Made by a program: the position numbers and the translations under genes
Notes under the pieces: model-generated
Database searches by the model: none
Told to the model about the DNA's origin: nothing
What the model saw: only the letters and a program-made list of their open reading frames with translations
Source of the DNA: a virus
Taxonomy: Duplodnaviria; Caudoviricetes
Reading direction: 5' to 3' (one strand)
IMG/VR virus record: IMGVR_UViG_3300025314_000006
DNA length: 64,000 bases
Shown here: piece by piece, positions 1-64,000 of the stretch
How positions within the stretch are numbered: position 1 is the stretch's first letter
Layout: the number at the start of each line of letters is the position of its first letter

Positions 1-3000
1 TTAAGTAATCCTTGTAAAACAGCTCCTTCAAATGATGTTGGAGAGGTTGTTCCAACATTTGGTTGAATAATTGAACTTTCCTCAGAACAAAGAGCTTTTA
101 ATGACTCAAGAGTAATTGGTCCAATTCCTTTCATTGAAGTACCGTCAAATCTCATTTTTATTCCCTCAAATGTTGTAGACATATCATTCGGTTTTATAGA
201 ATGTGTCACATTCATAATTTGATATAATCCAGAAAATATAGGGTGCTTTGCAACATGAAAATATTGCATAGGAGATATTTGTGCATTACCAATTACATCC
301 ACTTTCATTTTATAACTCCTTCCTTCCATTACAGATAAAATACTACAATCAGTTGTAACCACCTTATTTGAATTGTCTTTATCAACTAATCTTTGTAAAT
401 TTAAAATACTTTCAGCAGTAGGTCTTGATTCATCTGTAGAAACATCTATGTTTTTGACCACTGGATTATCTGGTGAACCAAAATTAATTTCAAAAGCATC
501 CATTTTTGAATTTTGTGCAACAGAAGTTAAACTTAATGATGTTCCATCATTTTCTTTTGTTCTATTTTCTGGAGTTGGAGTAAAGAGAACATGAAAAACA
601 TTGCCAATTTTTGGTTCTACATTATTTGATGGTTTAAAAATTTCAGATATGTTAGAATAATCAATATTTCCAGGAATTGGAATAAACATAAAATTGTTTT
701 TTGTACATAATTGTTGAATTATGTTCAATAAAGTTGTGTTTGCATTTGGTTTATAAAGCGAGTCAATATTTATTATTGAATGGGCGACATTTGTTAATAT
801 AGCCGGTGGATTTATTTTCTCCATCGGAAAATCATACTTAAATCCAGTTGATGAAGTTAATGTACCTAATGATGATTTTTCTCCAGGTAAATCTTCAACA
901 CTTCTCGATTTGGTTATTTTTCCACCTTCAATTTCTTCGATTATTGTACCATATTCTTTTTCTAAAGTATCAGCTATTGTTTTAGGTTCTATTGGTTGAT
1001 TTTTAGGTTTATTAGAGCCATCAGAAGACTTATTTGTATTAATACTTACGTTATCCATGCTATACCCCAAAACACCCCATTGGTGGAATATGTGATGCAT
1101 CTGAATGTATAAAGAGTTTTCATTAGATTGAGCCCTACCAAGTACTTGACTTAAAATATTGTTTTTCTCATCTTCAAGCTTGCTCATTCTATTTTCAATA
1201 TCAACACATATTTTTCTTAAAAATATTCTTTGGTTTTTGCCTCTAACATCAGTTGCGTTTTGTTTTGGTAAAAATAATCCCCACGTTAATCTCGGACTAT
1301 TATCATCTGTAATTTGAGAATAAGCAAGATATGTTACTCCATTTCCAATATTATCTTGATCTATAATTTTATAATAATAAACTCCTTTACCATCATTTAA
1401 CATAGAAACATCCGGATAGCCATCTAATAAAGGAATTGATTTTAAGTTTTGCAATTTTGAATAATCAAATACGGTACAAAATGGTATATGCGAATTTATT
1501 GTTTTTACTCTTTGAAATTCGTCTTTATTTTGTTCTTCATCAGAATTTCCATTAGATATTTTTACTACTCCTAACGGCTCTTCTGTTTCTTTGTGCTTTT
1601 TATCACTAAACTCTGAATCAGTATCACTATTTTGTACACCATCTATTGCTCCTTGATCAGATGATTTATCAAAAATAACAAAACTATATTTTATTTTGTT
1701 TAAAGGAGTGTCTGATAATGGATTTAAAAACGAATCTATTGACGTCAATGTTTTGTATGCGTCAATATCTGGAATCATCCATAATGTATTGTTGTTATAT
1801 AAATATTTAGCGGTGAAATCATCATAATTTATACTGTCAGAAATTTCTCTTGTATATGTTGCATCACTTCCTGGATAAAAAATTGATTTTGTATTTCCTG
1901 TTCCTAAAAAATTTTTAAACATAGAATCTACAGTTCCTAAAAATTCTTTTGACTCTCCAGTTCCTTTTGCAATAACTGCGTGTGTCTTTATTGTTTGTAT
2001 TGGAGTTTTTGATACTTTAACTATTTCGGTTTCTGTATTAGAATTTATTCCATACATATAAAGTCCTTCCCCATCTGAAGTAAGTAAATTATTTATAAAT
2101 CTACAAAACTTTTTAACATAACCATAATCTTCTGTTGTTAGGGATGAAAGAATCACATCTGTTATGTTTTTTAATTCTTTATCCGCAAGTTTTTCTATTT
2201 GATCTGGACTATCATCATCTAATCCTGATGTATTATAATCCCCAGGTTGATTAGAATCAAATGAGCGAGTTATAAAAGCTGCTATTCCAGAACGCACTAA
2301 AAGAGTTTCTAAAAATTGTTGTCCACTAGCATCTTTATATGGATTTGGACTTATAATTTCAAGATTATTAATTCTTGATATTATTTTATTTTCACTATTA
2401 TTTAATGCATCTTGATTTTGGCTTGATTGATTTTCTGCAATACCTTCACTAATTGCCGTTAAAAACCTTCTCACAAAACTCATTTCACATCCTTCTGTTT
2501 CTATTCCAGCTTCAGTGGCTGGAACTTGCTCTCCTTTACTATCAATAGTTAATGGAAAAAACTTACCAATCAACTTATCGCCATTAGGTAATTTATTTAA
2601 AATTCTTACTTTTTCATTTAGATTATAGCCATTATATCCAGCATCAAGTATTGAACCTAAAATGTACCCTCCGTCAGCAGCTAATCTTGAAAATACTTCT
2701 GAAATAGTGACTGCCCCCAATTGAGTTTCTGACGTTTGAAATAATCTCCTTTTTTTCTCAACTTCAATAAGATTAAGATTATCATCTATTTTTTTTAAAC
2801 CAGCTTTTACATCATTTTGAAAAGAAGTTGCAGAAGCATCAGCAAATTTTCCAGTTAAAGTTCCATTAGAATCGCTTCCTAAAATAGTCATATTTTTGGC
2901 AACACTATCCGGATTTCCTATTAATGCTATAATTTTTCTATGTTCAATATTTGATTGAGTAGGATTTCCCTTTAAAGATTTAAGAACCTCTTGAAATTTT

Positions 3001-3854
3001 GAACTGTTACCGGAGTCTTTTTCAAGACTTGGTGGAAGTTTAATTGTTATTATGGAAAATGCTGGCAAATCATTTTGTCCAGATACATTTTTTACTCTCG
3101 CTATTGTTGGTCTTCCTGCTACTTTTCCATTAATAACATCTCTTGGTTCAAAATCTTTATTAATTAAACCATCTATAGAGTTTATTTTTAATATAGAAAG
3201 TTGTTTTTGTAATTTATCATATTCTTTTGTTACTTGTTTTGTTTTTGTTTCTATAGTTTTACCTATTTTAATTATATCAAATATAGATTCAATTTTATTT
3301 TGTTTAGGAAGAATATTAGTGTTAGAATTAGCTTCGCCATTAACATCTCTTTTTAATCTTTTTTTTGCAAGAAGATATAAAAATGGAATATCCGCTAGGA
3401 ATCCAAATTGGTTAGGCACAAACGACGCCTTTATTTCATAACTTCCATCAGAAGAATTATATCTTGTATGAGTTTTTTTTAGATTCATTATCCAAACAAC
3501 CGGCTTACCAAGATAACCTTTAAATGTGAACCTAAATTTTGGTGGTGGCCAATCAAATAAAAGAGAATAGTCTAATTCACTTCCATTTCCATCAACATTA
3601 TCTAATTTTTCAAAAACAGTATTTCCATATAAATCCTTAAAGGTGATATCAATTATTGGTTGTAGAGACGTTTTTGTTTCTACTTGAATATCTATTATCC
3701 CAAAACCTTTATTTTCTCTCATCATTCCAACAGAAAAAGTTTTACTTCCCATTAAATCAACCACGCTATTTTTTAACAAAGGAATTGCCTCAAGCCTTAT
3801 ATCTAAATAAAGTTTGTCCATTTCTAAAAAAGTTGGAAGAGGTTGAAAGCTCAT
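1..3854 (-). CDS. Large baseplate hub/tail-associated protein (partial, runs off the window start)
   Basis: Not in the ORF track because it has no stop in the window. ATG at 3854 (MSFQPLPTFLEMDKLYL...FGIIDIQVETKTSLQPIIDITFKDLYGNTVFE...FDWPPPKFRFTFKGYLGKPV). The frame was open in every line spot-checked. C-terminal RSYKMKVDVIGNAQISPMQYF...VTHSIKPNDMSTTFEG resembles hub/late-control proteins of jumbo myophages. Confidence 0.7.
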   Translation of the reverse strand, partial: MSFQPLPTFLEMDKLYLDIRLEAIPLLKNSVVDLMGSKTFSVGMMRENKGFGIIDIQVETKTSLQPIIDITFKDLYGNTVFEKLDNVDGNGSELDYSLLFDWPPPKFRFTFKGYLGKPVVWIMNLKKTHTRYNSSDGSYEIKASFVPNQFGFLADIPFLYLLAKKRLKRDVNGEANSNTNILPKQNKIESIFDIIKIGKTIETKTKQVTKEYDKLQKQLSILKINSIDGLINKDFEPRDVINGKVAGRPTIARVKNVSGQNDLPAFSIITIKLPPSLEKDSGNSSKFQEVLKSLKGNPTQSNIEHRKIIALIGNPDSVAKNMTILGSDSNGTLTGKFADASATSFQNDVKAGLKKIDDNLNLIEVEKKRRLFQTSETQLGAVTISEVFSRLAADGGYILGSILDAGYNGYNLNEKVRILNKLPNGDKLIGKFFPLTIDSKGEQVPATEAGIETEGCEMSFVRRFLTAISEGIAENQSSQNQDALNNSENKIISRINNLEIISPNPYKDASGQQFLETLLVRSGIAAFITRSFDSNQPGDYNTSGLDDDSPDQIEKLADKELKNITDVILSSLTTEDYGYVKKFCRFINNLLTSDGEGLYMYGINSNTETEIVKVSKTPIQTIKTHAVIAKGTGESKEFLGTVDSMFKNFLGTGNTKSIFYPGSDATYTREISDSINYDDFTAKYLYNNNTLWMIPDIDAYKTLTSIDSFLNPLSDTPLNKIKYSFVIFDKSSDQGAIDGVQNSDTDSEFSDKKHKETEEPLGVVKISNGNSDEEQNKDEFQRVKTINSHIPFCTVFDYSKLQNLKSIPLLDGYPDVSMLNDGKGVYYYKIIDQDNIGNGVTYLAYSQITDDNSPRLTWGLFLPKQNATDVRGKNQRIFLRKICVDIENRMSKLEDEKNNILSQVLGRAQSNENSLYIQMHHIFHQWGVLGYSMDNVSINTNKSSDGSNKPKNQPIEPKTIADTLEKEYGTIIEEIEGGKITKSRSVEDLPGEKSSLGTLTSSTGFKYDFPMEKINPPAILTNVAHSIINIDSLYKPNANTTLLNIIQQLCTKNNFMFIPIPGNIDYSNISEIFKPSNNVEPKIGNVFHVLFTPTPENRTKENDGTSLSLTSVAQNSKMDAFEINFGSPDNPVVKNIDVSTDESRPTAESILNLQRLVDKDNSNKVVTTDCSILSVMEGRSYKMKVDVIGNAQISPMQYFHVAKHPIFSGLYQIMNVTHSIKPNDMSTTFEGIKMRFDGTSMKGIGPITLESLKALCSEESSIIQPNVGTTSPTSFEGAVLQGLL

Positions 3855-3855
3855 G

Positions 3856-4161
3856 TTATTTATTTTTTAGAATTACTACTTTTTGTTCATATTCTGTTTC
3901 TGCATCCCTAAGCGGAAATGCAACTCTAATTACTGTATTGTTGGGAATGTCAAATTCTAATGCATATTCCGGATTAGCTAATGAAATAAGCCAAGAGTAT
4001 GTGTCGTCATTGTATATATCAGCAGCAATGGTATCAAATCTCATCTTATCTGAATTATATATAACAAACTTATCAGTATCTCTTTTAGATATGGTAATTG
4101 CTGGTACGGTCATCATTTCTCTGTTGACAGTGATTAAATGTTTATATCTGCTGGTTGCCAT
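3856..4161 (-). CDS. Small baseplate wedge/tail protein, LysM-like (gp53/tail-X type)
   Basis: RFDTIAADIYNDDTYSWLISLANP...IPNNTVIRVAFP matches the LysM-like wedge pattern; lies between two baseplate genes. Confidence 0.65.
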   Translation of the reverse strand: MATSRYKHLITVNREMMTVPAITISKRDTDKFVIYNSDKMRFDTIAADIYNDDTYSWLISLANPEYALEFDIPNNTVIRVAFPLRDAETEYEQKVVILKNK

Positions 4162-4211
4162 TGTTTTAAAATTAACTTATTATTAATTAAAATAAATAAT
4201 AGAAAACTATT

Positions 4212-7200
4212 TTATTTTATTCTTGCTTGATAGAATCCTCCAATATCGTCAGCGAGAGGAGCATTACTTCCACTTGTAGACTCACCCCAATTTCCGACTA
4301 TGTTGAAACTCAGGGTCGCAACACACCACATAGGCTGAACTCGGCCACCAGAGCCATCTATAGACCAAGGTGAGTCATCATATGAAAACGAAATATTATT
4401 TATAATAACATCATAGTTGAACCAATCACCTAATTTTAAATGACTTACAGGTGGATATGTAAAAGAAAATCCTTTGCCAGAAGTATTTCTTGATGGTCTA
4501 GTAAGTTTGGATAAAAATTCCATTCTTGTTAAGAAATCTACTTTATCACCGGAAAAGAAAGCTGGCTGAAACATAAGATCTTTTTTCATTTCTTTTAATC
4601 TTTCTTTGGTTTCCTTAGTTTTTAAAGAAATGTCCCCAGAAGAATTAGTTTCTTCTCCACCTTTAATTAATTCTCTATAAATTTTTCCACCTTCATCTCC
4701 ATATTTACGATTTCCCACATTTGAAGAATTATCTTTTTGTTTAGCTTCTAAATTTGAAATTTCGGAATTCAATTCACTTATTTGAGATTTTAAAGTAGAA
4801 GTGTTTCCAACATCATCAGATGCTATAGCTAATAATTGAGCGTTATATTCAGATATTTGTTTCTTCTTATTTTTTATTTCTACTTCAATATTATCATTTG
4901 CTGTATTTATTCCATTTTCCGATTCAAAATGTTTACTAAAAGTTTCTGAATATGTTGTTGAATCTTCCCAATTAACACCAACATCAACAGTTTGAGAATA
5001 ATCAGTTAAAACAAAAAAGGATATGGAGCCTTCTCTATTTGAATTAGAATAAGTATAAATTGGCTCCGGTCTTCCAAGAAAATCTACCTTATTCCAATTT
5101 GCACTATCGCTATTTGAAAAAGACTTAACATATGGAGGAAAACTCATTGTATGATTAAGAGTAGAATCCCCATTTTGAATAGCGTAATTTTTTATTCTCA
5201 ATTCAAGGGTCCCAGCATCTTTACTTGGTTTATAGGGATTGGCTATTGTATATCTGGCATAAGCTTTTTTAGCATTTGGGTCAGCACTAATTAAAAATTT
5301 TTTAGTTCTTTGATTATAATTTTTAGATAAATCTATTCCTTCTGTTCCGGGAGCATTCTTTATTGTATTTATAATATGAGTAACGCCTCTTTCATGTTTA
5401 TTAAAATCAACAGCAATTGCATCTCCTGGAACTGTGTTTGACATCATAGAAATAGCCGTTCCTATTTCTCCATTTGTTGGTTTTAACAATTGTGTAACAG
5501 GAGATATTCCATCAGAATATTCCCCCGGAGATTGTAATCCTACATATGTTCCACCCTTAGCGCTAACTACTCCTGCTGGAGTTGAATTAGTAGATAATAC
5601 TTTTTCGTTTTTAAGCGTACTGTTAGATAATGATAACAGCTCTTTAAACCCTCCAGCGTTATGTCCATTTAATATACTGTATCCATCTAATAAATCATCA
5701 TATCTATTCCTGAAAACATTTTTCTGTAAATTATAAAGTTGAGCAGCATTGGTTATTTTCGCTAAAGGAATTCCAGAATCTGGTTTTGTTTCAAGCCCAT
5801 AAATTGGTTTTAAATTTTTGGTTGCGTCAAGTATTGTTCCTTTAAATTTCATAAGCTCTCTTATTGGAGCGCTCATAATTTCTAAATTAGATACACCTAC
5901 AAATGTGCTTGTTCCTCCCATCATTAAAGAAGTACCAAGACCATTAGAATTTCCATTTTTTGTTAATAAATTATGTCTAGTAGCATTTGCAATAGTTATT
6001 ATAGTATTTGGTCTATCAACATTTTTAGATAATAGAGAATTTCTTGTACCTACAGAATCAGATTCTAAGCTTAAATATTGAGGAACATTTGCTGATAATA
6101 AATCATTTCTTATACTTAATGAATTCTGATCTAAATCAATATTATTTACGACATTACTCGCCAATAATGCATTTCTTGAAATTAGTGCATCTCCATCTAA
6201 ATCAATAACTACAGGAACGTTTGCAGCAAGAAGAGCTCCTCTCGGAACCGCAGATAAAACATCTAAATCTGTATTTGACGGAACATTACTAGATAATAAT
6301 GTGTCTCTTAGAATTATTGAATTAGCGTCCAAATCAATATTGTTTGGTACATTGCTTGCCAATAATGAATCTCTTGGAATTACTGAATTTGCGTCTAAGT
6401 CAATATTATTTGGAACATTACTTGCTAATAGCGTGTTTCTTGGAGCAGTTGAGTTCGCATCTAAATCGATATTCACTGGAACGTTGTTTGCCAATAATGT
6501 ATTTCTCGGAACAGTTGAGTTTGCATCTAAATCTATATTCGCTGGAACGTTACTTGATAACAAATTTTCTCTTGCAGTTGTTGAGTTAGAATCTAAGTTA
6601 GTATTCGCTGGCACATTACTTGCTAATAATGAATCTCTTGGAACAGTTGAGCTTGCATCTAAATCTATATTCGCTGGAACGTTACTTGATAACAAATTTT
6701 CTCTCGTAGTCGTTGAGTTCGAATCTAAATTAACATTCGCTGTCACATTTGCTGAAAGTAATCCATCTCTTGTAATTGTTGAGTTCGCGTCTAAATTAAC
6801 TTTTGACGGCACATTTGATGATAGTAAACTTTCTCTTGTTACTGTCGACTTTGAATCTAAATTAATATTCGGTGCCACATTTGATGACAATAAACTATCT
6901 CTTGTAGCTGTTGAATTTGCGTCTAAATTAGCACTTATAGGAACATTTGACGACAACAAACTATCCCTTGAGATTGTTGAGTTTGCGTCTAAATCAATTT
7001 TTGATTGTACATTTGATAACAACAAGCTATCCCTTATGGCGGTTGAATTTGCATCTAAGTCAATTTTTTTAGATACATTACTCGATAATAAATTATCTCT
7101 TGTAGAAACTGCAGATAAATCAAGATTTATGTTTTTCTCTATATTTTTAAATTCCTGAGCTTCTCTGAACTGGGATGAATCTTTGTCGATATCAATTTTA

Positions 7201-7862
7201 CCTTCAATATTTTTAGATAAGGAAGCATTTCTTAATTTTAAAGACTCATTATCAATATTGATGTTGGACTTAATATTTGAGCCCAACATTTCTTCTCTTG
7301 TTGATATTGCTTTTGATTCTAAGTCTAAATTAGCCGGCACATTGCTCGATAATAAATTCTCTCTTACGCTAACAGATTTATCATCAAGATTTATCTTTTT
7401 CTCTACGTTATGAGAAATATTTGAATTTCTTGCATCTTTTGATTGAATATCTAAATTTGTTTCATGAGGAATGTTTTTTGATAATAGATTTTCTCTCACT
7501 GAGTCAGATAACTCTTCTAATCCAACAGAAGATTTAAGTAAACTATTTTTTGAAATTTGTGATTGTCTATAATTTTCTCCAGATATGTCTAAATCGATTT
7601 GTTTTTCTACATGTTTAGAAATCATTGTATTTCTGATGTTTGTAGAATTTTCATCAAGATTCGCTGTAAAAGTTGACTCGTTTTTTGCGAGCATTGTTTT
7701 TCTCGTTTCTGTATACAAAACATCATAAAGATTCTCCGGCCTCTTTACGTTTTTTGACAAAAGGGTTTTTCTAACTTCAGCAGAATATTGTCCAAAGAAG
7801 TGTTCTAACTTCTCACGAGCTTGTTGTTCTTCAAATGTTTCGTCATAATATTCTGTTGACAT
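4212..7862 (-). CDS. Baseplate/tail-tube-initiator-like protein with a long N-terminal 22-aa repeat region
   Basis: C-terminal FPPYVKSFSNSDSANWNKVDFLGRPEPIYTYSNSNREGSISF and VIINNISFSYDDSPW motifs typical of tube-initiator/hub proteins; 1216 aa. Confidence 0.6.
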   Translation of the reverse strand: MSTEYYDETFEEQQAREKLEHFFGQYSAEVRKTLLSKNVKRPENLYDVLYTETRKTMLAKNESTFTANLDENSTNIRNTMISKHVEKQIDLDISGENYRQSQISKNSLLKSSVGLEELSDSVRENLLSKNIPHETNLDIQSKDARNSNISHNVEKKINLDDKSVSVRENLLSSNVPANLDLESKAISTREEMLGSNIKSNINIDNESLKLRNASLSKNIEGKIDIDKDSSQFREAQEFKNIEKNINLDLSAVSTRDNLLSSNVSKKIDLDANSTAIRDSLLLSNVQSKIDLDANSTISRDSLLSSNVPISANLDANSTATRDSLLSSNVAPNINLDSKSTVTRESLLSSNVPSKVNLDANSTITRDGLLSANVTANVNLDSNSTTTRENLLSSNVPANIDLDASSTVPRDSLLASNVPANTNLDSNSTTARENLLSSNVPANIDLDANSTVPRNTLLANNVPVNIDLDANSTAPRNTLLASNVPNNIDLDANSVIPRDSLLASNVPNNIDLDANSIILRDTLLSSNVPSNTDLDVLSAVPRGALLAANVPVVIDLDGDALISRNALLASNVVNNIDLDQNSLSIRNDLLSANVPQYLSLESDSVGTRNSLLSKNVDRPNTIITIANATRHNLLTKNGNSNGLGTSLMMGGTSTFVGVSNLEIMSAPIRELMKFKGTILDATKNLKPIYGLETKPDSGIPLAKITNAAQLYNLQKNVFRNRYDDLLDGYSILNGHNAGGFKELLSLSNSTLKNEKVLSTNSTPAGVVSAKGGTYVGLQSPGEYSDGISPVTQLLKPTNGEIGTAISMMSNTVPGDAIAVDFNKHERGVTHIINTIKNAPGTEGIDLSKNYNQRTKKFLISADPNAKKAYARYTIANPYKPSKDAGTLELRIKNYAIQNGDSTLNHTMSFPPYVKSFSNSDSANWNKVDFLGRPEPIYTYSNSNREGSISFFVLTDYSQTVDVGVNWEDSTTYSETFSKHFESENGINTANDNIEVEIKNKKKQISEYNAQLLAIASDDVGNTSTLKSQISELNSEISNLEAKQKDNSSNVGNRKYGDEGGKIYRELIKGGEETNSSGDISLKTKETKERLKEMKKDLMFQPAFFSGDKVDFLTRMEFLSKLTRPSRNTSGKGFSFTYPPVSHLKLGDWFNYDVIINNISFSYDDSPWSIDGSGGRVQPMWCVATLSFNIVGNWGESTSGSNAPLADDIGGFYQARIK
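5955..7790 (-). repeat. Coding tandem repeat, 66 bp / 22 aa, about 23 clear plus several degenerate units
   Basis: Consensus VPxNIDLDxNSxxxRxxLLSxN read directly from the translation. Confidence 0.9.
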
Positions 7863-8083
7863 AATAAAAATCTTTTATTTAAATTAAATAGGAATGGATA
7901 ATTTTTTGAGATTGAGATTGTTTTAGGAAATTATGAATTGGGAATTTGATTTTTTGATGGTGATAAACAGTTTTTTGGGGATTTTACGGCTCGGTAATGG
8001 GTGGATTTTACATTTTTATTTTGCTGAGCTTGACATGTTAGGATTTTTCTTATATATTTACATGAAACATAAATGATTTATAA

Positions 8084-8287
8084 ATGGAAACTATAAAAAA
8101 ACAAAAAAGAGTTTTTAACTTTAATTTACCAGATGATCTAAGAGAGTATCTTAAATATAAAGCTAGTTTAAAAAGAACAACAATATCACAACACATTATT
8201 GATTTAATTGTTTCTGATATGGAAATTGAGAAACAAAAAATAACTAAAAATATTAATTGGGGAATAAACAATGAAAGTAAAAACTAA
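8084..8287 (+). CDS. Ribbon-helix-helix (CopG/Arc-like) DNA-binding protein
   Basis: KRVFNFNLPDDLREYLKYKASLKRTTISQHIIDLI has the strand-helix-helix pattern; overlaps the start of the next gene. Confidence 0.65.
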   Translation: METIKKQKRVFNFNLPDDLREYLKYKASLKRTTISQHIIDLIVSDMEIEKQKITKNINWGINNESKN

Positions 8288-9572
8288 ATTCACACTAAAT
8301 GAAGTATTAGACACTTTAAAAGAAAAGAAACTCAATAGAGACGAGTATTCGTTATTGTATAGTAGCTATGAAACACAGATTGGCAAAGATGGTTATCTGC
8401 AATTCAAATTAACAGAAAAAGATAATTGGAAAAATGTTCATACGCTCGTTAATCAATATTTTAATTCGGAAGAGCACGATAAAAAACATATAGAGCTAAT
8501 AGAAACTAAAATCGAAAAATGTTTAGTGACTCATCATGTTAATTTTTTTGAGAAAGAAAACAAGATAAATAATCATCCGGATAACTTATTGTGGTTAGGA
8601 CTGGATGAACATAGGATTTTACATGAGAAAATAATGTGTGAGGTAGTTGACAAAATGTGGAATCCCGAAAATACTGAATACTGTAATTTTGAAGTGCAGA
8701 GAGAAAAAATAAAATTAGCAGCATCTGAAAATGGTAGAAAGCATTTTGAAATATTGTGGCACGGAGAAAATAATGAAGAGTTTAGAGCAAAAATATTACC
8801 TATTCTAATCGAAAATGGTAAAAAAATAATGAATGAAAATTGGCATGGAGAAAATAGTGAAGTGTTTAGAGAAAAAATGAAATTAATCAAGAGTGAAAAC
8901 AATTATGAATTATGGCACGGAGAAAATAGTGAAGTGTTTAGAACTAAAATATTACCTACTCAAATTGAGAATGGGAAAAAAATAATGAATGAAAGATGGC
9001 ATGGAGAAAATAATGAAGAGTACAGAAAAAAAATGAAATTAATCCGTAGTGAAAATAATTATGAATTATGGCACGGAGAAAATAATAAAGAGTTTAGAAC
9101 AAAAATGAAACCATTTCAAATCGAATCTGGCAAAAAAGTAATGAAGGAATTATGGCATGGAGAAAACAACGAAGAATTCAGAGAAAAAATGTTAACTGTT
9201 GCTATAAATAATATTTCTGAACATAATGATACTTTTTGGAATGGTGAAGATAATAAATTAAGAAGAAAAGAGCAGAGCGAAAGAATAAAGGGAATATCAG
9301 AAAATTTTTGGTACGGAGAAAATAATGAAGAAAATCGTAAAAATCATGCAGAGAGATTGTCGAAAAGAAATGCTGACCCAGAACATAAACGAAAAGTAAT
9401 AGAAGGTAAGATATTTAAAATTTTCAAAAAAATATTAGAAGCAGGAGAAGAAATCTCAAATGAAACTTTCATTAAATACAAATTTAATGGAGCTCCATAC
9501 CCAATAACTGTTTTTGGTTCTATAGAAATTGCTATAGAAAAACTAAAAGATTATCATGAAAAGGTTAAATAA
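8271..9572 (+). CDS. HNH homing-endonuclease-like protein with WHGEN repeats
   Basis: HHVNFFEKENKINNHPDNLLWLGLDEHRILH is an HNH motif; inserted opposite to the flanking tail genes. Confidence 0.7.
   Translation: MKVKTKFTLNEVLDTLKEKKLNRDEYSLLYSSYETQIGKDGYLQFKLTEKDNWKNVHTLVNQYFNSEEHDKKHIELIETKIEKCLVTHHVNFFEKENKINNHPDNLLWLGLDEHRILHEKIMCEVVDKMWNPENTEYCNFEVQREKIKLAASENGRKHFEILWHGENNEEFRAKILPILIENGKKIMNENWHGENSEVFREKMKLIKSENNYELWHGENSEVFRTKILPTQIENGKKIMNERWHGENNEEYRKKMKLIRSENNYELWHGENNKEFRTKMKPFQIESGKKVMKELWHGENNEEFREKMLTVAINNISEHNDTFWNGEDNKLRRKEQSERIKGISENFWYGENNEENRKNHAERLSKRNADPEHKRKVIEGKIFKIFKKILEAGEEISNETFIKYKFNGAPYPITVFGSIEIAIEKLKDYHEKVK
8757..9340 (+). repeat. Coding repeat: eight W(H/N/Y)GE(N/D) units, mostly alternating 28 and 24 aa
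   Basis: Recurrent TGGCA(C/T)GGAGAAAA(T/C)A in the DNA; WHGENNEEFR-type motif in the protein. Confidence 0.9.
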
Positions 9573-9574
9573 CA

Positions 9575-12500
9575 CTAACTCACAAGCTTAGTATCTTCAA
9601 TCACGAGATTTTGAATTTCGCGCCCGTTGAGGCGTAAGTTTATTGTTATTGGTGCAATTTTTACAGTTTGTTCTGTTTGTCCTTTTTCAGAACTTCCACC
9701 AAAAACTGCATTTGCTAAACCAGAAATAGCTGAAGCGGTTGAAAGACGTTCAGCAGCTGAGGCCATATTATTTAATTTTTCAACATCAAGTCCCTTAACT
9801 GCTTCTTTTAATTTTCCAATTCCTTCTGCCATAGAATTTGTTGCAATAGCTGATATTTGCATTGCTGGAGCTAAAATAACCATAACAGCAGCAAGACTTC
9901 CAAGCGCAAATGACATCATCAATAATCCAGGAATAGCAAATAAACCAATTCCAGCAAGACCTAATAATCCAGGAAGAATAGAAACCAATGCGCTTCCCAT
10001 TCCTGAAAATCCATTCCAATCTACAGTTGACATAGCGTTAAATCCAGATGCAGCAACTAATAAAGAAGCCCCAAATAACATTAATGATAAACCGGCAATT
10101 GCAAGAGCTCCTGCTCCAAAAAGAAAAGCAAGACCAGCAGGAGTCATCATAATTGCACCAATTCCAGCAAGAGCTAACACTGCAAGTGCTGCCATTCCAA
10201 TAGAAATAAGCATTTGCGACCAAGGTATTCCTGCCATCATTTGCATTGCAAATGCGAATGGTATTAAAGCAACGGACATAACAAGCATAGCAAAACTTCC
10301 TTTTAGAATATCTCCGGAACTTATTTTCCCCATTATTTTACTCATAATCCACATAGCCCCAGCTAATTCAACTAAAGAGAATCCAAATGCCACTAATAAT
10401 ACTGGATTTATAGAAGAAAACACAGCAGCTAAAATACCAAGTGAACCACCAATTAACAAAACTGATATTGCTAATGTACCAGCACCTTGTATTATTTTTT
10501 TAGAATTAGCTCCACCAAATGCTTTTAATCCTGATGCTATACTCTCTAAAAAACCTCCAGGTTTTTTACCTTCCGGAACTTCTCCAGCACCTTTAACTTT
10601 TGGCATGCCGTAACTTCTTGGTTTAAATACTTTTTCAGCACCACCTCCAAATAATTTTCCTGTAATACCTTTAATGCTACCTAATAATTTTGTAAAAGCA
10701 CTACCTCCAAACGCCAAATATAAAGCAGCGGTTAGAGCGATTATTGCACCTACAATTTGTCCTCCACCACCAAATATTTCATCCCATCCTTTTTGAAGTA
10801 AGGAAAATCCAGAAGTTATTACGTTTAAAACCCAACCTATACCTTTTAAAACTGGCTCAAACACAGTCATTGTTGCTAAAAGAGAAGTCACAAAACTATC
10901 AAAACTTTGTTTCATAGATTGATTTGCAATATTTCTCGCTTCTAAATCAGTAGCATCATTTACTGCTTTTTCTCTAGCTATTTTAATCATTTCTGGAGTT
11001 AATTTTGATAAATCTGTAACTCCACCAACATCTAATTTTATTTCACCTTTATCTCCTATACTTGATAAGTTCGTTATAAACTCTTGGTCTTCAGGAGATA
11101 ACCCCTGAAGTGTTGAACCTAATAAATCTATTTTTTTATTTTTTAAAGCAGCTTGTGATATATAATTATACATTTCATCAGTTGATAAATGTAATGCTTC
11201 TGCAGCCATTGCTAATCTTTTTTTATCTACTGGGTTGATTTGAAATTTTCCATCTTTATTAATTTCTCCAATATCTGCCCCTAATTTACTAATCATATCT
11301 ATCATAGCATCGCCGCCCTCTTGGGAGGCGCTCATGAGTGAAAAAGGATCAACGTTTGCAAACGATCCTCCCACGAGCTGAAGTTGTGCGGCTGAATCGA
11401 TCGAATTTTCTAAATTCATCTGGAAAGCCTCTGTTACCTTTAGAATAGAGTCCATTGATACTCCCATTTTTTCTGCTTTTACAGCCATTTTAGCTAATGA
11501 TGCCTCTCCTTCTTTAAATCCCATTTTTTGCCATCTTGGTAATTCTTTTGCAATTTCAGAAGTCACCTTCGATACGTTTACTCCATAAATTTTAGAAGTT
11601 TTTGCTATGTTAGTAAACATATTTTTAATATCTTCTGTGGAAGAACCCAAAAACTTCATTTGTCCAACTATTCCATTAACTTCTTCTCCTGTAGCTCCAA
11701 GAGCTCCTGGAATTGCTTGAAATTGTTTTGCGAGTTCAGCTACTGCTGGAATATTATTTGTTTTAAGAGTATTAGCTAATTGTTCAACGTTTTTAAAAGA
11801 TTCTTCAGTACTAACTCCAAATTGTGCACCATTAGATACTAAGGATGACATAGACTCAGAAGTCGCTCTAATTTGGTCACCGGTTACACTAAATTTTCTT
11901 TGAATGTCTGATAATTTATCATCAAACATCATTAAAGTATCAACTATTTTTTGTGGACTTATATTTTGTGCGAAATTTTTTCCAATTTTTGTTAAAGCAT
12001 TTGATAAAGAGAAAACTTTTTTATTGGCTTCTTCTAATTCTGCTGTTGCTTTTTTTAAATCTTTATTAATTTCTATAAGTCCTTCTGGTCCATTTTTTTT
12101 AAAAAAATCAGAAAGACCGTCTTTATCTTTTAATTTATTCGTTATTTTTTTAAAAGCACTTAACCCATCTTCTCCCCACTTATCTATAAAAGCACTAAAA
12201 TCTTTTGTTTTTAAAGCCTCCGCTAAGGCTTTTCCCATGTCTGGCGTTTTTTTTGAAAAATCTTTTACTAATTTTTCTAAGTTCCCAGTATTTCCGTAAA
12301 TTGCTTTTTTAAAGTCTTTATTTAAAACTTCTGCAGATTCATTAAAAGCTTCCTTTAATATATCAACCTCTTTTGTCATCTTTGAAATATCTTCAGCAGA
12401 AGAATTCATTTTAACAAAAAAATCACTTTTATTTATTCCTATTATAGCATTAGATATTGAATTAAAATTTTCGTCTGATTTTTCAATGTCAGCAGAAAAG

Positions 12501-12604
12501 TCATAACCTGATTTTTGCATATCGGACATCAATTTTGCTATCTTAGATGCTCTTTTTTCATCTGATGCACTAAATTTTCCGCTATCGTTATTTTGCTTTG
12601 CCAT
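9575..12604 (-). CDS. Tape measure protein
   Basis: 1009 aa, helical, with Ala/Gly/Leu-rich hydrophobic C-terminal half; ends APITINLRLNGREI; sits upstream of the baseplate genes. Confidence 0.8.
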   Translation of the reverse strand: MAKQNNDSGKFSASDEKRASKIAKLMSDMQKSGYDFSADIEKSDENFNSISNAIIGINKSDFFVKMNSSAEDISKMTKEVDILKEAFNESAEVLNKDFKKAIYGNTGNLEKLVKDFSKKTPDMGKALAEALKTKDFSAFIDKWGEDGLSAFKKITNKLKDKDGLSDFFKKNGPEGLIEINKDLKKATAELEEANKKVFSLSNALTKIGKNFAQNISPQKIVDTLMMFDDKLSDIQRKFSVTGDQIRATSESMSSLVSNGAQFGVSTEESFKNVEQLANTLKTNNIPAVAELAKQFQAIPGALGATGEEVNGIVGQMKFLGSSTEDIKNMFTNIAKTSKIYGVNVSKVTSEIAKELPRWQKMGFKEGEASLAKMAVKAEKMGVSMDSILKVTEAFQMNLENSIDSAAQLQLVGGSFANVDPFSLMSASQEGGDAMIDMISKLGADIGEINKDGKFQINPVDKKRLAMAAEALHLSTDEMYNYISQAALKNKKIDLLGSTLQGLSPEDQEFITNLSSIGDKGEIKLDVGGVTDLSKLTPEMIKIAREKAVNDATDLEARNIANQSMKQSFDSFVTSLLATMTVFEPVLKGIGWVLNVITSGFSLLQKGWDEIFGGGGQIVGAIIALTAALYLAFGGSAFTKLLGSIKGITGKLFGGGAEKVFKPRSYGMPKVKGAGEVPEGKKPGGFLESIASGLKAFGGANSKKIIQGAGTLAISVLLIGGSLGILAAVFSSINPVLLVAFGFSLVELAGAMWIMSKIMGKISSGDILKGSFAMLVMSVALIPFAFAMQMMAGIPWSQMLISIGMAALAVLALAGIGAIMMTPAGLAFLFGAGALAIAGLSLMLFGASLLVAASGFNAMSTVDWNGFSGMGSALVSILPGLLGLAGIGLFAIPGLLMMSFALGSLAAVMVILAPAMQISAIATNSMAEGIGKLKEAVKGLDVEKLNNMASAAERLSTASAISGLANAVFGGSSEKGQTEQTVKIAPITINLRLNGREIQNLVIEDTKLVS

Positions 12605-12625
12605 ATCTATAAAATAAATAACTAA

Positions 12626-12660
12626 AAATAAAAAACCAAGCCTTATGAGCTTGGTTTTAA
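12626..12660 (-). terminator. Rho-independent terminator
   Basis: On the minus strand AAAACCAAGC-TCATAAG-GCTTGGTTTT followed by a T tract, just after the 12681 stop. Confidence 0.7.
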
Positions 12661-12680
12661 TTTAAATATATTGCAATATC

Positions 12681-13529
12681 TTATTTTTTCCCATACAACT
12701 CTTTTAGCTTGTCGTATTTTCCAGATGTAGAGCACATCGAGAGTTGCCCATCCAAATACTCAAAAGCTTCTCTTTCATTGTTTGACATTGGTTTTTGAAA
12801 GTTTGAATATGTAGCAAACCCAGTTTTGCCCATCTCTTCCATTTTATTAGTAGTTGATTTCTGACAAAGGACTCCATCTCTAAATTCAAAAGCTTCTTTT
12901 ATGTTATTGTAGTTTCCGTTTTCGAAATTAGAATAATTTTTCATATTAGAATGAGCTCCGGTCAAAACTAATAAAGAAGAGAAAAATCCAATAACTATTG
13001 TTATTAATACAATTAAACTCAATACAATTGAAAGGAATTTATTTAAATATAAATAATTACTAGTAAATTCCAAATATTCTCTTTGGTTATAAAAAACTGT
13101 TTGTCCATAATATATTATTGCAAAAAACGATACAAATCTAAAAACTCCCAACCAAGGAGAATAAGAATTTGGAAAAGCGAATAATGATTTATAAATGAAA
13201 ACAAATGGAAAAACAGGAATAGATTTTATTATTTCTATTATTCTGTCTCTTCTAAGTTCTTTAAGTAATTCTTCTCCTGCTTTTTTTATTTCTTCAGGAC
13301 TCATTTTTGATGATTTGCTTGTTTTTTTATTTTCATCTTGAGTATTTTCTGACTTTGTAAATATTCCGGAAAGCAACACATAGATAACATAAAGAGGATA
13401 AGTAATAAGCCTGAATGTAAACATTAAGGCATACACAAAAGAAAATGGTTCCTTTACAACTTTTTCTTGTGTTTTAGAACGAGGCTTTTTAACTTTTGTT
13501 TTTTTAGATATTTTTGTTGTTGTTTTCAT
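12681..13529 (-). CDS. Hypothetical multi-pass membrane protein
   Basis: Several hydrophobic segments in a 282-aa ORF; preceded by the bipartite promoter motif. Confidence 0.65.
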   Translation of the reverse strand: MKTTTKISKKTKVKKPRSKTQEKVVKEPFSFVYALMFTFRLITYPLYVIYVLLSGIFTKSENTQDENKKTSKSSKMSPEEIKKAGEELLKELRRDRIIEIIKSIPVFPFVFIYKSLFAFPNSYSPWLGVFRFVSFFAIIYYGQTVFYNQREYLEFTSNYLYLNKFLSIVLSLIVLITIVIGFFSSLLVLTGAHSNMKNYSNFENGNYNNIKEAFEFRDGVLCQKSTTNKMEEMGKTGFATYSNFQKPMSNNEREAFEYLDGQLSMCSTSGKYDKLKELYGKK

Positions 13530-13549
13530 AATTGTTGTTCTTTTTATGA

Positions 13550-13579
13550 TTAAACGTAAAAATAGAACAAATGTTGCAA
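13550..13579 (-). promoter_or_regulatory. Bipartite motif TTGCAACA-N15-CGTTTAA
   Basis: Exact copy upstream of the 13529 start; the same spacing recurs at several intergenic sites. Confidence 0.65.
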
Positions 13580-13679
13580 GATTAATAAATATAAAAAATA
13601 TAATTAGCCAGCTCTTTTTTATTTAGTGCTTTTATAGAAAACAATGTTTTTCTGAAGAAATTAAAAGTTAATCTTATAA

Positions 13680-14171
13680 TTAATTTGGAAGTCTATACAT
13701 TAACATACCCATTCGGTTAACGTCATTTGTTTCTTCAAAATTAAATTTTTTATAAAATTTTATAAGTCGATTTGTATCAGAACCATAAAAATCAGATGCT
13801 CTTAGTTTAATTTCTAAATTATTTTTATCAGCAAATTTTGTTATTTTTTCAAATAACACCGTTCCACTCCCTCTTTCTAAATCAGTTTTTATGACAAAAT
13901 CGTCTATCCATAAAACATATTGATTATTTTCTTTTTTAATTTTATATTCTATCTTACTTTCAGCTTGTTTATTGATAAAATTATTAAAAAACTCACCACT
14001 TATCTCATAAGTGTGTTCATCATAATTTTCAGTGTCTATTTGTTTATAACCACAATTACTACACCTTTCAGAACCTGTTGGAAAAGAATTTTTCATTCCA
14101 CAGGTTTGACAAAAAATGTCTTTCTTGAAGTTTTTTATAGCATCAATATGTTCACGAATTTCTTTACTCAT
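13680..14171 (-). CDS. GNAT acetyltransferase with a zinc ribbon
   Basis: CxxC...CxxC, then LERGSGTVLFEKI (acetyl-CoA loop) and RLIKFYKKFNF. Start moved to the ATG at 14171 (MSKEIREHIDAIKNF), which follows a CTATTTA motif. Confidence 0.7.
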   Translation of the reverse strand: MSKEIREHIDAIKNFKKDIFCQTCGMKNSFPTGSERCSNCGYKQIDTENYDEHTYEISGEFFNNFINKQAESKIEYKIKKENNQYVLWIDDFVIKTDLERGSGTVLFEKITKFADKNNLEIKLRASDFYGSDTNRLIKFYKKFNFEETNDVNRMGMLMYRLPN

Positions 14172-14184
14172 CCTTAATAAATAG

Positions 14185-14700
14185 CTAAATTTTAACAAAA
14201 ATCTGTTCTTCAATAAACTCAAAAAGTTCTTTTATTTTTTCTTGTTTGAAATACAGACGGTCTAATTGTTCTTGTTCTGCTCCGTATAATGTTGGCTCAA
14301 TTTTTATAAGAAATTCTGAATCACTGTGTGAAACTTCGACTCTGCAAAAATCATTTTCTTTATTAGAAATGGTATGAAAGTTCAAATTATATTTTACCAT
14401 TCCTATTGATATTCCTAATTCTGAAGTAATATTACTAAATCTTTTATCACCACTTTCTATTCCTTCATAAAATAGTCCTTTTGAGAAATAGAAAGTAAAA
14501 CACGCCATATCATTGAAATATTTCTGGAGCGTATATTTTTCTTTACTTAAGGACGTGTATCCTTTAAATACTGGTATTCTTTCTTTGTTTACCGGATAAA
14601 TGTAATCCATAATAATAAGAAGATTATCGTTTTCTTCAATTAAAATTGCATCTTTTGTAATGTCGAATTTTTCTGCTTGTTTAATTTCTGTTGTTTCCAT
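14185..14700 (-). CDS. Hypothetical protein
   Basis: 171-aa ORF in a tightly packed co-directional run. Confidence 0.7.
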   Translation of the reverse strand: METTEIKQAEKFDITKDAILIEENDNLLIIMDYIYPVNKERIPVFKGYTSLSKEKYTLQKYFNDMACFTFYFSKGLFYEGIESGDKRFSNITSELGISIGMVKYNLNFHTISNKENDFCRVEVSHSDSEFLIKIEPTLYGAEQEQLDRLYFKQEKIKELFEFIEEQIFVKI

Positions 14701-14724
14701 GATTTAATTGTTTTTAAGTTTTAA

Positions 14725-15456
14725 TCAAAAAATCTGACTATTAGCTACATTCGGTCTTAATTCTTGAAGTATTTTTGAATATTCCAGCATTTCATCTGTT
14801 GTAGTTTTGTCATTAAATTTTAAATTAAAGAACAAAGACTTAACCTCATCATCAGTTAATGTTTTATCTTCACAAAATTTCTTTATTTTACTTAAAGATT
14901 CAGTAAATGTAGGTTCTTTTGTTTTTTGTTTTATTTCAAACCTTTTTTTAAAAGACTCTAAAATCAAGAATATTTCTTCTGTTTTGACTTCTGAGATAAA
15001 TTCTATTTTGGGAATAAATTTTATCACATAAACTAGTTTCTCTTTTCTTCCTTCGGTATATTCCGAAGAGCACTCAACATGTCCTATTATTTTGTCGTTG
15101 TCTCTAATTTTTTCAGTATTCACAGTCAGGAAAATGAATCTATCTTTCTTTATAGCAACAACTTCGCAGGTATCTTCATCTACAAAATCCTTAATGTAGT
15201 TATCGCCAAAATCTAATACAAAAAATTTAGCACCATAACCAGAGCCTTCACTATAACCTGTATTTGGTTTTTTTATTTGTCCGGTACCAAAAAAAGCGAT
15301 ACCATTAAAACATGGCAAATTTTTATTACCATTAATGTGGTCTTTAACAACAAACATTGTTTCTTTATGATTTATAATTGGCTTTTCACAACCTTCCTTT
15401 TCGGAATAACCCATTAGCTTCATTTTTGAAGCTGTGTCTAAAATATCGTTTTTCAT
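14725..15456 (-). CDS. Hypothetical protein, paralog of 16540..17238
   Basis: Shares GCEKPII...FVVKD..NG...LPCF.GIAFF and KTE.IF.I.E.F.K.FEIK with the paralog. Confidence 0.75.
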   Translation of the reverse strand: MKNDILDTASKMKLMGYSEKEGCEKPIINHKETMFVVKDHINGNKNLPCFNGIAFFGTGQIKKPNTGYSEGSGYGAKFFVLDFGDNYIKDFVDEDTCEVVAIKKDRFIFLTVNTEKIRDNDKIIGHVECSSEYTEGRKEKLVYVIKFIPKIEFISEVKTEEIFLILESFKKRFEIKQKTKEPTFTESLSKIKKFCEDKTLTDDEVKSLFFNLKFNDKTTTDEMLEYSKILQELRPNVANSQIF

Positions 15457-15467
15457 GATTTTTGTTT

Positions 15468-15776
15468 TTAAAAATTATTTTTTAAAATTTCAACATTCCT
15501 ATTAACAACTTCAATCTCTTCTTTATCTAAATCCAATTCTCTTAATTCAATAATTGTTTTTAAAACATTAATTACATTCTCTATATCAGAATTTTCTAAA
15601 AATTTTGTATAATAAATAAAATTTCCGATTTCTAATTTATTTGCATAATCATTTCCTTTTTCTGCCGGATGATTCAAACCTTTTAATAAGAATTCTAATT
15701 CATTTTCAGTTAGAGACTTAAGTCTTTCTGTAATTAATAGAGCATTTTCTTTAATTTCCTTATTATCGTTTTTCAT
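15468..15776 (-). CDS. Hypothetical protein
   Basis: 102-aa ORF; 5' end similar to 14725..15456 (MKND). Confidence 0.7.
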   Translation of the reverse strand: MKNDNKEIKENALLITERLKSLTENELEFLLKGLNHPAEKGNDYANKLEIGNFIYYTKFLENSDIENVINVLKTIIELRELDLDKEEIEVVNRNVEILKNNF

Positions 15777-15837
15777 GATTTTGTTTTATTAAGTTAATAT
15801 CAAACTCTTGAGTTAATTTTGCTTTATCATTGTGCGT

Positions 15838-16236
15838 TTACCTTTGTTTTGCATCAATACTCTTGATAAAATCAAGGAAACCATCTACAATAATTGTATC
15901 GTATTTATCTCCTTTAATACAAAAGCATGTATCAATTAGCACGTAAGGGTCTTTTCTAAAATCCAATCTTAATTTATTGGCTATCCTGTCAAATAATCCA
16001 GCTGAGGCATAGCATTTTTCATAATCAGAATTCTCAAAAAACGAATCAATTTCATCAACTTTTATATGAATAGTCACATTTGCTTGAAGTTCTGATTTTA
16101 ATACATGAAAACAGAATTGGCGTACAGTTCTATCAAAATGTTCATTTTTTTTATTTAGATTTATCAATTCTTCTTTTGTTAATTTTTTTTCTGGAAAGTT
16201 TTCCAGTTGTTCTTTTGTTAATTTTAAATTTTCCAT
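15838..16236 (-). CDS. Hypothetical protein
   Basis: 132-aa ORF in a co-directional run. Confidence 0.7.
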   Translation of the reverse strand: MENLKLTKEQLENFPEKKLTKEELINLNKKNEHFDRTVRQFCFHVLKSELQANVTIHIKVDEIDSFFENSDYEKCYASAGLFDRIANKLRLDFRKDPYVLIDTCFCIKGDKYDTIIVDGFLDFIKSIDAKQR

Positions 16237-16240
16237 AGGT

Positions 16241-16528
16241 TTATTTTGATTTTTTTATTATTAAATTTTCATTTTCTTTTAAAATTTCTAATCCATTATT
16301 TAATATCAAAGGAAAGTTAATTGGAAAATCCAAATCACTTAATTCAACATCACCAAGTATGACTGCCTCATTTCTTTTGTTTTTAACAGCACAAAATCTC
16401 CAATCATTTTTAAAATCAAGAACTTTAAAAATTTCTTCTTTTCCTGTAATAAAATATAATTGAGTAATTTCAGATTTTATACTAATTGGTTTACTGAAAA
16501 ATACCGTCCATGTTTTTTGGGCTTCCAT
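16241..16528 (-). CDS. Hypothetical protein
   Basis: 95-aa ORF in a co-directional run. Confidence 0.65.
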   Translation of the reverse strand: MEAQKTWTVFFSKPISIKSEITQLYFITGKEEIFKVLDFKNDWRFCAVKNKRNEAVILGDVELSDLDFPINFPLILNNGLEILKENENLIIKKSK

Positions 16529-16539
16529 TTGTGATATAA

Positions 16540-17238
16540 TTATTTTATTTCAAACTGTTTTCTAAAATCTTCAATTATTGTAAAAATTTGTTCTGTTTTT
16601 ATTCCCAAATTAAGTACAGCTTCTTTTGTTGGAGTGAACGTTAATACATACATAAAATCTTCATTTCCTAATGATTCTTTTTTTCTCCCAACATTTCCAA
16701 CTATACAAGACTTAGAAGTGTTTTCATAAATAGGAATGTTGGTTACGTTGTCAGATAATCTTATTTGTTTATTATTAAAAAATGCTATACCTTTAAAACA
16801 AGGCAGTTCTTCATTTCCGTCAATACAATCTTTAACGACAAAAACAGTTCCATTTCTACTAATAATTGGTTTTTCGCAACCATCATCTTCAGAATGTCCT
16901 AACGATTTAAGTTTTGTGGCTATAAACAATATTTCTCTTAAAGAACTGCCAGACGGTTTGAGTGCAGATGACATTGATGCCATTTCTTTTCCAGATGAAA
17001 AATTTGATTGTTCTGATTGACAGTTTTGTTTTAATGTAATAATGTTTTCGTTAACAACATCAATTTCAGACCAACTCAATTCACTCAATTTAGAAATTAT
17101 AATTCCAATTCTATTCCATTTCTCAGGAGAAAAATCTTTCAATTTTTTTTGAATGTCAGTTATAAGAGTTAATTCTTTTCTAAAAAGTGGTTTTAAGAGT
17201 TCAACCACATCTACTACATTCTTTTCTTTGATTTTCAT
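16540..17238 (-). CDS. Hypothetical protein, paralog of 14725..15456
   Basis: Shared domain lies in the C-terminal half here and the N-terminal half in the paralog. Confidence 0.75.
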   Translation of the reverse strand: MKIKEKNVVDVVELLKPLFRKELTLITDIQKKLKDFSPEKWNRIGIIISKLSELSWSEIDVVNENIITLKQNCQSEQSNFSSGKEMASMSSALKPSGSSLREILFIATKLKSLGHSEDDGCEKPIISRNGTVFVVKDCIDGNEELPCFKGIAFFNNKQIRLSDNVTNIPIYENTSKSCIVGNVGRKKESLGNEDFMYVLTFTPTKEAVLNLGIKTEQIFTIIEDFRKQFEIK

Positions 17239-17272
17239 AATTGCTATTTTAATTAATGATTGTTTTTCTTAA

Positions 17273-17302
17273 TTAAACGCAATTATAAGCTAAATGTTGC
17301 AA
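17273..17302 (-). promoter_or_regulatory. Bipartite motif TTGCAACA-N15-CGTTTAA
   Basis: Exact copy upstream of the 17238 start. Confidence 0.65.
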
Positions 17303-18343
17303 TTATGGTTTTTTCTTTGGTACTCTTTTGGCAATTGTAGGTTTAACGATAGGTCTAACAGGTTTTGCAACAGCAGGATTCTTGGTAGTGATAACCTTAT
17401 TTAAACTTGAAATAAAGTAAGATAATGTTTTATTATCAGAAATTTTTTCATAATCAGAAGCATTTTCAGCTCTAACAATGGTATTCATATTTAATAAGCC
17501 CTTTTTAAATGAATCAATCATAGCACCGGAAGTATATGGACCTTTTTCTTTTCCTTTCGAAAGGATAAAGTATTTATTATTAATTGGTGATTGAGCAGGA
17601 ACTTTTGCAGTTTTAGTAATTTGTTGCAATTTTTGAGTCAATAACTTGTCATCCTTAACAAACTCAGTATTAGCTGAATTCGTTGGTCTTATTATTGTAT
17701 CTAAAGTAACTTTAAGATTTTTAAATCCTTTAATTGTTACTTTGTTTTTTATTGATTGCACTATATCGTTTGATGAAAAGGGTCCAAACTCTTTATCTGC
17801 TTTTTTAATGAAGTATTTAAATTCAATTTTTTTTGCTGTTGGAACATTATCTGCTTGATCATAATTTATTCCCATAAATTTAGAAGATGCTGGAAACCAT
17901 TTTCCTTTAAAAACAACTTTTTTACTACTCTTGTTCCAATCTAATAATTCAGCTTCAAAATTTCCATCAAAAAGCCATCCAATTTTCATTGGGTCTTTTT
18001 TTAAATCGTAAGTTCTTAGTGTTGCTTTTGTAATTCCGGCATTTTCTATAAATGGAGTTATATCTTTTACGTGGCTCCTTTTTCCAGATTTGTCGTAGAA
18101 AAAAGCTTCTGAACTTCCGGGCTCACTTGTAAATCTGTTATTATACTTTCCTAAATCAGATTTTTTAGCATCTACATTTGCAAGGTGTTTTTCAACAGAA
18201 GAACTACGAACGTATTGTTTGTTTGGTTGCGGTTTGTCTTTATATAACCAATTCTTTGGATGTAACTTACCCCAGTTAAATGCTTCAAATAGATTTTCTA
18301 TCCTATTGTTTAAGTCTTCAAATTCTTTTACCGGGTCTTTCAT
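17303..18343 (-). CDS. Protein with two GYF_2 (DUF4339)-like domains
   Basis: YFIKKADKEFGPFSSNDI and YFILSKGKEKGPYTSGAMIDSFKKGLLNMNTIVR; basic Pro-rich tail. Confidence 0.6.
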   Translation of the reverse strand: MKDPVKEFEDLNNRIENLFEAFNWGKLHPKNWLYKDKPQPNKQYVRSSSVEKHLANVDAKKSDLGKYNNRFTSEPGSSEAFFYDKSGKRSHVKDITPFIENAGITKATLRTYDLKKDPMKIGWLFDGNFEAELLDWNKSSKKVVFKGKWFPASSKFMGINYDQADNVPTAKKIEFKYFIKKADKEFGPFSSNDIVQSIKNKVTIKGFKNLKVTLDTIIRPTNSANTEFVKDDKLLTQKLQQITKTAKVPAQSPINNKYFILSKGKEKGPYTSGAMIDSFKKGLLNMNTIVRAENASDYEKISDNKTLSYFISSLNKVITTKNPAVAKPVRPIVKPTIAKRVPKKKP

Positions 18344-18430
18344 TGTGTTTTTCCGAACATTTTTTATTAAATAGTTTAGAAAAACAATAGTTATTTAAAT
18401 TACTTTTAAAATCCATTATATTTATAGGAA

Positions 18431-19495
18431 ATGCGAATAATGGAAAATTTAAGAAAATTTATAAAAAAAGTATTAAAAGAATCATTTGGAGTTCATGAAC
18501 CAACTGATGAATTGGCTGAGTGGTTATCAAATGAATTGATTGCAAACTTAAATTATTATCAAGAAAGAGGAATGTTAGATTCAAAAAAAAATATTATAAC
18601 ATTACCATTTAACATTCCCAATGAAATGATGCCAAAAACATTTTTAAATCAAATAAAAGTAAATTTAAATATTTCAGATAAAGGAAAAATAAATTCAATA
18701 ACTGGAGGTGATTTTGACACAAGCAAAACAAAAAGATTTGTAAGAAATAATCTATTTGTATATGATATAACAATAAACCTTAATTTTAATTGGGATTTCA
18801 AGTTTGATATTTCTGAAAAGATGACTTCTTTTTTCGAACACGAATTACATCACGCCTTCACTCATATAATTAAATTAAACAAAAAATCTAAATCAAAATA
18901 TCTAAATATGGTTTCAAGAATGCCAGTTTATGATTTACAGAACGTACTCGAAGAAAATCCTATTTTAAAAGATTTTGTATCTCATTTTTATTTAGCTTTA
19001 CCGGAAGAAGTTAACGCAAGAGTTCAGGAAGCGTATGGCGATATAAAAATTCATTTAAAAAAATCAGAAGAAGATTTAATGAAAGAGTTATATACAACAA
19101 GACCAATGGTTGACGCTGGAACAATGCTAATATATAAAACAGATAGAATATTTTCTTTACCAAAAGAAGTATTGGAAAATTTCATAAAACAATTTAATGT
19201 AAATATGAAGACATCAATAAATTTAGTTATTGCAAAAGCAAAAAGAGAAAATGATTTGGCGTATGCACATGATTCCGTTAAATATCCACAAACTGACACA
19301 ACAGCTTTTTTTACATTCTGGAGAAGAAGAATAAATAGAGAAGGCAATAAACTATTTAATAAAATCTTAAAAATGGTTAAAAAAGCAAAAAATTCAGAAG
19401 ATTATAAAATTGAAGCCATTGCTTATATGGATTCCGCAATTTTAGAAGAGGCGACTGGGTTTAATATAGAAGGATATAATGAACTTGATTTTTAG
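18431..19495 (+). CDS. Zincin-like metalloprotease (HExxH)
   Basis: FEHELHHAF plus a downstream EEVNARVQE. Confidence 0.55.
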   Translation: MRIMENLRKFIKKVLKESFGVHEPTDELAEWLSNELIANLNYYQERGMLDSKKNIITLPFNIPNEMMPKTFLNQIKVNLNISDKGKINSITGGDFDTSKTKRFVRNNLFVYDITINLNFNWDFKFDISEKMTSFFEHELHHAFTHIIKLNKKSKSKYLNMVSRMPVYDLQNVLEENPILKDFVSHFYLALPEEVNARVQEAYGDIKIHLKKSEEDLMKELYTTRPMVDAGTMLIYKTDRIFSLPKEVLENFIKQFNVNMKTSINLVIAKAKRENDLAYAHDSVKYPQTDTTAFFTFWRRRINREGNKLFNKILKMVKKAKNSEDYKIEAIAYMDSAILEEATGFNIEGYNELDF

Positions 19496-19866
19496 CTCAA
19501 AATCTTAGCTAAATCAACTTCTCCTTCCGCTATAATTCTTTTTTTAATAAAATTTCTAACAATATTTTCTGATTCATCAAAAACATTATACATAGATAAA
19601 GACTCTTCTTCTGTTAAATCAAAAGATTTATAGTCAACAAGTTCTTTAAATAGGATTTTTCCAACAAATGAACGAATTTCTTTATCTCCATCTTTAGTTG
19701 TCATTCTTATAATAAGAAAAGAAATGTGATTTTCTGAAAATAATTCAAAAAATGGATTAGGCTCTAATCCTGAATAGTTTTTAAAAGATTCTATTCTTAA
19801 ATTTTCTTCAGATTTTTTACATTCTTTTTTAAATGTTTCGATAAATTTTTCTTTTGTGATTTCCAT
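19492..19866 (-). CDS. Hypothetical protein
   Basis: 124-aa ORF; TATATTTG promoter-like box at 19883..19890. Confidence 0.65.
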   Translation of the reverse strand: MEITKEKFIETFKKECKKSEENLRIESFKNYSGLEPNPFFELFSENHISFLIIRMTTKDGDKEIRSFVGKILFKELVDYKSFDLTEEESLSMYNVFDESENIVRNFIKKRIIAEGEVDLAKILS

Positions 19867-19915
19867 GATTTTGTTTTTTTAACAAATATACTAATCAATC
19901 AGAAAAAAGTAAATA

Positions 19916-20566
19916 CTATTTTAATTGACCCATTTTTTTCATATCAGAAAAATAATCAAGCTTATGTAGTTTTTGTAAAGTGAATATGAAGCCAGATTTA
20001 TCATCTTCTGAAGGATTGTGTATTCTGCAATAATCTAAAAGCTTATCTTCTGGAATGTTTTTTATCTTTTTGTAGATTTGTTTTAAATCATTGAAAAAAT
20101 CATTCTTCACAGAAAATAATTTATCTTTTGATTTTTTAAGATTAATAAGTAATGGAATCGATTCTTTATCCATATTAAATTCAAAATCATCATCATATAA
20201 TTGATGGTTCATTATTGGATTGTTTTTAATTCTTAACTCTATATCTTTTAATAATTCTGAAAAAAAGTTATAAGGCCCTAATATATAATCGAAATCTTTG
20301 CCGGCACCAGATGTTAAATTTTTTGTTTGTTTTTTCCAATAAACAAATATTTTAGCCCTCCATTTATCATTTTTTTCTGCAAATATTATTTTAAAAGTAT
20401 AATTAGGAAATTTGTTTTGAAATTTATGAGAGAACGTCCATTGATTTAATCCATTTTTTTCAAAAAATCCAGTGTACAAAAAATCTTTTAAAAAAGGAGA
20501 AAGCCTTTTTATTGTTTTGGCAACTTTTTCTGCTTGAGTTTTAGTAAATTTATCTATATTGTTCAC
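19916..20566 (-). CDS. Hypothetical protein
   Basis: 216-aa ORF preceded by CTATTTA. Confidence 0.7.
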   Translation of the reverse strand: MNNIDKFTKTQAEKVAKTIKRLSPFLKDFLYTGFFEKNGLNQWTFSHKFQNKFPNYTFKIIFAEKNDKWRAKIFVYWKKQTKNLTSGAGKDFDYILGPYNFFSELLKDIELRIKNNPIMNHQLYDDDFEFNMDKESIPLLINLKKSKDKLFSVKNDFFNDLKQIYKKIKNIPEDKLLDYCRIHNPSEDDKSGFIFTLQKLHKLDYFSDMKKMGQLK

Positions 20567-20594
20567 AATTATAAATAGGAACGTTTTTATCTAT

Positions 20595-20624
20595 TTGCAA
20601 CAAGCATCACAAAAATTCGTTTAA
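20595..20624 (+). promoter_or_regulatory. Bipartite motif TTGCAACA-N15-CGTTTAA upstream of array gene A
   Basis: Exact copy ending 6 nt before the ATG at 20631. Confidence 0.65.
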
Positions 20625-20630
20625 ATAGTT

Positions 20631-21077
20631 ATGAACCATTCGAAACTAAAAGAAAAGCAAAAAGAAACTAAGAATACGCCATGGACAAAACTTGGGATAA
20701 AGGTAGATTTGTGTTCGTTTTTGACGAGGAAAGTGCTGGTTGAAAAGTTTTCTCCTCAAAAAGCTAAAGAATCAGAAATGAAAGAGTTTTTTATTTCGAA
20801 GATTGATGGGTGTGAATTATTTATTCATAATAACTATGAAAATTACGTTTTTTATATAAAAGAAACCAATGGAAACAAAGAAATTTTAATGGAAAAAAAT
20901 GAAAAAAACAAGACATTTTATATAAAACATGATGGCATATGGTCAGTTTTTGAGAGCCGATACATGCTCCAATATGATGAGATTCAGTCACTTACGCAAG
21001 GATACCTTTTAGACAGTTTAAATTCTAAAGGGTATAAAACAATTGGGTATTTTTTTCATAATTGGGGACCCTTTTAG
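20631..21077 (+). CDS. Array-associated protein A (unknown function); C-terminus encoded by repeat 1 and spacer 1
   Basis: 148 aa; ends LLDSLNSKGYKT-IGYFFHNWGPF with the TAG stop inside repeat 2; paralog of 24116..24550. Confidence 0.8.
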   Translation: MNHSKLKEKQKETKNTPWTKLGIKVDLCSFLTRKVLVEKFSPQKAKESEMKEFFISKIDGCELFIHNNYENYVFYIKETNGNKEILMEKNEKNKTFYIKHDGIWSVFESRYMLQYDEIQSLTQGYLLDSLNSKGYKTIGYFFHNWGPF

Positions 21078-21237
21078 ACAGTTTAAATTCTAAAGGGTAT
21101 AAAACGGATAAATGTGGATGGAATACATAAGGTTGACTTTTAGACAGTTTAAATTCTAAAGGGTATAAAACGGATAAATGTGGATGGAATACATAAGGTT
21201 GACTTTTAGACAGTTTAAATTCTAAAGGGTATAAAAC
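21006..21237 (+). CRISPR. CRISPR-like repeat-spacer array A (4 repeats, 3 spacers; no cas gene in window)
   Basis: 35-nt repeat CTTTTAGACAGTTTAAATTCTAAAGGGTATAAAAC at 21006, 21071, 21137, 21203. Spacers are 30, 31 and 31 nt; spacers 2 and 3 are identical. The architecture is certain, CRISPR function is not. Confidence 0.5.
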
Positions 21238-21244
21238 TTAAAAA

Positions 21245-22165
21245 TTACCTTTTACTACTATTTTTAGATTTATTTGCAGCATCCTTTTCTGCTTTATTCT
21301 GTTTTTCTATTTCTTCAGATATTCTATTTATTGTCCATCTTCTATCAACTGTAGTCATTTCATAAGCCTGATTTCTTGTTATTCCTTTACCATAATAATA
21401 AGCCAAAAAACATTCTTCATTCACGGTGTTTCTGTGAGTTTCTGGAAGAGATAAAAATTCTTCATCTATTTTAACAATATCTTTTAATTTATAATCACAA
21501 GACGGGCAAGTATGCATTATTGTCTCTTCAAATCCCGGTTCAACTTTATCCATGAATTCTCTTAAAGACTTAGAATCTTTAATTTTCATAGATTTTAGAT
21601 AATTGATAATATATTGTTTATCTGTTTTATCATTAATGGAAGTTATTTGAGTTAAGTATCTACTCATGAGTTGTTTATTTTTCATGAGATGTGATTTATA
21701 AACTCTTAATGGTTCAAAATTTATCTGAATTGGATTTTCTAAAAACAAACTGCTTGGAACTATGTACTCAAATTCTCCATTTTCATTTGGAGGAACATTT
21801 ATTTCCTTCGCTTCTATTTTGGAAATTTTAAATTGACCTTTTGATTTTGTTTCACATTCCGGACAAACAAACTCCATTTCAATTTCATCACCAAAAGTAA
21901 CAGACCTAAGAAATAATAAAATAGCATCCCTATCACACACTAAGAGTTCTTCATATTCCAAATCGGAATTTAGAATAACATTATTCATTAAAATTTTTAT
22001 AGCATTACCTCTTTGTGCTAAATATGGAGAAGACAATAAAATCTCATCATAACCAGTAAGAGCTCTTACTTGTATATGCGATGTTCCATCTTTGTAAAAA
22101 AGTCCCATCGATGGTAGATAAATCTCATCAAATGGGACTTTTAATAGTTCAGGTGTAGGTTTCAT
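21245..22165 (-). CDS. Baseplate hub assembly / tail assembly chaperone (T4 gp26-like)
   Basis: DEIYLPSMGLFY...VRALTGYDEILLSSP...DRDAILLFLR...CPEC, second CPSC near the C-terminus. Confidence 0.7.
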   Translation of the reverse strand: MKPTPELLKVPFDEIYLPSMGLFYKDGTSHIQVRALTGYDEILLSSPYLAQRGNAIKILMNNVILNSDLEYEELLVCDRDAILLFLRSVTFGDEIEMEFVCPECETKSKGQFKISKIEAKEINVPPNENGEFEYIVPSSLFLENPIQINFEPLRVYKSHLMKNKQLMSRYLTQITSINDKTDKQYIINYLKSMKIKDSKSLREFMDKVEPGFEETIMHTCPSCDYKLKDIVKIDEEFLSLPETHRNTVNEECFLAYYYGKGITRNQAYEMTTVDRRWTINRISEEIEKQNKAEKDAANKSKNSSKR

Positions 22166-22185
22166 AAATCTTAACTATTTGAAAA

Positions 22186-23076
22186 TCAGACCTTTGCATT
22201 TGGCCAGAAAAGCCGAGCTGTAATCGGAACCACATCTTCATAAACATGTCCGCAATTTTTACATTCAAATTCGTGATCCATATCAACTCCTGGTTCGATT
22301 ATTCCAATATATTCTCTTAAAAAATAACTATCAGAAATTGGCATACCAGCAATTGCATTACTAATATATATTTTATCTCTAACTCCATTCATTTCCATTA
22401 TTTGAAGAAGATATCTTTCAGTAAGTAAATTGGAAGTTCCAGTGCTCTTTTTTATTTTTTTCATAGATTCTACTTTCTTAGCAAGATAATCTTCATCTTT
22501 ACCAGTAAGAAGTCTGAATTTAACCACCATTTTCATCTTTGGAAGCTTAATTGAAAATTCTCCATTTTGGTCAGGCTCTCCTTCTAAAGTTTTATATTTC
22601 AAAGATGAAAGCTTAACAGAAGTTTTATATTGCTCAGTACAATCAGGACAAGTCATCTTAACTTCATAATCATCTCCATAGCCGGTAGAACGTAAAGATA
22701 ATAAAACAGCGTTCTTATCACCTGTAAGCATATCATTCGGACGTAGAGTCTTATCAATTATAGCATGCTCCAAAAGAACGTCTAACACTTTACCATTCTT
22801 AATTAAATCAGGACTTGTTAAAATATTTTCATCTTCTGCAGTCAAATACTTAACCTTTAATGTTTTTTGACCATTTGGATAGTATTTTCCTTGTGAAGGG
22901 AGTTCTATCTCGTCTGTAGGAACCATAAATTCCGTATCGATAAATTGTGCCGGTACTCCAGAACTGTCAGACATACTTTTAATATGTTCAGCTTGCTGAT
23001 TAGTATTATTAGTTGTTTGTGGTGCATCTACACCTTTTTTACCTCCAAGGGTAATTGAATCATTTTTTTCTTCCAT
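22186..23076 (-). CDS. Baseplate hub assembly / tail assembly chaperone (T4 gp26-like), tandem paralog
   Basis: DEIELPSQGKYY...VKYLTAEDENILTSPDL...GDKNAVLLSLR...CPDC...CKNCG. Confidence 0.75.
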   Translation of the reverse strand: MEEKNDSITLGGKKGVDAPQTTNNTNQQAEHIKSMSDSSGVPAQFIDTEFMVPTDEIELPSQGKYYPNGQKTLKVKYLTAEDENILTSPDLIKNGKVLDVLLEHAIIDKTLRPNDMLTGDKNAVLLSLRSTGYGDDYEVKMTCPDCTEQYKTSVKLSSLKYKTLEGEPDQNGEFSIKLPKMKMVVKFRLLTGKDEDYLAKKVESMKKIKKSTGTSNLLTERYLLQIMEMNGVRDKIYISNAIAGMPISDSYFLREYIGIIEPGVDMDHEFECKNCGHVYEDVVPITARLFWPNAKV

Positions 23077-23158
23077 TTTTGTATGTTTTTATAATAGATA
23101 GTCTATAGAAATTTTTTGGTTCTTTAAAATTAACTTACTCTTGTAAAAAAGTGAATAA

Positions 23159-23629
23159 TTGTTTAATTTTAATATTATGAACGATAAAAAATTTGGGATT
23201 ATAGAAATACGAGATGGAGAAACGGTAAGAACTTATGAAGGACTATTTGAAATTCCTAAAATAAAAGTTGATATTGTTGAATATCAAGGATTTTATATGC
23301 CAACAAATAGAGCATGGGAAGATATTGAATTAAATTTTTTTGATTATTGTGATATTAGAAATCTTATATGGATTGATGAATGGTTGATAGAGCAATGTGA
23401 TATAGCAACTGGACTAACGATGCGTGCTGTTGACTATAAAAAGGACATCATTTTTAAAATTGGTGAATACCAATGGAATTTGTACGGTTGTTTTCTTAGA
23501 GATGTTAGTGATAATTTATTGAAAGCATTGACAAGAAGAGTTTTAGTTGAAAGGATAGGTTATCCAACAATGCAAATTTCAAAAACAATAGTATTAAATA
23601 TTGATAGAGCTATGTTAGTAGATATTTAA
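23159..23629 (+). CDS. Divergent tail-tube (gp19-like) paralog
   Basis: WEDIELNFFD...DEWL...TG...DYKKDI...WNLYGCFL parallels the tube gene at 63669. Confidence 0.5.
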   Translation: MFNFNIMNDKKFGIIEIRDGETVRTYEGLFEIPKIKVDIVEYQGFYMPTNRAWEDIELNFFDYCDIRNLIWIDEWLIEQCDIATGLTMRAVDYKKDIIFKIGEYQWNLYGCFLRDVSDNLLKALTRRVLVERIGYPTMQISKTIVLNIDRAMLVDI

Positions 23630-24062
23630 ATCTTGACTTTGTTAATTCGTAATTCTTTTTTAAATCATCTTCCCAAACTCTTTCTAATTCATATCCGTTA
23701 TTTTTTGCTATCGCATTTTTTTTAATATCATTGTAAAATGTTCTTTTCTGCATTTGAGACATTTCTTTCAATTCTTTATCTTTTGCATGCCAAAAAATTC
23801 CATCCGTTTCAACAAGCATGTTTTTACTTGGTATATAAAAATCATATATTTTTCCACCAACAATCTTTTGAGTTTCGTATTCAATATTTAATTCTTCTAA
23901 TAAGCTTGCGAAGGATTTTTCCGGAGCTGTAGGATTTTTATCCATTTTTTTGGCCATACCCTCAATATAAGCTTGTTTTTGCTTTTGAGTTCTGGGACGA
24001 TTTAGAGCATGCCTTTTAATTCCTCTTAAAATAGATGCTGTAGTTTTTTTCTTCTTTGCCAT
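23610..24062 (-). CDS. DUF559/Vsr-like PD-(D/E)xK endonuclease
   Basis: PTAPEKSF...YDFYIPSKNMLVETDGIFWH...DIKKNAIA...GYELERVWE. Confidence 0.8.
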   Translation of the reverse strand: MAKKKKTTASILRGIKRHALNRPRTQKQKQAYIEGMAKKMDKNPTAPEKSFASLLEELNIEYETQKIVGGKIYDFYIPSKNMLVETDGIFWHAKDKELKEMSQMQKRTFYNDIKKNAIAKNNGYELERVWEDDLKKNYELTKSRFKYLLT

Positions 24063-24115
24063 CTGTAATAAATAGATAAAGAAACAATATGATAGGATTT
24101 TACGTTTAAACAGTT

Positions 24116-24550
24116 ATGAGTCAATCAAAATTAAGAGAAAATCGAGAAAAAGTTAGTGATACACCATGGACAAACCTTGGTATAAAATTGGACTTATGTT
24201 CATTTTTGACGAGGAAAGTATTGGTTGAAAAGTTTTCTCCTCAAAAATCGAAAGAAATAGAAATGCGGAATTTCTTTATTTCTAAGATTGATGGATGTGA
24301 GATATATTTAAACTCGAAGCATCCGGATTCCGTTTTTTACGTCAAAAATAAAGAGATTTTAGTGGAAAAATATGAAAAAAACAAGGCGTTTTACATAAAA
24401 TATACCGACTTTTGGTCAGTTTTTGAGAGCCGATACATGCTCCAACATAATGAGATTCAGTCATTTACACAGATTACCCTTGAAGAGGGTCTAAAATCTA
24501 ACGGTTATAAAACTTTCCAACAATTCGAACATACCCCTTATCAACCTTGA
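24116..24550 (+). CDS. Array-associated protein B (unknown function); C-terminus encoded by repeat 1 and spacer 1
   Basis: 144 aa; ends TLEEGLKSNGYKT-FQQFEHTPYQP with the TGA stop inside repeat 2; roughly 60% identical to protein A by eye. Confidence 0.8.
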   Translation: MSQSKLRENREKVSDTPWTNLGIKLDLCSFLTRKVLVEKFSPQKSKEIEMRNFFISKIDGCEIYLNSKHPDSVFYVKNKEILVEKYEKNKAFYIKYTDFWSVFESRYMLQHNEIQSFTQITLEEGLKSNGYKTFQQFEHTPYQP

Positions 24551-24780
24551 AGAGGGTCTAAAATCTAACGGTTATAAAACTCAACCCTATATAGAATGCT
24601 TAATTGCAATCCTTGAAGAGGGTCTAAAATCTAACGGTTATAAAACGTTCAAATTCACGCATGCGGAAAATGAACTGCCTTGAAGAGGGTCTAAAATCTA
24701 ACGGTTATAAAACCAGCATCAAGATATTCTTTCAGTGTGAACGTCCCTTGAAGAGGGTCTAAAATACAACGGTTATAAAC
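24478..24780 (+). CRISPR. CRISPR-like repeat-spacer array B (5 repeats, 4 unique spacers; no cas gene in window)
   Basis: 36-nt repeat CCTTGAAGAGGGTCTAAAATCTAACGGTTATAAAAC at 24478, 24545, 24611, 24678, plus a degenerate copy at 24746. Spacers are 31, 30, 31 and 32 nt. Confidence 0.6.
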
Positions 24781-25128
24781 TTAAAATAACTCATTTTTTG
24801 TTAAAGATAAAGTTTCAAATCTTTTTTCGCCGTAAACCCAATATTCTTTTATTCCATTTGGATAAATTATGGCTGGCTTAAAGTGACCTCTGTGAATTTT
24901 TCCATGAAAATAATATCCTTCAATGCCAGATGAATGTATTGTGGCTGGTTGATCATTGTCTCTGTGTAACTTTCCGTCTTTATCAAAAAAATTATCCAAA
25001 GTTCCGTCTTTTTCATAAAATATAACTCGTTTTTCTTTCCAAGTATCTTTATGGTACCAAATTTTAGTATGGCCATAATCTTCATAGGGTTGTCTAAAAA
25101 ATTCAGTTATGACAAATCGTTCCAACAT
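24781..25128 (-). CDS. Protein with LHR.D.PA (MORN-variant-like) repeats
   Basis: KLHRDNDQPATIHSSG...KIHRGHFKPAIIYPNGIKEYW. Confidence 0.6.
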   Translation of the reverse strand: MLERFVITEFFRQPYEDYGHTKIWYHKDTWKEKRVIFYEKDGTLDNFFDKDGKLHRDNDQPATIHSSGIEGYYFHGKIHRGHFKPAIIYPNGIKEYWVYGEKRFETLSLTKNELF

Positions 25129-25451
25129 TATAAAACCTTAAATTCACTTATGTTTTGTTTTTTAAAGGATTTCTCCATCAATTTTGAAGCGTCAAGTCCT
25201 TGTTCCTTAAAAAATTCTTGAATTGTAGGTACTGCTAAGTCGTAATAATCTTCTAACATTTCTTCATATTTTTCGATTTCAGACTCGCTTAATCCTTCTC
25301 TATTTAATTCAAATCCGCGAACGTATTTAACATCATCTTTATCATAATTTTTAATTGAATTCGAAGATTCTTTTAAGAAAACCGGTCTTAGGATTTCTCT
25401 GTTTGATGTAGTTCCATCATCCTTTTTGTAGATAAATTTAGCTTTTTCCAT
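25128..25451 (-). CDS. Hypothetical protein
   Basis: 107-aa ORF coupled to the downstream gene by a one-base overlap. Confidence 0.7.
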   Translation of the reverse strand: MEKAKFIYKKDDGTTSNREILRPVFLKESSNSIKNYDKDDVKYVRGFELNREGLSESEIEKYEEMLEDYYDLAVPTIQEFFKEQGLDASKLMEKSFKKQNISEFKVL

Positions 25452-25546
25452 AATTTTTTATTTTTTATAGTATTGATTTTGTTGTATTTAGATTGTTTTG
25501 CCAGTTTTTATTTTTTTTCTTTCTAATTATTTAAAAGAACGGAATT

Positions 25547-26134
25547 ATGTTAGAACTTGAAAAAACACCAGTATTTGTTAATGTTGTTAAAGATAATAAA
25601 AACAATTCTTATATACAAAAAAACAATCTACTTATGTTAGGTTTTTTTAGCTGGAATGATTTAATGGAAAAATTAGTTGGCGTTAAATTTTCATTAATCA
25701 ATTTTATTATAGCAATTTTTGTTGGATTTTCTTCATTTATAACACATTATATTTATAATGATGCTAAGGCAGTTTTTTTTATGTTAGGATTAGTCGGATT
25801 AGATGCAATATTTGGTATTATCAGAGCATTAAAAAACAAAACATTTTCCAGCGCCAGGCTTCCACGCATAATCATCGTCATGCTTACGTACAGCGGGTGT
25901 TTGGCTACTGGTACCGCATTAGCGAAATTTAGCACTTTATATAGTTTTATCCCCGGAATTCTAATTTCCGCATTTTGTACAACTAGCATAGTTTCTATTT
26001 GGGAAAATTTACATCTTTTAAAATTAATATCAGATGATGTTTATAATATGCTTTCAAAAAAATTAAATGCTTTACAAATATTATTGTTTGGAGGATTTAA
26101 TGTTCTAAATAAAAAGAATAAAAAGAAAAAATAA
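25547..26134 (+). CDS. Holin (phage holin 4-1 family-like)
   Basis: Multiple TM segments; LDAIFGIIRALKNKTFSS and SIWENL motifs; basic C-terminal tail. Confidence 0.7.
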   Translation: MLELEKTPVFVNVVKDNKNNSYIQKNNLLMLGFFSWNDLMEKLVGVKFSLINFIIAIFVGFSSFITHYIYNDAKAVFFMLGLVGLDAIFGIIRALKNKTFSSARLPRIIIVMLTYSGCLATGTALAKFSTLYSFIPGILISAFCTTSIVSIWENLHLLKLISDDVYNMLSKKLNALQILLFGGFNVLNKKNKKKK

Positions 26135-26163
26135 TCACATCTTAATAAATAATATTAATAATA

Positions 26164-26200
26164 TAAGCGTTAATTTATAAATTAACGCTTTGTTTTTTTA
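26164..26200 (+). terminator. Rho-independent terminator
   Basis: AAGCGTTAAT-TTATAA-ATTAACGCTT followed by a T tract. Confidence 0.7.
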
Positions 26201-26221
26201 TTTATACTATTTATATTTGTA

Positions 26222-26410
26222 ATGACAACAATTTTTCTAAAAATCATGGGACGACAAAAACAAAAAATAACAAGAAACAAACACATTCAGATACGACTGG
26301 AAGAAACAATTAAAAATGATTATTTTAACATTTGTAAAAAAAACAAAATTAAGTTTTCAAAACACATAAGAGATTTTATTTTAGATACCATTGATAAGGA
26401 AATAATTTAA
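26222..26410 (+). CDS. Ribbon-helix-helix-like small DNA-binding protein
   Basis: KHIQIRLEETIKNDYFNICKKNKIKFSKHIRDFI; directly upstream of an endonuclease gene. Confidence 0.55.
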   Translation: MTTIFLKIMGRQKQKITRNKHIQIRLEETIKNDYFNICKKNKIKFSKHIRDFILDTIDKEII

Positions 26411-26424
26411 ACTCAAAACACAGA

Positions 26425-28209
26425 ATGGACATACAGGAATTAGCACAAAAAATATCAATAGAAAATTTAGATAAATTAAATAAAAAAGAAGTTAAACAAT
26501 ACACTTTGCTTAATAAAGAATTTCATAAATCATTAAGAAAAATATTTATTGACTTAAATTGTTTTAAAAATCATGGTGCATATGATTATATTTATGTTAT
26601 AAATTCATTGAATTATTCTTTAGAAACATTTGAAGATTTACAGATTTTTATAAAAAAATTTTTAACAAACAAAAAAAGAGATGTGAGTTTCGAAAAGTTA
26701 ACATTAATTTCAAAAATTAATGAAAAAATTTTACCTCAAATAATTAAATTCACAAATAATTATCCATCTGATATTGTTAATGTTGTAAGATGTTCGATGA
26801 TAATTCAAAATATAAAAACATTTCCTACATGTTTGCATTGCGGAATTAAACCAGTATATTATTTTCAATCAAAGATAGGAATATACTGTTCTAAGGAATG
26901 TGCTTATAATTCTGATGGCAGGGCACAAAAAACGTTTGACACTAAACTAAAATTATATAACAATGGACATTATACTAATACAGAAAAAAGCAAAGTAACT
27001 ATTATAAATAAATATGGAGTTAATCACATATCTCATATACCTGGATTTGCAGATAAAGTTAAACAAACAAAATTAGAAAATTTTGGAGATGAAAATTACA
27101 ACAATAGAGAGCAGGCTAAAGAAACCTGTATTGAAAAATATGGAGTTGAAAATGTTTTACAATTAAAAGAAACGCAGAATAAAATAAATATAACCAAATT
27201 AAAAACATTATCATCATTTAAAATTATGAATATTTCAGAGATTGTTGATATTATTTTAAAAAATAAATTATATAATTTTTCTCAAAAAAAGTTCAATAAA
27301 TACAAAAAACAAAACCCGGAATTTAAATTTAATTTTTTGCGACATCGTAAAAACTTTATGTTTGGTCACAATAATTATGATATAGATATAATAAAATTAT
27401 TTTATTCCATATCTTATAAAATTCAAACTTTTGATGAAGTTAAGTTATTTATTAACACTTTTATTATTAACGGCAAAAATCATATTCATGAAAATGTTCT
27501 TAATTTTTTTACAGAAAAATTCCGTCTTGATTTAAAAGATAAAATTTTAGAAATGACCAAAAATTTTCCAAATAAAATATCTATGGTTGGCAGAAGTTTA
27601 TTAATTTCCAAAAACATAAAAGAGTTTCCTAAGTGTTTAACATGTGAAAAAAATCCAGTTTCTTGGTCAAATTCGTCAAAACTTGGAATATATTGTTCTA
27701 AAAAATGTGCGGACGCATCTTGTGTTAAGCATAATAAAAGTAAAATAACAAACATAGAAAGATATGGAGTAGAAAATGTCATGCATAATCAAAATATTTT
27801 CGAGAGAAGTCAGAAAAATGGCTTTAAAATGTATAAATACAAAGATACCTCTTTAAATTATCAAGGTAAATATGAATTATATTTTTTAGAACTAATGGAA
27901 AATGCAGGACTGTTAAATGAAATTAAAAGAGGTCCAAGTTTCAAATATAAATGGGAAAATAAAATTACTACATATTATTCTGATTTTTTGTTTAAAGAAA
28001 GAATAATTGAAATAAAGTCAGTATGGACATATGATAGTAAAGGGAAAGATATTAAAAAAGGACTGAAAAATGAAGCAAAATGGCAATCCGTAAGAGAGTG
28101 TGGTATGGAAATAGATATTATAATAGATGATGATAAAAAAATAAAAATCTTAGAATATGTTACAACAATTGCACAAACATTAAATAAAAATTCGGAAGTA
28201 AAATCGTAA
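26425..28209 (+). CDS. Putative homing endonuclease: Zn-finger and KYGV repeats plus C-terminal PD-(D/E)xK domain
   Basis: Duplicated FP.CL.C...YCSK.CA module; KETCIEKYGVEN repeats; YQGKYE...YYSDF...IIEIKSVWTY. Confidence 0.7.
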   Translation: MDIQELAQKISIENLDKLNKKEVKQYTLLNKEFHKSLRKIFIDLNCFKNHGAYDYIYVINSLNYSLETFEDLQIFIKKFLTNKKRDVSFEKLTLISKINEKILPQIIKFTNNYPSDIVNVVRCSMIIQNIKTFPTCLHCGIKPVYYFQSKIGIYCSKECAYNSDGRAQKTFDTKLKLYNNGHYTNTEKSKVTIINKYGVNHISHIPGFADKVKQTKLENFGDENYNNREQAKETCIEKYGVENVLQLKETQNKINITKLKTLSSFKIMNISEIVDIILKNKLYNFSQKKFNKYKKQNPEFKFNFLRHRKNFMFGHNNYDIDIIKLFYSISYKIQTFDEVKLFINTFIINGKNHIHENVLNFFTEKFRLDLKDKILEMTKNFPNKISMVGRSLLISKNIKEFPKCLTCEKNPVSWSNSSKLGIYCSKKCADASCVKHNKSKITNIERYGVENVMHNQNIFERSQKNGFKMYKYKDTSLNYQGKYELYFLELMENAGLLNEIKRGPSFKYKWENKITTYYSDFLFKERIIEIKSVWTYDSKGKDIKKGLKNEAKWQSVRECGMEIDIIIDDDKKIKILEYVTTIAQTLNKNSEVKS

Positions 28210-28213
28210 CATT

Positions 28214-30490
28214 TTAAAACACTTTTCTAAATTCAGCACTTCCATCAAAAGATAACCATCCTTTTTCTTTTTTAAATTTAGTCACATAAACACTATTATT
28301 CTTAAGCTTTGACTCAAGTTTTTTATACATATTATCCCACATAATAACTTTTTTAACTGTAGCCCCATCGGATAAGTGTAATACATACATTTTTCTTCCT
28401 GTTTTAGTTAATTTTTGTTCTACATTATTTAAACAGAAATAATAATAATTAATAGGATTATCAAAATTTGTTACCGGCTCTAACGCTACTCCATATTCTT
28501 CAACAAAAGCATCTCTGAGTTCATGCAGTTTTTTGAGTAAACCGAGATCAAGATTACAAACTTCTAAAAATTCTTTTTGCTTTATATCATCTGGAGTTTT
28601 ATTAAATTTCTTATAAACAGTAACAGAATCCATTCCAAAATTTCCAAATATATCTAATTGCATAACGTTTTTTACTTTCGCAGTTCTCCATGCCATAATT
28701 TCCTCTCTGGATGGTGACCAATCATCAAATAGTCCAGCTTTTAAACACGCTTCAAAACTGCCTTTATTAAATTTTTTAAAAGGTACCGAGAAAAACTCAT
28801 CCCTCGTTAACGTTCCTATATTTTTGGCTTTTAATTCTTTAAATGCAATATCTCCCATTCCATTTATTCCAGAAAATCCCATTGCAATTTTTTTATTTTC
28901 AATTGATGTCCATTCCCAATTAGATTTTCTTACAGGAGGGGCAATTTCAATCCCTTTAGACATAGCAGAAAGAAGTGCAGCTTGTAACCATTGTTTTTCT
29001 TTTTCTTTATCGCTATTACTTTTAGGGTGATTTAAAAGTGCTGTATAGAATTCAGTCGGATAATAGTGTTTTAAAAAAAGGGTTTGCATAGCTATGTAGC
29101 TATATGAAGTTGCATGTGATTTATTGAACGAATATCCCAAATATTTAATTAACCAGTCTTCTATTTTAGTTACTTCTTCTTCAGATAAACCCTTTGTTTT
29201 TGCTCCGTCTATGAATTTTTTCCACAAATCAATATAATTTTTATAATTTTTATTTTTTAATTCATCTTCTGTTAATATGTCTCCACGTAATTTTTTTGCA
29301 ATTATTTTACTAGCTGAGTCCATATATTTTCTTAAGTTATCACCATCTCCTTCATCCATTCCACCAATTTCCTTAGCAATAAACATTAGTTGTTCTTGAT
29401 AAATTAGTACACCATTAGTTTCTTCTAATAATGGAGCTAAAAGTTCATGTACATATGTTTTTTTTTCTGGATTGAATTTATTTTGTATAAATTCAATATG
29501 AGCTCCCATTCCAAGACTTCCAGGTCTATATAATGAATTTGCTGCTGTTAATTCTTCAAATGTTTCAATCTGAATTCCTTTTATTAAAGCATTCATTCCC
29601 TCAGATTCAAATTGAAAAATCCCTTGATTATTACCCATTCTAAGTTCTATAAAAAGATTTGGGTCTTCAAGATTCACATAATCAACTTGCTCCTGTATGT
29701 CTATTCCTTTGTTTTCTTTTACAAGTTTTATTGCTGATTTTATAACATTAAGAGTAGTTAAATTTAATCTGTCTAATTTTAAAATACCAAGAGAAGATAA
29801 ATCCTTTCCACTTCCAGATTCTTGATAACCTGAAACTATTTGACCTTTACAAATATTAACTGGCATATAATCCCAAACTGGTCCGGGCGTAATAACAATA
29901 CCAGCAGCATGCTTTCCTAAATTCCTTATTTGTCCTTGAAGTTTTAGAGTAATACTTAATATTTCTGCATTATCTGGAGAAGTTAACCAGTTTTTAACTC
30001 TTTCTGAGCACTGTGGGTCATTTGGCCATGTTTCGAACCATTCTTGTAAAGAAATATCCCAAGTCGGTTTCGTTGGCATTTCTCTTGTTACAGCAAAAAC
30101 ATCTGACTCAAACCCAGATTCCCCTCCGAGAGCTTTAACCACATCTTTTATACATCCTTTTTCATTAAAAGTGCCAAAAGTAATTACCGGTATAACTCTT
30201 TCTTTTCCATATTTATCATACAAAAATTGTAATGTTTTTGCATCTGAACCTGTTTCAAAATCGATATCGATATCAGGAATCGATTTCCTTTTTGTGTTTA
30301 AAAATCTTTCAAAATATAAACCAAAACGAAGAGGGTCTATTTTTGTTATATCAAGACAGTATGATAATAAACAACCAGATGCAGAATTATGAACTCCTAA
30401 ACTTTCAACATTGTAAGAGTGAGAATTTTCTACTGTTAAATCGTGAACTCTACCTTTATATTTAATTATATTTTTTGATTTTAATTTCAT
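28214..30490 (-). CDS. dnaE: DNA polymerase III alpha subunit, C-terminal half, with an N-terminal split-intein fragment
   Basis: ITKIDPLRFGLYFERFLN, PDIDIDF, GKHAAGIVI, GIFQFES, GVLIYQEQLM, YSFNKSH motifs. Confidence 0.95.
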   Translation of the reverse strand: MKLKSKNIIKYKGRVHDLTVENSHSYNVESLGVHNSASGCLLSYCLDITKIDPLRFGLYFERFLNTKRKSIPDIDIDFETGSDAKTLQFLYDKYGKERVIPVITFGTFNEKGCIKDVVKALGGESGFESDVFAVTREMPTKPTWDISLQEWFETWPNDPQCSERVKNWLTSPDNAEILSITLKLQGQIRNLGKHAAGIVITPGPVWDYMPVNICKGQIVSGYQESGSGKDLSSLGILKLDRLNLTTLNVIKSAIKLVKENKGIDIQEQVDYVNLEDPNLFIELRMGNNQGIFQFESEGMNALIKGIQIETFEELTAANSLYRPGSLGMGAHIEFIQNKFNPEKKTYVHELLAPLLEETNGVLIYQEQLMFIAKEIGGMDEGDGDNLRKYMDSASKIIAKKLRGDILTEDELKNKNYKNYIDLWKKFIDGAKTKGLSEEEVTKIEDWLIKYLGYSFNKSHATSYSYIAMQTLFLKHYYPTEFYTALLNHPKSNSDKEKEKQWLQAALLSAMSKGIEIAPPVRKSNWEWTSIENKKIAMGFSGINGMGDIAFKELKAKNIGTLTRDEFFSVPFKKFNKGSFEACLKAGLFDDWSPSREEIMAWRTAKVKNVMQLDIFGNFGMDSVTVYKKFNKTPDDIKQKEFLEVCNLDLGLLKKLHELRDAFVEEYGVALEPVTNFDNPINYYYFCLNNVEQKLTKTGRKMYVLHLSDGATVKKVIMWDNMYKKLESKLKNNSVYVTKFKKEKGWLSFDGSAEFRKVF
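30386..30490 (-). mobile_element. Split intein C-fragment (35 aa)
   Basis: MKLKSKNIIKYKGRVHDLTVENSHSYNVESLGVHN followed by Ser (+1); blocks F and G are recognisable. Confidence 0.9.
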
Positions 30491-30494
30491 ATTA

Positions 30495-31556
30495 TTATAA
30501 TGTTTTTACATATTCAAGTGTCATTTTGTGTAGGAAAATCATAAAATCAAAATTAAATCCTCTATCCAAACATTCTTGTTTCTTAAAATCGTTATTAATT
30601 TTACATTTATTATATATCCAAGTGGATTTTACTTCAATTATTTTATTTATTGAGATAATGTATATATCTGGAAAATATCTTCTTACAATGTTATCTATGT
30701 CTGTATAAAATATTTTTCCTATTTTATTTTGTATGTTTTTATTGCCAATTATCAAATCTTCTTCTTTAAATTCTTTTAATAAAATATCTAAAGCCTTATT
30801 TTCATACCCTTGCAGTTTTATAATTTTTCCACTTGGCATTATATATTCTTTAAATTTAAAGCTATTTTTTTGTGATTTTGAAAAAATTTTTTCATTTTGC
30901 ATAACACTATAAACTCCATATTTTTCAAAAACAGCATCCAAAATATTTTGTCTATAATTTTCATCTTGCCATTTTTCCAACATTTTATTACTCTGATTTT
31001 CTTTATAACCATCTTTTTTCCAAACTTCTATCATTTTTTTGCTTTGATTTTCTTTGAATTCTGGTCTATTTTTACATATTTTTTGTGCAACAGAAGTATT
31101 TTTTAACCAATTAAGAGATGATGTTACTTTTTTATTTATGCATTTATTACAAATTGGTTCGAGTGAAAAATAATCTCTTTTTATAATATTTCTACATGCT
31201 AATTCACTTTTTTTATTACAAGCTTCACAACAAAAAGTTATTTTCATTTTGGAACTTTTAAACGCTTCTATTTTCCATTCTCCTAAAGCAATAAAATCAC
31301 TTAATTCTATTCTGTTATTTATAGACTTTATATCATAGGCATTTAATAAATTTTCTAAATCTCTATTTTTAAATGGAATTTTACTTTCTTTTAATAATTT
31401 TCTAAATAATTTTAAGTTAATATTAAATTCTTTGGAAAATTTTAATATTTCATTTTTTGTTAAAAATCCATTTTTATTAATAATGACATTTAATATTTCT
31501 TTTTGTTCTTTTGTTATTTCTTTTTTCATGACTTTATATTTACTGTAAATAGTCAA
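30495..31556 (-). CDS. Free-standing putative homing endonuclease between the dnaE halves
   Basis: CxxC...CxxC; KYGVYSVMQ; LQGYE...RRYFPDIYI...IIEVKSTW PD-(D/E)xK domain. The true start may be the second Met (31529). Confidence 0.75.
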   Translation of the reverse strand: MTIYSKYKVMKKEITKEQKEILNVIINKNGFLTKNEILKFSKEFNINLKLFRKLLKESKIPFKNRDLENLLNAYDIKSINNRIELSDFIALGEWKIEAFKSSKMKITFCCEACNKKSELACRNIIKRDYFSLEPICNKCINKKVTSSLNWLKNTSVAQKICKNRPEFKENQSKKMIEVWKKDGYKENQSNKMLEKWQDENYRQNILDAVFEKYGVYSVMQNEKIFSKSQKNSFKFKEYIMPSGKIIKLQGYENKALDILLKEFKEEDLIIGNKNIQNKIGKIFYTDIDNIVRRYFPDIYIISINKIIEVKSTWIYNKCKINNDFKKQECLDRGFNFDFMIFLHKMTLEYVKTL

Positions 31557-31573
31557 AAAAAATCCTTATTGGA

Positions 31574-33091
31574 CTAAGTCGGTAAATAATCTACTTCCAT
31601 AATTTCATCTTCATTAGTTAAATCATTTGCTTTAACCCAACTTCTATTACTTGTTAGAAACTCATGGTCTAATGTGCATCTTATTTTTATTTTGTTTTCA
31701 AATTCTAATTCAACAATATCTTCTTCTATGTCATAAGACAAAACATCTATTACTGTTTGCTTATTTCCATAAGCATCTATCACTTCTTCTCCTATATCTA
31801 TTATTTCTATAGAAGAATATAATCCATTAGACATTTTTACTCTACTTCCTGGCAAAAAACATCCTCTTCCAGGTCCTGTGGCTATATCATTTTCCTTACA
31901 AAACTTAATTAATTCCCAAACAACCATAAAATAATCAGACACTTTTTTATCGTCAATTACTTTTAGTTCGTAATCAAGCCTGTCCTTATATTTTTGAATA
32001 ACTTCATCATCAATTTTTACTAAACCATTTTTTTTATAAATGTTTAATTTTTGTTTTAATTTTGCATGTGCAAGTTTTGTTATTATTTCCTTAGTTCCTG
32101 TTTCTTTAAAATACTCAATAACATCCGGTGTTGGCTCGTATTTTGGAAATTTCTCTACATCCGTTTCAAACTCAAAATTACATTTATCAGCAACTTTTAA
32201 AGTGTTATCTAAACATTCTTCAATAAATTTATCCGGATAATTATATCCAAATTCTTTATTCATTTTATAAAAATCATCTCTATTAGAATAATACAGATGT
32301 CGTGCTTGAAGTTTAAATGCTGTAGGGTCATCTACAGACTTATGTTGATTAATGGAAATAATCACATCCTGTAAACGATTATTTTCAGGACTCGAATAGT
32401 GAACATCACCTGTAAGTATTGGTGTTAATGAATATTTTTTAATCATTCTTAAAATAAAATGATTATATTTTTTTTGTTGAGGGATTTCATTAAATTGTAA
32501 TTCTGCCACAAAATTGTTTCCAAATTCTCGCATTAAAAGTTTTATTCTTTCTTCTGCTTCTTGTTCCTTGCCTTCTTCTATTAACCTTGCCATTTTACTG
32601 GCCATACAACTGCTCGTAATCAAAAGTCCGGACTTATTCTCAATAAGCCATTCTGTTGTTATTCTGCCCCTACGATAATACCCTTCTGTGAAAGAACGAT
32701 AAGTTAATTTATTTAAATTAACAAACCCTTCTTTATTCATTATAATAATTGATTGATGAGTATCTTTCCCCTCATAGGATTTTTCTTCATGTTTATCCAT
32801 TTCATCATTCAGATAAGCTTCCATTCCAATTATCGGCTTAATTCCAGCAGCTTTACATTTATTATAAAATTCAAATGTACCAGATGCATGACCGTGGTCA
32901 ATTAAAGTTATAGCAGGATGATGGTAATCCTTCGCTAAACTTACGTAATCGTCTATCTTCGCGGAACCATCGAGTAAGCTATACGAACTATGTAAATGCA
33001 AGTGTACCATAGGTTTTCTATGTAAACATCCATCATTTTTACAACTACATCTTTCCATTATATTTTGTTTTTTACAAATATAATAAAACAA
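31574..33091 (-). CDS. dnaE: DNA polymerase III alpha subunit, N-terminal half (PHP domain), with a C-terminal split-intein fragment
   Basis: HLHLHSSYSLLDGS, LIDHG, GIKPIIGMEAY, GDVHY motifs; the extein ends at GPGRG. Confidence 0.95.
   Translation of the reverse strand: MFYYICKKQNIMERCSCKNDGCLHRKPMVHLHLHSSYSLLDGSAKIDDYVSLAKDYHHPAITLIDHGHASGTFEFYNKCKAAGIKPIIGMEAYLNDEMDKHEEKSYEGKDTHQSIIIMNKEGFVNLNKLTYRSFTEGYYRRGRITTEWLIENKSGLLITSSCMASKMARLIEEGKEQEAEERIKLLMREFGNNFVAELQFNEIPQQKKYNHFILRMIKKYSLTPILTGDVHYSSPENNRLQDVIISINQHKSVDDPTAFKLQARHLYYSNRDDFYKMNKEFGYNYPDKFIEECLDNTLKVADKCNFEFETDVEKFPKYEPTPDVIEYFKETGTKEIITKLAHAKLKQKLNIYKKNGLVKIDDEVIQKYKDRLDYELKVIDDKKVSDYFMVVWELIKFCKENDIATGPGRGCFLPGSRVKMSNGLYSSIEIIDIGEEVIDAYGNKQTVIDVLSYDIEEDIVELEFENKIKIRCTLDHEFLTSNRSWVKANDLTNEDEIMEVDYLPT
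31577..31861 (-). mobile_element. Split intein N-fragment (95 aa)
   Basis: CFLPGSRVKM (block A) and IRCTLDHEFLT (block B TxxH); ends WVKANDLTNEDEI. Confidence 0.9.
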
Positions 33092-33107
33092 TTCATATTT
33101 ATAGCAA

Positions 33108-33533
33108 ATGGACTCAAATAAAAAAATTAGGAAACATATTCAAAAAATATTATCAGAAGATTTTGGTCAAGGAAAAGACTCTTTTGTTGATACAATTAAA
33201 GATGTTAATATATATGATTTAATTGGAAGACCAAATGAAACAGTTGATAGTGCTGCTGGAACTATAAAATTTACCTTAGAATTAGAAATTAGAAGATGGG
33301 GATTAGAAGGGATAATAATCGATGTAAGTGATTTTGTTGTTAATCGTGTTGTAATTAATAACGAAACTGAAGAAACAAGGCATGAAACAGTTGCATACAT
33401 TAAAGATGGAATTCCAAAAGATAATTTTAAATTAATGATTCACAGAACTTCTGGGAAAAGACATATTGGAGCTTATGAAGTTGAAATAAGTGAAGCAAGA
33501 AAAGAAATAGAAATATCATTTTATAGCATTTAA
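33108..33533 (+). CDS. Hypothetical protein (possible head-internal protein)
   Basis: 141 aa; N-terminal KIRKHIQKILSE motif. Confidence 0.65.
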   Translation: MDSNKKIRKHIQKILSEDFGQGKDSFVDTIKDVNIYDLIGRPNETVDSAAGTIKFTLELEIRRWGLEGIIIDVSDFVVNRVVINNETEETRHETVAYIKDGIPKDNFKLMIHRTSGKRHIGAYEVEISEARKEIEISFYSI

Positions 33534-33611
33534 TTATTCGTGTTGACTTTTTGAAAAAAACCATTTAGATTTGTCAATGATTAGATAATTAAATGTCGAA
33601 CCTAAAAAATA

Positions 33612-34154
33612 ATGAATGAACAAGAAGTAGCAAAAAAAATAATCACAAAAAGCGGAAGACCCGGAAGAGAGATAAAAATAGACGGGACGAGATTTGGAAA
33701 TCCAAATGTTGTCTTTAAATTAGGAACTGCCGAAGATAAAAATAGACCACACACAGTATATATTAATGCTACATTTTGGGTTGATATTAAAGATAAAGAA
33801 GATGTCGAAGGATTTGACAGAATTATTTCAAGAAGATATTCAAAAGAATTAAAAGATATATATAAAGTTGATTTAAAACCAATGCTTGAAAATAATAGGA
33901 TTTTCCCACTTTATTATGACAATATTTTTATTGCTGAATTTCCTGATAATTTAAATTATAATTCTAAAAAAAGTTTCACATCCATTGAAATTAGTCTTCA
34001 TACCGCAAATTGCTTAAATAAAGAAATAGATTATTCTCTAAAAGATAGGGTGGATAACGAATTGTTTATGGAAATGATGGAAATATCGAAAATAATAGCT
34101 AATACAGATTTGTTGAAAAGCAAATTAGGGTTCAGTATACACAAAAACAAATAA
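33612..34154 (+). CDS. Hypothetical protein
   Basis: 180-aa ORF; TAGATTTG box at 33566..33573 upstream. Confidence 0.7.
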   Translation: MNEQEVAKKIITKSGRPGREIKIDGTRFGNPNVVFKLGTAEDKNRPHTVYINATFWVDIKDKEDVEGFDRIISRRYSKELKDIYKVDLKPMLENNRIFPLYYDNIFIAEFPDNLNYNSKKSFTSIEISLHTANCLNKEIDYSLKDRVDNELFMEMMEISKIIANTDLLKSKLGFSIHKNK

Positions 34155-34960
34155 TGGAAAATAAAAAAATAATAGGATGGTTTAGTTGTGGTATAACAAG
34201 TGCTGTAGCATGTAAGATGACTGTTGATAAATATGGTAAAGATAATGTTGTATTAATATATTTTGAAATTGACTCTGCTCACGAAGATAATGAAAGATTT
34301 ATTTTAGAATCTGAAAAATGGATTGGAGTTAAAATAGAACGTAGGCGCTCAAAAAAATATAAAGACCAATTTGATGTTATAGAAAAAACAAGATACGTTA
34401 ATGGTCCGGGTGGTGCCAGATGTACAAAAGAATTAAAAAAAGATGTTCGAGTAGCAGTAGAAAAAGAAATAAAATATGAACATCAGGTTTTTGGATTTGA
34501 ATTTGCAAAAAAAGAAATAAATAGAGCTATTCGTTTTTCGCAACAATATCCACATACAAGTCCAATTTTTCCTTTAATAGAATCTAAATTAACCAAAGAA
34601 CAATGTGCCGGTATATTATTAAATGCTGGAATAGCATTACCAACTATGTATACGCTGGGTTTTCATAATAATAATTGTAAAATGTGTGTTAAAGGAGGAA
34701 AAGGATATGCCAATTTGATTAGAACACATTTTCCAGAAGATTTCGATAGAATGGCAAAACTAGAGCGAAAAATTGGAAGAAGTTGTATAAAAAATAAATT
34801 TTTAGATGAATTACTTCCAGAAGAAGGAAGACATGAATCACCAATATTACCTGATTGCGGTACATTCTGTGAAATAGAATTTTCAGAAATAGAAGACCTA
34901 AATACAGAAAAAGTTTTAAACGGAGAAATTACTATAGACGATGTAACTGCTTCACAATAA
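34154..34960 (+). CDS. PAPS-reductase-like (adenine nucleotide alpha hydrolase, PP-loop) protein
   Basis: GWFSCGITSAVA PP-loop; CTKELKK; HNNNCKMCVKGG; DCGTFCE. Confidence 0.7.
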   Translation: MENKKIIGWFSCGITSAVACKMTVDKYGKDNVVLIYFEIDSAHEDNERFILESEKWIGVKIERRRSKKYKDQFDVIEKTRYVNGPGGARCTKELKKDVRVAVEKEIKYEHQVFGFEFAKKEINRAIRFSQQYPHTSPIFPLIESKLTKEQCAGILLNAGIALPTMYTLGFHNNNCKMCVKGGKGYANLIRTHFPEDFDRMAKLERKIGRSCIKNKFLDELLPEEGRHESPILPDCGTFCEIEFSEIEDLNTEKVLNGEITIDDVTASQ

Positions 34961-34988
34961 CTTAATAATACTAATATATTCAACAACT

Positions 34989-35020
34989 AAAGCACCACAA
35001 TCGTGGTGCTTTTATTTTTT
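34989..35020 (+). terminator. Rho-independent terminator
   Basis: AAAGCACCAC-AATC-GTGGTGCTTT followed by a T tract. Confidence 0.8.
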
Positions 35021-35047
35021 CTAAACTATTTAGAAGAAAAAATAATA

Positions 35048-35704
35048 ATGTCAAACGAAGGTAAATATATTATAAGTGAATTTTATGCTTTCAATCCGGA
35101 TGCTTCTTTAATAAGAGAAGCAGAAGATAAGCATATGCCTATTGTTTTAAAGGGCATACTTCAAAAAGGAAATACCACCAATAAAAACGGAAGAAAATAT
35201 CCATTAGAAATTCTTAAAAGAGAAGCTGATAAATATAATCAACTTGTAAAAGAAAGAAGAGCGCTTGGAGAATTAGATCATCCAGATTCAGCAGTTGTTT
35301 CATTATCTAATGTTTCTCACTTAGTTACAAAAATATGGTGGGAGGGAGAAACTTTATATGGAGAAGTAGAAATTATAGATACTCCTTCTGGAAATATTTT
35401 AAAAGGTTTATTAAGAAGCGGAGTTATGCTTGGTATCTCATCAAGAGGAGTTGGTTCTGTAAAAAGTCATCAAGGCGATGACGTTGTTCAAGAAGATTTT
35501 GAATTAATTGCTTTTGATTTTGTTTCATCGCCATCAACACCTGGAGCATATATGTTCAAAGAAGGTGTAGAAAAGATAGGATTGAAAAAAATTACTAATA
35601 ATAGTTTTAAAACATTAAGAGCTGAAGACGTAGAGTCTGCTTCAAATTTTATAAAAAATAAAAAATTATCTGACATTTTCGGACAAAAATTTTGGACAAA
35701 ATAA
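35048..35704 (+). CDS. gp21: Prohead core protease (T4 gp21-like)
   Basis: NKNGRKYP, ALGELDHP, LGISSRGVGSV, DFVSSPSTPGA. Start placed at the ATG at 35048, because the track start lies inside the terminator. Confidence 0.92.
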   Translation: MSNEGKYIISEFYAFNPDASLIREAEDKHMPIVLKGILQKGNTTNKNGRKYPLEILKREADKYNQLVKERRALGELDHPDSAVVSLSNVSHLVTKIWWEGETLYGEVEIIDTPSGNILKGLLRSGVMLGISSRGVGSVKSHQGDDVVQEDFELIAFDFVSSPSTPGAYMFKEGVEKIGLKKITNNSFKTLRAEDVESASNFIKNKKLSDIFGQKFWTK

Positions 35705-35777
35705 CAAATAAAGTGGAATTTGCTTTTTTATCAACTATTTATGTTGAAATAAGCGCTTTTTTAATTCAATAAAAAAA

Positions 35778-37172
35778 ATGAGCATAAAAAAAAGTTTAAT
35801 ACAGCAAGCAATACTCGAAGTTCGAGATATAGAAAAGTTTGCAACAGAAAAAGCAAGAAAAGCTCTTGAAGAAGAGATGGCGCCAAAAATTAAACAAATC
35901 ACGAATGAAGCTCTTAAAGAATTAGAAAATAGTTCTTTAAACGAAGGAATGAATTTAGAAATTCCAGCAGGTGCTGAACTTACTATAAAAATGCCAGAAG
36001 GTGAAACAAGTGAAATTGAGAACTCTTCTGAAACAGAAATAGAAAATGAAATATCTGATGATAATTCAGAAGAAACAATAAATAACGAAGAAAATATGAG
36101 CGATATCTTTGAAATCGAAGGTCTAAATGAGGAAGATGCAACTTTGCCAAATGCTGGTACACCTGCAGAAGCTCCGACTCCAACTCCTGATGCAACTGCA
36201 CCAGTTGATGAAACACCAACAGAAGAACCTGTGTCTTTAGAAAGTATTTCTCAAATGCTTAAAGATATGGATGCTAAAATTGATGCTATTTCATCAGAAG
36301 AATCTTCTGAACAAGGAGATAGTGAAGGAAATGTTTCTATTGTAGATGATGAATCTGAATCAGAAATTACTCCAGAAGAAACACCTGCTCCTGAAGCTCC
36401 AGCTCCAGAAATTCAAACACCTGTTCAAGAAGAAGAATATGAATTAGATGAAGAATTTGGTGAAATGGATGAAGTTGTTTATGAAGTAGAAGATGATTGT
36501 GAATTAGATGAAGAAATGGTAGAGTACGAATTAGAAGAAGAGGATATGTCTGATTTAAATGATGATTCTGTAATGGAAATGTTTAATGAATTAGAAATAG
36601 TTGATGAAGATGTTGAAGAAGATAATACATCAGTAGAAGAAATTCACGGTGTTGGTCATAACCTAAAGCATACAAATACACTTGGTAAACTTCCAAAACA
36701 AGGAGTTGAACAAAGAAATGAAATTAATGAAAGTATTAAAAAAATAAAAGCTCAATATGTGTCGAAATTCGACGGGCTAAGTCAGGAAAACGAAAGTTTA
36801 AAACAAACAATTAAAGAATATAAAGACTCTTTCATTGTTTTGAGAAAACAAATAAACGAAGTACAGATTTTCAACGCAAAATTGGCTTATGCCAACAAGC
36901 TATTCACTAACGGTGGTCTTACAAATGATGAGAAAATGAAAATCGCTGAGGAATTTGATAGTGTAGAAACTATCGAAGAGGCAAAAAAACTCTATAACAA
37001 TTTCCTTAACGAAATGAAAGTTTCAAAATCAGCAAAAACTCCATCTGTTGCAAAATTAAAATCTGTAAATCCGGCAGTAATAAAACCTTCAAACTCTAAA
37101 ACGCTTTTCGAAAGTGATGAGATGATAAGAATGAAAAGACTTGCTGGAATAGTTAAAAATAGTGAAGAATAA
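35778..37172 (+). CDS. Prohead scaffolding/core protein
   Basis: Very acidic central region and coiled-coil C-terminus (LNEV..FNAKLAYANKLF); located between protease and capsid genes. Confidence 0.8.
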   Translation: MSIKKSLIQQAILEVRDIEKFATEKARKALEEEMAPKIKQITNEALKELENSSLNEGMNLEIPAGAELTIKMPEGETSEIENSSETEIENEISDDNSEETINNEENMSDIFEIEGLNEEDATLPNAGTPAEAPTPTPDATAPVDETPTEEPVSLESISQMLKDMDAKIDAISSEESSEQGDSEGNVSIVDDESESEITPEETPAPEAPAPEIQTPVQEEEYELDEEFGEMDEVVYEVEDDCELDEEMVEYELEEEDMSDLNDDSVMEMFNELEIVDEDVEEDNTSVEEIHGVGHNLKHTNTLGKLPKQGVEQRNEINESIKKIKAQYVSKFDGLSQENESLKQTIKEYKDSFIVLRKQINEVQIFNAKLAYANKLFTNGGLTNDEKMKIAEEFDSVETIEEAKKLYNNFLNEMKVSKSAKTPSVAKLKSVNPAVIKPSNSKTLFESDEMIRMKRLAGIVKNSEE

Positions 37173-37198
37173 ACTTATAAATTAAAAAAACTAAAAAA

Positions 37199-38776
37199 AT
37201 GAGTGAATTATTAAATTCAGGACAAGTTGGTCTAACAACTCTTAGAAATTTGTCCGAACAAAGAAAAACAATCATCAAGAACTGGGAAAACTCAGGTTTA
37301 CTTGAAGGATTAAATGCTGGCAAGAAACAAAGTATTGCACAGTTACTTGAGAACCAAGCTTCTCACATGTTGAATGAGGTTACACTTGATTCATCTGCTG
37401 GTCGTTTTGACACAGTTGCTTTCCCAATGGTACGTAGAATTTTTTCTCGTCTATTAGCTAACGAAATCGTTTCTGTACAGCCTTTGGCTTTACCTTCTGG
37501 TTTGTTATTCTATATGGATGCAAGAGTTTCCACTACTAAAGTAGCACCTCAAAACACTGCTAACGGTCAAGCTGGATCAACATTTGGCAACGATTCTGCA
37601 TATGAAAGATTTTATGATAACAGAGGTTATGATGCATCTTTTGGAACTGCAACTACTGCTTACGGAACTGTTATGACTGTAGGTTCTGGTAGTACAACTA
37701 CAGGTTTAATTGAAACAGGTGTTACCCTTGGTACATCATTTGATGTAAATAAAGCACAATCATCTTCTTCTTTAATTATGTCTGCTGTAACAGCTGTTGT
37801 TTATAATGGTTCAACCGTTGTAGCTGCAGGTAGTAGTATTAGATATTATTCTTCCCTTCAAAGATGGGGTCAAAATCAATTTGAATTAAATGGTGCTGGA
37901 GCAACTCCTGCTGCTGGAATAGTTCTTGACGTTCGTCCTGCAGGTGTTTATGGTGCAAGTTTTAACACTGCATTATTGCAAGACTTTAGTTTTATTCCAA
38001 GTTTTGAAGTTTATAATGACCTTGAGGCTAAGTCAGAAATGACTGAACTTACAATTCGTTTTTCTTCTGTAACAGTTAATACTTCTACAAGAAAAATGAG
38101 AGCACACTGGACACCAGAGTTAGCTCAAGATTTAGAAGCTTACCACTCTATCGATGCTGAAGCTGAGTTAACAGCTCTTCTTTCAGAAGAAATTGCAGCG
38201 GAAATTGACCGTGAAATCATCAGAGACCTTGTACAAGGTGCTTTATTTGAAGCTCGTTGGGATTATGCAGGTTTGAAAAATAATGCAAATTTCTTCGGTA
38301 CTCAAAAAGACTGGAACCAAACTCTTATCACTAGAATTAATGAGCTTTCTGCTCAAATTCACAAAGCTACATTACGTGGTGGTGCTAATTGGATAATCTG
38401 CTCTGCAGAAGCTGGTGCAATTTTTGATGACTTGGAATATTTCCACGTAGATTCTTCTGCTTCTCCAGAAACAGAAAAATACAACTTAGGTGTTGAAAAA
38501 ATTGGTAGCCTTGGAAACAGATATGTAGTTTACAAAGACCCATACATGCCTGCACAAATCGTTCTTTTAGGACACAAAGGTAATACTTTCCTTGAAGCTG
38601 GTTACGTGTACGCACCGTATATTCCTCTTCAGTTGACTGCTACTATCTATGATCCGAACGACTTTACTCCAAGAAAAGGAATCATGACACGTTACGCGAA
38701 GAAAATGATTAACAACCGTTTCTATGGTGTTATCATCTTAGATAACTTGAATACTTACGCACAAGTTTACTCATAA
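37199..38776 (+). CDS. gp23: Major capsid protein (T4 gp23-like)
   Basis: FPMVRRIF...IVSVQP, TRKMRAHWTPELAQDLEAYH, EIAAEIDREII, YAPYIPL, GIMTRYA. Confidence 0.97.
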   Translation: MSELLNSGQVGLTTLRNLSEQRKTIIKNWENSGLLEGLNAGKKQSIAQLLENQASHMLNEVTLDSSAGRFDTVAFPMVRRIFSRLLANEIVSVQPLALPSGLLFYMDARVSTTKVAPQNTANGQAGSTFGNDSAYERFYDNRGYDASFGTATTAYGTVMTVGSGSTTTGLIETGVTLGTSFDVNKAQSSSSLIMSAVTAVVYNGSTVVAAGSSIRYYSSLQRWGQNQFELNGAGATPAAGIVLDVRPAGVYGASFNTALLQDFSFIPSFEVYNDLEAKSEMTELTIRFSSVTVNTSTRKMRAHWTPELAQDLEAYHSIDAEAELTALLSEEIAAEIDREIIRDLVQGALFEARWDYAGLKNNANFFGTQKDWNQTLITRINELSAQIHKATLRGGANWIICSAEAGAIFDDLEYFHVDSSASPETEKYNLGVEKIGSLGNRYVVYKDPYMPAQIVLLGHKGNTFLEAGYVYAPYIPLQLTATIYDPNDFTPRKGIMTRYAKKMINNRFYGVIILDNLNTYAQVYS

Positions 38777-38806
38777 AACTGAGTAATACCTGAATAAGGA
38801 TAGAAT

Positions 38807-38844
38807 AAAAAATCCAGCCACTAAGTGAGCTGGATTTTTTATTT
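38807..38844 (+). terminator. Rho-independent terminator after the capsid gene
   Basis: AAAAATCCAGC-CACTAAGTGA-GCTGGATTTTT. Confidence 0.8.
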
Positions 38845-38900
38845 AATATTATTTAACTCCAAAGTTTGGAATTTTGAAAATTTGTTATATATTTACAAGT

Positions 38901-40379
38901 ATGAAAAAAATACGATGTAAAACAACCGGTAAAGAATTTGGAGACTTAGAAAATAAAAGCGGATGTATAGCAGAACATCTTAATAGCTTAAATATAAATG
39001 TTCCAACCTCATTTTTAAGAAGACAGTTTCTAAAAAAAAATGGTCAAATGTGGCATATGCAATTTTTTGACGTTTTTGAAACAGTAGACAAAGAAATTAA
39101 AAAATGTAAATATTGTGATTGGACAACTGTTGATTTAGATAATAAAAGCGGTCAATACACGTTGCATTTAAAAGATAAACACAACAAAGATATTATACAG
39201 TATGTTGAAGAATATCCAGAAGAAAAAAATCTATTTAATACATTTTTTAATAAAAAAGAGCTAAAAGATTTTATAAATTCCTCAGAAGATAACTATATTA
39301 TTTGTAAAGTGTGTAATGAGAAATTAAAAAAAATTACCAATAGTCACTTAAAAACTCATAATCTTTCATTATTTGAATATAAACTCAATTTTTCGACTGA
39401 AACATTAAGTGAATTTGCTAGACAAAATTGTATAAAACAATATGAAGAAAATTTAAAATTTATTAAAAGTAATTTTACATCATCTGGACATAAAGAAATT
39501 AATGATTTTTTATTTGAATTAGGATTAAATTATGAAGTGAATAATAAAAGTTTATTAAAAGGAATTGAATTAGATATTTTAATTCCTGACAAAAAAATAG
39601 CCATCGAATATAATGGTTTACTATATCATTCAGAGATATATGGTAAAAAATCTCGTAGCTATCATTTAAATAAAACTAAACAAACTAATGAAAATGGTTA
39701 TTTATTAATACATATTTTTGAAGATGATTGGATTCAAAAAAAAGATATAGTAAAATCCAAACTTAGACACTTACTTGGTTTAAATAAAAACATCATCATT
39801 CACGCAAGAAAATGTATTATTAAAGAAATAAACCCTACTTTAAAAAATGAATTTTTAAACAAAAATCACATTCAAGGAGAAGATATGTCAAACATTCATT
39901 TAGGAGCTTATAATAACGATGATTTAGTTGCTGTTATGACTTTTGATTCAAATAGACACATGTCTATAAAAAATATAGTTGAAGGAGAGTGTGAATTAAA
40001 AAGATTTGCGACAAAAATAGATTGCAGAATTCCAGGTATTGCTAGTAAGTTACTGAAATATTTTATTAAAAATAATAATCCTAAAAAAATAATAAGCTTT
40101 GCAGATAAAACCACAACAATAAACGATGAAAATTTATATACTAAACTTGGATTTATTTGTAAGGAAATAATCGGGCCGGATTATAAATATTTCAATCCAA
40201 AAGTATCGAGGAATAGAAGACTACACAAATTCGGTTTCGGAAAAAACTCTATAAAGAAAAAATTTCCAGAAGTTTATAATCCGGATAAAACCGAATGGGA
40301 AATGATGCAAGAACTTGGTTATGATAGAATCTGGGACTGTGGCAAATTTCGGTATGAAATGGAAATAAAAAATGATTAA
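38901..40379 (+). CDS. Putative homing endonuclease (Zn fingers, DUF559-like nuclease, Hef-like C-terminus)
   Basis: ELDILIPDKKIAIEYNGLLYHS; ARKCIIKEI; KNHIQG; ELKRFA; RIWDCG. Start placed at the ATG at 38901. Confidence 0.8.
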   Translation: MKKIRCKTTGKEFGDLENKSGCIAEHLNSLNINVPTSFLRRQFLKKNGQMWHMQFFDVFETVDKEIKKCKYCDWTTVDLDNKSGQYTLHLKDKHNKDIIQYVEEYPEEKNLFNTFFNKKELKDFINSSEDNYIICKVCNEKLKKITNSHLKTHNLSLFEYKLNFSTETLSEFARQNCIKQYEENLKFIKSNFTSSGHKEINDFLFELGLNYEVNNKSLLKGIELDILIPDKKIAIEYNGLLYHSEIYGKKSRSYHLNKTKQTNENGYLLIHIFEDDWIQKKDIVKSKLRHLLGLNKNIIIHARKCIIKEINPTLKNEFLNKNHIQGEDMSNIHLGAYNNDDLVAVMTFDSNRHMSIKNIVEGECELKRFATKIDCRIPGIASKLLKYFIKNNNPKKIISFADKTTTINDENLYTKLGFICKEIIGPDYKYFNPKVSRNRRLHKFGFGKNSIKKKFPEVYNPDKTEWEMMQELGYDRIWDCGKFRYEMEIKND

Positions 40380-40416
40380 ATTGATTTTTTAACATATTTA
40401 TAGTTAAAGATAAAAT

Positions 40417-40605
40417 ATGGAAACAATTTCAAAAGTAGTAACATCATCTTGCGTGATAAATGGCACAATTCAAGGTTCGCAAATAAATATTACATATAGT
40501 CAAACTGGAACAGATAAACCATCACAGATTAATGCAAATTGTACAATTCCTTCTATTATAGAAAGTGGAGCCACACAAACTCAAAATATTGATAATAATT
40601 TATGA
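40417..40605 (+). CDS. Small hypothetical protein
   Basis: 62 aa; preceded by a TATTTA motif. Confidence 0.5.
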   Translation: METISKVVTSSCVINGTIQGSQINITYSQTGTDKPSQINANCTIPSIIESGATQTQNIDNNL

Positions 40606-40781
40606 GACCAGGGCTTGCTGGAGGAATGATTAATAATGGTACAAACATAAATATGATAATGTACAGCAATGGACAAAAATCAACTTCAATATCAGGAAAA
40701 TTAACGATGGATGAAGTGGCATTTATTTTGTCCGAAATTGAGGTGGAGCTTAACGCAATTTTTAATCAATTTACAGTTTAA
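40602..40781 (+). CDS. Small hypothetical protein (not in the track)
   Basis: 59-aa ORF MRPGLAGGMINNG...FNQFTV; ATGA overlap with the upstream stop. Confidence 0.45.
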   Translation: MRPGLAGGMINNGTNINMIMYSNGQKSTSISGKLTMDEVAFILSEIEVELNAIFNQFTV

Positions 40782-41248
40782 TTTAAACCATTTAAACTCT
40801 GAAGAACAATTTTTACTGTATCGTTTTCTATAACAACCGGTATTCTAATCATGTTTTTTGTAGCATAAATAATTGCTTCATAATTTAAAACAACAGTATC
40901 GGTACCAGTTTTAGATTTTAATTTTATAGTATAAGCAAATTCCATAGTTTCGTACATTTTACGAATATTTACTGTTCCATATTTTTTAATAGAACCGGAA
41001 CTTGTGAATTTTAGCATATCATCAAATTTTCCAATTTTATACAAGGCTTGGAAATAATTTCCAAATGAAGAGCCGTAAACCAATACTGGATTTGAGTATT
41101 GTTTGATTTCTAAATCTGTATTAGTTACCGGTCCGTTCTTAACCACTGTCTTAATAATAGAAGTTTCAATATGGTTTTCTTTATTTTTGCAAGAGCTTAA
41201 AGCTATTGCTAAAACAGATGTAATTAAAATAAATGATTTAGTTTTCAT
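40778..41248 (-). CDS. Lipoprotein
   Basis: Signal peptide MKTKSFILITSVLAIALSS-CKNK with lipobox Cys followed by Lys-rich residues. Confidence 0.7.
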   Translation of the reverse strand: MKTKSFILITSVLAIALSSCKNKENHIETSIIKTVVKNGPVTNTDLEIKQYSNPVLVYGSSFGNYFQALYKIGKFDDMLKFTSSGSIKKYGTVNIRKMYETMEFAYTIKLKSKTGTDTVVLNYEAIIYATKNMIRIPVVIENDTVKIVLQSLNGLN

Positions 41249-41266
41249 ATTGTTTGTTTTATTAAA

Positions 41267-41296
41267 TTAAACGGTAAATGAGTTAGATTGTTGCAA
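41267..41296 (-). promoter_or_regulatory. Bipartite motif TTGCAACA-N15-CGTTTAA
   Basis: Exact copy upstream of the lipoprotein start. Confidence 0.65.
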
Positions 41297-41335
41297 TATT
41301 TTTGCTATTTACTATAACAATCTAAAAACAACAAA

Positions 41336-41629
41336 ATGGGAACTAAAATGACAATTAGCAATTTAAAGAAACTTGTAAGAGAAGAAGTTGACAGACAAAT
41401 GACCGCAGAAAATAATCTTAATGAAGCAAAGAAAAAACCTTCTGCAGTACTTACTAAGAAAGAAAAATCAACTGTAGTTAAAAAAGCTAAAGCCGGTGAA
41501 GATGTTTGTAAAAAAGGAAAAGAATTTAAAGAGATTGAAAAGAAAGCTAAAGAATCAGGTGCTAAAGATCCAAAAGCAGTTGCCGGTGCAGCTATGTGGA
41601 AAAATATATCAAAGAAAAAAGGTAAATAA
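41336..41629 (+). CDS. Small basic protein (possible head-internal protein)
   Basis: Lys-rich; N-terminal LKKLVREE and LNE motifs. Confidence 0.6.
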   Translation: MGTKMTISNLKKLVREEVDRQMTAENNLNEAKKKPSAVLTKKEKSTVVKKAKAGEDVCKKGKEFKEIEKKAKESGAKDPKAVAGAAMWKNISKKKGK

Positions 41630-41636
41630 CAAACTG

Positions 41637-42035
41637 TTATTTTAACAATTCAGCTATATCTGAATGAATTTTTTCATTCACCATTGACTTCCATTCATCT
41701 GAGCCACTTTTAATGAAGTTTCTTATCTGAGTGGCGCTGATATTAGCAATAGTTTCAGGTGGCGTGTACATATTTGTTTCATATCCAACTGTTCTGCCCC
41801 AATTTACAGATTCTATATCTGGAATTATAATAACGGCAACATTTTGACCTTCATAAATTTTTTCCCATAAAAATTTAACCTGCTCCGCAGATAATGGGTT
41901 TTTTTCATCCGGAACAATATCTCTTATTGCTATTAACACCGGAATTCCTTTATTTAATTTTTGCTCGAACAGCCATTGGTGAGCGAGGGAGCAAGGCTGA
42001 AAACGTCCAATAAATAGAGCATTAGGTTTTTTCAT
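41637..42035 (-). CDS. Cytidylyltransferase/NMN-adenylyltransferase-like nucleotidyltransferase
   Basis: FIGRFQPxxxAH (the HxGH motif reads SLAH) and NISATQIR. Confidence 0.75.
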   Translation of the reverse strand: MKKPNALFIGRFQPCSLAHQWLFEQKLNKGIPVLIAIRDIVPDEKNPLSAEQVKFLWEKIYEGQNVAVIIIPDIESVNWGRTVGYETNMYTPPETIANISATQIRNFIKSGSDEWKSMVNEKIHSDIAELLK

Positions 42036-42883
42036 AGTATGTAATTTTCAAGTATTTTTTTCACATTTTTAAATCTATTATCCATTACTAAAATATAATC
42101 ATATTCTTTTTCTGCGGCTTCTTTTTTTAATAAATTTATTTCTAAATTATTTTCCCAAATATATGTAGATTTTATCTCAAAAACAATATTACTATTTTTT
42201 ATTGTAAAATCAGAAAAATAAGAATGTGTTTTTCCATTTGCATCATTATAGTTTATTATTGGACCACGTTCTATTAAATTTAATAAATTAAAACTTTCAA
42301 CATATAACAAAAATTTCAATTCATAAGAACTTTGATAATCAATTTCTTTATATTGTTTTGTAAATATTTTACCCCATCTTTTTCCTGGTTTTTGCCTTCC
42401 TTCTTTATAAGATAATAATGTTGCTTTGCTTAACTTATCTTTTGTTTCTTGTGTTCTTTTTTTGCCAGTATTAAGTATTGCTATTTTAGCCCAGCCATTT
42501 GCTTTTTTTATTTTTTCTTTCGATGTTTCCCATGTAAATGGATTTCCTTTTTCCTCAAGAAGTTTTTTTGCTGCTAATTTAAAATTTTCATTAGGAGGAA
42601 CTCCATACATACCATTTCTTTTACCTTTATTAAAACATTTATTACAATAGTGAATGGTTTTTTTTGAATCTAAATCACGTATTCTTCTATTATGAACCGC
42701 ATCGCAATCATCACATTTTAATGTTAATTTTAAAGTTCTAAATCTTGTTGTTTTTAGTAATGCCCAATGAACTTTAATTGGTGTATTTAATTCTGGACAA
42801 TAACCTAATTTTTTAGTCCAATCACTAAGTCGGCAACTATTAGGTAGTTCTATTTCTAATTCTTCAAATTCTTTAATATACAT
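42032..42883 (-). CDS. Putative homing endonuclease (NUMOD3-like repeat plus PD-(D/E)xK)
   Basis: GKRNGMYG; TGKKRTQETKDKLS; YQSSYE...YFSDF...VFEIKS. Confidence 0.7.
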   Translation of the reverse strand: MYIKEFEELEIELPNSCRLSDWTKKLGYCPELNTPIKVHWALLKTTRFRTLKLTLKCDDCDAVHNRRIRDLDSKKTIHYCNKCFNKGKRNGMYGVPPNENFKLAAKKLLEEKGNPFTWETSKEKIKKANGWAKIAILNTGKKRTQETKDKLSKATLLSYKEGRQKPGKRWGKIFTKQYKEIDYQSSYELKFLLYVESFNLLNLIERGPIINYNDANGKTHSYFSDFTIKNSNIVFEIKSTYIWENNLEINLLKKEAAEKEYDYILVMDNRFKNVKKILENYIL

Positions 42884-42941
42884 ATCTCTTTATACATAAA
42901 TATAAAGAAAAAAGTAAAAATAAGATTATTGCCACATCATT

Positions 42942-43169
42942 TTAGACATGTCCATTTAATTGATTAAATATTTTTAATAATTTCATTTTTCTTCCGGTAA
43001 GATTTCTGACTTTTTCAACAAGAACATATCTAACAGGAAATTCCGCATCTTGTTCTTCTAATTTTCGTAATGCATCTGAAATTAAATTTGTATGCATTAT
43101 TCCATTTTTAAATATTTCAGGAAATTCTTCTCTAAGTTGATTAAAAATCTCTTCTCTATTTTTTCTCAT
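42942..43169 (-). CDS. Small hypothetical protein
   Basis: 75-aa ORF coupled to the upstream gene. Confidence 0.55.
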   Translation of the reverse strand: MRKNREEIFNQLREEFPEIFKNGIMHTNLISDALRKLEEQDAEFPVRYVLVEKVRNLTGRKMKLLKIFNQLNGHV

Positions 43170-43330
43170 TATTTAAAAAATTTTATTATAGAGAACTTCA
43201 ATTTAACAAAAAATAATGACAAGCGAGAAATAGATAACATAAAAGATTCCCATGTTATAAATAAATCAGCTAAATCAAAATGAGAATGTGCATCCGGACA
43301 AAATCCTAATATATGATAAATTATTTCCAT
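43169..43330 (-). CDS. Small hydrophobic protein
   Basis: MEIIYHILGFCPDAHSHFD...; start moved to the ATG at 43330 to avoid the tRNA-like element. Confidence 0.5.
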   Translation of the reverse strand: MEIIYHILGFCPDAHSHFDLADLFITWESFMLSISRLSLFFVKLKFSIIKFFK

Positions 43331-43340
43331 AGTTAAATTA

Positions 43341-43397
43341 TGTGACCCCAGTTGAATTCGAATCAACTTGTGTTCTATCCAGCTGAGCTATGGAGTC
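43341..43397 (-). ncRNA. tRNA-like RNA lacking the anticodon arm
   Basis: GACTCCA-TA-GCTCAGCTGGATAGAAC-ACAA-GTTGA-TTCGAAT-TCAAC-TGGGGTC-A: 7-bp acceptor stem, D arm and perfect T arm, with only 4 nt between D and T arms. Confidence 0.65.
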
Positions 43398-43417
43398 ATT
43401 AATTGCAAAATTACAAT

Positions 43418-44011
43418 TTAAAATTCACACTCTTCAACTTTTTTAATTCTTTTTTCTGGATATTTTTCAAACAATACTTTATATTTTGAAACTTTATTTT
43501 TTCCTTCAAATTCAAGACTTATTTGAATCATTTCGGAAAGAGTAACAGCTTGAGTTCCTCCTTTAAAAATTAAATTCAATTTATTAACTGACATTTTTAA
43601 ATTTCTTGCCAATTCTCTTTTTGTAAGCTTTTCATTTTTAATGTGTTCAAGAAGGCACCTTCCAATAAACCAGCAAATTGAATTCCGGCCTTTTTTAGGC
43701 GCTTTTAAAAAAACCATTTGGCCTTCTTTCCCTATTGTTACTCTTGTATTTATCAAATGAAAAAAACTTCCTACCTCACTTGCAATAAGACATCCACTTT
43801 TTTTATAAAAACTAAAACTTTTAAATGGTAATTTTTTCCCATCTTTTTCAAATTCTTCAATAGGAACAATTAAAATATTTAATCCAACTTCTGATTTTCC
43901 TGCCTCTATTTCTGTACAAACAAAACAAACAACGTAGTTTAAAGGAGATAATCCTTTCTCTTTCATTAATTCTTTTGTTCTTTTAAAAAAAATATTAGTG
44001 GCGTTTATCAT
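43418..44011 (-). CDS. Hypothetical protein with C-terminal Cro/XRE-like HTH
   Basis: LTKRELARNLKMSVNKLNLIFKG. Confidence 0.6.
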   Translation of the reverse strand: MINATNIFFKRTKELMKEKGLSPLNYVVCFVCTEIEAGKSEVGLNILIVPIEEFEKDGKKLPFKSFSFYKKSGCLIASEVGSFFHLINTRVTIGKEGQMVFLKAPKKGRNSICWFIGRCLLEHIKNEKLTKRELARNLKMSVNKLNLIFKGGTQAVTLSEMIQISLEFEGKNKVSKYKVLFEKYPEKRIKKVEECEF

Positions 44012-44537
44012 TTTTTGTTTTTGCTTTATTTTGTCTTATCTTTTTTTGCATAGGAGCATTTGTTTGTCCTATATGTTCGCGAAGATAAAGTTCTTTTTTA
44101 AAAACTAATTCTTCATCTGTATTACGTAAGTATCTTTTTCTTTTCCTGAATTCCGTTAACAATCTTACAGTATCCATTTTCTTTAATCTTTCTGGAACTT
44201 CAAGGTTCTCCCAAGCAATAAAATCTTCTATTCTTTTATCTTCAAAAACTTCTCCCCACTTTTTTTCAAATTTAACTTTATTTTTTCCGCAAACAACGCC
44301 TATTTTAGGAAAACCATTTTCTGTTTTTATATATTCAATTTCTCCTTTTCTAAAAGTGTTATCAGGTTTTTTAACTCTAACAATCATTCCAACATAAAGA
44401 ATGTTCTCTCCCCAACCATATCTTGAAAGCCCTCCTTTTTCATCAAGATAGAATTCTTCATCCTTATACTTTTTTTTAAGTATTTCAAGCTCTCTTTCTT
44501 TTCTTAGTCTGTCTAATTTTTCTTCTGATGTTTCCAT
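43995..44537 (-). CDS. Hypothetical protein
   Basis: 180-aa ORF; a variant bipartite promoter motif lies at 44544..44573. Confidence 0.7.
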   Translation of the reverse strand: METSEEKLDRLRKERELEILKKKYKDEEFYLDEKGGLSRYGWGENILYVGMIVRVKKPDNTFRKGEIEYIKTENGFPKIGVVCGKNKVKFEKKWGEVFEDKRIEDFIAWENLEVPERLKKMDTVRLLTEFRKRKRYLRNTDEELVFKKELYLREHIGQTNAPMQKKIRQNKAKTKNDKRH

Positions 44538-44576
44538 GGTGTTTTAAACGAAATAAACTGAAAGTTGTTGCTTAAT

Positions 44577-45488
44577 TTATAAATTTGTTGAAATTTTATT
44601 CCATTTTCTTTCTAAACAAGGTAGGTTAAATTTTGAGATAATGTCTTTTAATAATAATATTTTATTTCTTCTATATAAATTAATAGTTATTATATTTGTT
44701 TTTTTTACACCTTTTATAAAAAAATCATTATATAATTTTGTTTTTTTTAGAATTTTAATGTAAAATTTTTTCCAATTTTTGTGAGAAACTATAGAAATTC
44801 TATTAGAATTTTTTGAACCATTTTTAGATATACATCCATCTCCATCTATTATTCCTATTATTAAACATAATAATAATTCAGTATTATATTTAGAAATGCG
44901 TTTGAAATTTATAGGATTATAAGTTTTTCTATCTTTTAAATTATATTTTCCTTGTATTTCAGGAATTGATATTCTGTTTGAAAATGATATTCTATATGAT
45001 TGTGATTTATTTCTAAATTTTATTTCTTTATTAAAATTAATAAATTTAGCAAATTTTTGCAAGTGATTTAAATCTTTTTTCGCTAAACATAATTCGAATT
45101 TATTTTTATTTAATGAACCATCAGCTATTATAAATCCAAGCCAATAAAAACTTAAAAATGTTTCTTCTAATAATTTAGATAGATTATTTTCACTGTTATT
45201 ATATATATCATTTAACTTGTGTTCTTTTTTAAATTTACCGCCATTAATCGAACATTTTTTACATAAACTTTTATTATTAATAGCTACTCTTTTATCAGAA
45301 AATCGTGAATAAACTATAATATTATCACAATTAGGACAATTTCTATTTAAATTTTTAAATAAATCAATATCATGTTTTCTTTTTGAACATGTTCTACAAG
45401 CTCTATTTGCCTTAAAAATTTAGTTGCAATTTTTTTCAGATGAATGAATTAATTCTTTATGACATTGTGGACAATTTCTTTTATACAT
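44577..45488 (-). pseudogene. LAGLIDADG homing endonuclease with an in-frame TAA at codon 23
   Basis: ATG at 45488; CPQC, stop at 45420..45422, then CRTC/CPNC/CKKC, YWLGFIIADGS and LIIGIIDGDGCI, all in one frame continuous with the track ORF 44577..45062. Confidence 0.8.
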
Positions 45489-45558
45489 AATTTAATTTAT
45501 AATAAATATGTATAAATTTCCAAAAGCTGGTAAACCGTTATTTAATGTTTTGTTTTTA

Positions 45559-45891
45559 TTAAATCAGACATTTTATTTTTTCAATTAGCACTATTCTTGT
45601 TTCACCTAAAAAACTTACGAACTCCCAGTGTGTATCATGTTTACTGCGTTTCCAAGCTGTTTTTCTGTGTTTAAGCCCACTCGTTAAAACATCACTATAA
45701 ATTCCTTCTCCTTCAAGAAGATTTAAAAGTTGATAAGTTTTCATGCACGCATGAAATCCTTCTAAGATACAAAACCTTTCAATTTCAGTATGGTAACTTT
45801 CAATAGATTCTAAGTCTTCCTGAAACCAAATTTCAGCATGTTTGCCAGCTATTCTTATTTTGTGAATGGTTTTTATTACGTGTTCAGACAT
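45559..45891 (-). CDS. Hypothetical protein
   Basis: Track ORF; start moved to MSEHVIK. Confidence 0.6.
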   Translation of the reverse strand: MSEHVIKTIHKIRIAGKHAEIWFQEDLESIESYHTEIERFCILEGFHACMKTYQLLNLLEGEGIYSDVLTSGLKHRKTAWKRSKHDTHWEFVSFLGETRIVLIEKIKCLI

Positions 45892-46198
45892 TATTTGCTT
45901 TTTCAATATCATATTTTAAAAAATTTTCAAAAAAATCTTCAATACCACAACAACTATAATATTTATTTTGTAATCCCTTTTTATTAACTCCCCATCTTCC
46001 AGTAGTATAAAAATATTGATACTTTTTATTTCCTATATAAATAAAAATCATATGAGCACTTTCTACAACGAGAAATTTTATATTTTTATCATTTAAAAAT
46101 TTTTTAACATTTTCAATAGTTTCTTCTGTAAATCTTTTAAACTTTGCTTCTCCTTTAGAACTTACGTGAGAAAATTCCCATTTTTTTTTATTTTCCAT
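45884..46198 (-). CDS. Hypothetical protein
   Basis: 104-aa ORF coupled to the RNA ligase gene. Confidence 0.65.
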   Translation of the reverse strand: MENKKKWEFSHVSSKGEAKFKRFTEETIENVKKFLNDKNIKFLVVESAHMIFIYIGNKKYQYFYTTGRWGVNKKGLQNKYYSCCGIEDFFENFLKYDIEKANNV

Positions 46199-46998
46199 TA
46201 TTTTGTTTTATAATTGTTTTCATAACCATACCATTTATATTTTTCACTATTAATCAAAGTGGCTGGCTTCCAGGTTTTAGTCCAATGCTCATCTGTTTTA
46301 ACGTGTTTTTCCCTAACAAGTTTGAATATGTTATTAAATTCATTTGATTGTGTTTTAATAATACCGTCATTTGTTTTAAATGATTCTACGTTTCTTATAA
46401 CAAATCCCTCACAAGCCGGTTTATCATTTTCTGGGTCATAACCTCCAAGCATGCCATGAGTGTCAGTATATTCTTCCCAATTCATACCAAGAAATGATTT
46501 TAACCATTCTCTTAAAGAGTCATCTTCTGATTTTTTATCTGATATAAATTCTGATAACGGTTTCTTAATTTCTATTACCGGAACCGTAGGAAAATCCAAC
46601 ATGCCGGCATAAAACTTAACTTCTTCCCAAGAGAGCCATACACCATTTTCTCTTACGGCAAACATATAAAAAAAAGATTCAAGTTTTTTATATCCTATAG
46701 AATGTATTCCATACATATTCTCTCCAAATATTTCAAGACCTTTTAAATCATTTTTTATAAGCTCCCATCTATCCCACATAGGTTTATCCCATAGATGTGC
46801 ACTTGGTGCCGTATGCGACCTTGCAAATACTCCCTCTTTTTTAAAACAATCATTCTGTCCATCTAATTTTTCAGAAGCAATTAATTTCATTTTAGAAATT
46901 GGCTCTAAGTATCCTTCTGACAATATCCGGTCATCCGAAGTTGTTCCTTTCGAAATTGGAAAATGTAAAGTTCTTGAGTATTTTGTTGATTCTTCCAT
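46198..46998 (-). CDS. RNA ligase family nucleotidyltransferase
   Basis: YSRTLHFP; EKLDGQN (motif I KxDG); FGENMY; EGFVIR; KLVRE. Confidence 0.8.
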   Translation of the reverse strand: MEESTKYSRTLHFPISKGTTSDDRILSEGYLEPISKMKLIASEKLDGQNDCFKKEGVFARSHTAPSAHLWDKPMWDRWELIKNDLKGLEIFGENMYGIHSIGYKKLESFFYMFAVRENGVWLSWEEVKFYAGMLDFPTVPVIEIKKPLSEFISDKKSEDDSLREWLKSFLGMNWEEYTDTHGMLGGYDPENDKPACEGFVIRNVESFKTNDGIIKTQSNEFNNIFKLVREKHVKTDEHWTKTWKPATLINSEKYKWYGYENNYKTK

Positions 46999-47000
46999 TG

Positions 47001-47288
47001 TTATTTCCAGCTAACCATTAATTCGTTACAAATATGACATACATCTAAACATTCATCGTTTATGTTTAAAACATATGGAATTAAAATGTTTGTTGTCATT
47101 TTACCACAAAAATTACATTTTTTATCAAATTCAAGAGCTGTGCTATATTCTCTTTCATAACCAAAACGTAAAGCCAATTTAATATGAAAAGGTATTTTTT
47201 CAACCAAAATTTCTCTTGTTAATTTTCTATATAAAATTTCATTTAAATCAAATACTGGCTTATATGTAAATTTATTAAATTTTTCCAT
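47001..47288 (-). CDS. Hypothetical Zn-binding protein
   Basis: CNFC...CHIC; start placed at MEKFNK; TATCTTTG box at 47295..47302. Confidence 0.55.
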   Translation of the reverse strand: MEKFNKFTYKPVFDLNEILYRKLTREILVEKIPFHIKLALRFGYEREYSTALEFDKKCNFCGKMTTNILIPYVLNINDECLDVCHICNELMVSWK

Positions 47289-47351
47289 TATACACAAAGA
47301 TAACTATTTTATATTAAACGGATGAGTAACTAAATTGTTTTTAAAAAAATG

Positions 47352-47422
47352 TTGCTCCAAATAGACTCGAACTATTATCTCGCACCTTCAAAGGGTGGCA
47401 TCCTGCATTAGACGACAGAGCA
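47352..47422 (-). tRNA. tRNA-Gln(TTG)
   Basis: Acceptor TGCTCTG/TGGAGCA; anticodon loop CTTTGAA; T loop TTCGAGT. Confidence 0.8.
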
Positions 47423-47427
47423 ATATG

Positions 47428-47499
47428 TTTTCACTCAGAGATTTGAACTCCAATTACAACAGTCAAAATGTTGTGTCCTGCCAGTTAGACGAAGTGAAA
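47428..47499 (-). tRNA. tRNA-Gln(TTG)
   Basis: Acceptor TTTCACT/AGTGAAA; anticodon arm CAACA-TTTTGAC-TGTTG; T loop TTCAAAT. Confidence 0.8.
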
Positions 47500-47502
47500 A
47501 TA

Positions 47503-47545
47503 TAAAACAAAAAACCCGAGACATTTTTAAGTGTCCCGGGTTTTT
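47503..47545 (-). terminator. Attenuator terminator upstream of the tRNA-Gln pair
   Basis: AAAAACCCGGGACA-CTTAAAAA-TGTCTCGGGTTTTTT followed by GTTTT. Confidence 0.85.
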
Positions 47546-47569
47546 CGCGTAAGTATTAAATTTTTCTCT

Positions 47570-47641
47570 TTACGACATAGCAATTCCAGAACTCTTACTC
47601 AGAGTTTGTTGTTGTTGTTGCTGTACGAATATTGTTTTCAT
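47570..47641 (-). promoter_or_regulatory. Leader peptide MKTIFVQQQQQQTLSKSSGIAMS (six consecutive Gln codons)
   Basis: ATG at 47641; CAG CAA CAA CAA CAA CAA; TAA at 47570; terminator begins about 25 nt downstream. Confidence 0.8.
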
Positions 47642-47695
47642 TTTTCTTTTAAATATTAACTAATTTTTATAAACTCGTTGTTTTTAATTGACTTG

Positions 47696-47767
47696 TAACC
47701 CCGACGGTAGTCGAAACCGCATTTTGAATTCGAAAAATTCACGTCCTAACCATTAGACGACGGGGCT
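47696..47767 (-). tRNA. tRNA-Glu(TTC)
   Basis: Acceptor AGCCCCG/CGGGGTT; anticodon arm TGAAT-TTTTCGA-ATTCA. Confidence 0.85.
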
Positions 47768-47856
47768 ATATATATCTTAAACCTATCCAAATTACGTGCA
47801 CTTAATTCAGAAAAAAATTTTATAAATTCTTTCAGTTATAAAATATTCTTTCGGCT

Positions 47857-47939
47857 TGGTGCCCCTGGCGGAAGTCGAATCCGCAAAAACCAAGTTTCTA
47901 AAACTTGTAGCTGTGCCAGTTTGCATATGTCACAGGGGC
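47857..47939 (-). tRNA. tRNA-Leu(TAG), short variable arm, encoded CCA
   Basis: Acceptor GCCCCTG/CAGGGGC then ACCA; anticodon arm CAAGT-TTTAGAA-ACTTG; enlarged D region. Confidence 0.75.
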
Positions 47940-47944
47940 ATTTA

Positions 47945-48112
47945 TTACATTTTTTGCAATTGCGATTGCAAATCTGCAATTTTTCTTTGATAATCTGGAA
48001 GATTTATTTCTTTAGTTGATGACGTTTTTTTAGTCAACTCTAAAGTCATTTCATCTTGTAAGAATTTAAGTCTTTCCTGCAGTCTTTGTTTTTTCTTTTC
48101 TAATTTTCCCAT
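47945..48112 (-). CDS. Small coiled-coil protein inside the tRNA cluster
   Basis: MGKLEKKKQRLQERL...; start moved to the ATG at 48112 because the track start overlaps a tRNA. Confidence 0.6.
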   Translation of the reverse strand: MGKLEKKKQRLQERLKFLQDEMTLELTKKTSSTKEINLPDYQRKIADLQSQLQKM

Positions 48113-48135
48113 TTTATTGTTTATTATATTTATTG

Positions 48136-48210
48136 TAGTCAGAGAGGGGATTGAACCCTCGACCTTTTGTGTATAAGACAACTGCTACTTGACCGCTGAG
48201 CTACCTGACT
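48136..48210 (-). tRNA. tRNA-Ile(TAT)
   Basis: Acceptor AGTCAGG/TCTGACT; anticodon arm TTGT-CTTATAC-ACAA; T arm GAGGG-TTCAATC-CCCTC. Confidence 0.8.
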
Positions 48211-48215
48211 ATTTG

Positions 48216-48295
48216 TACCGGAAAAAAGATTTGAACTTTCACGCATTTCAGCGACAGATTTTGAATCTGCTGTGTCTACATTCCACCATTCCGGC
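48216..48295 (-). tRNA. tRNA-Leu(CAA)
   Basis: Acceptor GCCGGAA/TTCCGGT; anticodon arm GCAGA-TTCAAAA-TCTGT; long variable arm. Confidence 0.85.
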
Positions 48296-48317
48296 ATTAT
48301 TTAAAAGAACTATTCTG

Positions 48318-48399
48318 TGATCGGGAGAGGATTCGAACCTCCAATTGGCTTTCGCCACAGTTTAGAAAACTGCTTCAATATCCATTCTGGCACCCAATC
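48318..48399 (-). tRNA. tRNA-Arg(TCT) with a long variable arm
   Basis: Acceptor GATTGGG/CCCGATC; anticodon arm GCAGT-TTTCTAA-ACTGT; variable arm GGC-GAAA-GCC. Confidence 0.75.
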
Positions 48400-48416
48400 A
48401 TTTTATTTTACAACAG

Positions 48417-48499
48417 TGGTCGAGACAAGATTCGAACTTGCAATTGACTTTCGTCACAGTTTAGGAAACTGTTTCAATATCCATTTCTGACACCCAACC
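48417..48499 (-). tRNA. tRNA-Arg(CCT) with a long variable arm
   Basis: Acceptor GGTTGGG/CTCGACC; anticodon arm ACAGT-TTCCTAA-ACTGT; variable arm GAC-GAAA-GTC. Confidence 0.75.
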
Positions 48500-48508
48500 A
48501 TTATATAG

Positions 48509-48589
48509 TACCCCTGACAGGGGTCGAACCTGCAAGCTATTTGCGTTTGGGCTTAAACCAAATGAGTTTTCCAATTTCTCCACAGAGGC
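48509..48589 (-). tRNA. tRNA-Leu(TAA)
   Basis: Acceptor GCCTCTG/CAGGGGT; anticodon arm TTTGG-TTTAAGC-CCAAA; long variable arm. Confidence 0.85.
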
Positions 48590-48610
48590 ATTTTTTTCAA
48601 AGAACTACAT

Positions 48611-48649
48611 AAAAACAAAAAACCCCAACTTTTCAAGCCGGGGTTTTTT
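48611..48649 (-). terminator. Attenuator terminator upstream of the first tRNA
   Basis: AAAAAACCCCGGCT-TGAAA-AGTTGGGGTTTTTT followed by GTTTTT. Confidence 0.85.
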
Positions 48650-48669
48650 GAACATTTATATTTTTTACT

Positions 48670-48765
48670 TCATAAACGCACGTTATCCGGCCATACTGAT
48701 TTTTCCTCTATCAGTTGTTCTAAAGATAATTGTCTTAGTGAGTTGTATGTTGTGATGTTTTTCAT
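48670..48765 (-). promoter_or_regulatory. Leader peptide MKNITTYNSLRQLSLEQLIEEKSVWPDNVRL
   Basis: ATG at 48765, TGA at 48670; codons 10-21 are CTA AGA CAA TTA TCT TTA GAA CAA CTG ATA GAG GAA. Confidence 0.7.
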
Positions 48766-48806
48766 TTTTACTCTATTAAATAGTATGTTTTTTTATTAAT
48801 ACGATA

Positions 48807-48838
48807 CAAATGTATAAAAAGTTTTAACTAAAAGCAAA
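48807..48838 (-). promoter_or_regulatory. Bacteroidota-type sigma70 promoter for the tRNA operon
   Basis: TTTG-N20-TACATTTG matches the -33 TTTG / -7 TAnnTTTG consensus. Confidence 0.8.
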
Positions 48839-48887
48839 TTTATTTTCATTTATTTTTTAATATTTATGGAAAAGCCAATATTATATA

Positions 48888-49679
48888 ATGAATTCACAGG
48901 AAAAAAATATAAGAAATTTTGTTAAAAATCTTCTTAAAGAAAATTATCAAGAGATAGATGAAGCGAACAAAGGAAAACAGTTTAACTCATATTTTGAACT
49001 TGTATTTAAAAATATAAAACCAAATATTCCAGAAAATAAATTTAGCGATATAGAGATTTTACAAAAAGCTAAAGAATTAATAAATAATAAATTAACAAAA
49101 GTTTTTTTAAAAGATTTTGAATATACTGATTTTATTATTATGAAATTGGGAAAATTTGTCTTAAACGATAAAGGAGTTAGAAGTGTTTTAACTTTCAGTA
49201 AAGAAAGAGATATAGATAAAGGCTATTCCTATATGTATCTTTATATTTATCATAACACAATTGAGCTTATAAGATTTGGAAGTTCATTTTTCGAAGATAA
49301 TAATGCATTATTTAAAGAAGCAAAAGAATTCATTAAAAACAGAGATATAAAACTTGTCACAAAAACAGAAGTCGGTAAATTAGAAATTAAAAATGAATTT
49401 GAAAAAGACAATATTATAGATGTAACTGATTATAGCAAAATCCAGAAACAAGCACCCATAGAAAGACATGGTGTATTATATGATAAATCTAAAAATTATA
49501 AGGTTGGAGATAATTTCTTACATAAAAACTTAGGAGTCGGTAAAGTAGTTAAGACTAAAAGAGTTACAGCAGACGTTCCCACTATTGATGTGAGTGTACA
49601 ATTTAAAGGCGGAGAACAAAAAAGGTTTAGGATGGAAAAACCAATGATGGGTCAAATTCAAAGTCAGCAGCTGTCGTAG
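48888..49679 (+). CDS. Hypothetical protein with a C-terminal SH3/Tudor-like domain
   Basis: N-terminal IRNFVKNLLKE; C-terminal YKVGDNFLHKNLGVGKVV...VQFKGGEQKRF. Confidence 0.65.
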   Translation: MNSQEKNIRNFVKNLLKENYQEIDEANKGKQFNSYFELVFKNIKPNIPENKFSDIEILQKAKELINNKLTKVFLKDFEYTDFIIMKLGKFVLNDKGVRSVLTFSKERDIDKGYSYMYLYIYHNTIELIRFGSSFFEDNNALFKEAKEFIKNRDIKLVTKTEVGKLEIKNEFEKDNIIDVTDYSKIQKQAPIERHGVLYDKSKNYKVGDNFLHKNLGVGKVVKTKRVTADVPTIDVSVQFKGGEQKRFRMEKPMMGQIQSQQLS

Positions 49680-49959
49680 TAATAAAAATACAAACGGTAT
49701 CTAAATTTTTAAAAGTTTTACCATCTCGTAACTTTTCATCAGGTATTTGAAAGTTAACAATTACTTTTTTATTTGAAAATTTATTACATATTTCAGAAAG
49801 CTTTTCAAGGTTTACAGTATTAAGATTATTCGTTTTTATATATAATTGAATATCTTCGTCATTCGGATTTTTAACATCAACATCAATAATATCAACAGCA
49901 GATATTACTTCTGTTAATACGTTTTCCTTGATTTCTGATGTGATGTTTTTACTTTTCAT
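49627..49959 (-). CDS. Hypothetical protein
   Basis: 110-aa ORF; a variant bipartite promoter motif lies at 49966..49995. Confidence 0.6.
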   Translation of the reverse strand: MKSKNITSEIKENVLTEVISAVDIIDVDVKNPNDEDIQLYIKTNNLNTVNLEKLSEICNKFSNKKVIVNFQIPDEKLRDGKTFKNLDTVCIFITTTAADFEFDPSLVFPS

Positions 49960-49990
49960 ACTGTTTTAAACGAGGAATCATCAAAAAAGT

Positions 49991-50812
49991 TTAAAATTTT
50001 CGTTCTTTTTCCATTCTTCTTAAAGATTGTAAAGGAGTTTCTCCAGGCAATATATCATAACCACACCCTATTGTTCCACCTTTCCAAGAACCTGTTCTTT
50101 CTCCTACTTCTCCAGTGACTTTATCTGAATTTAGTGTTTTGCAATTTCGTTTTTCTAAGATAACAAATCTATCCAGTGGTCCGGCATAACTAAATTCAAT
50201 ACTAATTGTTTTTCTTTTTTTATTTGGAAAGACAGACCACTTTAACCATTTCCAACGCCATTCTCTTTCTTCTACTTTTAATTCAGCCATTCTATGTTGA
50301 ATTTCGCCATTTTTTAAAACATAAGTATAAGGATATGATTCTTTCCAGATAACATTTTTCCATTCGTCATGATAAAAATCTTTATAATTTCCTTTAGTTT
50401 CATGTGCCCAAGTATTATCTTTTCTTAAAACGCTGGTACGAACCCAATCCCAACTCCATGGCATGTAGAAGCAATGTTTTTTTCTTTTCCAACACCACCA
50501 AAAAGAATTTAACTTCCATTTTCCTTCTCCATACCAATAATATCCATATTCAGGATATTCTGAATTATTAATTCCTGAATGAATTGGAAAATCCAAATAT
50601 ACTGAGCCGTATCCAAGAGCTAAAAAAGGTATCCATATTAAAGATAAAAATGAAAAACCGGTGAAAAAAATTCCAATTAAAGGGATTAAGAGAGAAGGGG
50701 TAAAATTCATATGTGCTCTATCACTAAAATAAGATGCTGGACTAATTCTAAAACTTGTTTTTTCAAAACCTGTGTAAATATTAATCCAATCGTTTCTATA
50801 TATATTTTTCAT
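49991..50812 (-). CDS. Trp-rich hypothetical membrane protein
   Basis: 273 aa with a TM segment at about aa 40-65. Confidence 0.7.
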   Translation of the reverse strand: MKNIYRNDWINIYTGFEKTSFRISPASYFSDRAHMNFTPSLLIPLIGIFFTGFSFLSLIWIPFLALGYGSVYLDFPIHSGINNSEYPEYGYYWYGEGKWKLNSFWWCWKRKKHCFYMPWSWDWVRTSVLRKDNTWAHETKGNYKDFYHDEWKNVIWKESYPYTYVLKNGEIQHRMAELKVEEREWRWKWLKWSVFPNKKRKTISIEFSYAGPLDRFVILEKRNCKTLNSDKVTGEVGERTGSWKGGTIGCGYDILPGETPLQSLRRMEKERKF

Positions 50813-51215
50813 TTTTTACAATTTCTATTAGTTTTCTTAAACAAGCAAGTTCTGCTTCTTCATAAGAATTATAATGAATTGAATTGCCTTTCATTTCATA
50901 TTTTTCTATAACTGTTATTTCATATTTCCAAGTTTTAACATCTTCTCTGTCATGTAAAAATATTTGGGATAACATATTATATTTTTCTCTAAACCATCTA
51001 AATGCTTGTTGGTAAAGTGGAGATGTAACCCATTTATCGCTATAACCCATATTTATTGTAGTTGAAAAATGAGTATCTTCATCACCATCATTTGGATATC
51101 CTCTATAAGGTGTTAAACTTTTATCTCCAGCATAATAATTAGCGAAACACGGCTCATTAAAACCCAAATTTCTCAAAGCTAATGCTTCATCATATAATAC
51201 GAATTCTTTTTTCAT
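50796..51215 (-). CDS. Hypothetical phage protein
   Basis: KEFVLYDEALALRNLGFNEPC...PLYQQAFRWFREK...SYEEAE in a co-directional run. Confidence 0.7.
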   Translation of the reverse strand: MKKEFVLYDEALALRNLGFNEPCFANYYAGDKSLTPYRGYPNDGDEDTHFSTTINMGYSDKWVTSPLYQQAFRWFREKYNMLSQIFLHDREDVKTWKYEITVIEKYEMKGNSIHYNSYEEAELACLRKLIEIVKNEKYI

Positions 51216-51958
51216 TTTTGAATTGTTGTAAGAGTTAAATGATTATCTTCCAAAACACATTCAGCTACCATCCCATCAAGTCCATTTCTATCTTTTAATC
51301 GTGTAATTGAAAATATATTTTCTCTTTTTTTTATTGAAAAATAAATATCACTTGCATATACTATTGAAGAGTTTATTGGCATTGTAGTATCATCAACTGA
51401 TGCTCTATGTTGATTAGAGATAATAACATGAGTATTAAAATTTAATGCTAAACTTCGTAATGTTTCCGCAATTTCTCGTTGCCTAACATATTTATTCTCT
51501 TCTGTTTTTCTTATGTAAGATAATCTTGCTTTTAAGTTATATTTTTCAAAAATAACAACTCTGGTATTTTCATCTTTAAATTTCGTATATGAAAAAGAAT
51601 TGTTATTTAAATCAAACATTGGTCCGTCAATAATTATGACGCAACTACCAGTTAGAAATTCTAAATGATGAGCAATTTTTTGATTGAAAGATTGTATAGT
51701 ATCTTCATAAAAAAAATCAAGAATAATTAACTTTCCTAATGTTTTTTCTAATTCATGTGAAACTAAATCAGTGTTTCTAAAACGACGTGATGATTCACTA
51801 AATAAAAGAACATTAACACCAGACTTTATATAATTAAATGCCATCGTAGTCATTACTAAGGATTTTCCCTGTCCTGCAGTTGAACCAACACCTATAAGTT
51901 GAGGGTATATAATATTTTTAGATTCGTCAACACGAACTATATCAGAAAATGGATTCAT
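51212..51958 (-). CDS. RecA/DnaB-like P-loop ATPase (short, C-terminal-domain only)
   Basis: GSTAGQGKS Walker A; IIIDG; VIISNQ; KDRNG. Confidence 0.65.
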   Translation of the reverse strand: MNPFSDIVRVDESKNIIYPQLIGVGSTAGQGKSLVMTTMAFNYIKSGVNVLLFSESSRRFRNTDLVSHELEKTLGKLIILDFFYEDTIQSFNQKIAHHLEFLTGSCVIIIDGPMFDLNNNSFSYTKFKDENTRVVIFEKYNLKARLSYIRKTEENKYVRQREIAETLRSLALNFNTHVIISNQHRASVDDTTMPINSSIVYASDIYFSIKKRENIFSITRLKDRNGLDGMVAECVLEDNHLTLTTIQK

Positions 51959-52758
51959 TATTTAGATTTAGAAAAATATTTCTTACTATATTCGGTAGTA
52001 ATTTCTTCTTTCATACCGGCTGAGCGTAAATCTTCGTATATTTTATCAGCAATATGTTCACAACCATCAACATCTGAAGTTGTGTCTGTTAAAAGGGTTA
52101 TTTTTTTAACACAGTCAGGAAAATCCTCAAGAATTTGTTTTAAAGAAACAGCAACACAATGTGATTTTGCTTGTCCAGCAACTAAAACATTATCGTTTTT
52201 ATCAAATAATTCATGAATAAGAGCAGTATTGTAAATTCCATCAGTTTCATTTTGAAAGATTCCAAAATGTTCTGTATTACTTTCCATCCCTTTTAGATGA
52301 GAACAAAAGGATTTTCCAGTTATATCCATCCATTTTCTTAGTGCTGAGTATAATGGAGGGAATATATTAGAACCATAGGTTCCAGAAATGCAATGATAAG
52401 GCCATATTGTATGAGTGAAATTATTTTTTGTTTTTAAAACTTCAAGATATGTTAATGCATTGTGAGAATCTTTTGGATTAGCAGTTTTCCAAATACCTTT
52501 TTGTACATCTTCTATTGTAATATTTGTAAACGGCTCCGGATTTTTTCCTTCTTGATTTTCCCAATACATTGAATGAAAAATACTATCAAGCAAATGCATG
52601 TCTAAAGAAATATGTATTGTTTCTATTTCATTTGCATTTTCAATAATAAATTCAGAAAGTCTATGCATGTCAGAATCAGCTCCTTTTACATAAAGAGAGG
52701 CTCCTGGTAAACAAAAATCTGTTTGTGGATCAACGATGAGAAGTGATACTTTTTTCAT
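51958..52758 (-). CDS. pncA: Nicotinamidase/isochorismatase-family hydrolase
   Basis: LLIVDPQTDF, SLDMH...HSMYW, WPYHC, AGQAKSHCV. Confidence 0.8.
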   Translation of the reverse strand: MKKVSLLIVDPQTDFCLPGASLYVKGADSDMHRLSEFIIENANEIETIHISLDMHLLDSIFHSMYWENQEGKNPEPFTNITIEDVQKGIWKTANPKDSHNALTYLEVLKTKNNFTHTIWPYHCISGTYGSNIFPPLYSALRKWMDITGKSFCSHLKGMESNTEHFGIFQNETDGIYNTALIHELFDKNDNVLVAGQAKSHCVAVSLKQILEDFPDCVKKITLLTDTTSDVDGCEHIADKIYEDLRSAGMKEEITTEYSKKYFSKSK

Positions 52759-52781
52759 GATAAAAATGTTTTTCTACAATA

Positions 52782-52811
52782 ATAAACGCAAAGATACAAA
52801 AAAAGTTGCAA
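52782..52811 (-). promoter_or_regulatory. Composite promoter: TTGCAACT-N15-CGTTTAT with an embedded TATCTTTG
   Basis: Both motif types overlap upstream of the 52758 start. Confidence 0.6.
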
Positions 52812-52826
52812 TATATTTAATTACTT

Positions 52827-53213
52827 TTAAGAATGACATTCGTATGCCCATTTTTCTAAATGATTCCTTTGTTTCTCATTTAACTCGCACCAATATTCAT
52901 CCAGATATTCTTCACAAACCTTCTTAAATTCATTTGGAATATACATTTGCATCATTTTTCTATGGTGATGCATCGTTCCTAATGGAGCCGGACAATGTCC
53001 AAGCCATTCATGTTTAAATAACATTTCTTTTAATTCATGTTTAATTTCTTTTATAGTTTTTTTATATATAAAATCTTCAATACAATCTTCTATAAATTTA
53101 GAATGTTCTGGACTATTATCAATTATAATTATTTTTCTGATAATTGGTAATTTTTCAACAAAAACTTCTCTTTTTATAAATTCCTCATTCATATTCACCT
53201 TCGCTATACCCAT
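52827..53213 (-). CDS. Hypothetical protein
   Basis: 128-aa ORF. Confidence 0.6.
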   Translation of the reverse strand: MGIAKVNMNEEFIKREVFVEKLPIIRKIIIIDNSPEHSKFIEDCIEDFIYKKTIKEIKHELKEMLFKHEWLGHCPAPLGTMHHHRKMMQMYIPNEFKKVCEEYLDEYWCELNEKQRNHLEKWAYECHS

Positions 53214-53463
53214 TTTTATGTTCTTTTATTTCTTTTAAAATCATTATAAGTCTTTCTGATTGAGTAGAAGCATCATATTTTGTCCAGCTTCTTTCTTTTC
53301 TGTATTCGATAAAATCTTTATGAACAAAATCCTTCGTCAATCCCATAAGAATCTGGTGCATTTTTTTCTCTTGGAAATCCATTTTCAAATTTAATATTTT
53401 TTTTCCAATATCCAAAAAATTAACAGTAGTCATTTTTCGGCGACTATTTACAAAGAAAAACAA
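53185..53463 (-). CDS. Hypothetical protein
   Basis: 92-aa ORF; the true start is probably downstream (MTTVNF). Confidence 0.5.
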   Translation of the reverse strand: MFFFVNSRRKMTTVNFLDIGKKILNLKMDFQEKKMHQILMGLTKDFVHKDFIEYRKERSWTKYDASTQSERLIMILKEIKEHKNGYSEGEYE

Positions 53464-53466
53464 ATC

Positions 53467-53760
53467 ATGGGAAGTTTTTCAAAAAATTATGAAGCTATAT
53501 CATTAGCGACCGGAACAACAAATTCAAGTACTTTAGGAAATGGAATAACAGCAAATACTGTACATCAAATTTATTGCTTATCGACAGGAGTTATTACAAT
53601 CAATCCAATGGGTGGAGGGAGTTTTATTTGGTCAGGCACAACAAATTCTTTTATTGACGTGGTTCCATCTTCTGTTGTTGTAGATAGTGGTTCTACTGGA
53701 TGCTTTATAGGATTCAGAGTTAAAAATATGGGTAATTCATATACTCAAAATGCATTTTAA
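53467..53760 (+). CDS. Small Thr/Gly-rich putative virion protein
   Basis: Beta-rich composition; first gene of the neck cluster; CTATTTA upstream. Confidence 0.6.
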   Translation: MGSFSKNYEAISLATGTTNSSTLGNGITANTVHQIYCLSTGVITINPMGGGSFIWSGTTNSFIDVVPSSVVVDSGSTGCFIGFRVKNMGNSYTQNAF

Positions 53761-53774
53761 TAATAAATTATAAA

Positions 53775-54953
53775 ATGGAAATTACGTCAGAGAATCCGTT
53801 ATCAGGAATGAGTAGCAGTGATGTTGCCAGACTTTATCGTAGAATACGAAGAAAGCTTGGTGAACCTGTTATGAACGTTGAATTGCGTGATGAACAATTG
53901 CAGGAATGTGTCGAAGAGGCAATTGAAGAGTATTCTTCATTTATCAACAATTGGTCATTAGAGAATAAAATGTCTCAAATGCTTGGTTTACCAAAAAATA
54001 TTGATTTTACATTAAAATTTGTTTCTAATAATTTTGGTTTTGAAAGAACATTTGCAAGGGCTTATTCAGATTTGGTAGGAAATTCATCAACTTCTTTAAG
54101 AGAACTTAAAGTTGCTGTTATTACATTATCTGCCGGAACTCAAAACTATTTTATAGAAAATGGTAGAGAAATAAATGAAGTAATGTGGTATACTCCAAGT
54201 TATATTAACTTATATGGTTTAGACCCTTTATCAAATTCAAATATTGCTTATACAGAATTTGGAGCTAGTTTTGCCGGATATAATTTATATTCTGTAATGC
54301 CTATTTATGATACATTTTTAACTGCCCAAGCTGCTACGGTAAGAAATAAAGTAAGAGGTTCTGAGTATTCTTATAAAATTGTAGGTGGTCCAAATGGAAC
54401 CAAAAAGTTAACACTTTATCCAATTCCTAAAATGCCTGCTAATTCCGGATATATTAGTCCTGGTTTTGCTACTCCCGGTAGTGTACTATATTATTATTAT
54501 GATACGGTTGGTGTTGGTGGTAATAGTGAACTTTCAGGTTTTACTGCTAATCCAAATTATACTGGAGGAACAAATTCATTAGGTCAAGAAAGTCAAGGAA
54601 ATGGGTTAGTTTCTGGTCCTTCTGATGCTCAACTTTACAATTTGTCATATGCTGAACTTAATGATCCAGCTAAAAGATGGGTTAAAAGATTTGCACAAGC
54701 CATGGCAAAAGAACTGTTAGGACTTGGAATAAGAGGAAAATTTAGTACTGTTCCTATTCCAGGTGCAGAAGTTACTCTTAATGCTGATTCTTTAATATCA
54801 AATGGAAGAGAAGATATGACTGCATTAAGAGAAGAATTAAAAGACACATTAGGAAAATTAAACTACAAAGCAATACTTGAAAATAATGCATCTATTCAAG
54901 ATAGTATAAATAAAACATTCATCTATAGTCCTCTTGGGATATGGAGAGGCTAA
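53775..54953 (+). CDS. gp13: Neck protein (T4 gp13-like)
   Basis: IRRKLGEPVMNVEL.DEQL.ECVEEAIEEY and WVKRFAQA.AKELLG..RGKF..VPIPGAEVTLN. Confidence 0.85.
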   Translation: MEITSENPLSGMSSSDVARLYRRIRRKLGEPVMNVELRDEQLQECVEEAIEEYSSFINNWSLENKMSQMLGLPKNIDFTLKFVSNNFGFERTFARAYSDLVGNSSTSLRELKVAVITLSAGTQNYFIENGREINEVMWYTPSYINLYGLDPLSNSNIAYTEFGASFAGYNLYSVMPIYDTFLTAQAATVRNKVRGSEYSYKIVGGPNGTKKLTLYPIPKMPANSGYISPGFATPGSVLYYYYDTVGVGGNSELSGFTANPNYTGGTNSLGQESQGNGLVSGPSDAQLYNLSYAELNDPAKRWVKRFAQAMAKELLGLGIRGKFSTVPIPGAEVTLNADSLISNGREDMTALREELKDTLGKLNYKAILENNASIQDSINKTFIYSPLGIWRG

Positions 54954-54970
54954 TTAAAATCAATTAAATC

Positions 54971-55510
54971 ATGGCAAATCCTCCTTACAATGATGGTGAT
55001 AAAAAACCTGAAGAAGCAAAAGAACAAGATGTTTCAAGGAAAGGTATTGATTTATTCTTTGGAGAAAAAGAAAGGGAATTCTTTGATACTGTAGGAAGAG
55101 AATTGGTAAATGATATTATTAAGGAAAGTTTTGTTCTTTATAAAATAGATTATGCTAAAACAAACACACATAAACTTTATGGAGAAGCTAAAAAGAAAGC
55201 TTATAAAACTCCGATTGAAGTATTCGGTAGAATTAACGTAGAAGTTGAATCTCCAGAATATATGGCTTCAGGTGGACTAATTAAAAAAGGTTATGGAAAA
55301 ATTACTGCCGATGTTTATAGAAGTCATTTAAATGAATTAAATGCAAATCCAAAAATAGGAGATTTTATGTACTTTAAAGGACATTTTTACGAAATAATAG
55401 ATGATGGCTCTTCAAACATTGGAAACGAACAATCTTATGCTGGAGATATAGTGTTTTCAATAAAAATAATAGGAATTAGAGTTAAGGATGATGTTTTCAA
55501 TGCAAAATAA
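54971..55510 (+). CDS. gp14: Neck/head-closure protein (T4 gp14-like)
   Basis: VLYKIDYAKTNTHKLYGEA and PKIGDFMYF; follows gp13. Confidence 0.7.
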   Translation: MANPPYNDGDKKPEEAKEQDVSRKGIDLFFGEKEREFFDTVGRELVNDIIKESFVLYKIDYAKTNTHKLYGEAKKKAYKTPIEVFGRINVEVESPEYMASGGLIKKGYGKITADVYRSHLNELNANPKIGDFMYFKGHFYEIIDDGSSNIGNEQSYAGDIVFSIKIIGIRVKDDVFNAK

Positions 55511-55673
55511 TTAATTCTGACATAATGACATATTTAATTTCTGTTTATAAATAAAATTCGTTATTATTACAACTCTTGTTTAAAATTTAACCTAATCCAA
55601 TATTCCAATTACTAAAACCATAGTTAAAGCTATAAGCTGTATGGATTTAATTAGTATGCATAAAAAGACATAG

Positions 55674-56357
55674 TTAAAAAATATATGAATTACAATCAAC
55701 TTTAACTACAAAACCTTTATGCCAGTATAAATTTGAAGGTAAATTTATATTCTTTTTAAAATATACCAAAGTTTTCTTGCCCCTGATTACTGTTGCTTTC
55801 ATAATTTTAATCAAACGACTAACTGTTGAGCCTGATTTATTAATTAACAAAGCCAATTTTTTTACACTAATTTTTAAATAATTAGAAAATTCACCGAATG
55901 TTTTCAGAGGTACTTTAATAGCTTTTTTATGGCGTTTTAAAGCATTAGCTCCTGTTGGATTAGTTTGGTCTTTCCTAATTTGATTAATGTACTTAAATTG
56001 ACTTTGTTTATGTTTTAATACTTCATATCGTAAAGAGTTTGTAAGTAAAGATAAAGTGTTATTGTTTTCTATTTTAATATCATGTTTTAATTTGATATCA
56101 TAAACTTTTTTTAATTTTTCAGTTGAAATGAAAATAATATCCTTCCCTTCGGTTCTTATCCAGTTATTATCTTTAAAGAATTTGATATATTTTATTATTG
56201 AATTTCTACTTAATCCGCTTTGTTTTGATAGTTTATAGGGTGAGTAGTTATAAACTCTACCATTAGAGTGAATATGTTTTAATTTAAGAAAAACAGCATA
56301 ATGTCTAATGATATCGCTGTCTATAAATAATTTTATTAAATTAATATTTGTTTTCAT
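55674..56357 (-). CDS. Basic DNA-binding protein with two HTH-like segments
   Basis: YKLSKQSGLSRNSIIKYIKFF and VKKLALLINKSGSTVSRLIK; inverted relative to its neighbours. Confidence 0.6.
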   Translation of the reverse strand: MKTNINLIKLFIDSDIIRHYAVFLKLKHIHSNGRVYNYSPYKLSKQSGLSRNSIIKYIKFFKDNNWIRTEGKDIIFISTEKLKKVYDIKLKHDIKIENNNTLSLLTNSLRYEVLKHKQSQFKYINQIRKDQTNPTGANALKRHKKAIKVPLKTFGEFSNYLKISVKKLALLINKSGSTVSRLIKIMKATVIRGKKTLVYFKKNINLPSNLYWHKGFVVKVDCNSYIF

Positions 56358-56477
56358 CTAACAACGAACGTATAATTCGTAATTCTTGGCATTTTTGTGC
56401 AATCTTAAATGTTATTTTTCCAAAAAGCAAGTTTACTGATAAAAAAAACTATTTATTAGATATAACCATAATTAAAA

Positions 56478-57188
56478 ATGTCAATTCAAAGTAACATAAA
56501 CAATCTTCTCGATCAAAGTTTTGAAAATAATAATTATTTACCTAAAAAACTTCTTTTAGAAGATATAGACCAAGGTGTTGTTGATTATATAAATTCATTA
56601 AATATTTCTGTTATTAATGCAGAAGATGTTTTAGCTAAAGTTCCGGTGATTTATTTAAATCAAGAAAGATGGGCGGAATTTAAAATGAACTGGAAGTTTT
56701 TAAAAGATGAAAGTGGAGAAGAAATAAATATGCCTTTTATGGTAATAAAAAGAACTTCTGTCAAACCCGGACAAAATCCACTTAAAAGAACAATTCCTAA
56801 AAAGAAAAAATTTGTTTTTGTTAAAGTTCCAATTTTTGATGGAACACTTAAAGGATATGATTTATATAAAATTCCACAACCCCCAAGAGTAGATGTGCAA
56901 TATGAGCTAAGATTTTTAACGCATTATATTCAAGATACAAATGTTTCTTATGAAAGAATGATTATGGATGGATTCTCTGATGGACAAGGCTATATGAATA
57001 TAAACGGATATAATATTCCATTAATGTTATCTGACCCAAGTGAAGAAAATACAGTTGATGAAATAGCCTCAGATAGAAAATTTCAAATTATGTTTCCTTT
57101 AACTGTTTTCGGCAAGTTGGTAGACCCAATAAATTTTGAAAGAGTACCAACAATAACTAAAATTAAGATAGATATAACAGAGAGATGA
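56478..57188 (+). CDS. gp15: Tail terminator / sheath stabiliser (T4 gp15-like)
   Basis: LEDIDQG...VPVIYLNQERWAE...PFMVIKR...VDVQYEL; immediately before the sheath gene. Confidence 0.75.
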   Translation: MSIQSNINNLLDQSFENNNYLPKKLLLEDIDQGVVDYINSLNISVINAEDVLAKVPVIYLNQERWAEFKMNWKFLKDESGEEINMPFMVIKRTSVKPGQNPLKRTIPKKKKFVFVKVPIFDGTLKGYDLYKIPQPPRVDVQYELRFLTHYIQDTNVSYERMIMDGFSDGQGYMNINGYNIPLMLSDPSEENTVDEIASDRKFQIMFPLTVFGKLVDPINFERVPTITKIKIDITER

Positions 57189-57248
57189 GTTTTAAGAATT
57201 TTCTCCTATTTATTGTAAATAAAAATAACATTTAAAAAATAAAAAAAC

Positions 57249-59894
57249 ATGGCCACAGTCTTCGTTAGCCCAGGGGTATACACAAGAGAACAGGATTTTT
57301 CTGTATTCGCATCACAAATAGGAATCACAAGACTCGGTCTTGTTGGTGAAACAACAAAAGGTCCGGCTTTTGAACCTATAAAAATTTCAAGCACAGATGA
57401 ATATGTGGCAAGATTTGGAACAACAGATACTAATTTGCAACTTCCATACGTTGCTAATTCGTTTTTAAAACAATCTCAAGAACTTACAATAACAAGGGTT
57501 TTAGGTAAAGAGGGTTTTACTAATTCTGCTGCTTGGATTATTCAAGGAAGTACATATGAGTATTTTTCTGGAACTTCTACACAAACTGGTGTAACTATTT
57601 CAATTAATAATCAATTACTTTCTACTGGATGGACAATTACAACTTCTGCAGATACTGTAATGGCTGATAATACTATTTCAGCAGCAACTGTTGGAAATGA
57701 TACGGTTGTTGGTTTTAGTGGTGCTTCTGTTTCTACAACAGCGTGGTTAAATGCGTTAAATACAACTTCGTTTAGTGGATTTGGATTTACGGTAGCTGGA
57801 GATAGTTCAACAACATATATTTCATCAGCAACTACAATAGTTTTATCACTAACAGCTGATACCAGACAAAACAGCGGAGCATTTAGTGGTTCTCCTCTTT
57901 GTGTTATTAGAAGTAAATCTTCTGATGAAGGTACAACATTCCTTGCGAATAATGAAAGCTCAATTAAAATTGCAAATATTACAAGTACCTTATTCCCTTT
58001 TACATTAAGCGGAACAACAGGACCTTTAACCGCTTTAACTACTAGTGCTATTACTGTTTCTTTAGATGAAACAAGAGAAGATTATATTGTTAAAGTTATT
58101 GGGAAAGATCCAAAAAAATACAGTACTGACTTTGGTATATATGTTGAAAGTATTTATCCACACTTTATAAGAGAAGCCTCAAGTAGAAGTGAAATCCTAT
58201 CAATAAGTTCTGCCATTACATATTCTACAGATGCTATTTATACAGATTATGCAACTGAATTTCAAACTCCAGTAACTCCTTACATTGTTTCTAAAGTTGC
58301 AGGTGGTGTTGTTAGAGATTTATTTATGTTTACTTCAATATCTGATGGTGATAGTGCAAATGAAGAAATTAAAATTTCAATTGCAAATATTGATGATGTT
58401 ACAAAAACATTTGATGTTGTAATTAGAGCTTTTGGAGATACTGATGCAAGTATCTCGATTTTAGAAAGATTTAGAGCATTAACTCTTGATCCTACTCAGC
58501 CAAATTATATTGCTAAAGCAATTGGAACATTAGATGAGGATTATCCAAGAATGTCTAATTACGTTACACTTACTTTAGCTGAAAATCACCCTACAAATAC
58601 AGTTCCTGCAGGTTTTAAAGGTTATACTTTTAGAAATACAGGAATAAGTGGTTCGACTTCTCCTAATATTTATTACAAGACTCAGTATTTTTCTGGAGAT
58701 TCTACATTTAAAACTTATTTAGGCGTGTCTGAGCTCGGTTATACCGGTCACACTGCTGGAAGAGTTTCTATTAGTCAATCAGTTAAAACTATTGAACATG
58801 ATTTGTGGAGTTATATTGGAGCTACTCCATCAGGAACTACTACAGTAAAAGGATTTCACTTAGAAAGTGTCGCTTCTACTACTGATTTTATTGTTGGAAC
58901 ATTTTCATCAATAAGTGGTTATACAAAATCTGAACGTAAATTCACTTTAGTTCCGGCTGGAGGCTTTGATGGTTGGAATAAGTTTAGAAGTCCGGATTTT
59001 ACATCCTCTGCGATTGATGCACAAAATGTCGTAGCTATAAAAGAAGCTATTGATACAATGACTAATTCGGAAGAAGTTGATATTAACTTATTTGCTTTGC
59101 CTGGTGTAGATTTTTATAATCATGAAGATGTTGTTAAATATGGTTTAACAATGATTGAAAATAGAGCTGATGCACTTTATATTGTTGACTCTCCAAGAAT
59201 TTCTACTGCAGATGCAAAAGGAACTGCTACAGAAGCTGTTTCTGACCTTCAAGGTACAGGAATAGATTCAAATTATGCAGCAACATATTGGCCATGGGTT
59301 CAGATTAATGATGCAAATTTTAATAAATTTGTTTATGTGGCTCCTACATTGGAAATTGTTAGAACAATTGCTTTAACTGATAATGTTTCTTATCCTTGGT
59401 TTGCTCCAGCTGGTTACAATAGAGGTGCTGTATCTGAATTAGTTCAAAAAGCTGATATTAAATTATCACAAACTGATAGAGATACACTATATCAAGATAG
59501 GATTAATCCGATTGCGACTTTCGTTCAACAAGGTGTTGTAGTATTTGGACAAAAAACTCTTCAGGTTAAACAATCAGCTCTTGATAGAGTAAATGTTAGA
59601 AGACTTTTATTACAGGTTAGAAGACTTATCGCCGCCGCTTCTCAGACTTTATTGTTTGAAGCAAACGATTCAACGGTTAGAGATCAATTCTTACAAAAAG
59701 TTGAACCAATATTACTTCAAATCCAAAATCAAAGAGGTTTAACAGCTTTTAATGTTGTTCTTGATAAGGCACCGGCAGCTAATGCTCCTAATACTTTGAC
59801 TGGGAAAATTCAGCTAAAACCTACGCCCTCACTTGAATTTATGGATATCTCATTTAGTATTTTGCCCAATGGCGCGAATTTTTCAGATTTTTGA
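57249..59894 (+). CDS. gp18: Tail sheath protein (T4 gp18-like)
   Basis: FVSPGVYTREQD, GETTKGPAFEP, YWPWVQ, PWFAPAG.NRG, INPI, GQKTLQ...ALDRVNVRRLL. Confidence 0.97.
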   Translation: MATVFVSPGVYTREQDFSVFASQIGITRLGLVGETTKGPAFEPIKISSTDEYVARFGTTDTNLQLPYVANSFLKQSQELTITRVLGKEGFTNSAAWIIQGSTYEYFSGTSTQTGVTISINNQLLSTGWTITTSADTVMADNTISAATVGNDTVVGFSGASVSTTAWLNALNTTSFSGFGFTVAGDSSTTYISSATTIVLSLTADTRQNSGAFSGSPLCVIRSKSSDEGTTFLANNESSIKIANITSTLFPFTLSGTTGPLTALTTSAITVSLDETREDYIVKVIGKDPKKYSTDFGIYVESIYPHFIREASSRSEILSISSAITYSTDAIYTDYATEFQTPVTPYIVSKVAGGVVRDLFMFTSISDGDSANEEIKISIANIDDVTKTFDVVIRAFGDTDASISILERFRALTLDPTQPNYIAKAIGTLDEDYPRMSNYVTLTLAENHPTNTVPAGFKGYTFRNTGISGSTSPNIYYKTQYFSGDSTFKTYLGVSELGYTGHTAGRVSISQSVKTIEHDLWSYIGATPSGTTTVKGFHLESVASTTDFIVGTFSSISGYTKSERKFTLVPAGGFDGWNKFRSPDFTSSAIDAQNVVAIKEAIDTMTNSEEVDINLFALPGVDFYNHEDVVKYGLTMIENRADALYIVDSPRISTADAKGTATEAVSDLQGTGIDSNYAATYWPWVQINDANFNKFVYVAPTLEIVRTIALTDNVSYPWFAPAGYNRGAVSELVQKADIKLSQTDRDTLYQDRINPIATFVQQGVVVFGQKTLQVKQSALDRVNVRRLLLQVRRLIAAASQTLLFEANDSTVRDQFLQKVEPILLQIQNQRGLTAFNVVLDKAPAANAPNTLTGKIQLKPTPSLEFMDISFSILPNGANFSDF

Positions 59895-59921
59895 TCTTAG
59901 CCTCAAACTATCAATAAAATC

Positions 59922-59952
59922 AAGGGATACAATAAAATGTATCCCTTTTTTT
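59922..59952 (+). terminator. Rho-independent terminator after the sheath gene
   Basis: AAGGGATACA-ATAAAA-TGTATCCCTT followed by a T tract. Confidence 0.8.
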
Positions 59953-60016
59953 ATTATTAAAAAAATAATTATTTACTTTTTTAAAAATTTAATCATATTT
60001 ACAAATACAACAATAT

Positions 60017-61312
60017 GTGTTGGTTAAAATTGAATATATGAAATTAATTTGTATAAACTGTAATTGTGATTTTGAAAAACCGCAAGAACAAAAAACGTGT
60101 TCCAGAAAATGTTCTGATGAACTTAAAAAGAAAAATAACAGAGAAGAGCGAACTTGTATAATGTGTAGTAAAATATTTGAAGTTAAAAAAATAACTGAAA
60201 AAACAATGTGTTCTGATGTTTGTAGACAAGAGTATGATAAAATTCCAGAAAACAGAGCAAACAGAATGAAAAAAACAGAAGAGGCTGTAATTAAAAAATA
60301 TGGTGTTAAAAGCACTTTACAACTTGATGATGTAAAAGAAAAAATAAAAATAACAAACATAGAAAGATATGGAACAGAAAGTCCATGTCAAAGTGAAGAA
60401 GTTAAAAACAAATCAAAAGAAACTTGTTTAGAAAAATATGGAGTTGAATATTCTTTACAGTCAATTGAGATTAGGCAGAAAGGAAATATTTCAAAAAAAG
60501 AATTATATGGAGATGAAAATTATAATAACAGAGAACAAGCTGTTAGAACAATGAATGAGTTATATGGTGTAGATTATGCTATTCAAAATGAAAATTTTCA
60601 ACAAAAGCAACAAGAAACTAATTTAGAACGATATGGAGTTAGGTTTGCTTTGCAAAATGAAGAAATAAAGATAAAAGCTCAAGAAACTAATTTAGAACGA
60701 TATGGAGTTAAATTCATTACTCAAAATGAAGAAATAAAAACAAAAATAAAAGATACTAATTTAGAAAAATATGGAGTAACATCACATCTCGCATTTAAAG
60801 AAGTCAGAGACAAAGGAAAAGAAGTTATTTTTGAAAAATATGGAACATACAATCCAATGAGCTTAGATGAGGTTAAGGATAAAAGAAAAAAAAATAATTT
60901 AAAGAAATATGGAGTAGACCATCCAATGAAATTAAAAGAGGTTTTAGAAAAAAATCATTTATCTGGACTTCGAATACATAAATACAAAGACACAGAAATA
61001 ACCTACCAAGGTTCCTATGAAAAATACTTTCTCGAGCTTCTTGAAGAAAAAGGCTTATTAAATGAGGTAACTAATGGTAAAAGTTATGATTATATTTTTG
61101 AAGAAAAGCAACATGTTTATCACACGGATTTTTCATTTAGAGGAAAACAAATAGAAATAAAATCCGGATGGACATATAATAACAATGGAAAAAACTTAAA
61201 ACTACAAGAGATAAACGAAACAAAATGGCAATCTGTTAGAAAATTTGGTGATTCTATTGTGGTTCTTATTAACAAATCCGAAATTTCAGGATTTATTAAA
61301 GCTTTACAATAA
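60017..61312 (+). CDS. Putative homing endonuclease (Zn finger, KYGV repeats, PD-(D/E)xK)
   Basis: About ten TN(L/I)E(K/R)YGV-type repeats; YQGSYE...YHTDF...IEIKSGWTY. Confidence 0.75.
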   Translation: MLVKIEYMKLICINCNCDFEKPQEQKTCSRKCSDELKKKNNREERTCIMCSKIFEVKKITEKTMCSDVCRQEYDKIPENRANRMKKTEEAVIKKYGVKSTLQLDDVKEKIKITNIERYGTESPCQSEEVKNKSKETCLEKYGVEYSLQSIEIRQKGNISKKELYGDENYNNREQAVRTMNELYGVDYAIQNENFQQKQQETNLERYGVRFALQNEEIKIKAQETNLERYGVKFITQNEEIKTKIKDTNLEKYGVTSHLAFKEVRDKGKEVIFEKYGTYNPMSLDEVKDKRKKNNLKKYGVDHPMKLKEVLEKNHLSGLRIHKYKDTEITYQGSYEKYFLELLEEKGLLNEVTNGKSYDYIFEEKQHVYHTDFSFRGKQIEIKSGWTYNNNGKNLKLQEINETKWQSVRKFGDSIVVLINKSEISGFIKALQ

Positions 61313-61336
61313 TTTCCAAGCTCATTAATTTAGCAC

Positions 61337-61684
61337 ATGCCAAGAAATAAAATATATTTAATTTATTGTAAAACAAATAATTTGTATAAAATAGGAGTTT
61401 CTCTTAATAAAGACAAGAGATTAAAACAACTTCAAACCGGCAATCCTTACGAAATTTCAATAATAACTACTTATGACAGTAAATACCCTTATAAGGTAGA
61501 GAAGGTTCTTCATAACGTATTTATTTCCAGAAAAACTCCTGATAATTTTCAATATGATTTTGAATTATTAAAAGGAGAATGGTTTAATCTTTCTCCAAAA
61601 GACGTTTTAGAATTTATTAATTCTTGTAAAAGAATAGAAGAAACAATAGACAATCTTAAAGTTGCTGGTAATCCGTTTATTTAA
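61337..61684 (+). CDS. GIY-YIG family protein (T5orf172/MUG113-like)
   Basis: IYLI...YKIGVS...KRLKQLQTGNP...EKVLH...GEWF. Confidence 0.8.
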   Translation: MPRNKIYLIYCKTNNLYKIGVSLNKDKRLKQLQTGNPYEISIITTYDSKYPYKVEKVLHNVFISRKTPDNFQYDFELLKGEWFNLSPKDVLEFINSCKRIEETIDNLKVAGNPFI

Positions 61685-63533
61685 TTTCGTTTGTCAACTC
61701 AAATTTCAACGTTCCACAATCCCAAATTCTATCAAATCCATTTTCTTGAGCTAAATCCCATTCCGTTTTTGAGGGGTCTCCATTGAATTCTTTTAGAAGT
61801 GTTTGTTTATTGTAAGTAAATCTGTGAAATCGATTTAAGTAATCTTTCGTATTTAAATAAAAATAACTTGGTTTACTTTGTCCTAAAAATTTAAAACCAT
61901 TTTTAGAATATACGGTATTTTCTGAATTTATGCCGGACCATCTGCAGTCAGCATATGAAATTATTGATGTGAAATTATTATTTTTTTTGAAGTGACTTAA
62001 TAATTTTTCAAATCCACCTACGACATTTGTATTTATAAGCGAACAAAATCTATTTAATTCAAATTCCCCTTCTTTTGATTCTTTAAAACCGGTTACAATT
62101 CTTTTTTTAGAAAAAGTCATAATTGAAACTAATTCAGAATTAAAATATAAGCCATATCGAATTGAGTCAACCGAAGTCCCTTGTATATGATTTCTATTTA
62201 AAAATTCATTTTTATCTTTATTTGACACTTCTTTTATTTCGCATTTTCTTGCATAAATCTTATTGTTTGTCTTGTTTATTAAATTTAATATTCTGCTGTG
62301 TACTATTTCTTTTCTATCTCTAATTTCATCATCAAAAATATGAATTAACTTAATTCCTTCTCTTTCACATAGCCTTGTTTTGTGCAAATGATATATTTTA
62401 TCTCTTTCACCCGAGATTTCTGAATGATAGTAATTTCCATTAATTTCTAAAGCAAGGTTGAATTTTGGAATAAAAAAATCTAATTCTAATGGAGAAATTA
62501 TTCTTTTTGTGTTTTGTATGTATTCAATATTAAATTCATCTAATAAGTTTTTAATGTCCATTTCTGGTTTTGAATATTTTATTGGATTACACACTCTACA
62601 AATTGGGACATTTCTATTAAAAATTGTCAGAAAAACATTTTCACACTTATTACATTTTACTTCATAATTTATGTGTGAATCCCATGTTTTTCCAGAAGAA
62701 ATTGTTGTATAACTATTGAAATCAAAACTTAAGTTTCCTTTTTTTAATATTTCTCCAATAGTTTTTATAGATTTTTCTCTTTGTTCATTTTTGAATTCAC
62801 TAGATTCAAAAAAGTAATTATATCCATACTTTTCCTGCATTGTTTTAAGCATTTTTTCGCGAACTTCAGCATTGTTTATTGCATGTTCTGCTCCATATTT
62901 TTTTAAATTTGTTTCTTTCATTTTATCTAAAAACTCTTCTAATTGAAGATGATGTTCCACTCCATATTTTTCAAGAATTGTTTCTTTAGCTTTATCTCTA
63001 TTGTTATAGTTTTCATCACCATATTTTTCTAATTTAATTTCTTTGGATTTTATTGAAAAATTTTCTAATTGTAAAACATTTTCAACTCCATATCTTTCAA
63101 TGCAGGTTTCTTTAGCCTGTTCTCTGTTTGTGTAGTTTTCATCTCCGTATCTTTCTTTTTTTGTTTGTTTTACCTTTTCTGCAAATCCTTCTATTTGAGA
63201 CGGATGGTCAACTCCATACTTTTCCTGTATTGCATCTCTCGTTTTTTGCATTCGCTCATCTTTGTGTTTTTCTTTGTATATTTTTAAACACTCTGGAGAA
63301 CAATTTAATTTTGATTTATGTTTTCCGGTATTAAATATATTACCACATGTAGCACATTCTTTTTCTCTGGAACCAAATTTTTCAGCATATGTTTCTTTAA
63401 ATTTTTTTACTTTCTCATCACTGCTTTGTTTTCTTAATTCTTTATAACAATCTTTTGAACAAGTTAAAACATGATTATGTTTACCTGGATCAAAATCATT
63501 TTGACAAATTGCACATTTTTTTATTTTTCCCAT
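61677..63533 (-). CDS. Putative homing endonuclease (Zn fingers, KYGV repeats, DUF559-like nuclease, Hef-like C-terminus)
   Basis: ELDFFIPKFNLALEINGNYYHS; YARKCEIKEV; RNHIQG; ELNRFCS; RIWDCG. Confidence 0.8.
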   Translation of the reverse strand: MGKIKKCAICQNDFDPGKHNHVLTCSKDCYKELRKQSSDEKVKKFKETYAEKFGSREKECATCGNIFNTGKHKSKLNCSPECLKIYKEKHKDERMQKTRDAIQEKYGVDHPSQIEGFAEKVKQTKKERYGDENYTNREQAKETCIERYGVENVLQLENFSIKSKEIKLEKYGDENYNNRDKAKETILEKYGVEHHLQLEEFLDKMKETNLKKYGAEHAINNAEVREKMLKTMQEKYGYNYFFESSEFKNEQREKSIKTIGEILKKGNLSFDFNSYTTISSGKTWDSHINYEVKCNKCENVFLTIFNRNVPICRVCNPIKYSKPEMDIKNLLDEFNIEYIQNTKRIISPLELDFFIPKFNLALEINGNYYHSEISGERDKIYHLHKTRLCEREGIKLIHIFDDEIRDRKEIVHSRILNLINKTNNKIYARKCEIKEVSNKDKNEFLNRNHIQGTSVDSIRYGLYFNSELVSIMTFSKKRIVTGFKESKEGEFELNRFCSLINTNVVGGFEKLLSHFKKNNNFTSIISYADCRWSGINSENTVYSKNGFKFLGQSKPSYFYLNTKDYLNRFHRFTYNKQTLLKEFNGDPSKTEWDLAQENGFDRIWDCGTLKFELTNEIK

Positions 63534-63668
63534 AACGTAAGCATTGTGTATTTATGTAAATATAGCAAAATAAAATTAAAAAACAAATAATAAACAAATT
63601 TGTTTTTATTTTTTAAATCATAGAATTTTTTTTTTTTAGTATTTATAAGAAAACTTAATAATAAAAAC

Positions 63669-64000
63669 ATGGGAGTTATAATGTTCCGTCCTGTTCCAAT
63701 CGAACAAGAACCAAAAAGAAAGAATAGATTCAGTCTTGAATTTCCAACTGAATTAGGATTCGAATCTTATTTAGTGCAAACCTCTGGAAAGCCAAAGATA
63801 ACAATCAATGCGACTGAGGTGCAATACATGAATACCTCAACATTTGTTGCTGGACGCTATAAATGGGAAACTATTGATATTGAATTTATCGACGTAATCG
63901 GACCATCAACCACACAAAAAGTTATGGAATGGGTTCGTTTACATGCTGAATCAGCTACCGGTAAAATGGGATATGCTGTAGGATATAAAAAGAACCTTGT
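63669..64000 (+). CDS. gp19: Tail tube protein (T4 gp19-like), partial
   Basis: EPKRKNRFSLEF...GRYKWETIDIEFID...VMEWVRLHAESATGKMGYAVGYKK; runs off the window end. Confidence 0.9.
   Translation, partial: MGVIMFRPVPIEQEPKRKNRFSLEFPTELGFESYLVQTSGKPKITINATEVQYMNTSTFVAGRYKWETIDIEFIDVIGPSTTQKVMEWVRLHAESATGKMGYAVGYKKNL

Follow-up and report, generated by a model that had tools for sequence, protein, structure and literature searches.

The window, that is, the whole 64,000-nt stretch of DNA analysed here, comes from RIF_PHAGE_CU_29_17, a 503,412-bp phage from Rifle sediment (groundwater, uncultured), and contains two genes whose 3' ends run into CRISPR-like arrays (Table 1). The proteins encoded by ORF A and ORF B are paralogs with 63% identity. 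As noted in the preliminary description of the locus, each ORF continues in frame across repeat 1 of its array and reaches a stop codon within repeat 2; it stops there because spacer 1 measures 29 or 31 nt. Both arrays have the generic geometry of CRISPR arrays (direct repeats of 23-50 nt that are nearly identical, with unique spacers of comparable length between them). Array A has one duplicated spacer, as its second and third are identical. The repeats of the window begin with CCUU and finish with AAAC. Those of arrays A and B differ at 8 of 36 positions (the preliminary description counted 27 of 35 as identical), and only the repeat of array A forms a stable hairpin, as described (-7.9 kcal/mol, z -3.1, versus -2.6 kcal/mol, z +0.2, for array B). 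No anti-repeat was detected in the window at up to nine mismatches, and Rfam searches (gathering and E-value thresholds) returned tRNAs and noise only, with no CRISPR direct-repeat family. A gene-array unit occupies only ~0.6 kb, and the genome of RIF_PHAGE_CU_29_17 carries at least four of them.

Table 1. Features of the two gene-array units and their flanks (positions in the window)
Feature	Position	Strand	Description
Pre-start motif of ORF A	20612..20630	+	CGTTTAAAYAGTT; immediately 5' of the ORF A start codon
ORF A	20631..21077	+	148 aa; family domain in residues 1-137, of which 126-137 from repeat 1; residues 138-148 from spacer 1 and the beginning of repeat 2
Sigma-70-like match in ORF A	20950..20978	+	TTGAGA-17 nt-TATGAT; ~27 nt 5' of repeat 1
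Array A	21005..21237	+	four 36-nt repeats, at 21005, 21070, 21136 and 21202
Spacers of array A	21041-21069, 21106-21135, 21172-21201		29, 30 and 30 nt
Stop codon of ORF A	21075-21077		TAG
DUF559/Vsr-like endonuclease gene	23610-24062	-	neighbour of ORF B
Pre-start motif of ORF B	24097..24115	+	same conserved motif; 5' of ORF B
ORF B	24116..24550	+	144 aa; repeat 1 of array B forms the final codons of the domain
Promoter-like match in ORF B	24423..24451	+	equivalent to the match in ORF A
Array B	24478..24781	+	four identical 36-nt repeats, at 24478, 24545, 24611 and 24678; degenerate terminal repeat at 24746 (4 mismatches)
Spacers of array B	24514-24544, 24581-24610, 24647-24677, 24714-24745		31, 30, 31 and 32 nt
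Stop codon of ORF B	24548-24550		TGA

The conserved pre-start motif CGTTTAAAYAGTT is common to five of six aligned units (the L002 unit deviates), and no Shine-Dalgarno sequence was found before the start codon in these units. The sigma-70-like match within ORF A overlaps the codons of the invariant residues WSVFE, which show conservation at synonymous sites; the regional total of such matches is not above chance. This match could be an internal promoter of the array. The gene next to ORF B encodes a DUF559/Vsr-like endonuclease. We detected no conserved neighbouring gene when the units of the family were compared; they are scattered and multi-copy, with seven in a 72.5-kb contig and a tandem arrangement in L027.

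The protein family to which ORF A and ORF B belong comprises at least 432 representative clusters at 50% identity and was found in phages only, with hundreds of uncultured phages besides RIF_PHAGE_CU_29_17 among the carriers. Neither ORF was assigned to a Pfam or PHROGs family, and Pfam searches with 91 family members gave noise only. GenBank phages yielded no match, either to the DNA of the region or in tblastn searches with two family members, and the family motif IWSVFESK retrieved no relatives from genome contigs. An AF2 model built from 91 sequences reached a pLDDT of 88.6 (a model from 13 sequences was poor, pLDDT 49), and in this model the residues encoded by the repeat finish the last helix. 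Foldseek found nothing in PDB for the 91-sequence model, the best hit of the VIA wide structure search had a Z of 4.1, and the AFDB clusters, BFVD and the ESM Atlas returned uncharacterised proteins only, which were viral in BFVD and the Atlas. A profile search of PDB brought up only PcrIIC1 (E = 0.48), which was rejected because this PIN-domain protein is folded differently. The family domain (~100 aa), as modelled, is thus a predicted new fold without known counterpart. Its conserved residues are mostly hydrophobic, and isoelectric points in the family lie anywhere between 4.3 and 9.6, a spread that gives no hint of a general nucleic-acid binder.

The last 36 nt of the gene (12 codons) are repeat 1 of the array in 40 of the 50 non-redundant family copies, which come from unrelated phage contigs, and this recurrence shows that the arrangement is not due to chance. 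The remaining 10 copies have a single repeat and no array. (Counts at the junction refer to family gene copies with DNA sequence, 50-52 depending on the count, of which 40-42 have at least two repeats.) The central claim of the preliminary description, a gene-plus-array unit, is therefore real and had not been filed before. The check on homologs proposed there came out positive: as a rule they carry a 3' array that has the 3' end of their own coding sequence as its repeat. The register is also conserved, since in 31 of 42 copies the repeat with the best fit begins at codon position 3 and stops 4 nt short of the domain model's end, and both the link and the codon register are kept to family E-values near 1e-8, across unrelated repeat sequences. 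Repeats of 36 nt with spacers of 29-32 nt are the rule family-wide, and 54 of 73 unique spacers have exactly 30 nt. In L056, five units and eight spacers form a single ORF of 760 aa, in which the internal units lack a start codon.

Sequence change in the repeat follows the pattern of ordinary coding DNA. Entropy at the three codon positions is 1.02, 0.82 and 1.35 in repeat 1 and 1.08, 0.79 and 1.22 in the 20 codons upstream. All 30 sequences compared have A as third base of the penultimate codon, and the first base past the repeat varies freely. Read in gene orientation, the repeat has an A-rich middle, and 18 repeat types have no conserved hairpin in common. Up to 9 of 36 positions distinguish the repeats of different arrays within one genome; the four arrays of RIF_PHAGE_CU_29_17 have three or four repeat variants, each uniform inside its array. 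The final repeat of the array in L004 is an old repeat of the array-B type.

We found the polarity typical of CRISPR arrays, with uniform repeats at the leader end, a degenerate terminal repeat and older distal spacers. Mean mismatches to the array consensus rise from 0.58 in the first repeat to 1.2 in the middle and 3.31 in the last, and of 26 arrays, 17 have a last repeat that fits worse than the first and two have one that fits better. Array B occurs with no spacer (P0001), with one (run X10, the distal spacer only) and with four (the window); a population variant skips from 24477 to 24678. The variants are nested and have the distal spacer in common. Together with the degenerate distal repeat, this suggests that the arrays grow from the gene end, in the manner of CRISPR adaptation.

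Spacers of relatives matched phage DNA in eight cases, namely the genomes of the carriers themselves. Five of nine spacers in the most complete contig (G010) match their own genome, two perfectly and three with one mismatch; the others are one perfect match each in G008 and G011 and one match at 28/30 in G005. Four spacers in total thus match the carrier contig perfectly, and half of the self-matches have one or two mismatches. Relative to the covering ORF, four of the eight protospacers are antisense, three sense and one intergenic, and an antisense or RNA-targeting role suggested by the first self-match was dropped because no strand bias exists among the eight. No common motif flanks the self-matching protospacers. 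The 12 spacers of RIF_PHAGE_CU_29_17 gave no match to 118 kb of its genome, where about two would be expected at the G010 rate. Spacer 3 of array B matches a foreign, more abundant contig of 8,950 nt at 30 of 33 positions, so not all spacers come from the carrier phage; neither this spacer nor the flank of its foreign match was found in IMG/VR. These matches show in part that most spacers derive from DNA of the phage itself or of a near-identical relative, where enough genome is available.

Pfam scans of 30 ORFs in the window identified no cas, reverse-transcriptase or recombinase gene, which upholds what had been noted for the immediate surroundings of the arrays. No cas gene adjoins any unit of the family, and the large ORFs that were scanned have no Cas-like domain, cas13b included. 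Twelve family-bearing contigs, one of them a complete 51-kb phage with arrays, lack Cas1 (PF01867). A degenerate pattern that covers all five repeat variants of this phage group had no match in 185,579 bacterial and archaeal species representatives, among which the actual host may be missing. For RIF_PHAGE_CU_29_17 the predicted host phylum is Bacteroidetes (PMC7162821), and Table S1 of the same study, the sole source for Cas1 and Cas2 in this phage, enters both genes without coordinates, together with a type V 'Cas14K'; no integrase gene was located in the sequence analysed here.

The 'Cas14K' entry corresponds to P0164 (403 aa, OrfB_IS605 and TNB domains), a gene that stands alone, with its neighbours on the other strand. 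It shares the genome with the arrays, but it lies at ~359-360 kb of the record and the arrays at ~50-137 kb, i.e. ~250 kb apart. We found no array or family repeat within 10 kb of P0164, and it was rejected as the effector of the arrays. The annotation of its relatives is IS605 OrfB transposase, and TnpB-like genes occur in only two of the 12 family-bearing contigs, with no family repeat beside them. P0164 behaves like a TnpB element and not like an effector for these arrays. The array finders of Al-Shayeb et al. 2020 (PMC7162821) presumably flagged these same arrays.

The unit architecture, its codon register and polarity, the evolution of the repeat, the spacers that match their carrier and the lack of cas genes next to the units, all of them observed, may tentatively be explained by an array that grows at the gene end through Cas1-Cas2-type integration, with the gene as leader and a non-destructive function as decoy or source of guide RNAs. 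We favour this explanation and rate it somewhat below an even chance. The gene of the ~100-aa domain would end in repeat 1, and its body would take the place of a leader. We infer that a Cas1-Cas2-type integrase inserts fragments of ~30 bp just upstream of the final 36 nt and duplicates them; the enzyme may be that of the host or, in RIF_PHAGE_CU_29_17, the phage's own, listed in the published table. Because each new repeat would be copied from the gene end, every array would have the 3' end of its own gene as repeat, and the repeat would be free to drift under ordinary coding constraint while the oldest, distal repeat decays. Tolerance of perfect self-matches implies that the arrays would be unable to direct destructive interference against the carrier. 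The unit would most likely be a sink or decoy, present in several copies, that draws spacer integration to itself in the course of infection; instead or as well, a co-transcribed array RNA may provide non-cleaving guides. Several observations speak against this explanation. No integrase gene was located in the sequence analysed, no host CRISPR locus with these repeats turned up in the species genomes searched, the spacers of RIF_PHAGE_CU_29_17 lack the roughly two matches expected in 118 kb of its genome, and one window spacer matches a foreign contig. The complete 51-kb phage has arrays and no recognisable cas gene, so that a host enzyme would need to accept very different repeats, and nothing indicates why one gene family should be the leader.

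Alternatively, the units could be mini-CRISPR arrays providing guides for a Cas effector whose gene lies elsewhere, either in the host, with type II or VI-B geometry, or in the phage. Targets would then be closely related competing phages or own genes to be silenced, and the upstream gene would be a mere promoter and leader. We regard this as rather unlikely. Repeats of 36 nt with spacers of 30 nt and no Cas1/Cas2 in the locus are the geometry of type VI-B (bioRxiv 10.1101/092577), the distant relative L027 has repeats with GTTG...CAAC ends, the predicted host phylum fits, and mismatches in half of the self-matches would be expected if the spacers came from relatives. The four perfect matches to the carrier would, however, be self-destructive with an active nuclease, and the split of four antisense to three sense protospacers argues against RNA targeting. 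The window repeats have CCUU...AAAC instead of GUUG...CAAC, and neither a host repeat match nor an anti-repeat was found. Repeats that evolve like codons and differ at up to a quarter of their positions within one genome would also be hard for one effector to recognise. The earlier proposal of orphan arrays that use host Cas proteins thus stands as far as the 36/30 geometry, which fits types II and VI-B, and is strained by the lack of a host match, by the variable repeats and by the many self-matching spacers.

The units may also work without Cas proteins. A Cas-independent adaptive array, in which the ~100-aa protein would direct capture of 30 bp at its own gene end or use the RNA, seems unlikely to us. 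We consider it distinctly unlikely that the system is self-contained in the sense that the small protein binds specifically to its gene's end, be it the DNA or the RNA, and either directs insertion of new units there or uses the array RNA, e.g. as a chaperone of guide-like or antisense RNA. That the protein may act on its own array had been proposed in the preliminary description. Such a system would agree with a link and register maintained over deep divergence and unrelated repeats, with scattered, multi-copy units lacking a conserved neighbour, with arrays in a complete phage devoid of cas genes, and with a new fold confined to phages. Against it stand a protein that, with ~100 aa, mostly hydrophobic conserved residues and a broad range of isoelectric points, resembles neither an enzyme nor a nucleic-acid binder, and the 10 gene copies that have no array. 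To our knowledge, the insertion of 30 bp with a 36-bp duplication is chemistry known only from Cas1-Cas2, which also argues against such a system. The idea, also from the preliminary description, that gain and loss of repeat-spacer units serves to alter the C-terminal tail fared poorly and appears very unlikely. The 66-nt period equals 22 codons, the 30-nt spacers keep the frame, the fused ORF in L056 reads through internal units, and variants with different tails occur in nature; stop-free spacers are also more numerous in the gene frame (53 of 73) than in the other two (46 and 39). This excess is marginal, though, and spacer lengths break the frame at random, with a first spacer of often 29 or 31 nt that shifts the frame into an early stop, which is the case for ORF A and ORF B alike. 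The tails contain much Trp and Cys, are unconserved and resemble translated non-coding DNA, and the spacers copy unrelated phage genes from either strand. That the arrays merely arose in assembly, or are tandem repeats of the usual protein kind, is hardly credible: Logan contigs do break at arrays, but identical arrays are present in independent NCBI, JGI and ENA assemblies from many samples, identical repeats alternate with unrelated spacers of 29-33 nt, and the layout recurs in dozens of unrelated contigs.

We found no earlier description of this layout, and the known kinds of viral mini-array differ from it. Virus-borne mini-CRISPR arrays and solitary repeat units have been reviewed (PMC11656645), with the archaeal SPV1/SPV2 case (PMC6858448), and arrays of huge phages are compact, with a median of six repeats (PMC7162821). 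Like these, the arrays described here are short and compact, lie on viral genomes without cas genes and have spacers related to the virus's own kind. Known viral mini-arrays, however, are non-coding, with repeats identical or nearly identical to those of the host and spacers that target related viruses rather than the carrier, whereas here the repeat is the last 12 codons of a conserved gene, varies between arrays of one genome, lacks a host genome match and accompanies perfect matches to the carrier. A Racr (RNA anti-CRISPR) or solitary repeat unit resembles the family copies with one repeat, but it is a lone, non-coding mimic of a host repeat, whereas the repeat here is coding, specific to its array and without host match. 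Type VI-B arrays have 36-nt repeats with 5'-GUUG/CAAC-3' ends and 30-nt spacers in a locus without Cas1/Cas2 (bioRxiv 10.1101/092577). The family shares with them these lengths, the lack of cas1/cas2 in the locus, a predicted Bacteroidetes host for RIF_PHAGE_CU_29_17 and, in L027, the repeat ends, with a partial fit (GGUG...CACC) in many other units outside the window. It differs in that no cas13b was found in the DNA examined, the repeat middle, in gene orientation, is A-rich rather than a poly-U loop, the window repeats have other ends, and there is no bias to the mRNA-complementary strand. Like the arrays described here, neo-CRISPR loci are seeded at a former non-array sequence, and the local sequence becomes the repeat. 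These spontaneous loci, which Nivala et al. 2018 are said to have traced to off-target Cas1-Cas2 integration, are reportedly rare accidents at random sites; here, in contrast, one gene family and one codon register are involved throughout the family's many clusters.

If the explanation that we favour is true, a large phage-specific protein family is hard-wired to CRISPR-type arrays that current annotation misses or misfiles, as with the arrays of RIF_PHAGE_CU_29_17, published under a distant TnpB-like "Cas14K". A repeat set by protein-coding constraint and not by an effector would bear on what integrases need at a leader-repeat junction and on how arrays are born. The high share of self-matching spacers points to a non-destructive role, either as a decoy for spacer acquisition by the host or in gene regulation, and either would be a new entry in the repertoire of phages facing CRISPR. 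Should the Cas-independent reading be true instead, the family would represent a second, independent route to repeat-spacer memory or, alternatively, a living model of how CRISPR arrays first originated from coding sequence.

The window contains two paralogous small genes, ORF A and ORF B, which lie 3.5 kb apart and show 63% identity. Each is read in frame through the first 36-nt repeat of its own repeat-spacer array (arrays A and B), so that repeat 1 forms the last 12 codons of the gene, and each stops inside repeat 2 because the length of spacer 1 is not a multiple of three. This is the layout that the preliminary description had reported as genes whose C-termini are encoded by CRISPR-like arrays, and it is seen in the sequence as described. 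Spacers 2 and 3 of array A are identical to each other. Repeat types A and B differ at 8 of their 36 positions, and RNA folding of the two types gave a stable hairpin for type A and none for type B, as had also been noted. Throughout the family, the synonymous sites of the WS[VF]FE codons are nearly invariant, with a Val/Phe codon that always ends in T (yielding TTTTTGA). In ORF A and ORF B, a sigma-70-like -35/-10 pair overlaps with these codons about 27 nt upstream of repeat 1; judged from its sequence, the pair could serve the array as an internal promoter.

A profile search of 1.84 billion representative proteins recovered 432 family members (E <= 1e-3), mostly of 100-180 aa and with the domain C-terminal in every case. 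In very many members a 12-residue end motif (hydrophobic-E-x-x-hydrophobic-K-hydrophobic-x-G-hydrophobic-T-P) recurs every 22 residues; in other members the second repeat is present but read out of frame. Among the 50-52 non-redundant gene copies gathered as DNA from IMG/VR, JGI, ENA and NCBI contigs, 40-42 have one or more further 36-nt repeats downstream, which bears out the proposal that homologs carry an array whose repeat equals their own 3' coding sequence. Arrays with one, two, three, four, five and six repeats were found in 10, 14, 9, 9, 5 and 3 copies, respectively. In 31 of 42 arrays, the repeat with the best fit has codon position 3 as its first base and stops 4 nt short of the end of the domain model; the remaining 11 are apparently tie-break shifts of a simple repeat search. 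Repeat sequences differ strongly from phage to phage. The units (gene plus array) are multi-copy: one 72.5-kb fragment has seven, a temperate phage whose 51-kb genome is complete and bears terminal repeats has two, and those of locus L027 stand in tandem. No conserved neighbour gene of the units was found. At locus L056, five tandem units form a single 760-aa ORF in which the internal units have no start codon and all eight spacers are exactly 30 nt long and stop-free; this is either a real polyprotein or a chance read-through picked by ORF length. The contigs on which the family was found are without exception viral or unclassified metagenomic ones. One conserved family motif retrieved no relative from 185,579 bacterial and archaeal species genomes, tblastn against GenBank phages gave no family match, and no account of an array fused to a gene came up in full-text literature searches.

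With a GC content of 28.6%, the window is rich in AT. Its genes include those for eight tRNAs, for T4-type baseplate hub, sheath and gp23 capsid proteins and for a DNA polymerase III alpha subunit that is split. Over 5.4 kb the window shows 99.98% identity with contig CACVIJ010000001.1 (503,412 bp) of GCA_902731165.1, the Rifle sediment phage RIF_PHAGE_CU_29_17, with a Bacteroidetes host profile (Al-Shayeb et al. 2020, Table S1, PMC7162821). About 23% of this genome was read and contains at least four units. Five DUF7487 proteins, one with an additional TnsA-like endonuclease signal, are encoded at scattered sites among the core genes of the window and probably form a multi-copy family of the homing-endonuclease kind. 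The upstream piece of DNA polymerase III alpha has an intein/Hint fragment at its end, which points to either a split intein or an interruption of the gene. A 1216-aa ORF that lacks a PFAM match contains tandem DNA repeats of 66- and 132-nt period and probably encodes a repeat protein of fibre-like type; its shorter period, 66 nt, equals that of the arrays, and the sequences are unrelated.

Location of features in the window (plain coordinates) and in related loci and contigs
Feature	Location	Strand	Details
Tandem DNA repeats in 1216-aa ORF	6260-7105
ORF A	20631-21077	plus	148 aa
WS[VF]FE codons and sigma-70-like pair, ORF A	20950-20978		candidate promoter
Array A	first repeat at 21005		four 36-nt repeats; spacers 29, 30, 30 nt
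ORF B	24116-24550	plus	144 aa
WS[VF]FE codons and sigma-70-like pair, ORF B	24423-24451		candidate promoter
Array B	from 24478		four identical repeats, degenerate fifth at 24746; spacers 31, 30, 31, 32 nt
Spacer B3 (third of array B)	24647-24677
DUF7487 paralogs (five)	26425-28209, 30495-31556, 42032-42883, 60017-61312, 61677-63533
DNA polymerase III alpha (two ORFs)	28214-33091	minus	upstream piece 31574-33091
tRNA cluster	47351-48589	minus	eight genes: Gln x2, Glu, Ile, Leu x2, Arg x2
Unit P0004 (L010)	~3 kb before window start		own repeat variant
Unit P0003 (L004)	~22 kb before window start		own repeat variant
P0164 (published "Cas14K")	L075:10001-11212 (record ~359-360 kb)		403 aa; OrfB_IS605 and TNB domains
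Sequence reading as N, same phage	L075:~7729-8108
760-aa ORF of five units	L056:6001-8283
Glutamate-receptor-like ion channel	L032:3904-4989 (G008 159983-161068)		SBP_bac_3, Lig_chan, Ion_trans_2
DinG/XPD-type helicase	L093:16593-18374 (G010 156593-158374)		DEAD_2, Helicase_C_2

No match to a PFAM family, a PDB sequence relative or a known fold was found for the family protein. An AlphaFold2 model from a 91-sequence alignment (pLDDT 88.6, pTM 0.78) predicts a helix, a four-stranded meander and two helices; its structural neighbours are uncharacterised proteins only, viral wherever the library states a source. The repeat-encoded residues 126-137 finish the last helix of the model with pLDDT > 93, and the repeat is therefore predicted to encode a structural part of the protein. 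Among 30 distinct units, entropies at codon positions 1, 2 and 3 were 1.02, 0.82 and 1.35 for repeat 1 and 1.08, 0.79 and 1.22 for the 20 upstream codons, so that the repeat drifts like ordinary coding sequence, these statistics coming from mutually related sequences, so that the counts lack independence. The penultimate codon has A as its third base in 30 of 30 units (ACA or AAA), while the base immediately downstream of the repeat varies fully. In many repeats the four-base ends are complementary (GGUG...CACC or GUUG...CAAC). The invariant A and the complementary ends are the remaining signs of nucleotide-level constraint on the repeat; no hairpin is conserved across repeat types.

The arrays are polar. 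Mean mismatches to the array consensus rise from 0.58 in the first repeat through 1.2 in middle repeats to 3.31 in the last, the distal repeat being the degenerate one, and in the array of L004 the first three repeats are of a newer type and the terminal one is an old repeat of array-B type. Array B occurs in three natural nested forms that share the distal end: one without a spacer, in which the gene is fused to the terminal repeat (P0001), one with the distal spacer only (a contig of sequencing run X10 that skips from 24477 to 24678) and the four-spacer form of the window. Close relatives that share a repeat have entirely different spacers (L022 and array A, L001 and array B); the arrays of RIF_PHAGE_CU_29_17 are identical in several samples, so turnover is not fast. 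Together, these observations fit growth at the gene-proximal end by copying of repeat 1 and loss by recombination between repeats.

Across whole viral contigs, 8 of about 90 unique spacers match the carrier's own contig outside the arrays. Five of the nine spacers of G010 (162 kb, 73% complete) do so, two perfectly and three with one mismatch, and G008, G011 and G005 have one self-match each (perfect, perfect and 28/30). Four of the matches are antisense to the covering ORF, three are in its sense orientation and one is intergenic. The eight sites share no flanking motif. Among the matched genes are one with a nucleotidyltransferase domain, a tail gene, one for a glutamate-receptor-like channel and several of unknown function. 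The channel gene, in G008, lies directly upstream of a family gene and perfectly matches a spacer of the contig's other family array, about 100 kb away. In G010, a DinG/XPD-type helicase is encoded 3 kb downstream of two tandem self-matching arrays; DinG helicases accompany type IV CRISPR systems and are also common phage replication genes. The 12 spacers of RIF_PHAGE_CU_29_17 had no match in about 118 kb (about 23%) of its own genome. Spacer B3 has a 30/33 match with non-array flanks inside an 8,950-nt contig, more abundant than the phage, from runs X10 and X12; the spacer and the flank of this match were not found in IMG/VR.

We found no cas genes in the window or beside any unit, in agreement with the preliminary description, and no Cas1 (PF01867) in all 12 family-bearing IMG/VR contigs. 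Two of the 12 encode TnpB-like genes, with no family repeat beside them. RIF_PHAGE_CU_29_17 is listed as "CRISPR-Cas Y, Cas1 Y, Cas2 Y, interference cas14K, type V" (PMC7162821, Table S1). The Cas14K in question, P0164, is a lone TnpB-like gene on the strand opposite to all its neighbours, preceded by a 52-aa ORF and with no array within 10 kb, and its relatives are annotated as IS605 OrfB transposases. The type V label looks unsupported.

The 36/30 geometry, duplication of the junction-proximal repeat, distal decay and capture of about 30 bp from either strand together make up the signature of Cas1-Cas2-type integration, by which we infer that the arrays formed. Unusually, a protein-coding gene takes the part of the "leader", and its last 12 codons, whatever they are, serve as the "repeat"; this implies a choice of site from the leader side plus a 36-bp ruler, with the sequence of the repeat mattering little. 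The nearest known elements are viral mini-CRISPR arrays and solitary repeat units, which are non-coding copies of host repeats (PMC11656645), whereas here repeat 1 is coding. Type VI-B arrays (bioRxiv 10.1101/092577) share the 36/30 geometry and, with some family members, the GUUG/CAAC ends, and likewise occur without Cas1-Cas2, but neither a cas13b gene nor a poly-U loop nor a strand bias was found here.

One main rival holds that related phages use the array RNAs against each other, as guides for a Cas effector provided in trans; another is a self-contained system with the small family protein as active partner. The conserved residues of this protein are mainly aromatic or hydrophobic and its isoelectric point ranges from 4.3 to 9.6 across the family, features that suggest neither an enzyme nor a generic binder of nucleic acids. 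Since spacers that match the carrier perfectly are common, the arrays cannot be directing destructive interference against it, and a non-destructive role is therefore favoured. Such a role may be played by non-cleaving guide RNAs; we lean towards units that would act as a multi-copy sink or decoy, absorbing spacer integration during infection.

Follow-up and report, generated by a model that had tools for sequence, protein, structure and literature searches.

A short repeat array at positions 21006-21237 on the + strand of the 64,000-nucleotide stretch of phage DNA analysed here (the window) is very probably a genuine CRISPR mini-array, placed away from cas genes and carrying phage-borne guides against genes of the bacterial host. 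The array, array A in the following, begins inside the 3′ end of a conserved gene and contains one spacer twice. The duplicated spacer copies the corA gene of the likely host, and it therefore seems that the phage aims CRISPR guides of its own at the host. A preliminary description of the locus had recognised the duplication, which stands, and had missed the identity of the array as a host-directed CRISPR array. As far as the sequences go, the size of the repeat, which falls within the 23-55 nt usual for CRISPR, the near-constant length of the spacers and the foreign origin of the protospacers are all those of a CRISPR array.

The Pfam content of the window includes a gp23-type major capsid protein, a prohead protease, a tail sheath, T4-type baseplate proteins, a holin and a split DnaE; eight tRNA genes are also present, and the nearest capsid proteins are those of uncultured phages of 484-595 kb. 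Array A belongs to the 503-kb groundwater huge phage RIF_PHAGE_CU_29_17. Table S1 of Al-Shayeb 2020 (PMC7162821) lists this phage with 503,412 bp from Rifle sediment (sample SAMN05422155), with Bacteroidetes as the best taxonomic signal, and with CRISPR-Cas, Cas1 and Cas2 scored as present and cas14K, of type V, as the interference gene. In the same paper, a spacer of this phage is matched to a host class II (likely glycyl) tRNA synthetase, and Cas14K is described as missing a catalytic residue, silencing rather than cleavage being proposed (PMC7162821).

Array A consists, as the preliminary description had stated, of four exact copies of a 35-nt repeat; they lie on the + strand at 21006-21040, 21071-21105, 21137-21171 and 21203-21237. 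The number expected from 100 shuffles is 0, and neither strand of the window holds a match with three or fewer mismatches outside the array. Repeat 1 is the leader-proximal copy and repeat 4, the distal one, is followed by T and TAA; all four are identical over 35 nt. Spacer 1 (A1, 30 nt, 21041-21070) found no target among the databases and genomes compared. Spacer 2 (A2, 31 nt, 21106-21136) copies the coding strand of bacterial corA at the motif WINVDGIH, and spacer 3 (31 nt, 21172-21202) is its exact duplicate, in agreement with the earlier reading, and is missing in some alleles (L012-L015, see below). The hairpin that had been read from the repeat was borne out by RNA folding, which returned a hairpin of 9 bp with a tail of 8 nt as the structure of lowest energy (−7.9 kcal/mol, z −2.5). 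The four sister repeat variants B-E do not retain this hairpin (z +0.5 to −0.2), and Rfam gave no family at E ≤ 1 for positions 19000-26000 of the window.

On the gene side of the array, block 20941-20995 (+), which overlaps codons of the gene, is the putative promoter and leader of the array; aligned with its counterpart in cassette B it is almost unchanged, synonymous sites included. A sigma-70-like pair, TTGAGA-17-TATGAT, lies within it at 20950-20978 upstream of repeat 1, with TTGAGA-17-CATAAT at the equivalent site of cassette B; the promoter scan overall was not enriched over shuffles.

The gene in question, P0001, was identified as an ORF at 20631-21077 (+) and its translation has 148 amino acids. 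The ORF ends ...LLDSLNSKGYKT-IGYFFHNWGPF-stop. Residues 1-137 constitute a conserved protein, of which residues 126-137 are encoded by repeat 1, which lies in frame with P0001 and codes for LLDSLNSKGYKT. The last 11 residues are contributed by spacer 1 together with the first nucleotides of repeat 2, and the present stop codon, TAG at 21075-21077, lies inside repeat 2. In all 15 pairwise comparisons of P0001 and five paralogues and orthologues, the gene body gave dN/dS values of 0.19-0.36, which at the level of sequence comparison mark P0001 as a coding gene under purifying selection. A profile search of 1.84 billion representatives returned 466 clusters at E ≤ 1e-3, and most of the distant relatives that were inspected (25-45% identity) share the C-terminal pattern [LV]-E-x-x-L-K-x-x-G-[YF]-T-[PT].

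In the structure prediction for P0001, an alignment of 16 sequences gave a poor model (pLDDT 50), and an alignment of 116 sequences gave a good AF2 model (pLDDT 86.6, pTM 0.76), with residues 121-137 above 90. In this model, the repeat-encoded residues 126-137 form the end of the last helix and a short strand, also at pLDDT >90. Since these residues are confidently folded, the repeat is also a structural part of the protein. Such a role accounts for two observations, namely that the 5′ half of the repeat has drifted with the amino-acid motif preserved, and that the hairpin of repeat A has no counterpart in repeats B-E. The fold itself found no close counterpart in the PDB, the best E of Foldseek being 0.33, and the wide search with VIA-align reached a best Z of only 4.1. 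Among the AlphaFold DB clusters, only uncharacterised proteins were matched, of which two significant ones, 27-28% identical, are probably relatives. Pfam and PHROGs gave no match for P0001, and Pfam gave no informative fusion partner on the long members of the family.

The preliminary description had derived three alternative tails from this arrangement. They can indeed be read as claimed, that is, IGYFFHNWGPF in the present gene, DKCGWNT-stop from spacer 2 in the same frame, and ACT TAA after the last repeat; what does not hold is their status as alternatives, as they are by-products of the spacer content, unrelated to one another and not conserved among relatives. After the same repeat, relatives carry IGYFFHNWGPF, GITM, NNTILFQNEPF or a read-through into the second repeat; the tails range from 0 to 60 residues and have no sequence relation. 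One relative, P0016, ends exactly at GYKT, and P0014, an allele of cassette B, is a gene with the terminal repeat only and zero spacers. Other spacers follow the same repeat in L019, P0009 and P0010, and the tails there are accordingly other ones. Because the tails track the spacer content, they appear to be passengers of turnover at the gene-proximal repeat rather than a designed set of alternatives. By the same reading, the TAA behind repeat 4 is the stop that would end P0001 directly after ...GYKT if the spacers were removed.

These features could also be taken for a protein-diversifying cassette unrelated to CRISPR, in which the repeats are recombination sites that swap C-terminal tails onto P0001; this would be a literal reading of the alternative tails. 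In favour of it, the in-frame repeat contributes a conserved and folded segment to the protein, nucleotide drift has left the motif L-x-[DE]-x-L-[KN]-x-x-G-Y-K-T intact, and some homologues read through 2-4 units. We nevertheless regard this explanation as extremely improbable. Spacers of 29-33 nt place most units out of frame, the tails are unrelated and vary in length as given above, and the spacers are near-exact copies of bacterial genes taken from either strand and in arbitrary frames. Moreover, repeats and spacers are arranged as in CRISPR, and Cas12f-like genes are found next to related repeats (see below).

The duplication of spacer 2 was followed through independent assemblies. As spacers 2 and 3 are identical, the duplicated spacer-plus-repeat unit measures exactly 66 nt. 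A three-repeat allele, in the order repeat - spacer 1 - repeat - spacer 2 - repeat, is present in four independent ENA contigs from different samples, all assembled at k=141 (L012-L015). The four-repeat allele, with the extra spacer 2 - repeat unit, is present in the window and in an independent JGI contig (L016). L017, an ENA scaffold obtained from another sample, runs into a second copy of spacer 2 before its end. A 141-mer anchored in spacer 1 extends beyond the first spacer-2 unit, so that assemblies at k=141 discriminate between the alleles. With both alleles in independent assemblies, the duplicate is most likely a real polymorphism that would have arisen by unequal recombination or slippage between identical repeats. 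Repeat-mediated recombination or slippage had already been proposed in the preliminary description, and an exact, tandem and polymorphic 66-nt unit agrees with it, equally well for the one mechanism as for the other.

The same description had raised the possibility of an assembly artefact, which here would mean a unit counted twice in a manually curated genome. A short unit with identical repeats on both sides is prone to such an error, and the Logan contigs of four runs are broken at every repeat, none of them spanning array A, with the result that copies are not countable there. Nevertheless, the four-repeat form recurs in the JGI contig L016 and the ENA scaffold L017, and the other variant, with three repeats, exists in four k=141 assemblies, which makes an artefact very improbable. 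In runs X1 and X2, the unitig of spacer 2 has 1.7x and 2.0x the depth of the spacer-1 unitig, a weak hint in the same direction, contig depths not being copy numbers. Spacer duplication as such is an everyday event in CRISPR arrays; the interest lies in what is duplicated, a guide against host corA.

Array A is one member of a family of cassettes. Cassette B, at 24116-24781 (+) of the window, comprises the paralogous gene P0002 (24116-24550), which shares 65% protein identity and about 80% DNA identity with P0001, and an array at 24478-24781 with five 36-nt repeats, the fifth of them degenerate, and four unique spacers. Two further cassettes lie on the phage contig of the window (L004 and L008) and one in related IMG/VR contigs (L001-L003), and the paralogues P0006 and P0007 are located on GCA_902731165.1 (CACVIJ010000001.1). 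The sister arrays have 36-nt repeats and 4, 3, 3 and 3 unique spacers of 30-33 nt, and spacer lengths across the arrays are 29-33 nt. The 66-nt period extends to the protein family: of 159 family proteins, 32 read through into further copies of the motif, 31 of the 32 with a period of 22 residues, equal to 66 nt. Every cassette has its own repeat variant, the copies within an array being identical except for the degenerate last repeat of array B, and a comparison of the four cassettes of one genome shows up to 8 differences in 35 positions between their variants and no common hairpin. Decay toward the gene-distal end is seen in array B and in the distant arrays L116 and L117, and the promoter-like conserved block of cassettes A and B lies on the gene side; this is the polarity of CRISPR arrays. 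The spacers are of foreign composition, with up to 53% G+C against 29% for the genome.

Related repeats were found in other phages by scanning IMG/VR with a pattern for the conserved repeat end. The scan gave six more viral contigs with 36-nt repeats and 30-nt spacers, located outside ORFs. In five of the six (L021-L023, L025 and L028), the array directly adjoins a Cas12f-like nuclease of 451-476 amino acids, as judged by Pfam Cas12f1-like_TNB and by matches to PDB 8hr5 at 1.5e-87 and to the Cas12f 9nzr at 2.5e-63; in the sixth, L027, the only related protein is a distant homologue of the nuclease, encoded several kb away from the array. The pattern imposed 11 nt at the 3′ end, and outside those 11 nt the Cas12f-linked repeats agree with the gene-fused repeats at 16/25 and 15/25 positions, which was reached by 28 and 65 of 20,000 shuffles, respectively. 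The P0001 family is absent from the five Cas12f-linked phage records, and the gene fusion is therefore not general to this repeat family.

When JGI metagenome contigs were scanned for exact matches to the first 22 nt of A2, three contigs were found, none of them an array, and all three matches sit in the WINVDGIH motif of the CorA Mg2+ transporter. One of these, L030, matches A2 at 30/31 positions and its CorA is recognised as PF01544 at 5.7e-68. It is a fragment of a bacterial chromosome, encoding CorA, a thioesterase, a tetrapyrrole methylase, a peptidase M28, a thymidine kinase and a Mur ligase, and its CorA is 77-84% identical to the CorA of uncultured Bacteroidia MAGs. Two Bacteroidia MAGs themselves match A2, at 29/31 (L032) and 28/31 (L124).

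The other spacers lead to the same bacteria. Positions 21000-24800 of the window, which contain arrays A and B together with 3.3 kb of phage genes, were compared by BLAST with the five closest Bacteroidia genomes. Spacers account for 5.7% of this query, and eight of the nine matches at E<0.02 fall exactly on spacers: two on A2, three on B3 (30/31, 29/31 and 27/31), and one each on B1, B2 and B4. All of B1-B4 match genes of one Bacteroidia genome, G004. B1 corresponds to RecJ, B3 to a class II aminoacyl-tRNA synthetase with HGTP anticodon domain, B4 to a SIMPL/DUF541 protein and B2 to an ORF with no Pfam match. All four mismatches between B1 and G004 fall at every third base, as synonymous drift predicts. 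The target of B3 is evidently the class II “likely glycyl” tRNA synthetase of PMC7162821, recovered here independently. Spacers C1, C2 and E1 of two further arrays also match the same Bacteroidia genomes.

Several searches were negative. The spacers of array D had no match in the five Bacteroidia genomes, and A1 had none in IMG/VR, the window, the fetched loci or the five Bacteroidia genomes. Exact scans of IMG/VR for A1 and A2 found nothing, and as for self-targets, neither the window nor the fetched phage loci contain a match to any spacer. INPHARED gave no DNA match to the locus of array A, and for array B only 28-nt matches at chance level. With respect to strand, A2 is in the sense of the corA mRNA and B1-B4 are antisense to their target genes, and there is no single strand rule. 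The 5′ flanks of the protospacers of A2 and B1-B4 are AAT, TTG, TTA, TCT and TTG, of which three of five fit TTR; since the matched genes belong to relatives of the true host and five flanks are too few for a PAM, this only hints at TTR.

Which protein would use these guides is a separate matter. Among the scanned ORFs of the window there is no cas gene, and the window holds no homologue of a Cas12f-type nuclease, which leaves array A with no adjacent effector. The candidate of PMC7162821 is Cas14K, a Cas12f/TnpB-like protein. Its orthologue in the related genome G001, P0286, closely matches the parts of the Cas14K1 sequence that are printed in PMC7162821. Inspected by eye, P0286 has no RuvC-II glutamate. 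Its neighbour is an ISL3 transposase and not an array, and the cassette of G001 lies about 70 kb away; on account of this setting P0286 may be an ordinary TnpB. Furthermore, with repeat variants that differ at up to 8/35 positions and share no hairpin, one effector would need to recognise the conserved 3′ end alone. Cas14K may not be the effector for the guides of array A. The repeats of the arrays are reminiscent of those of type VI-B (Cas13b), a resemblance that carries no weight here. Pure RNA targeting of the Cas13b kind was considered as well and was rejected, as the sense orientation of A2 argues against it.

[quoted passage not shown] The scanned ORFs of the window, free of cas genes, would suit such a role, and precedents are known for both of its elements: phages devoid of interference genes may use host Cas proteins, according to PMC7162821, and Racr elements are virus-carried repeat mimics (PMC10651486). 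However, an array with this repeat end was not found in the five genomes closest to the target, and in 401 sampled Bacteroidia genomes matches were no commoner than in a reversed control. A Cas1-guided search for CRISPR in the five Bacteroidia genomes returned one small contig and no array. In addition, the phage is itself reported with Cas1, Cas2 and a type V protein (Table S1, PMC7162821), and spacers that copy host genes suit guides better than decoys. On balance, we hold the decoy to be improbable and prefer host-directed guides.

Taking host-directed guides as the working explanation, the following sequence of events can be envisaged. Array A would be transcribed in the direction of P0001, from a promoter probably within the last 90 bp of the gene, and the transcript would be cut into guide RNAs. 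The duplicated guide would be directed at the chromosomal corA of the likely Bacteroidia host, and the guides of the sister arrays at recJ, the class II tRNA synthetase and other host genes. A phage-encoded RNA-guided protein would use them, most likely to silence or damage host genes in the course of infection, much as PMC7162821 proposes for the synthetase-targeting spacer of this phage. As in all CRISPR arrays, insertion of a new spacer would take place at the repeat nearest the gene and duplicate that repeat. Every insertion would then rewrite the few residues after ...GYKT and move the stop, and the ancestral stop would stay behind the last repeat. The extra spacer 2 would result from unequal recombination or replication slippage between identical repeats, would segregate in the population, and would double the template for the corA guide.

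As to the origin of such cassettes, we tentatively suggest, as a possible though doubtful scenario, that the gene of the P0001 family came first and that its conserved 3′ end is the natural integration site of a phage Cas1-Cas2. The gene would then serve at once as leader, promoter and first repeat, arrays would be born wherever a paralogue lands, with a separate repeat variant in each, and the protein would be a factor associated with the array. If this were true, the P0001 protein might bind or process the transcript of its own array or recruit the integrase, and a CRISPR repeat would be under protein and RNA constraint at the same time.

Part of this picture is already published, namely that the phage has CRISPR arrays and that one spacer is directed against a host tRNA synthetase (PMC7162821). 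The literature searched, in the text accessible to us, contains no description of an array fused to a conserved folded gene or of its recurrence across a large family, no account of dispersed cassettes with distinct repeat variants in one genome, and no mention of host-gene targeting on this scale, with corA, recJ and further genes. With corA, a housekeeping gene of the host, and with at least three arrays carrying host-gene spacers, a single published case becomes a targeting programme. The fusion of gene and array also offers a natural setting in which to study array birth and leader definition, and the double use of a sequence as codons and as guide-RNA handle. Array A by itself is of moderate interest, which is higher when it is taken as part of the cassette family.

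Four known systems are suitable for comparison. The compact arrays of huge phages (PMC7162821) are the nearest, as they concern the same genome and share short arrays, a spacer against a host tRNA synthetase (here B3), a predicted Bacteroidetes host and the proposal of silencing; array starts embedded in a gene, dispersed cassettes with their own repeat variants, and corA and recJ as targets are absent from the available parts of that account. Racr and solitary repeat units (PMC10651486) are likewise short virus-borne repeat-spacer elements away from cas genes. Unlike these, array A has spacers that copy host chromosomal genes, lies within a coding gene, and has a repeat for which no host array was found.

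Type V-F systems (Cas12f/Cas14) are alike in having 36-nt repeats and 30-nt spacers, in that related repeats adjoin Cas12f-like nucleases in other phages, and in that conservation within the repeat is concentrated at the 3′ end. In type V guides, the repeat-derived handle corresponds to the 3′ end of the repeat. The differences are that array A has no adjacent effector, that TTR precedes the protospacers in only three of five cases, and that the Cas12f-linked arrays are not fused to P0001.

Finally, ectopic spacer integration resembles the present arrangement in that the array of each paralogue consists of copies of the 3′ end of that very gene, and in that P0014 has the terminal repeat only. 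Paralogue-specific repeats and a spacer-free P0014 are what would be expected if an integrase targets a repeat-like gene end. The seeding of arrays by ectopic, or off-target, integration of spacers is known from laboratory work with E. coli, whereas here we are dealing with a stable, family-wide arrangement spanning 466 clusters.

Cassettes such as A and B pair a gene of the P0001 family with a CRISPR mini-array, each carrying its own repeat variant, and evidence of recombination among these paralogous cassettes was found in the sequence of L019 (ENA contig k141_10519, 51.5 kb), which derives from a related phage. At the place where cassette C sits in the genome, L019 contains a mosaic gene. 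Its 5′ part is C-like, its middle is D-like and its 3′ end is of type A together with the repeat, which is followed by a different spacer. In the sequencing runs X1 and X4, one contig diverges at window position 21240, with different DNA (255 nt) after the last type-A repeat. This suggests that the same samples hold a type-A array in a further genomic context or in a further strain.

Between cassettes A and B, at 21245-22165 and 22186-23076, are two T4_baseplate (PF12322) genes that are paralogues and contain zinc ribbons, and a Vsr/DUF559-like endonuclease gene (23610-24062, minus strand) lies immediately upstream of cassette B. The gene for DnaE (DNA polymerase III alpha; 28214-33091, minus strand) is split in two ORFs, one with the PHP domain and the start of a Hint/intein (31574-33091, minus strand) and the other with the NTPase/finger/HhH part (28214-30490, minus strand), and a DUF7487 protein (30495-31556) is encoded between them. 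This arrangement resembles the insertion of an intein or of a homing endonuclease. DUF7487 and/or tandem 69-nt (23-aa) repeats with KYG ends were observed in several proteins of the window (26425-28209, 30495-31556, 42032-42883, 60017-61312 and 61677-63533), which probably represent a mobile endonuclease-like gene family dispersed across the structural region.

Two further ORFs contain repeats, and neither has a match in Pfam. The 1216-aa ORF (4212-7862, minus strand) carries at least 13 tandem 66-nt (22-aa) repeats at 6042-7097, and the 433-aa ORF (8271-9572, plus strand) carries 156-nt repeats at 8753-9220. The period of the former equals that of array A (66 nt), though the sequences of both are unrelated.

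In the phage contig L022, several repeat-like fragments, for example ...tataaaattacatg..., are found in the non-coding region (4170-4585) upstream of the Cas12f-linked array, and this region is a candidate for the tracrRNA or anti-repeat of that Cas12f system. In the relative G001 (IMGVR_UViG_3300025319_000008), the 405-aa orthologue of the published Cas14K1, in the region 187-2551 of locus L127, is flanked by an ISL3 transposase and, a short way past its stop codon, by a 2 × 45-nt tandem repeat. As judged by eye, its RuvC-II glutamate is missing. Instead of serving the arrays as their effector, this orthologue may be a TnpB that has an omega RNA of its own.

Follow-up and report, generated by a model that had tools for sequence, protein, structure and literature searches.

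A CRISPR-type mini-array that begins inside a phage gene and recurs as part of a gene-plus-array cassette

CRISPR leaders and repeats are usually regarded as non-coding, and a short repeat-spacer array whose first repeat lies within an open reading frame raises several questions: whether it is a CRISPR array at all, how it came to stand at the end of a gene, from which end it grows and what its spacers do. The locus considered here, comprising gene B and array B, lies in a 64,000-nt stretch of viral DNA (Caudoviricetes; IMG/VR record IMGVR_UViG_3300025314_000006), hereafter the window. The window belongs to the genome of the huge phage RIF_PHAGE_CU_29_17 (503,412 bp; GCA_902731165.1), a Rifle sediment (groundwater) phage (Al-Shayeb et al., 2020, Nature; PMC7162821, Supplementary Table 1). 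This genome is listed as CRISPR-Cas positive, with Cas1, Cas2 and a type V interference gene, ‘cas14K’, and one of its spacers was reported to be directed against a host class II aaRS, likely GlyRS (PMC7162821). The arrays of this phage are hence already known as CRISPR arrays from that study. Its text and supplements, as searched by us, contain no statement of dispersed cassettes, of a coding first repeat or of a wide spread of such loci.

The letters of array B agree with their first description in a sequence-only reading of the window (Table 1). The 36-nt repeat CCTTGAAGAGGGTCTAAAATCTAACGGTTATAAAAC is present in four exact copies, the chance expectation for which is zero; the fifth copy is degenerate, with TCTAAC altered to TACAAC by two substitutions and one A lost; and the four spacers, of 31, 30, 31 and 32 nt, are all unique and identical to those first quoted. 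The start-to-start steps are 67, 66, 67 and 68 nt. Several properties by which CRISPR arrays are recognized can be seen here: near-identical direct repeats, regularly spaced and within the 23-50 nt range; unique spacers that differ little in length (30-32 nt) and of foreign origin as judged from their composition (GC 0.389 versus 0.286 for the window, with 0 of 20,000 random sets as high); and repeats that are homogeneous at the leader end and degenerate at the trailer end, as is also seen in array C, described below, and in six distant arrays. What is absent is a non-coding AT-rich leader, its place before repeat 1 being occupied by the coding sequence of a gene that evolves under purifying selection. 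Together these observations support array B as a genuine CRISPR-type array, with its leader side and first repeat inside a real gene. The cassette sequences returned no family match in Rfam.

Table 1. Features of the array B locus and its sister cassette A, in window coordinates
Feature	Position	Strand	Remark
Sister cassette A: 148-aa paralogue and four repeats (CCTTTTAGACAGTTTAAATTCTAAAGGGTATAAAAC)	20631..21237	+	paralogue gene 20631-21077
Pre-ATG motif (..CGTTTAAACAGTT ATG), candidate cassette promoter or translation signal	24097..24115	+	alignment
Gene B, 144 aa, family without characterised members	24116..24550	+	ORF, table 11
Sigma-70-like match TTGAGA-17-CATAAT inside gene B	24423..24451	+	~27 nt 5' of repeat 1
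Repeat 1	24478..24513	+	in frame within gene B
Spacer B1, 31 nt	24514..24544	+	translated as present C-terminal tail of gene B
Repeat 2	24545..24580	+	holds gene B stop TGA, 24548-24550
Spacer B2, 30 nt	24581..24610	+	
Repeat 3	24611..24646	+	
Spacer B3, 31 nt	24647..24677	+	antisense match to glycine-tRNA ligase gene of other organisms in same samples
Repeat 4	24678..24713	+	
Spacer B4, 32 nt	24714..24745	+	most distal; sole one retained in one-spacer variant
Degenerate terminal repeat	24746..24780	+	followed by TTAA, overlapping stop of convergent gene 24781-25128 (-)

The gene B ORF spans repeat 1, spacer B1 and 8 nt of repeat 2: repeat 1 encodes residues 122-133 (LEEGLKSNGYKT), while the tail FQQFEHTPYQP is contributed by spacer B1 and the start of repeat 2. 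As spacer B1 is 31 nt long the frame is shifted, and translation therefore ends at the TGA within repeat 2. An alternative genetic code was considered and rejected: reading this TGA as a residue adds five codons only, followed by a TAA. Gene B is a real gene under purifying selection, with pairwise dN/dS values of 0.2-0.4, substitutions distributed over codon positions in the order 3 > 1 > 2, and 64% identity to paralogue A. Synonymous-codon identity is about uniform (0.68-0.98) without a peak in the block before the repeat, with no sign of suppressed synonymous change just upstream of it. When provided with a deep alignment, AF2 models the protein with a pLDDT of 88.8 (a shallow alignment gives a poor model, pLDDT 46). 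In the AF2 model, residues 122-133 close the last helix and make up a terminal strand, and the repeat is thereby predicted to encode a structured C-terminus lying inside the fold. With the leader-proximal repeat being part of the structured protein, a single 36-nt sequence would be under constraint at both the protein and the array level.

The gene B protein has no match in Pfam, PHROG or the PDB and nothing usable in NCBIfam, and the GenBank phage collection contains no DNA or protein match to it or to the window. A profile search recovered 528 family representatives (E<=1e-3) from a library clustered at 50% identity. Structure and family searches (PDB Foldseek, VIA wide, AFDB, BFVD and ESM Atlas) matched uncharacterised tailed-phage proteins only, and no nucleic-acid-binding or nuclease fold was recognised for the model (best Z 4.2). 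In a complete 51-kb phage (G008; L044 838-1776) the family domain constitutes the C-terminal third of a 312-aa protein and is followed by a two-repeat array; the domain can hence be fused to other modules.

Array B is one of several such loci. Cassette A, in the same window, has a repeat related to, yet different from, that of array B. Further cassettes, units C and D, are found on the same 503,412-bp contig, and units B' and F on related contigs, so that the genome of RIF_PHAGE_CU_29_17 contains at least four cassettes. Each unit has its own repeat variant that is homogeneous within the array, and no spacer is common to two units. Homology between units across genomes and contexts covers ~30 nt 5' of the ATG, the gene and the array, and nothing beyond: the motif, the ~135-codon gene and the array constitute a self-contained cassette, in which the 36-nt repeat doubles as the last 12 codons. 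Five units (A, B, C, D and F) out of six keep the pre-ATG motif, which may, going by this alignment, act as the promoter of the cassette. A sigma-70-like match inside gene B has a counterpart at the homologous position of gene A (20950-20978), but its -35 hexamer is not kept in unit C and such matches are no more numerous in the region than expected by chance; an internal promoter is at most faintly suggested here. Of 20 listed sequencing runs that contain the locus, 0 are recorded as RNA. Within array A, spacers 2 and 3 are identical, one 30-nt spacer standing at both 21106-21135 and 21172-21201. The same spacer twice in succession is unusual among CRISPR arrays, and from this succession it appears that a whole repeat-spacer unit was duplicated.

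The same layout is present in distant phages with unrelated repeat sequences, the family comprising 528 clusters. In many distant members the C-terminal motif appears again after ~10 residues. The motif recurs exactly 22 aa further on in 25 of 141 family proteins, a figure that is a lower bound since a protein displays only those units that are in frame and free of stops. At the DNA level, a search with a distant sub-alignment yielded 10 IMG/VR loci, 7 of which contain two to six near-perfect ~36-nt repeats in a chain with a period of 65-66 nt, and the repeats of these seven chains are unrelated in sequence to those of the window. We found no description of a gene-terminal CRISPR cassette, or of its spread over a large phage protein family, in the open literature searched.

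From the polarity of array B, the growing end had been placed at its gene-proximal side, and this placement is favoured by the decay of distal repeats, by the terminal repeat of array C and by the existence of variants with 0, 1 and 4 spacers. Degenerate copies are always gene-distal in the eight arrays that have them (B, C, L042, L043, L046, L048, L049 and L051). The terminal repeat of array C differs from the B' repeat by 2 mismatches versus 11 from the repeat of its own array (manual count), which is expected if the gene end templates new repeats and the oldest copy retains an earlier state. With regard to spacer number, one contig with flanks 100% identical to the window (L015) has no spacers, the gene running directly into the degenerate repeat, and a contig of sequencing run X11 with identical flanks has B4 only (no X11 contig covers B1-B3), as compared to four spacers in the window; deletions between repeats are a possible alternative source of the 0- and 1-spacer variants, and Logan contigs (k=31) may mis-join across a 36-nt repeat. 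A comparison of the array across samples, earlier suggested as a check for shared distal and novel proximal spacers, showed distal B4 to be common to the window and the short variant; a novel proximal spacer was found in 0 of 8 sequencing runs, so that no acquisition in progress was seen. The last repeat of units A, D and F leads straight into an in-frame T-TAA or T-TAG, and without the array the gene would accordingly end in ...GYKT-stop once more.

It had further been noted that no spacer of array B has a stop in the gene frame, and proposed that each new spacer would rewrite the C-terminus of the protein. The former is true of all four spacers if each is placed directly after repeat 1, although the gene does not traverse the array. 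Of the latter the geometry survives, in that the tail after ...GYKT changes with the adjoining spacer, but selection on translated spacers is unsupported. Among 18 spacers of the close family the gene frame is stop-free in 16 and the other frames in 10-13 (shuffle mean 9.95, P=0.002, uncorrected). The anticipated depletion of stops specific to the gene frame nevertheless failed to appear in 40 spacer cores from 13 arrays, of which 32 are stop-free in the gene frame versus 33 in another frame. Early in-frame stops are found in the homologues P0005, P0006 and P0012 and in unit F (F1), and the tails after repeat 1 are not conserved between homologues. As depletion is not frame-specific, early stops occur and tails are unconserved, the tail is best regarded as a tolerated by-product, and its rewriting looks incidental.

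With respect to spacer targets, for which a protospacer search had likewise been suggested at the outset, a match is known for B3; B1, B2 and B4 have no exact match of their 22-nt cores in IMG/VR, and hence no related virus was recovered as their target by exact 22-mers in that database; the known target is cellular. As first noted, no spacer has a match elsewhere in the window, and this extends to every locus that we fetched. B3 matches contigs of other organisms from runs X11 (over 24647-24679) and X15 (over 24647-24677), with 3 differences each and unlike flanks. Translation of the reverse strand gives 30 residues, and each of their 14 PDB matches is a GlyRS (best E 1.7e-9). Spacer B3, read on its plus strand, is thus antisense to the GlyRS coding strand. 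The protospacer has a T-rich 5' flank, TCT or TTT, in two related GlyRS targets, all for this one spacer. By our reading, B3 is the GlyRS-directed spacer reported for this genome (Al-Shayeb et al., 2020; PMC7162821), which can now be located in array B. Known targets account for 1 of ~18 spacers of the close family.

We then consider what protein might use these arrays. No cas gene is present beside any cassette; no cas family was detected among the nearest neighbours of array B (baseplate hub, Vsr/DUF559-like homing endonuclease, holin and unnamed ORFs) or the largest ORFs of the window; and Cas1 was not found among ten ORFs near array A (12.7-19.9 kb) or on ten viral contigs. The complete 51-kb cassette phage (L044) encodes neither Cas1 nor a Cas12f-like protein. 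A Cas13-like effector was sought among the large unknown ORFs of the window and discarded, there being no NCBIfam match and no paired HEPN motifs. The published interference protein, Cas14K (P0016; 403 aa; L037 8001-9212, in the 351-368 kb part of the record), is encoded more than 200 kb from the cassettes. It scores in NCBIfam as TnpB (154 bits), below the Cas12f2 cut-off, and has homologues on the related contig G001 and on G006. No array lies within 8 kb of cas14K, and no anti-repeat or tracrRNA rose above the shuffle background in the six cassettes and a cas14K locus (L036), by ungapped comparison and RNAduplex (z near 0). The type V-F arrangement, with an effector beside the array and a tracrRNA carrying an anti-repeat, is consequently not seen. 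A viral array with both repeat ends alike (CCTT...GGTTATAAAAC; L031) does adjoin a Cas12f-like gene, whose product is 25% identical to Cas14K over 196 aa. Among cellular genomes, arrays sharing the 3' end GGKTATAAAAC include one in a type II-A locus with Cas9-Cas1-Csn2 (L027) and one with a Cas13a-like gene (L026). In 185,579 species genomes, scanned for three successive copies of the 3' motif, no cellular array shared the whole repeat; the arrays recovered were type II-A, Cas13a-like and type I/III-like only, with differing 5' parts.

As to the surroundings of cas14K, the gene stands alone on its strand amid opposite-strand genes, with a 52-aa ORF upstream. On the related 106-kb phage contig (L036) it is followed by two tandem 45-nt copies (1072-1161), and a 279-aa ORF (187-1026) resembles, by eye, an IS transposase, which suggests a possible IS context for the gene on that contig.

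We favour, as moderately probable, a composite reading in which array B is a CRISPR-type mini-array of a gene-plus-array cassette, with the following origin, growth, guide role and by-product tail. The array would have originated when a spacer was integrated, with duplication of the repeat, at the extreme 3' end of a gene formerly ending in ...GYKT-stop. New units would be added on the gene side and would each be copied from the 3' end of that gene; such copying would account for the match between repeat and gene in all lineages. The gene transcript would double as the pre-crRNA, and the guides would direct a putative effector against genes of the host or of competitors, the candidates being the nuclease-impaired TnpB-like ‘Cas14K’, a class 2 effector of the host and the protein of the cassette. 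The tail of 0-16 residues contributed by spacer sequence would be a tolerated by-product and not the purpose of the arrangement.

A different explanation is that the locus is not CRISPR: it would consist of tandem protein repeats that are translated, or would be a cassette-based system diversifying the C-terminus. In keeping with it, units are in frame and read through in array C, in P0008 and P0011 and in the 25 of 141 proteins mentioned above, the four repeats of L041 have diverged with all remaining in frame, and gene-frame stops are depleted in the close-family spacers (16 of 18). Yet in A, B, D, B' and F the frame breaks after the first unit, with stops thereafter, the repeats are identical at the nucleotide level with spacers that are unrelated and of foreign GC, and one spacer matches a GlyRS gene; given also that stop depletion is not frame-specific in the 40 spacers and that the tails are unconserved, we consider it very improbable. 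Once the array is accepted as CRISPR-type, its effector can be sought in the phage or in the host. The reading of Al-Shayeb et al. (2020), by which the arrays guide the phage's own nuclease-impaired Cas14K (a type V-F-like ‘dCas14’) to repress host genes such as GlyRS, draws on their text and Table S1 (PMC7162821), the Cas14K homologues on this genome and on G001 and G006, the L031 array beside a Cas12f-like gene and the T-rich 5' flank of the B3 protospacer. The great distance of cas14K from the cassettes, with neither array nor anti-repeat beside it, its sub-threshold Cas12f score, the low and partial identity of the L031 effector and the presence of cassettes in phage contigs without a Cas12f-like gene, one of them complete, weigh against it; accordingly, it is a tentative possibility, and the published assignment finds no support here from proximity or an anti-repeat.

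The alternative of a borrowed host class 2 effector begins from geometry: 36-nt repeats with 30-nt spacers are typical of class 2 systems. An RNA-targeting type VI effector is a candidate in particular because a gene-sense B3 transcript would be complementary to GlyRS mRNA, B3 being antisense to the coding strand of its target. The cellular arrays with the GGKTATAAAAC end (L026, L027), the lack of cas genes on most cassette-bearing contigs and the established use of host Cas by viral mini-arrays (PMC11656645) are consistent with such borrowing. However, the three-copy scan of cellular genomes recovered no array with the full repeat, the cellular matches are from Firmicutes whereas the published profile of the phage points towards Bacteroidetes (PMC7162821), the strand evidence comes from one spacer, and B1, B2 and B4 lack a match in related viruses. 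It would also be odd for many different host repeats all to encode the end of one phage protein, and we hold host borrowing to be unlikely. A further proposal gives the cassette protein itself a role: it would be a functional partner of its own array, and a new CRISPR-associated protein, which marks the integration site or binds, processes or escorts the repeat RNA of its own transcript, the one-to-one linkage being selected and not a historical accident. The linkage is strict over 528 clusters despite unrelated repeat sequences, a separate diverged paralogue goes with every array in the genome, the cassette travels as one piece and occurs in the complete 51-kb phage lacking Cas1 and Cas12f-like genes, and a confident structure model matches only uncharacterised phage proteins. 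On the other hand, linkage is automatic, with no function needed, if arrays copy the gene 3' end; a distant paralogue without an array exists on a related contig (L004); and no nucleic-acid-binding or nuclease fold is recognised in the model. A partnership of this kind is accordingly doubtful. Equally doubtful is its bolder form, whereby a ~100-135 aa protein and its 3'-terminal array make up a self-contained RNA-guided module, the protein acting on its own repeat (in integration-site definition, processing or as a guide-binding effector) and the spacers silencing genes of the host or of rivals, GlyRS among them, possibly at the RNA level. If this is true, hundreds of phage lineages would harbour a novel CRISPR-associated family or minimal system.

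Growth of the array from the gene's own end, as favoured above, may be set beside three known phenomena. Ectopic or de novo CRISPR arrays form in laboratory studies by off-target spacer integration with duplication of the target. Such an insertion at a place where a gene once ended agrees with the in-frame stop behind the last repeat of A, D and F, but the product here is conserved, duplicated and family-wide and not sporadic. TnpB/IscB omega-RNA genes overlap the 3' end of a protein gene. There, too, a guide element lies over the 3' end of a coding sequence, the present genome encodes a TnpB-like protein with an impaired RuvC motif, and, as regards type V-F (Cas12f/Cas14) arrays, the repeat ends of the L031 array beside a Cas12f-like gene resemble those of the cassettes; in contrast, the overlapped gene here encodes an unrelated ~135 aa protein and is neither tnpB nor cas12f, and a repeat-spacer array takes the place of a single guide, with no scaffold or anti-repeat found. 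Viruses also make use of host Cas, or inhibit it, through mini-arrays and lone repeat units, which are likewise short, cas-less and provided with unique spacers (Medvedeva 2019, PMC6858448; PMC11656645). Their repeats are identical to those of the host and they mostly target related viruses (PMC6858448; PMC11656645), whereas no host repeat was found to match those of the phage cassettes, the one target known for the latter is a housekeeping gene of the host, and each array, of 2-6 repeats, is joined in frame to the gene of a phage protein.

The cassette gene may serve as a marker for finding cas-less arrays in phages, its product is a candidate new array-associated protein, and the locus would illustrate how arrays can originate in nature at the end of a gene. 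The question of the effector for the arrays of a published huge phage thought to silence host GlyRS is also reopened.

Several further observations concern the family and its genomic setting. In L041 (371-1116), on a distant contig, a second, truncated family gene comes immediately after the one that has the four diverged in-frame repeats. The window encodes T4-like baseplate hub proteins, homing endonucleases, a holin and eight tRNAs. Homing-endonuclease-like genes flank the cassettes at 23610-24062 (-), 26425-28209 (+) and 61677-63533 (-), and include Vsr/DUF559 and DUF7487 paralogues; GIY-YIG or NUMOD endonuclease genes lie within a few kb of units C and D. At 21245-23076 (-) there are two adjoining paralogous T4-type baseplate hub genes (306 and 296 aa) with zinc-ribbon-like matches. 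DNA polymerase III alpha is split into two ORFs at 28214-33091 (-) with a 353-aa ORF between them, the upstream ORF ending in an intein/Hint-like sequence. The eight tRNA genes (Gln x2, Glu, Ile, Leu x2, Arg x2) are clustered at 47351-48589 (-). Finally, a 1216-aa ORF without a family match (4212-7862, -) contains ~ten tandem 66-nt (22-codon) units at 6260-7105: these have the period of the arrays, with an unrelated repeat, and are coding.

Follow-up and report, generated by a model that had tools for sequence, protein, structure and literature searches.

A putative leader-peptide attenuator in front of the tRNA-Gln genes of a T4-related phage

We report that a T4-related phage carries what is in our estimate, at a probability of roughly 0.8, a ribosome-mediated (leader-peptide) attenuator regulating its own tRNA-Gln genes. 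The DNA analyzed, hereafter the window, is a single stretch of 64,000 nucleotides. On its minus strand a 23-codon ORF with a run of Gln codons is followed by a very strong intrinsic terminator and then by two tRNA-Gln(UUG) genes. Translation of the leader, ribosome stalling, termination and read-through are all inferred from the sequence, without RNA data: the public runs that contain the region are DNA only (sediment, soil and groundwater metagenomes), with no RNA run.

The leader ORF (47570..47641, minus strand; MKTIFVQQQQQQTLSKSSGIAMS) opens with an ATG, closes with a TAA at 47572-47570 and contains one CAG and five CAA codons in a row (47606..47623, minus strand), six Gln codons that are all read by tRNA-Gln(UUG). 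An earlier note on this DNA had described a 23-aa ORF with CAG-CAA-CAA-CAA-CAA-CAA, a terminator and two tRNA-Gln(TTG) genes, and each of them lies where it was said to lie. The codon run is exceptional for this genome. Nowhere else in the 64 kb, on either strand, do four or more Gln codons stand in a row; among the 17,118 codons of the 58 long ORFs of the window 2.6% are for Gln, and none of these 58 ORFs contains a homopolymer run of five or more residues. The start context of the leader is A-rich and lacks a Shine-Dalgarno (SD) sequence, as in 57 of the 58 long ORFs; an SD-like core was seen in just one, and starts in this phage are preceded by A-rich sequence.

The terminator (47503..47548, minus strand) has a 9-bp G+C core stem (47540-47532 with 47523-47515), an A/U extension that brings the pairing out to 47548-47507, and a U-tract. 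Its predicted fold reaches -25 kcal/mol (z -7.5). Strong terminator-like hairpins, meaning a hairpin followed by a T-run, occur only about seven times in the 64 kb, and the two with the longest stems both directly precede tRNA blocks. The first tRNA-Gln gene (47427..47499, minus strand; ARAGORN, Rfam 52.3 bits) begins 15 nt past the terminator stem and the second (47351..47422, minus strand; ARAGORN, Rfam 45.1 bits) follows it. Since this leaves no space for a promoter between the terminator and the first gene, tRNA-Gln would be made only by read-through. Placing both tRNA blocks behind strong terminators would also suit control by timing (early versus delayed-early, as for the T4 tRNA genes) or by an antiterminator protein of phage or host, with the leader ORF being irrelevant, and delayed-early read-through control is known for T4-type phages. 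We give this explanation only a slim chance, because it accounts neither for the ORF found ahead of each terminator, with codons that match the tRNAs downstream, nor for the conserved competing helices described below.

Folding of the full leader predicts a hairpin joining the region after the Gln run to the downstream part of the coding sequence, in addition to the terminator. When the terminator 3' arm is cut off, or when the footprint of a stalled ribosome is masked, the terminator 5' arm is predicted to pair with the coding region instead. The earlier note had proposed an antiterminator in which GTTCTGG pairs with CCGGGAC of the terminator 5' arm. The pairing exists (47592-47586 with 47539-47533, 7 bp including two G-U), at 13 nt past the last Gln codon rather than the roughly 14 proposed, but taken alone a 7-bp complementarity is close to what chance would give (about 0.1 by our estimate for the window), and it does not make up the whole helix. 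Folding places it as the core of a longer, composite structure of -12 to -17 kcal/mol (-12.1 kcal/mol in total in the window), whose outer helix pairs 47597-47586 with 47539-47528 and whose inner helix (47545..47583, minus strand; 47583-47569 with 47560-47545) holds the stop codon of the leader. Three minus-strand segments can be named by analogy with classical attenuators. Segment 1 (ACUCU, 47601..47605) would pair with AGAGU of segment 2 just past the Gln run; segment 2, the outer 5' antiterminator strand (UAAG.GUUCUGG, 47586..47597), begins about 9-13 nt past the last Gln codon; and segment 3 (47528..47539), composed of the terminator 5' arm and the first loop bases, is common to antiterminator and terminator.

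We assessed the antiterminator with dinucleotide shuffles of the upstream part in which the terminator arm was kept fixed. The z-score in the window is -1.8 (p about 0.05), so that support from the window alone is marginal; the predicted structure scores -2.6, -3.8 and -4.0 in three related contigs (L009, L008 and L014, respectively) and -1.2 to -5.9 in nine independent leaders. A competing antiterminator is predicted in 13 of the 13 variants tested, at -6.9 to -18.2 kcal/mol, and the predicted switch is strongest in the units of L044 and L082. In most variants the stop codon falls inside it, and segment 2 itself includes the stop codon in several independent leaders. An alignment of seven homologues keeps the terminator 100% paired with two compensatory pairs, and keeps the seven-pair antiterminator core 100% paired through three one-sided changes, without any double (compensatory) change in that core. 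The small 1:2 hairpin formed by ACUCU and AGAGU lies right after the last Gln codon (-6.3 kcal/mol, z -1.8) and recurs in L008 and L009. For a longer 1:2 fold the window gives z -0.1, which is not significant, and two relatives give -2.1 to -2.6. The terminator is predicted to be about twice as stable as the antiterminator, implying that the switch must be kinetic.

On these elements, which are observed, and on the helices, which are predicted, we propose the following mechanism. Transcription would enter from the upstream tRNA operon and the leader would be translated as it emerges. When Gln-tRNA(Gln) is scarce, the ribosome would stall in the CAG/CAA run and cover segment 1, leaving segment 2 (47597-47586, together with the inner helix to 47569) free to pair with the terminator 5' arm before the 3' arm is made. 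The resulting read-through would yield the two tRNA-Gln and probably also the co-directional genes behind them, including that of an RNA ligase. When Gln codons are decoded fast, the ribosome would run on to the stop codon inside the antiterminator and melt it. That a ribosome reaching the stop would block the antiterminator had been anticipated in the earlier note, which had it covering GTTCTGG; on our reading it would instead occupy the inner helix and the loop of the outer one, melting the former and preventing the latter from closing. The terminator would then form and the transcript would end about 8 nt before the first tRNA. The geometry of the stalled and stop-codon ribosomes is inferred from the known size of the ribosome footprint. 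The regulated product would be the very molecule that is sensed, which makes this a direct negative feedback on the capacity to decode CAA and CAG. One counterpoint is that the leader sits inside a tRNA-rich transcript, where ribosome loading would compete with processing by RNase P and RNase E. A host tRNase defense as the trigger remains speculation, for which we have no evidence here.

Relatives of the module were found through the neighboring RNA ligase and through degenerate DNA patterns, giving seven homologous contigs: L009 (= L001, L012), L008 (= L015), L010, L011, L014, L016 and L018. Two further metagenome pattern matches (L013, L017) were discarded as false positives. All seven contigs retain the leader, the terminator and two to four tRNA-Gln genes. 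The start, frame and stop of the leader and six or seven Gln codons are kept, while the N-terminus, the spacer after the stop and the sequence of the terminator diverge. Every tRNA-Gln called in these contigs (two to four in each; UUG, CUG) lies directly behind the leader and none ahead of it, and the upstream neighbor of the leader varies between a tRNA-Glu, a tRNA-Leu and a protein gene. Gating does not extend to every tRNA of these phages, as the relatives have, about 5 kb downstream, a pair of tRNAs for Arg(tct) and Met with neither leader nor terminator.

Two local arrangements around the leader were seen along the way. In the L001/L009 relative, the ORF ahead of the leader ends in a stop codon that overlaps the leader ATG. 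In the window, the spacer ahead of the Gln leader (47656-47742, minus strand) retains the 3' end of a protein gene (..EFIKIS, then the stop) that is intact in L011, L016 and L018, which indicates that a deletion in the lineage of the window put tRNA-Glu beside the Gln leader.

We also searched IMG/VR for the design irrespective of homology, using a pattern that requires five Gln codons, then a T-run at a distance of 65-95 nt and, 28-52 nt past the T-run, YTTTGR. The pattern matched 82 loci, in 13 of which the 3' end of the match falls on a true tRNA-Gln(ttg) according to ARAGORN. Eleven of these 13 were new; their leader peptides, 14-26 codons long, are of at least seven unrelated kinds that have only the Gln run in common (for example MKNISTFQQQQQFP and MRTTTQYQQQQQINPTD). 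At each of the 11 new loci a G+C hairpin with a T-run comes after the leader, and two to five tRNA-Gln genes come next. In total, a Gln run precedes a tRNA-Gln array in 18 loci, with five to eight Gln codons across the relatives and the independent families; one tRNA-Gln, in L041, lies outside the gated array. As a control, an equal pattern with a Glu run, in which the anticodon could be that of Gln or of Glu, gave a tRNA in none of 121 loci among those listed from IMG/VR, and a scan of IMG/VR for His runs followed by tRNA-His gave none in 27 loci. A hypergeometric estimate for 13/82 against 0/121 (again, Glu loci among those listed) is p about 4e-6. The Glu and His results, which apply to leaders of this geometry, double as a control and show that the single-codon design is not general. 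A variation on the layout was seen in L048 (3511-3601; the same in L091), where two tandem terminator hairpins lie between the Gln leader and the tRNA-Gln array.

These comparisons bear on whether the ORF is simply a small protein gene, with a leaky terminator or insulator, constitutive read-through supplying tRNA-Gln, and a poly-Gln stretch unrelated to sensing. In the close family, the C-terminal half of the peptide (TL-x-K-x-SGIA-x-S) is kept and its changes are mostly synonymous or conservative, as a protein would require, and no expression data speak against it. That the peptide is not shared by at least seven further leader families, which have the Gln run alone in common, nonetheless makes such a gene very unlikely, as do the recurrence of terminator-competing segments in every variant and the absence of any match in the Glu-run (among the loci listed) and His-run controls. 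It would also leave unexplained that the identity of the run changes with that of the tRNA, as in a Lys run ahead of tRNA-Lys.

This last case comes from G001, the contig of L001/L009, which is 518,809 bp long, is classed as complete with direct terminal repeats, and contains 55 tRNA matches in four or five clusters, several of which sit behind codon-matched leaders. One leader with five Lys codons and a terminator lies 8 nt before five tRNA-Lys genes. Residues 3-19 of another leader are all Thr, Asn, Ser, His, Phe or Lys, and between it and the Lys unit are the tRNAs for Phe, Ser, Asn, His and Thr. A third leader, rich in Trp, Pro, Val, Met, Thr, Gly, Ala, Ile, Asp, Tyr and Arg, precedes exactly that set of tRNAs. 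When five leaders of G001 were tabulated against five tRNA sets, the diagonal was highest for the mixed units. Phages that carry unrelated Q-leaders follow suit, with blocks of Asp and Pro tRNAs behind a leader with a Pro/Gln/Asp core and a terminator. The earlier note had seen in the window the layout of his/trp-type attenuators and had proposed, as a check in relatives, that the codon run should track the identity of the downstream tRNA; it does, with Gln runs before tRNA-Gln, a Lys run before tRNA-Lys and mixed leaders before mixed blocks, and this tracking, which is observed, supports the attenuator reading of the layout.

The window itself contains a second, mixed unit, at the head of the tRNA operon. 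A 31-codon leader ORF (48670..48765, minus strand) is followed by the first terminator (48616..48650, minus strand), directly before tRNA-Leu(UAA), and by a first gated block (47695..48589, minus strand) of tRNA Leu(taa), Arg(cct), Arg(tct), Leu(caa) and Ile(tat), a 55-codon ORF, a tRNA-Leu(tag)-like RNA and tRNA-Glu(ttc). Within codons 10-21 of this leader, 11 of 12 can be read by tRNAs of the operon (Leu, Arg, Gln, Glu, Ile), compared with 23.6% genome-wide, for which a binomial estimate that allows for the choice of codon window is about 2e-5. This leader, too, is conserved and has a predicted competing helix. The tRNA operon would thus contain two attenuators in series, the one for Gln coming second.

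Several features in and around this first block were recorded in their own right. The 55-codon ORF between the operon tRNAs (47945-48111 in the window, minus strand; 8393-8557 in L009) is conserved, rich in Lys, Glu, Leu and Gln, and coiled-coil-like. The tRNA-like RNA (47856-47939, minus strand) is 84 nt long and has its CCA end encoded; it combines a long D region with a short variable region and has a UAG anticodon loop. It was missed by both ARAGORN and Rfam, occupies the position of the tRNA-Leu(tag) of the relatives, and matches unannotated DNA of Synechococcus phage BUCT-ZZ01 (84% identity) and Rhizobium phage RHph_I1_18 (74%). A hairpin of about 50 nt lies between a promoter-like segment and the ATG of the first leader in L008 (418-470), L009 (7965-8025), L010, L014 and L016, with base changes on both arms between contigs; the window lacks it. 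In L008 (649-722) and L009 (8207-8282) the first terminator is immediately followed by a tRNA-shaped sequence that ARAGORN does not call and whose anticodon loop reads UUCGUAA.

The mixed leaders also weigh on the possibility that (CAA)n acts as RNA rather than as codons, be it as an (A-R-N)n Hfq-type site, an unstructured spacer or a T-box-like array of specifiers read without a ribosome. Out of frame, (CAR)n repeats A-R-N perfectly, and the UUG anticodon complements CAA. On the other side, the tract in every case shares its frame with the ATG and the stop of an ORF of 14-26 codons, mixed leaders free of repeats obey equal logic, and no T-box or other Rfam family matches 45000-50000 at E<=1; the SD-less genes suggest a Bacteroidota-type host, and Hfq is generally absent from such hosts, which would count against an Hfq-type site. 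We regard this as the least credible of the rival explanations. The Rfam scan of 45000-50000 at that threshold returned only tRNAs and two sub-threshold, unrelated matches, and a T-box riboswitch was rejected as a candidate, as no T-box sequence, specifier loop or stem I architecture was found with Rfam. No rival explains the codon-tRNA tracking together with the recurring competing helices.

The phage of the window is T4-related, with a gp23-type capsid protein and a tail sheath, and its DNA has about 29% G+C. The best matches of the capsid protein are in uncultured phages of 484-595 kb, at 33-34% identity. A blastn search of the window module and two other Q-leader modules against GenBank phages returned no useful cultured relative. 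From the SD-less genes we presume that these huge T4-related phages probably have a Bacteroidota-type host. Scans for sigma-70 promoters and for a Bacteroidota-like TTTG...TAYTTWAT pattern gave hits at the level expected by chance in AT-rich DNA, leaving the promoter inferred only from a conserved segment upstream of the first leader. Separately, a motif ACTATTTAAT (or ACTATTTATT; ACTATTTAA in L060) lies from a few to about 70 nt before leader ATGs, at 48775-48783 (minus strand) in the window and also in L060, L066 and L008. It could be a -10-type promoter element producing near-leaderless leader mRNAs, although the motif alone occurs at chance frequency in AT-rich DNA. About 350 nt behind the tRNA-Gln genes, and co-directional with them, lies an RNA ligase gene (46198-46998, minus strand; PF09414, E 7.7e-23). 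It may be co-regulated by the attenuator, and its proximity fits a tRNA-repair theme but proves nothing.

The proposed attenuator is reminiscent of hisL of Salmonella and E. coli, and of trpL, pheL, leuL and thrL, in that a short ORF contains a run of the sensed codon (seven His codons in hisL) ahead of an intrinsic terminator that precedes the regulated genes. The alternative 2:3 and 3:4 helices of his-type attenuators are predicted here as well, with the 1:2 helix seen only as the small hairpin, and the last regulatory codon lies about 13 nt from segment 2. The proposed attenuator differs from these systems in that its targets are tRNA genes rather than biosynthetic enzymes and the molecule sensed is the product, and in being phage-borne, with an SD-less start, and placed inside a tRNA operon where another proposed attenuator precedes it. 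The stop codon, moreover, lies within segment 2 and the inner helix and not just upstream of segment 2. Closer in target is pheST of E. coli with its pheM leader, a leader-peptide attenuator acting on a translation component of the sensed amino acid, although pheM controls a synthetase and not a tRNA gene, and is cellular rather than viral. T-boxes likewise sense the supply or charging of tRNA for one amino acid through a choice between terminator and antiterminator, but they bind uncharged tRNA directly with a large structured leader and without translation, whereas the phage leader is only about 100 nt long and coding. The mixed leaders of the window (48765-48670) and of G001 sample several amino acids, as do the multivalent leaders of ilvGMEDA and thr, with the difference that the amino-acid set of the phage leaders is that of the tRNAs encoded downstream, up to 11 kinds. 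A full-text search of the literature, incomplete in its coverage, turned up no account of tRNA genes controlled by leader-peptide attenuation, be it in phages or elsewhere. The class of mechanism is known from amino-acid genes; the target class and the feedback logic are new as far as that search shows.

Beyond this single unit, we find it likely that in huge T4-related phages whose genes lack an SD the tRNA genes work as product-feedback circuits, with each block placed behind a mini-gene written in its own codons. Such a phage would gauge the speed of decoding for each codon and replenish only those tRNAs that run short, whether through codon-usage mismatch, host shut-off or anticodon nucleases, and single-amino-acid units (Gln here, Lys in G001) would tune one tRNA species alone. 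It is an open question how phages regulate their tRNA genes and what they carry them for; codon bias, host shut-off and escape from tRNA-cleaving defenses are among the reasons proposed. If true, our reading would mean that these phages treat tRNA supply as a measured, homeostatic quantity, and it would extend classical attenuation to a new class of target genes. The element could then serve as a small, naturally occurring sensor for the availability of one tRNA species, and a change of its codon run might rewire it; leader peptides could predict which tRNAs matter to a phage.
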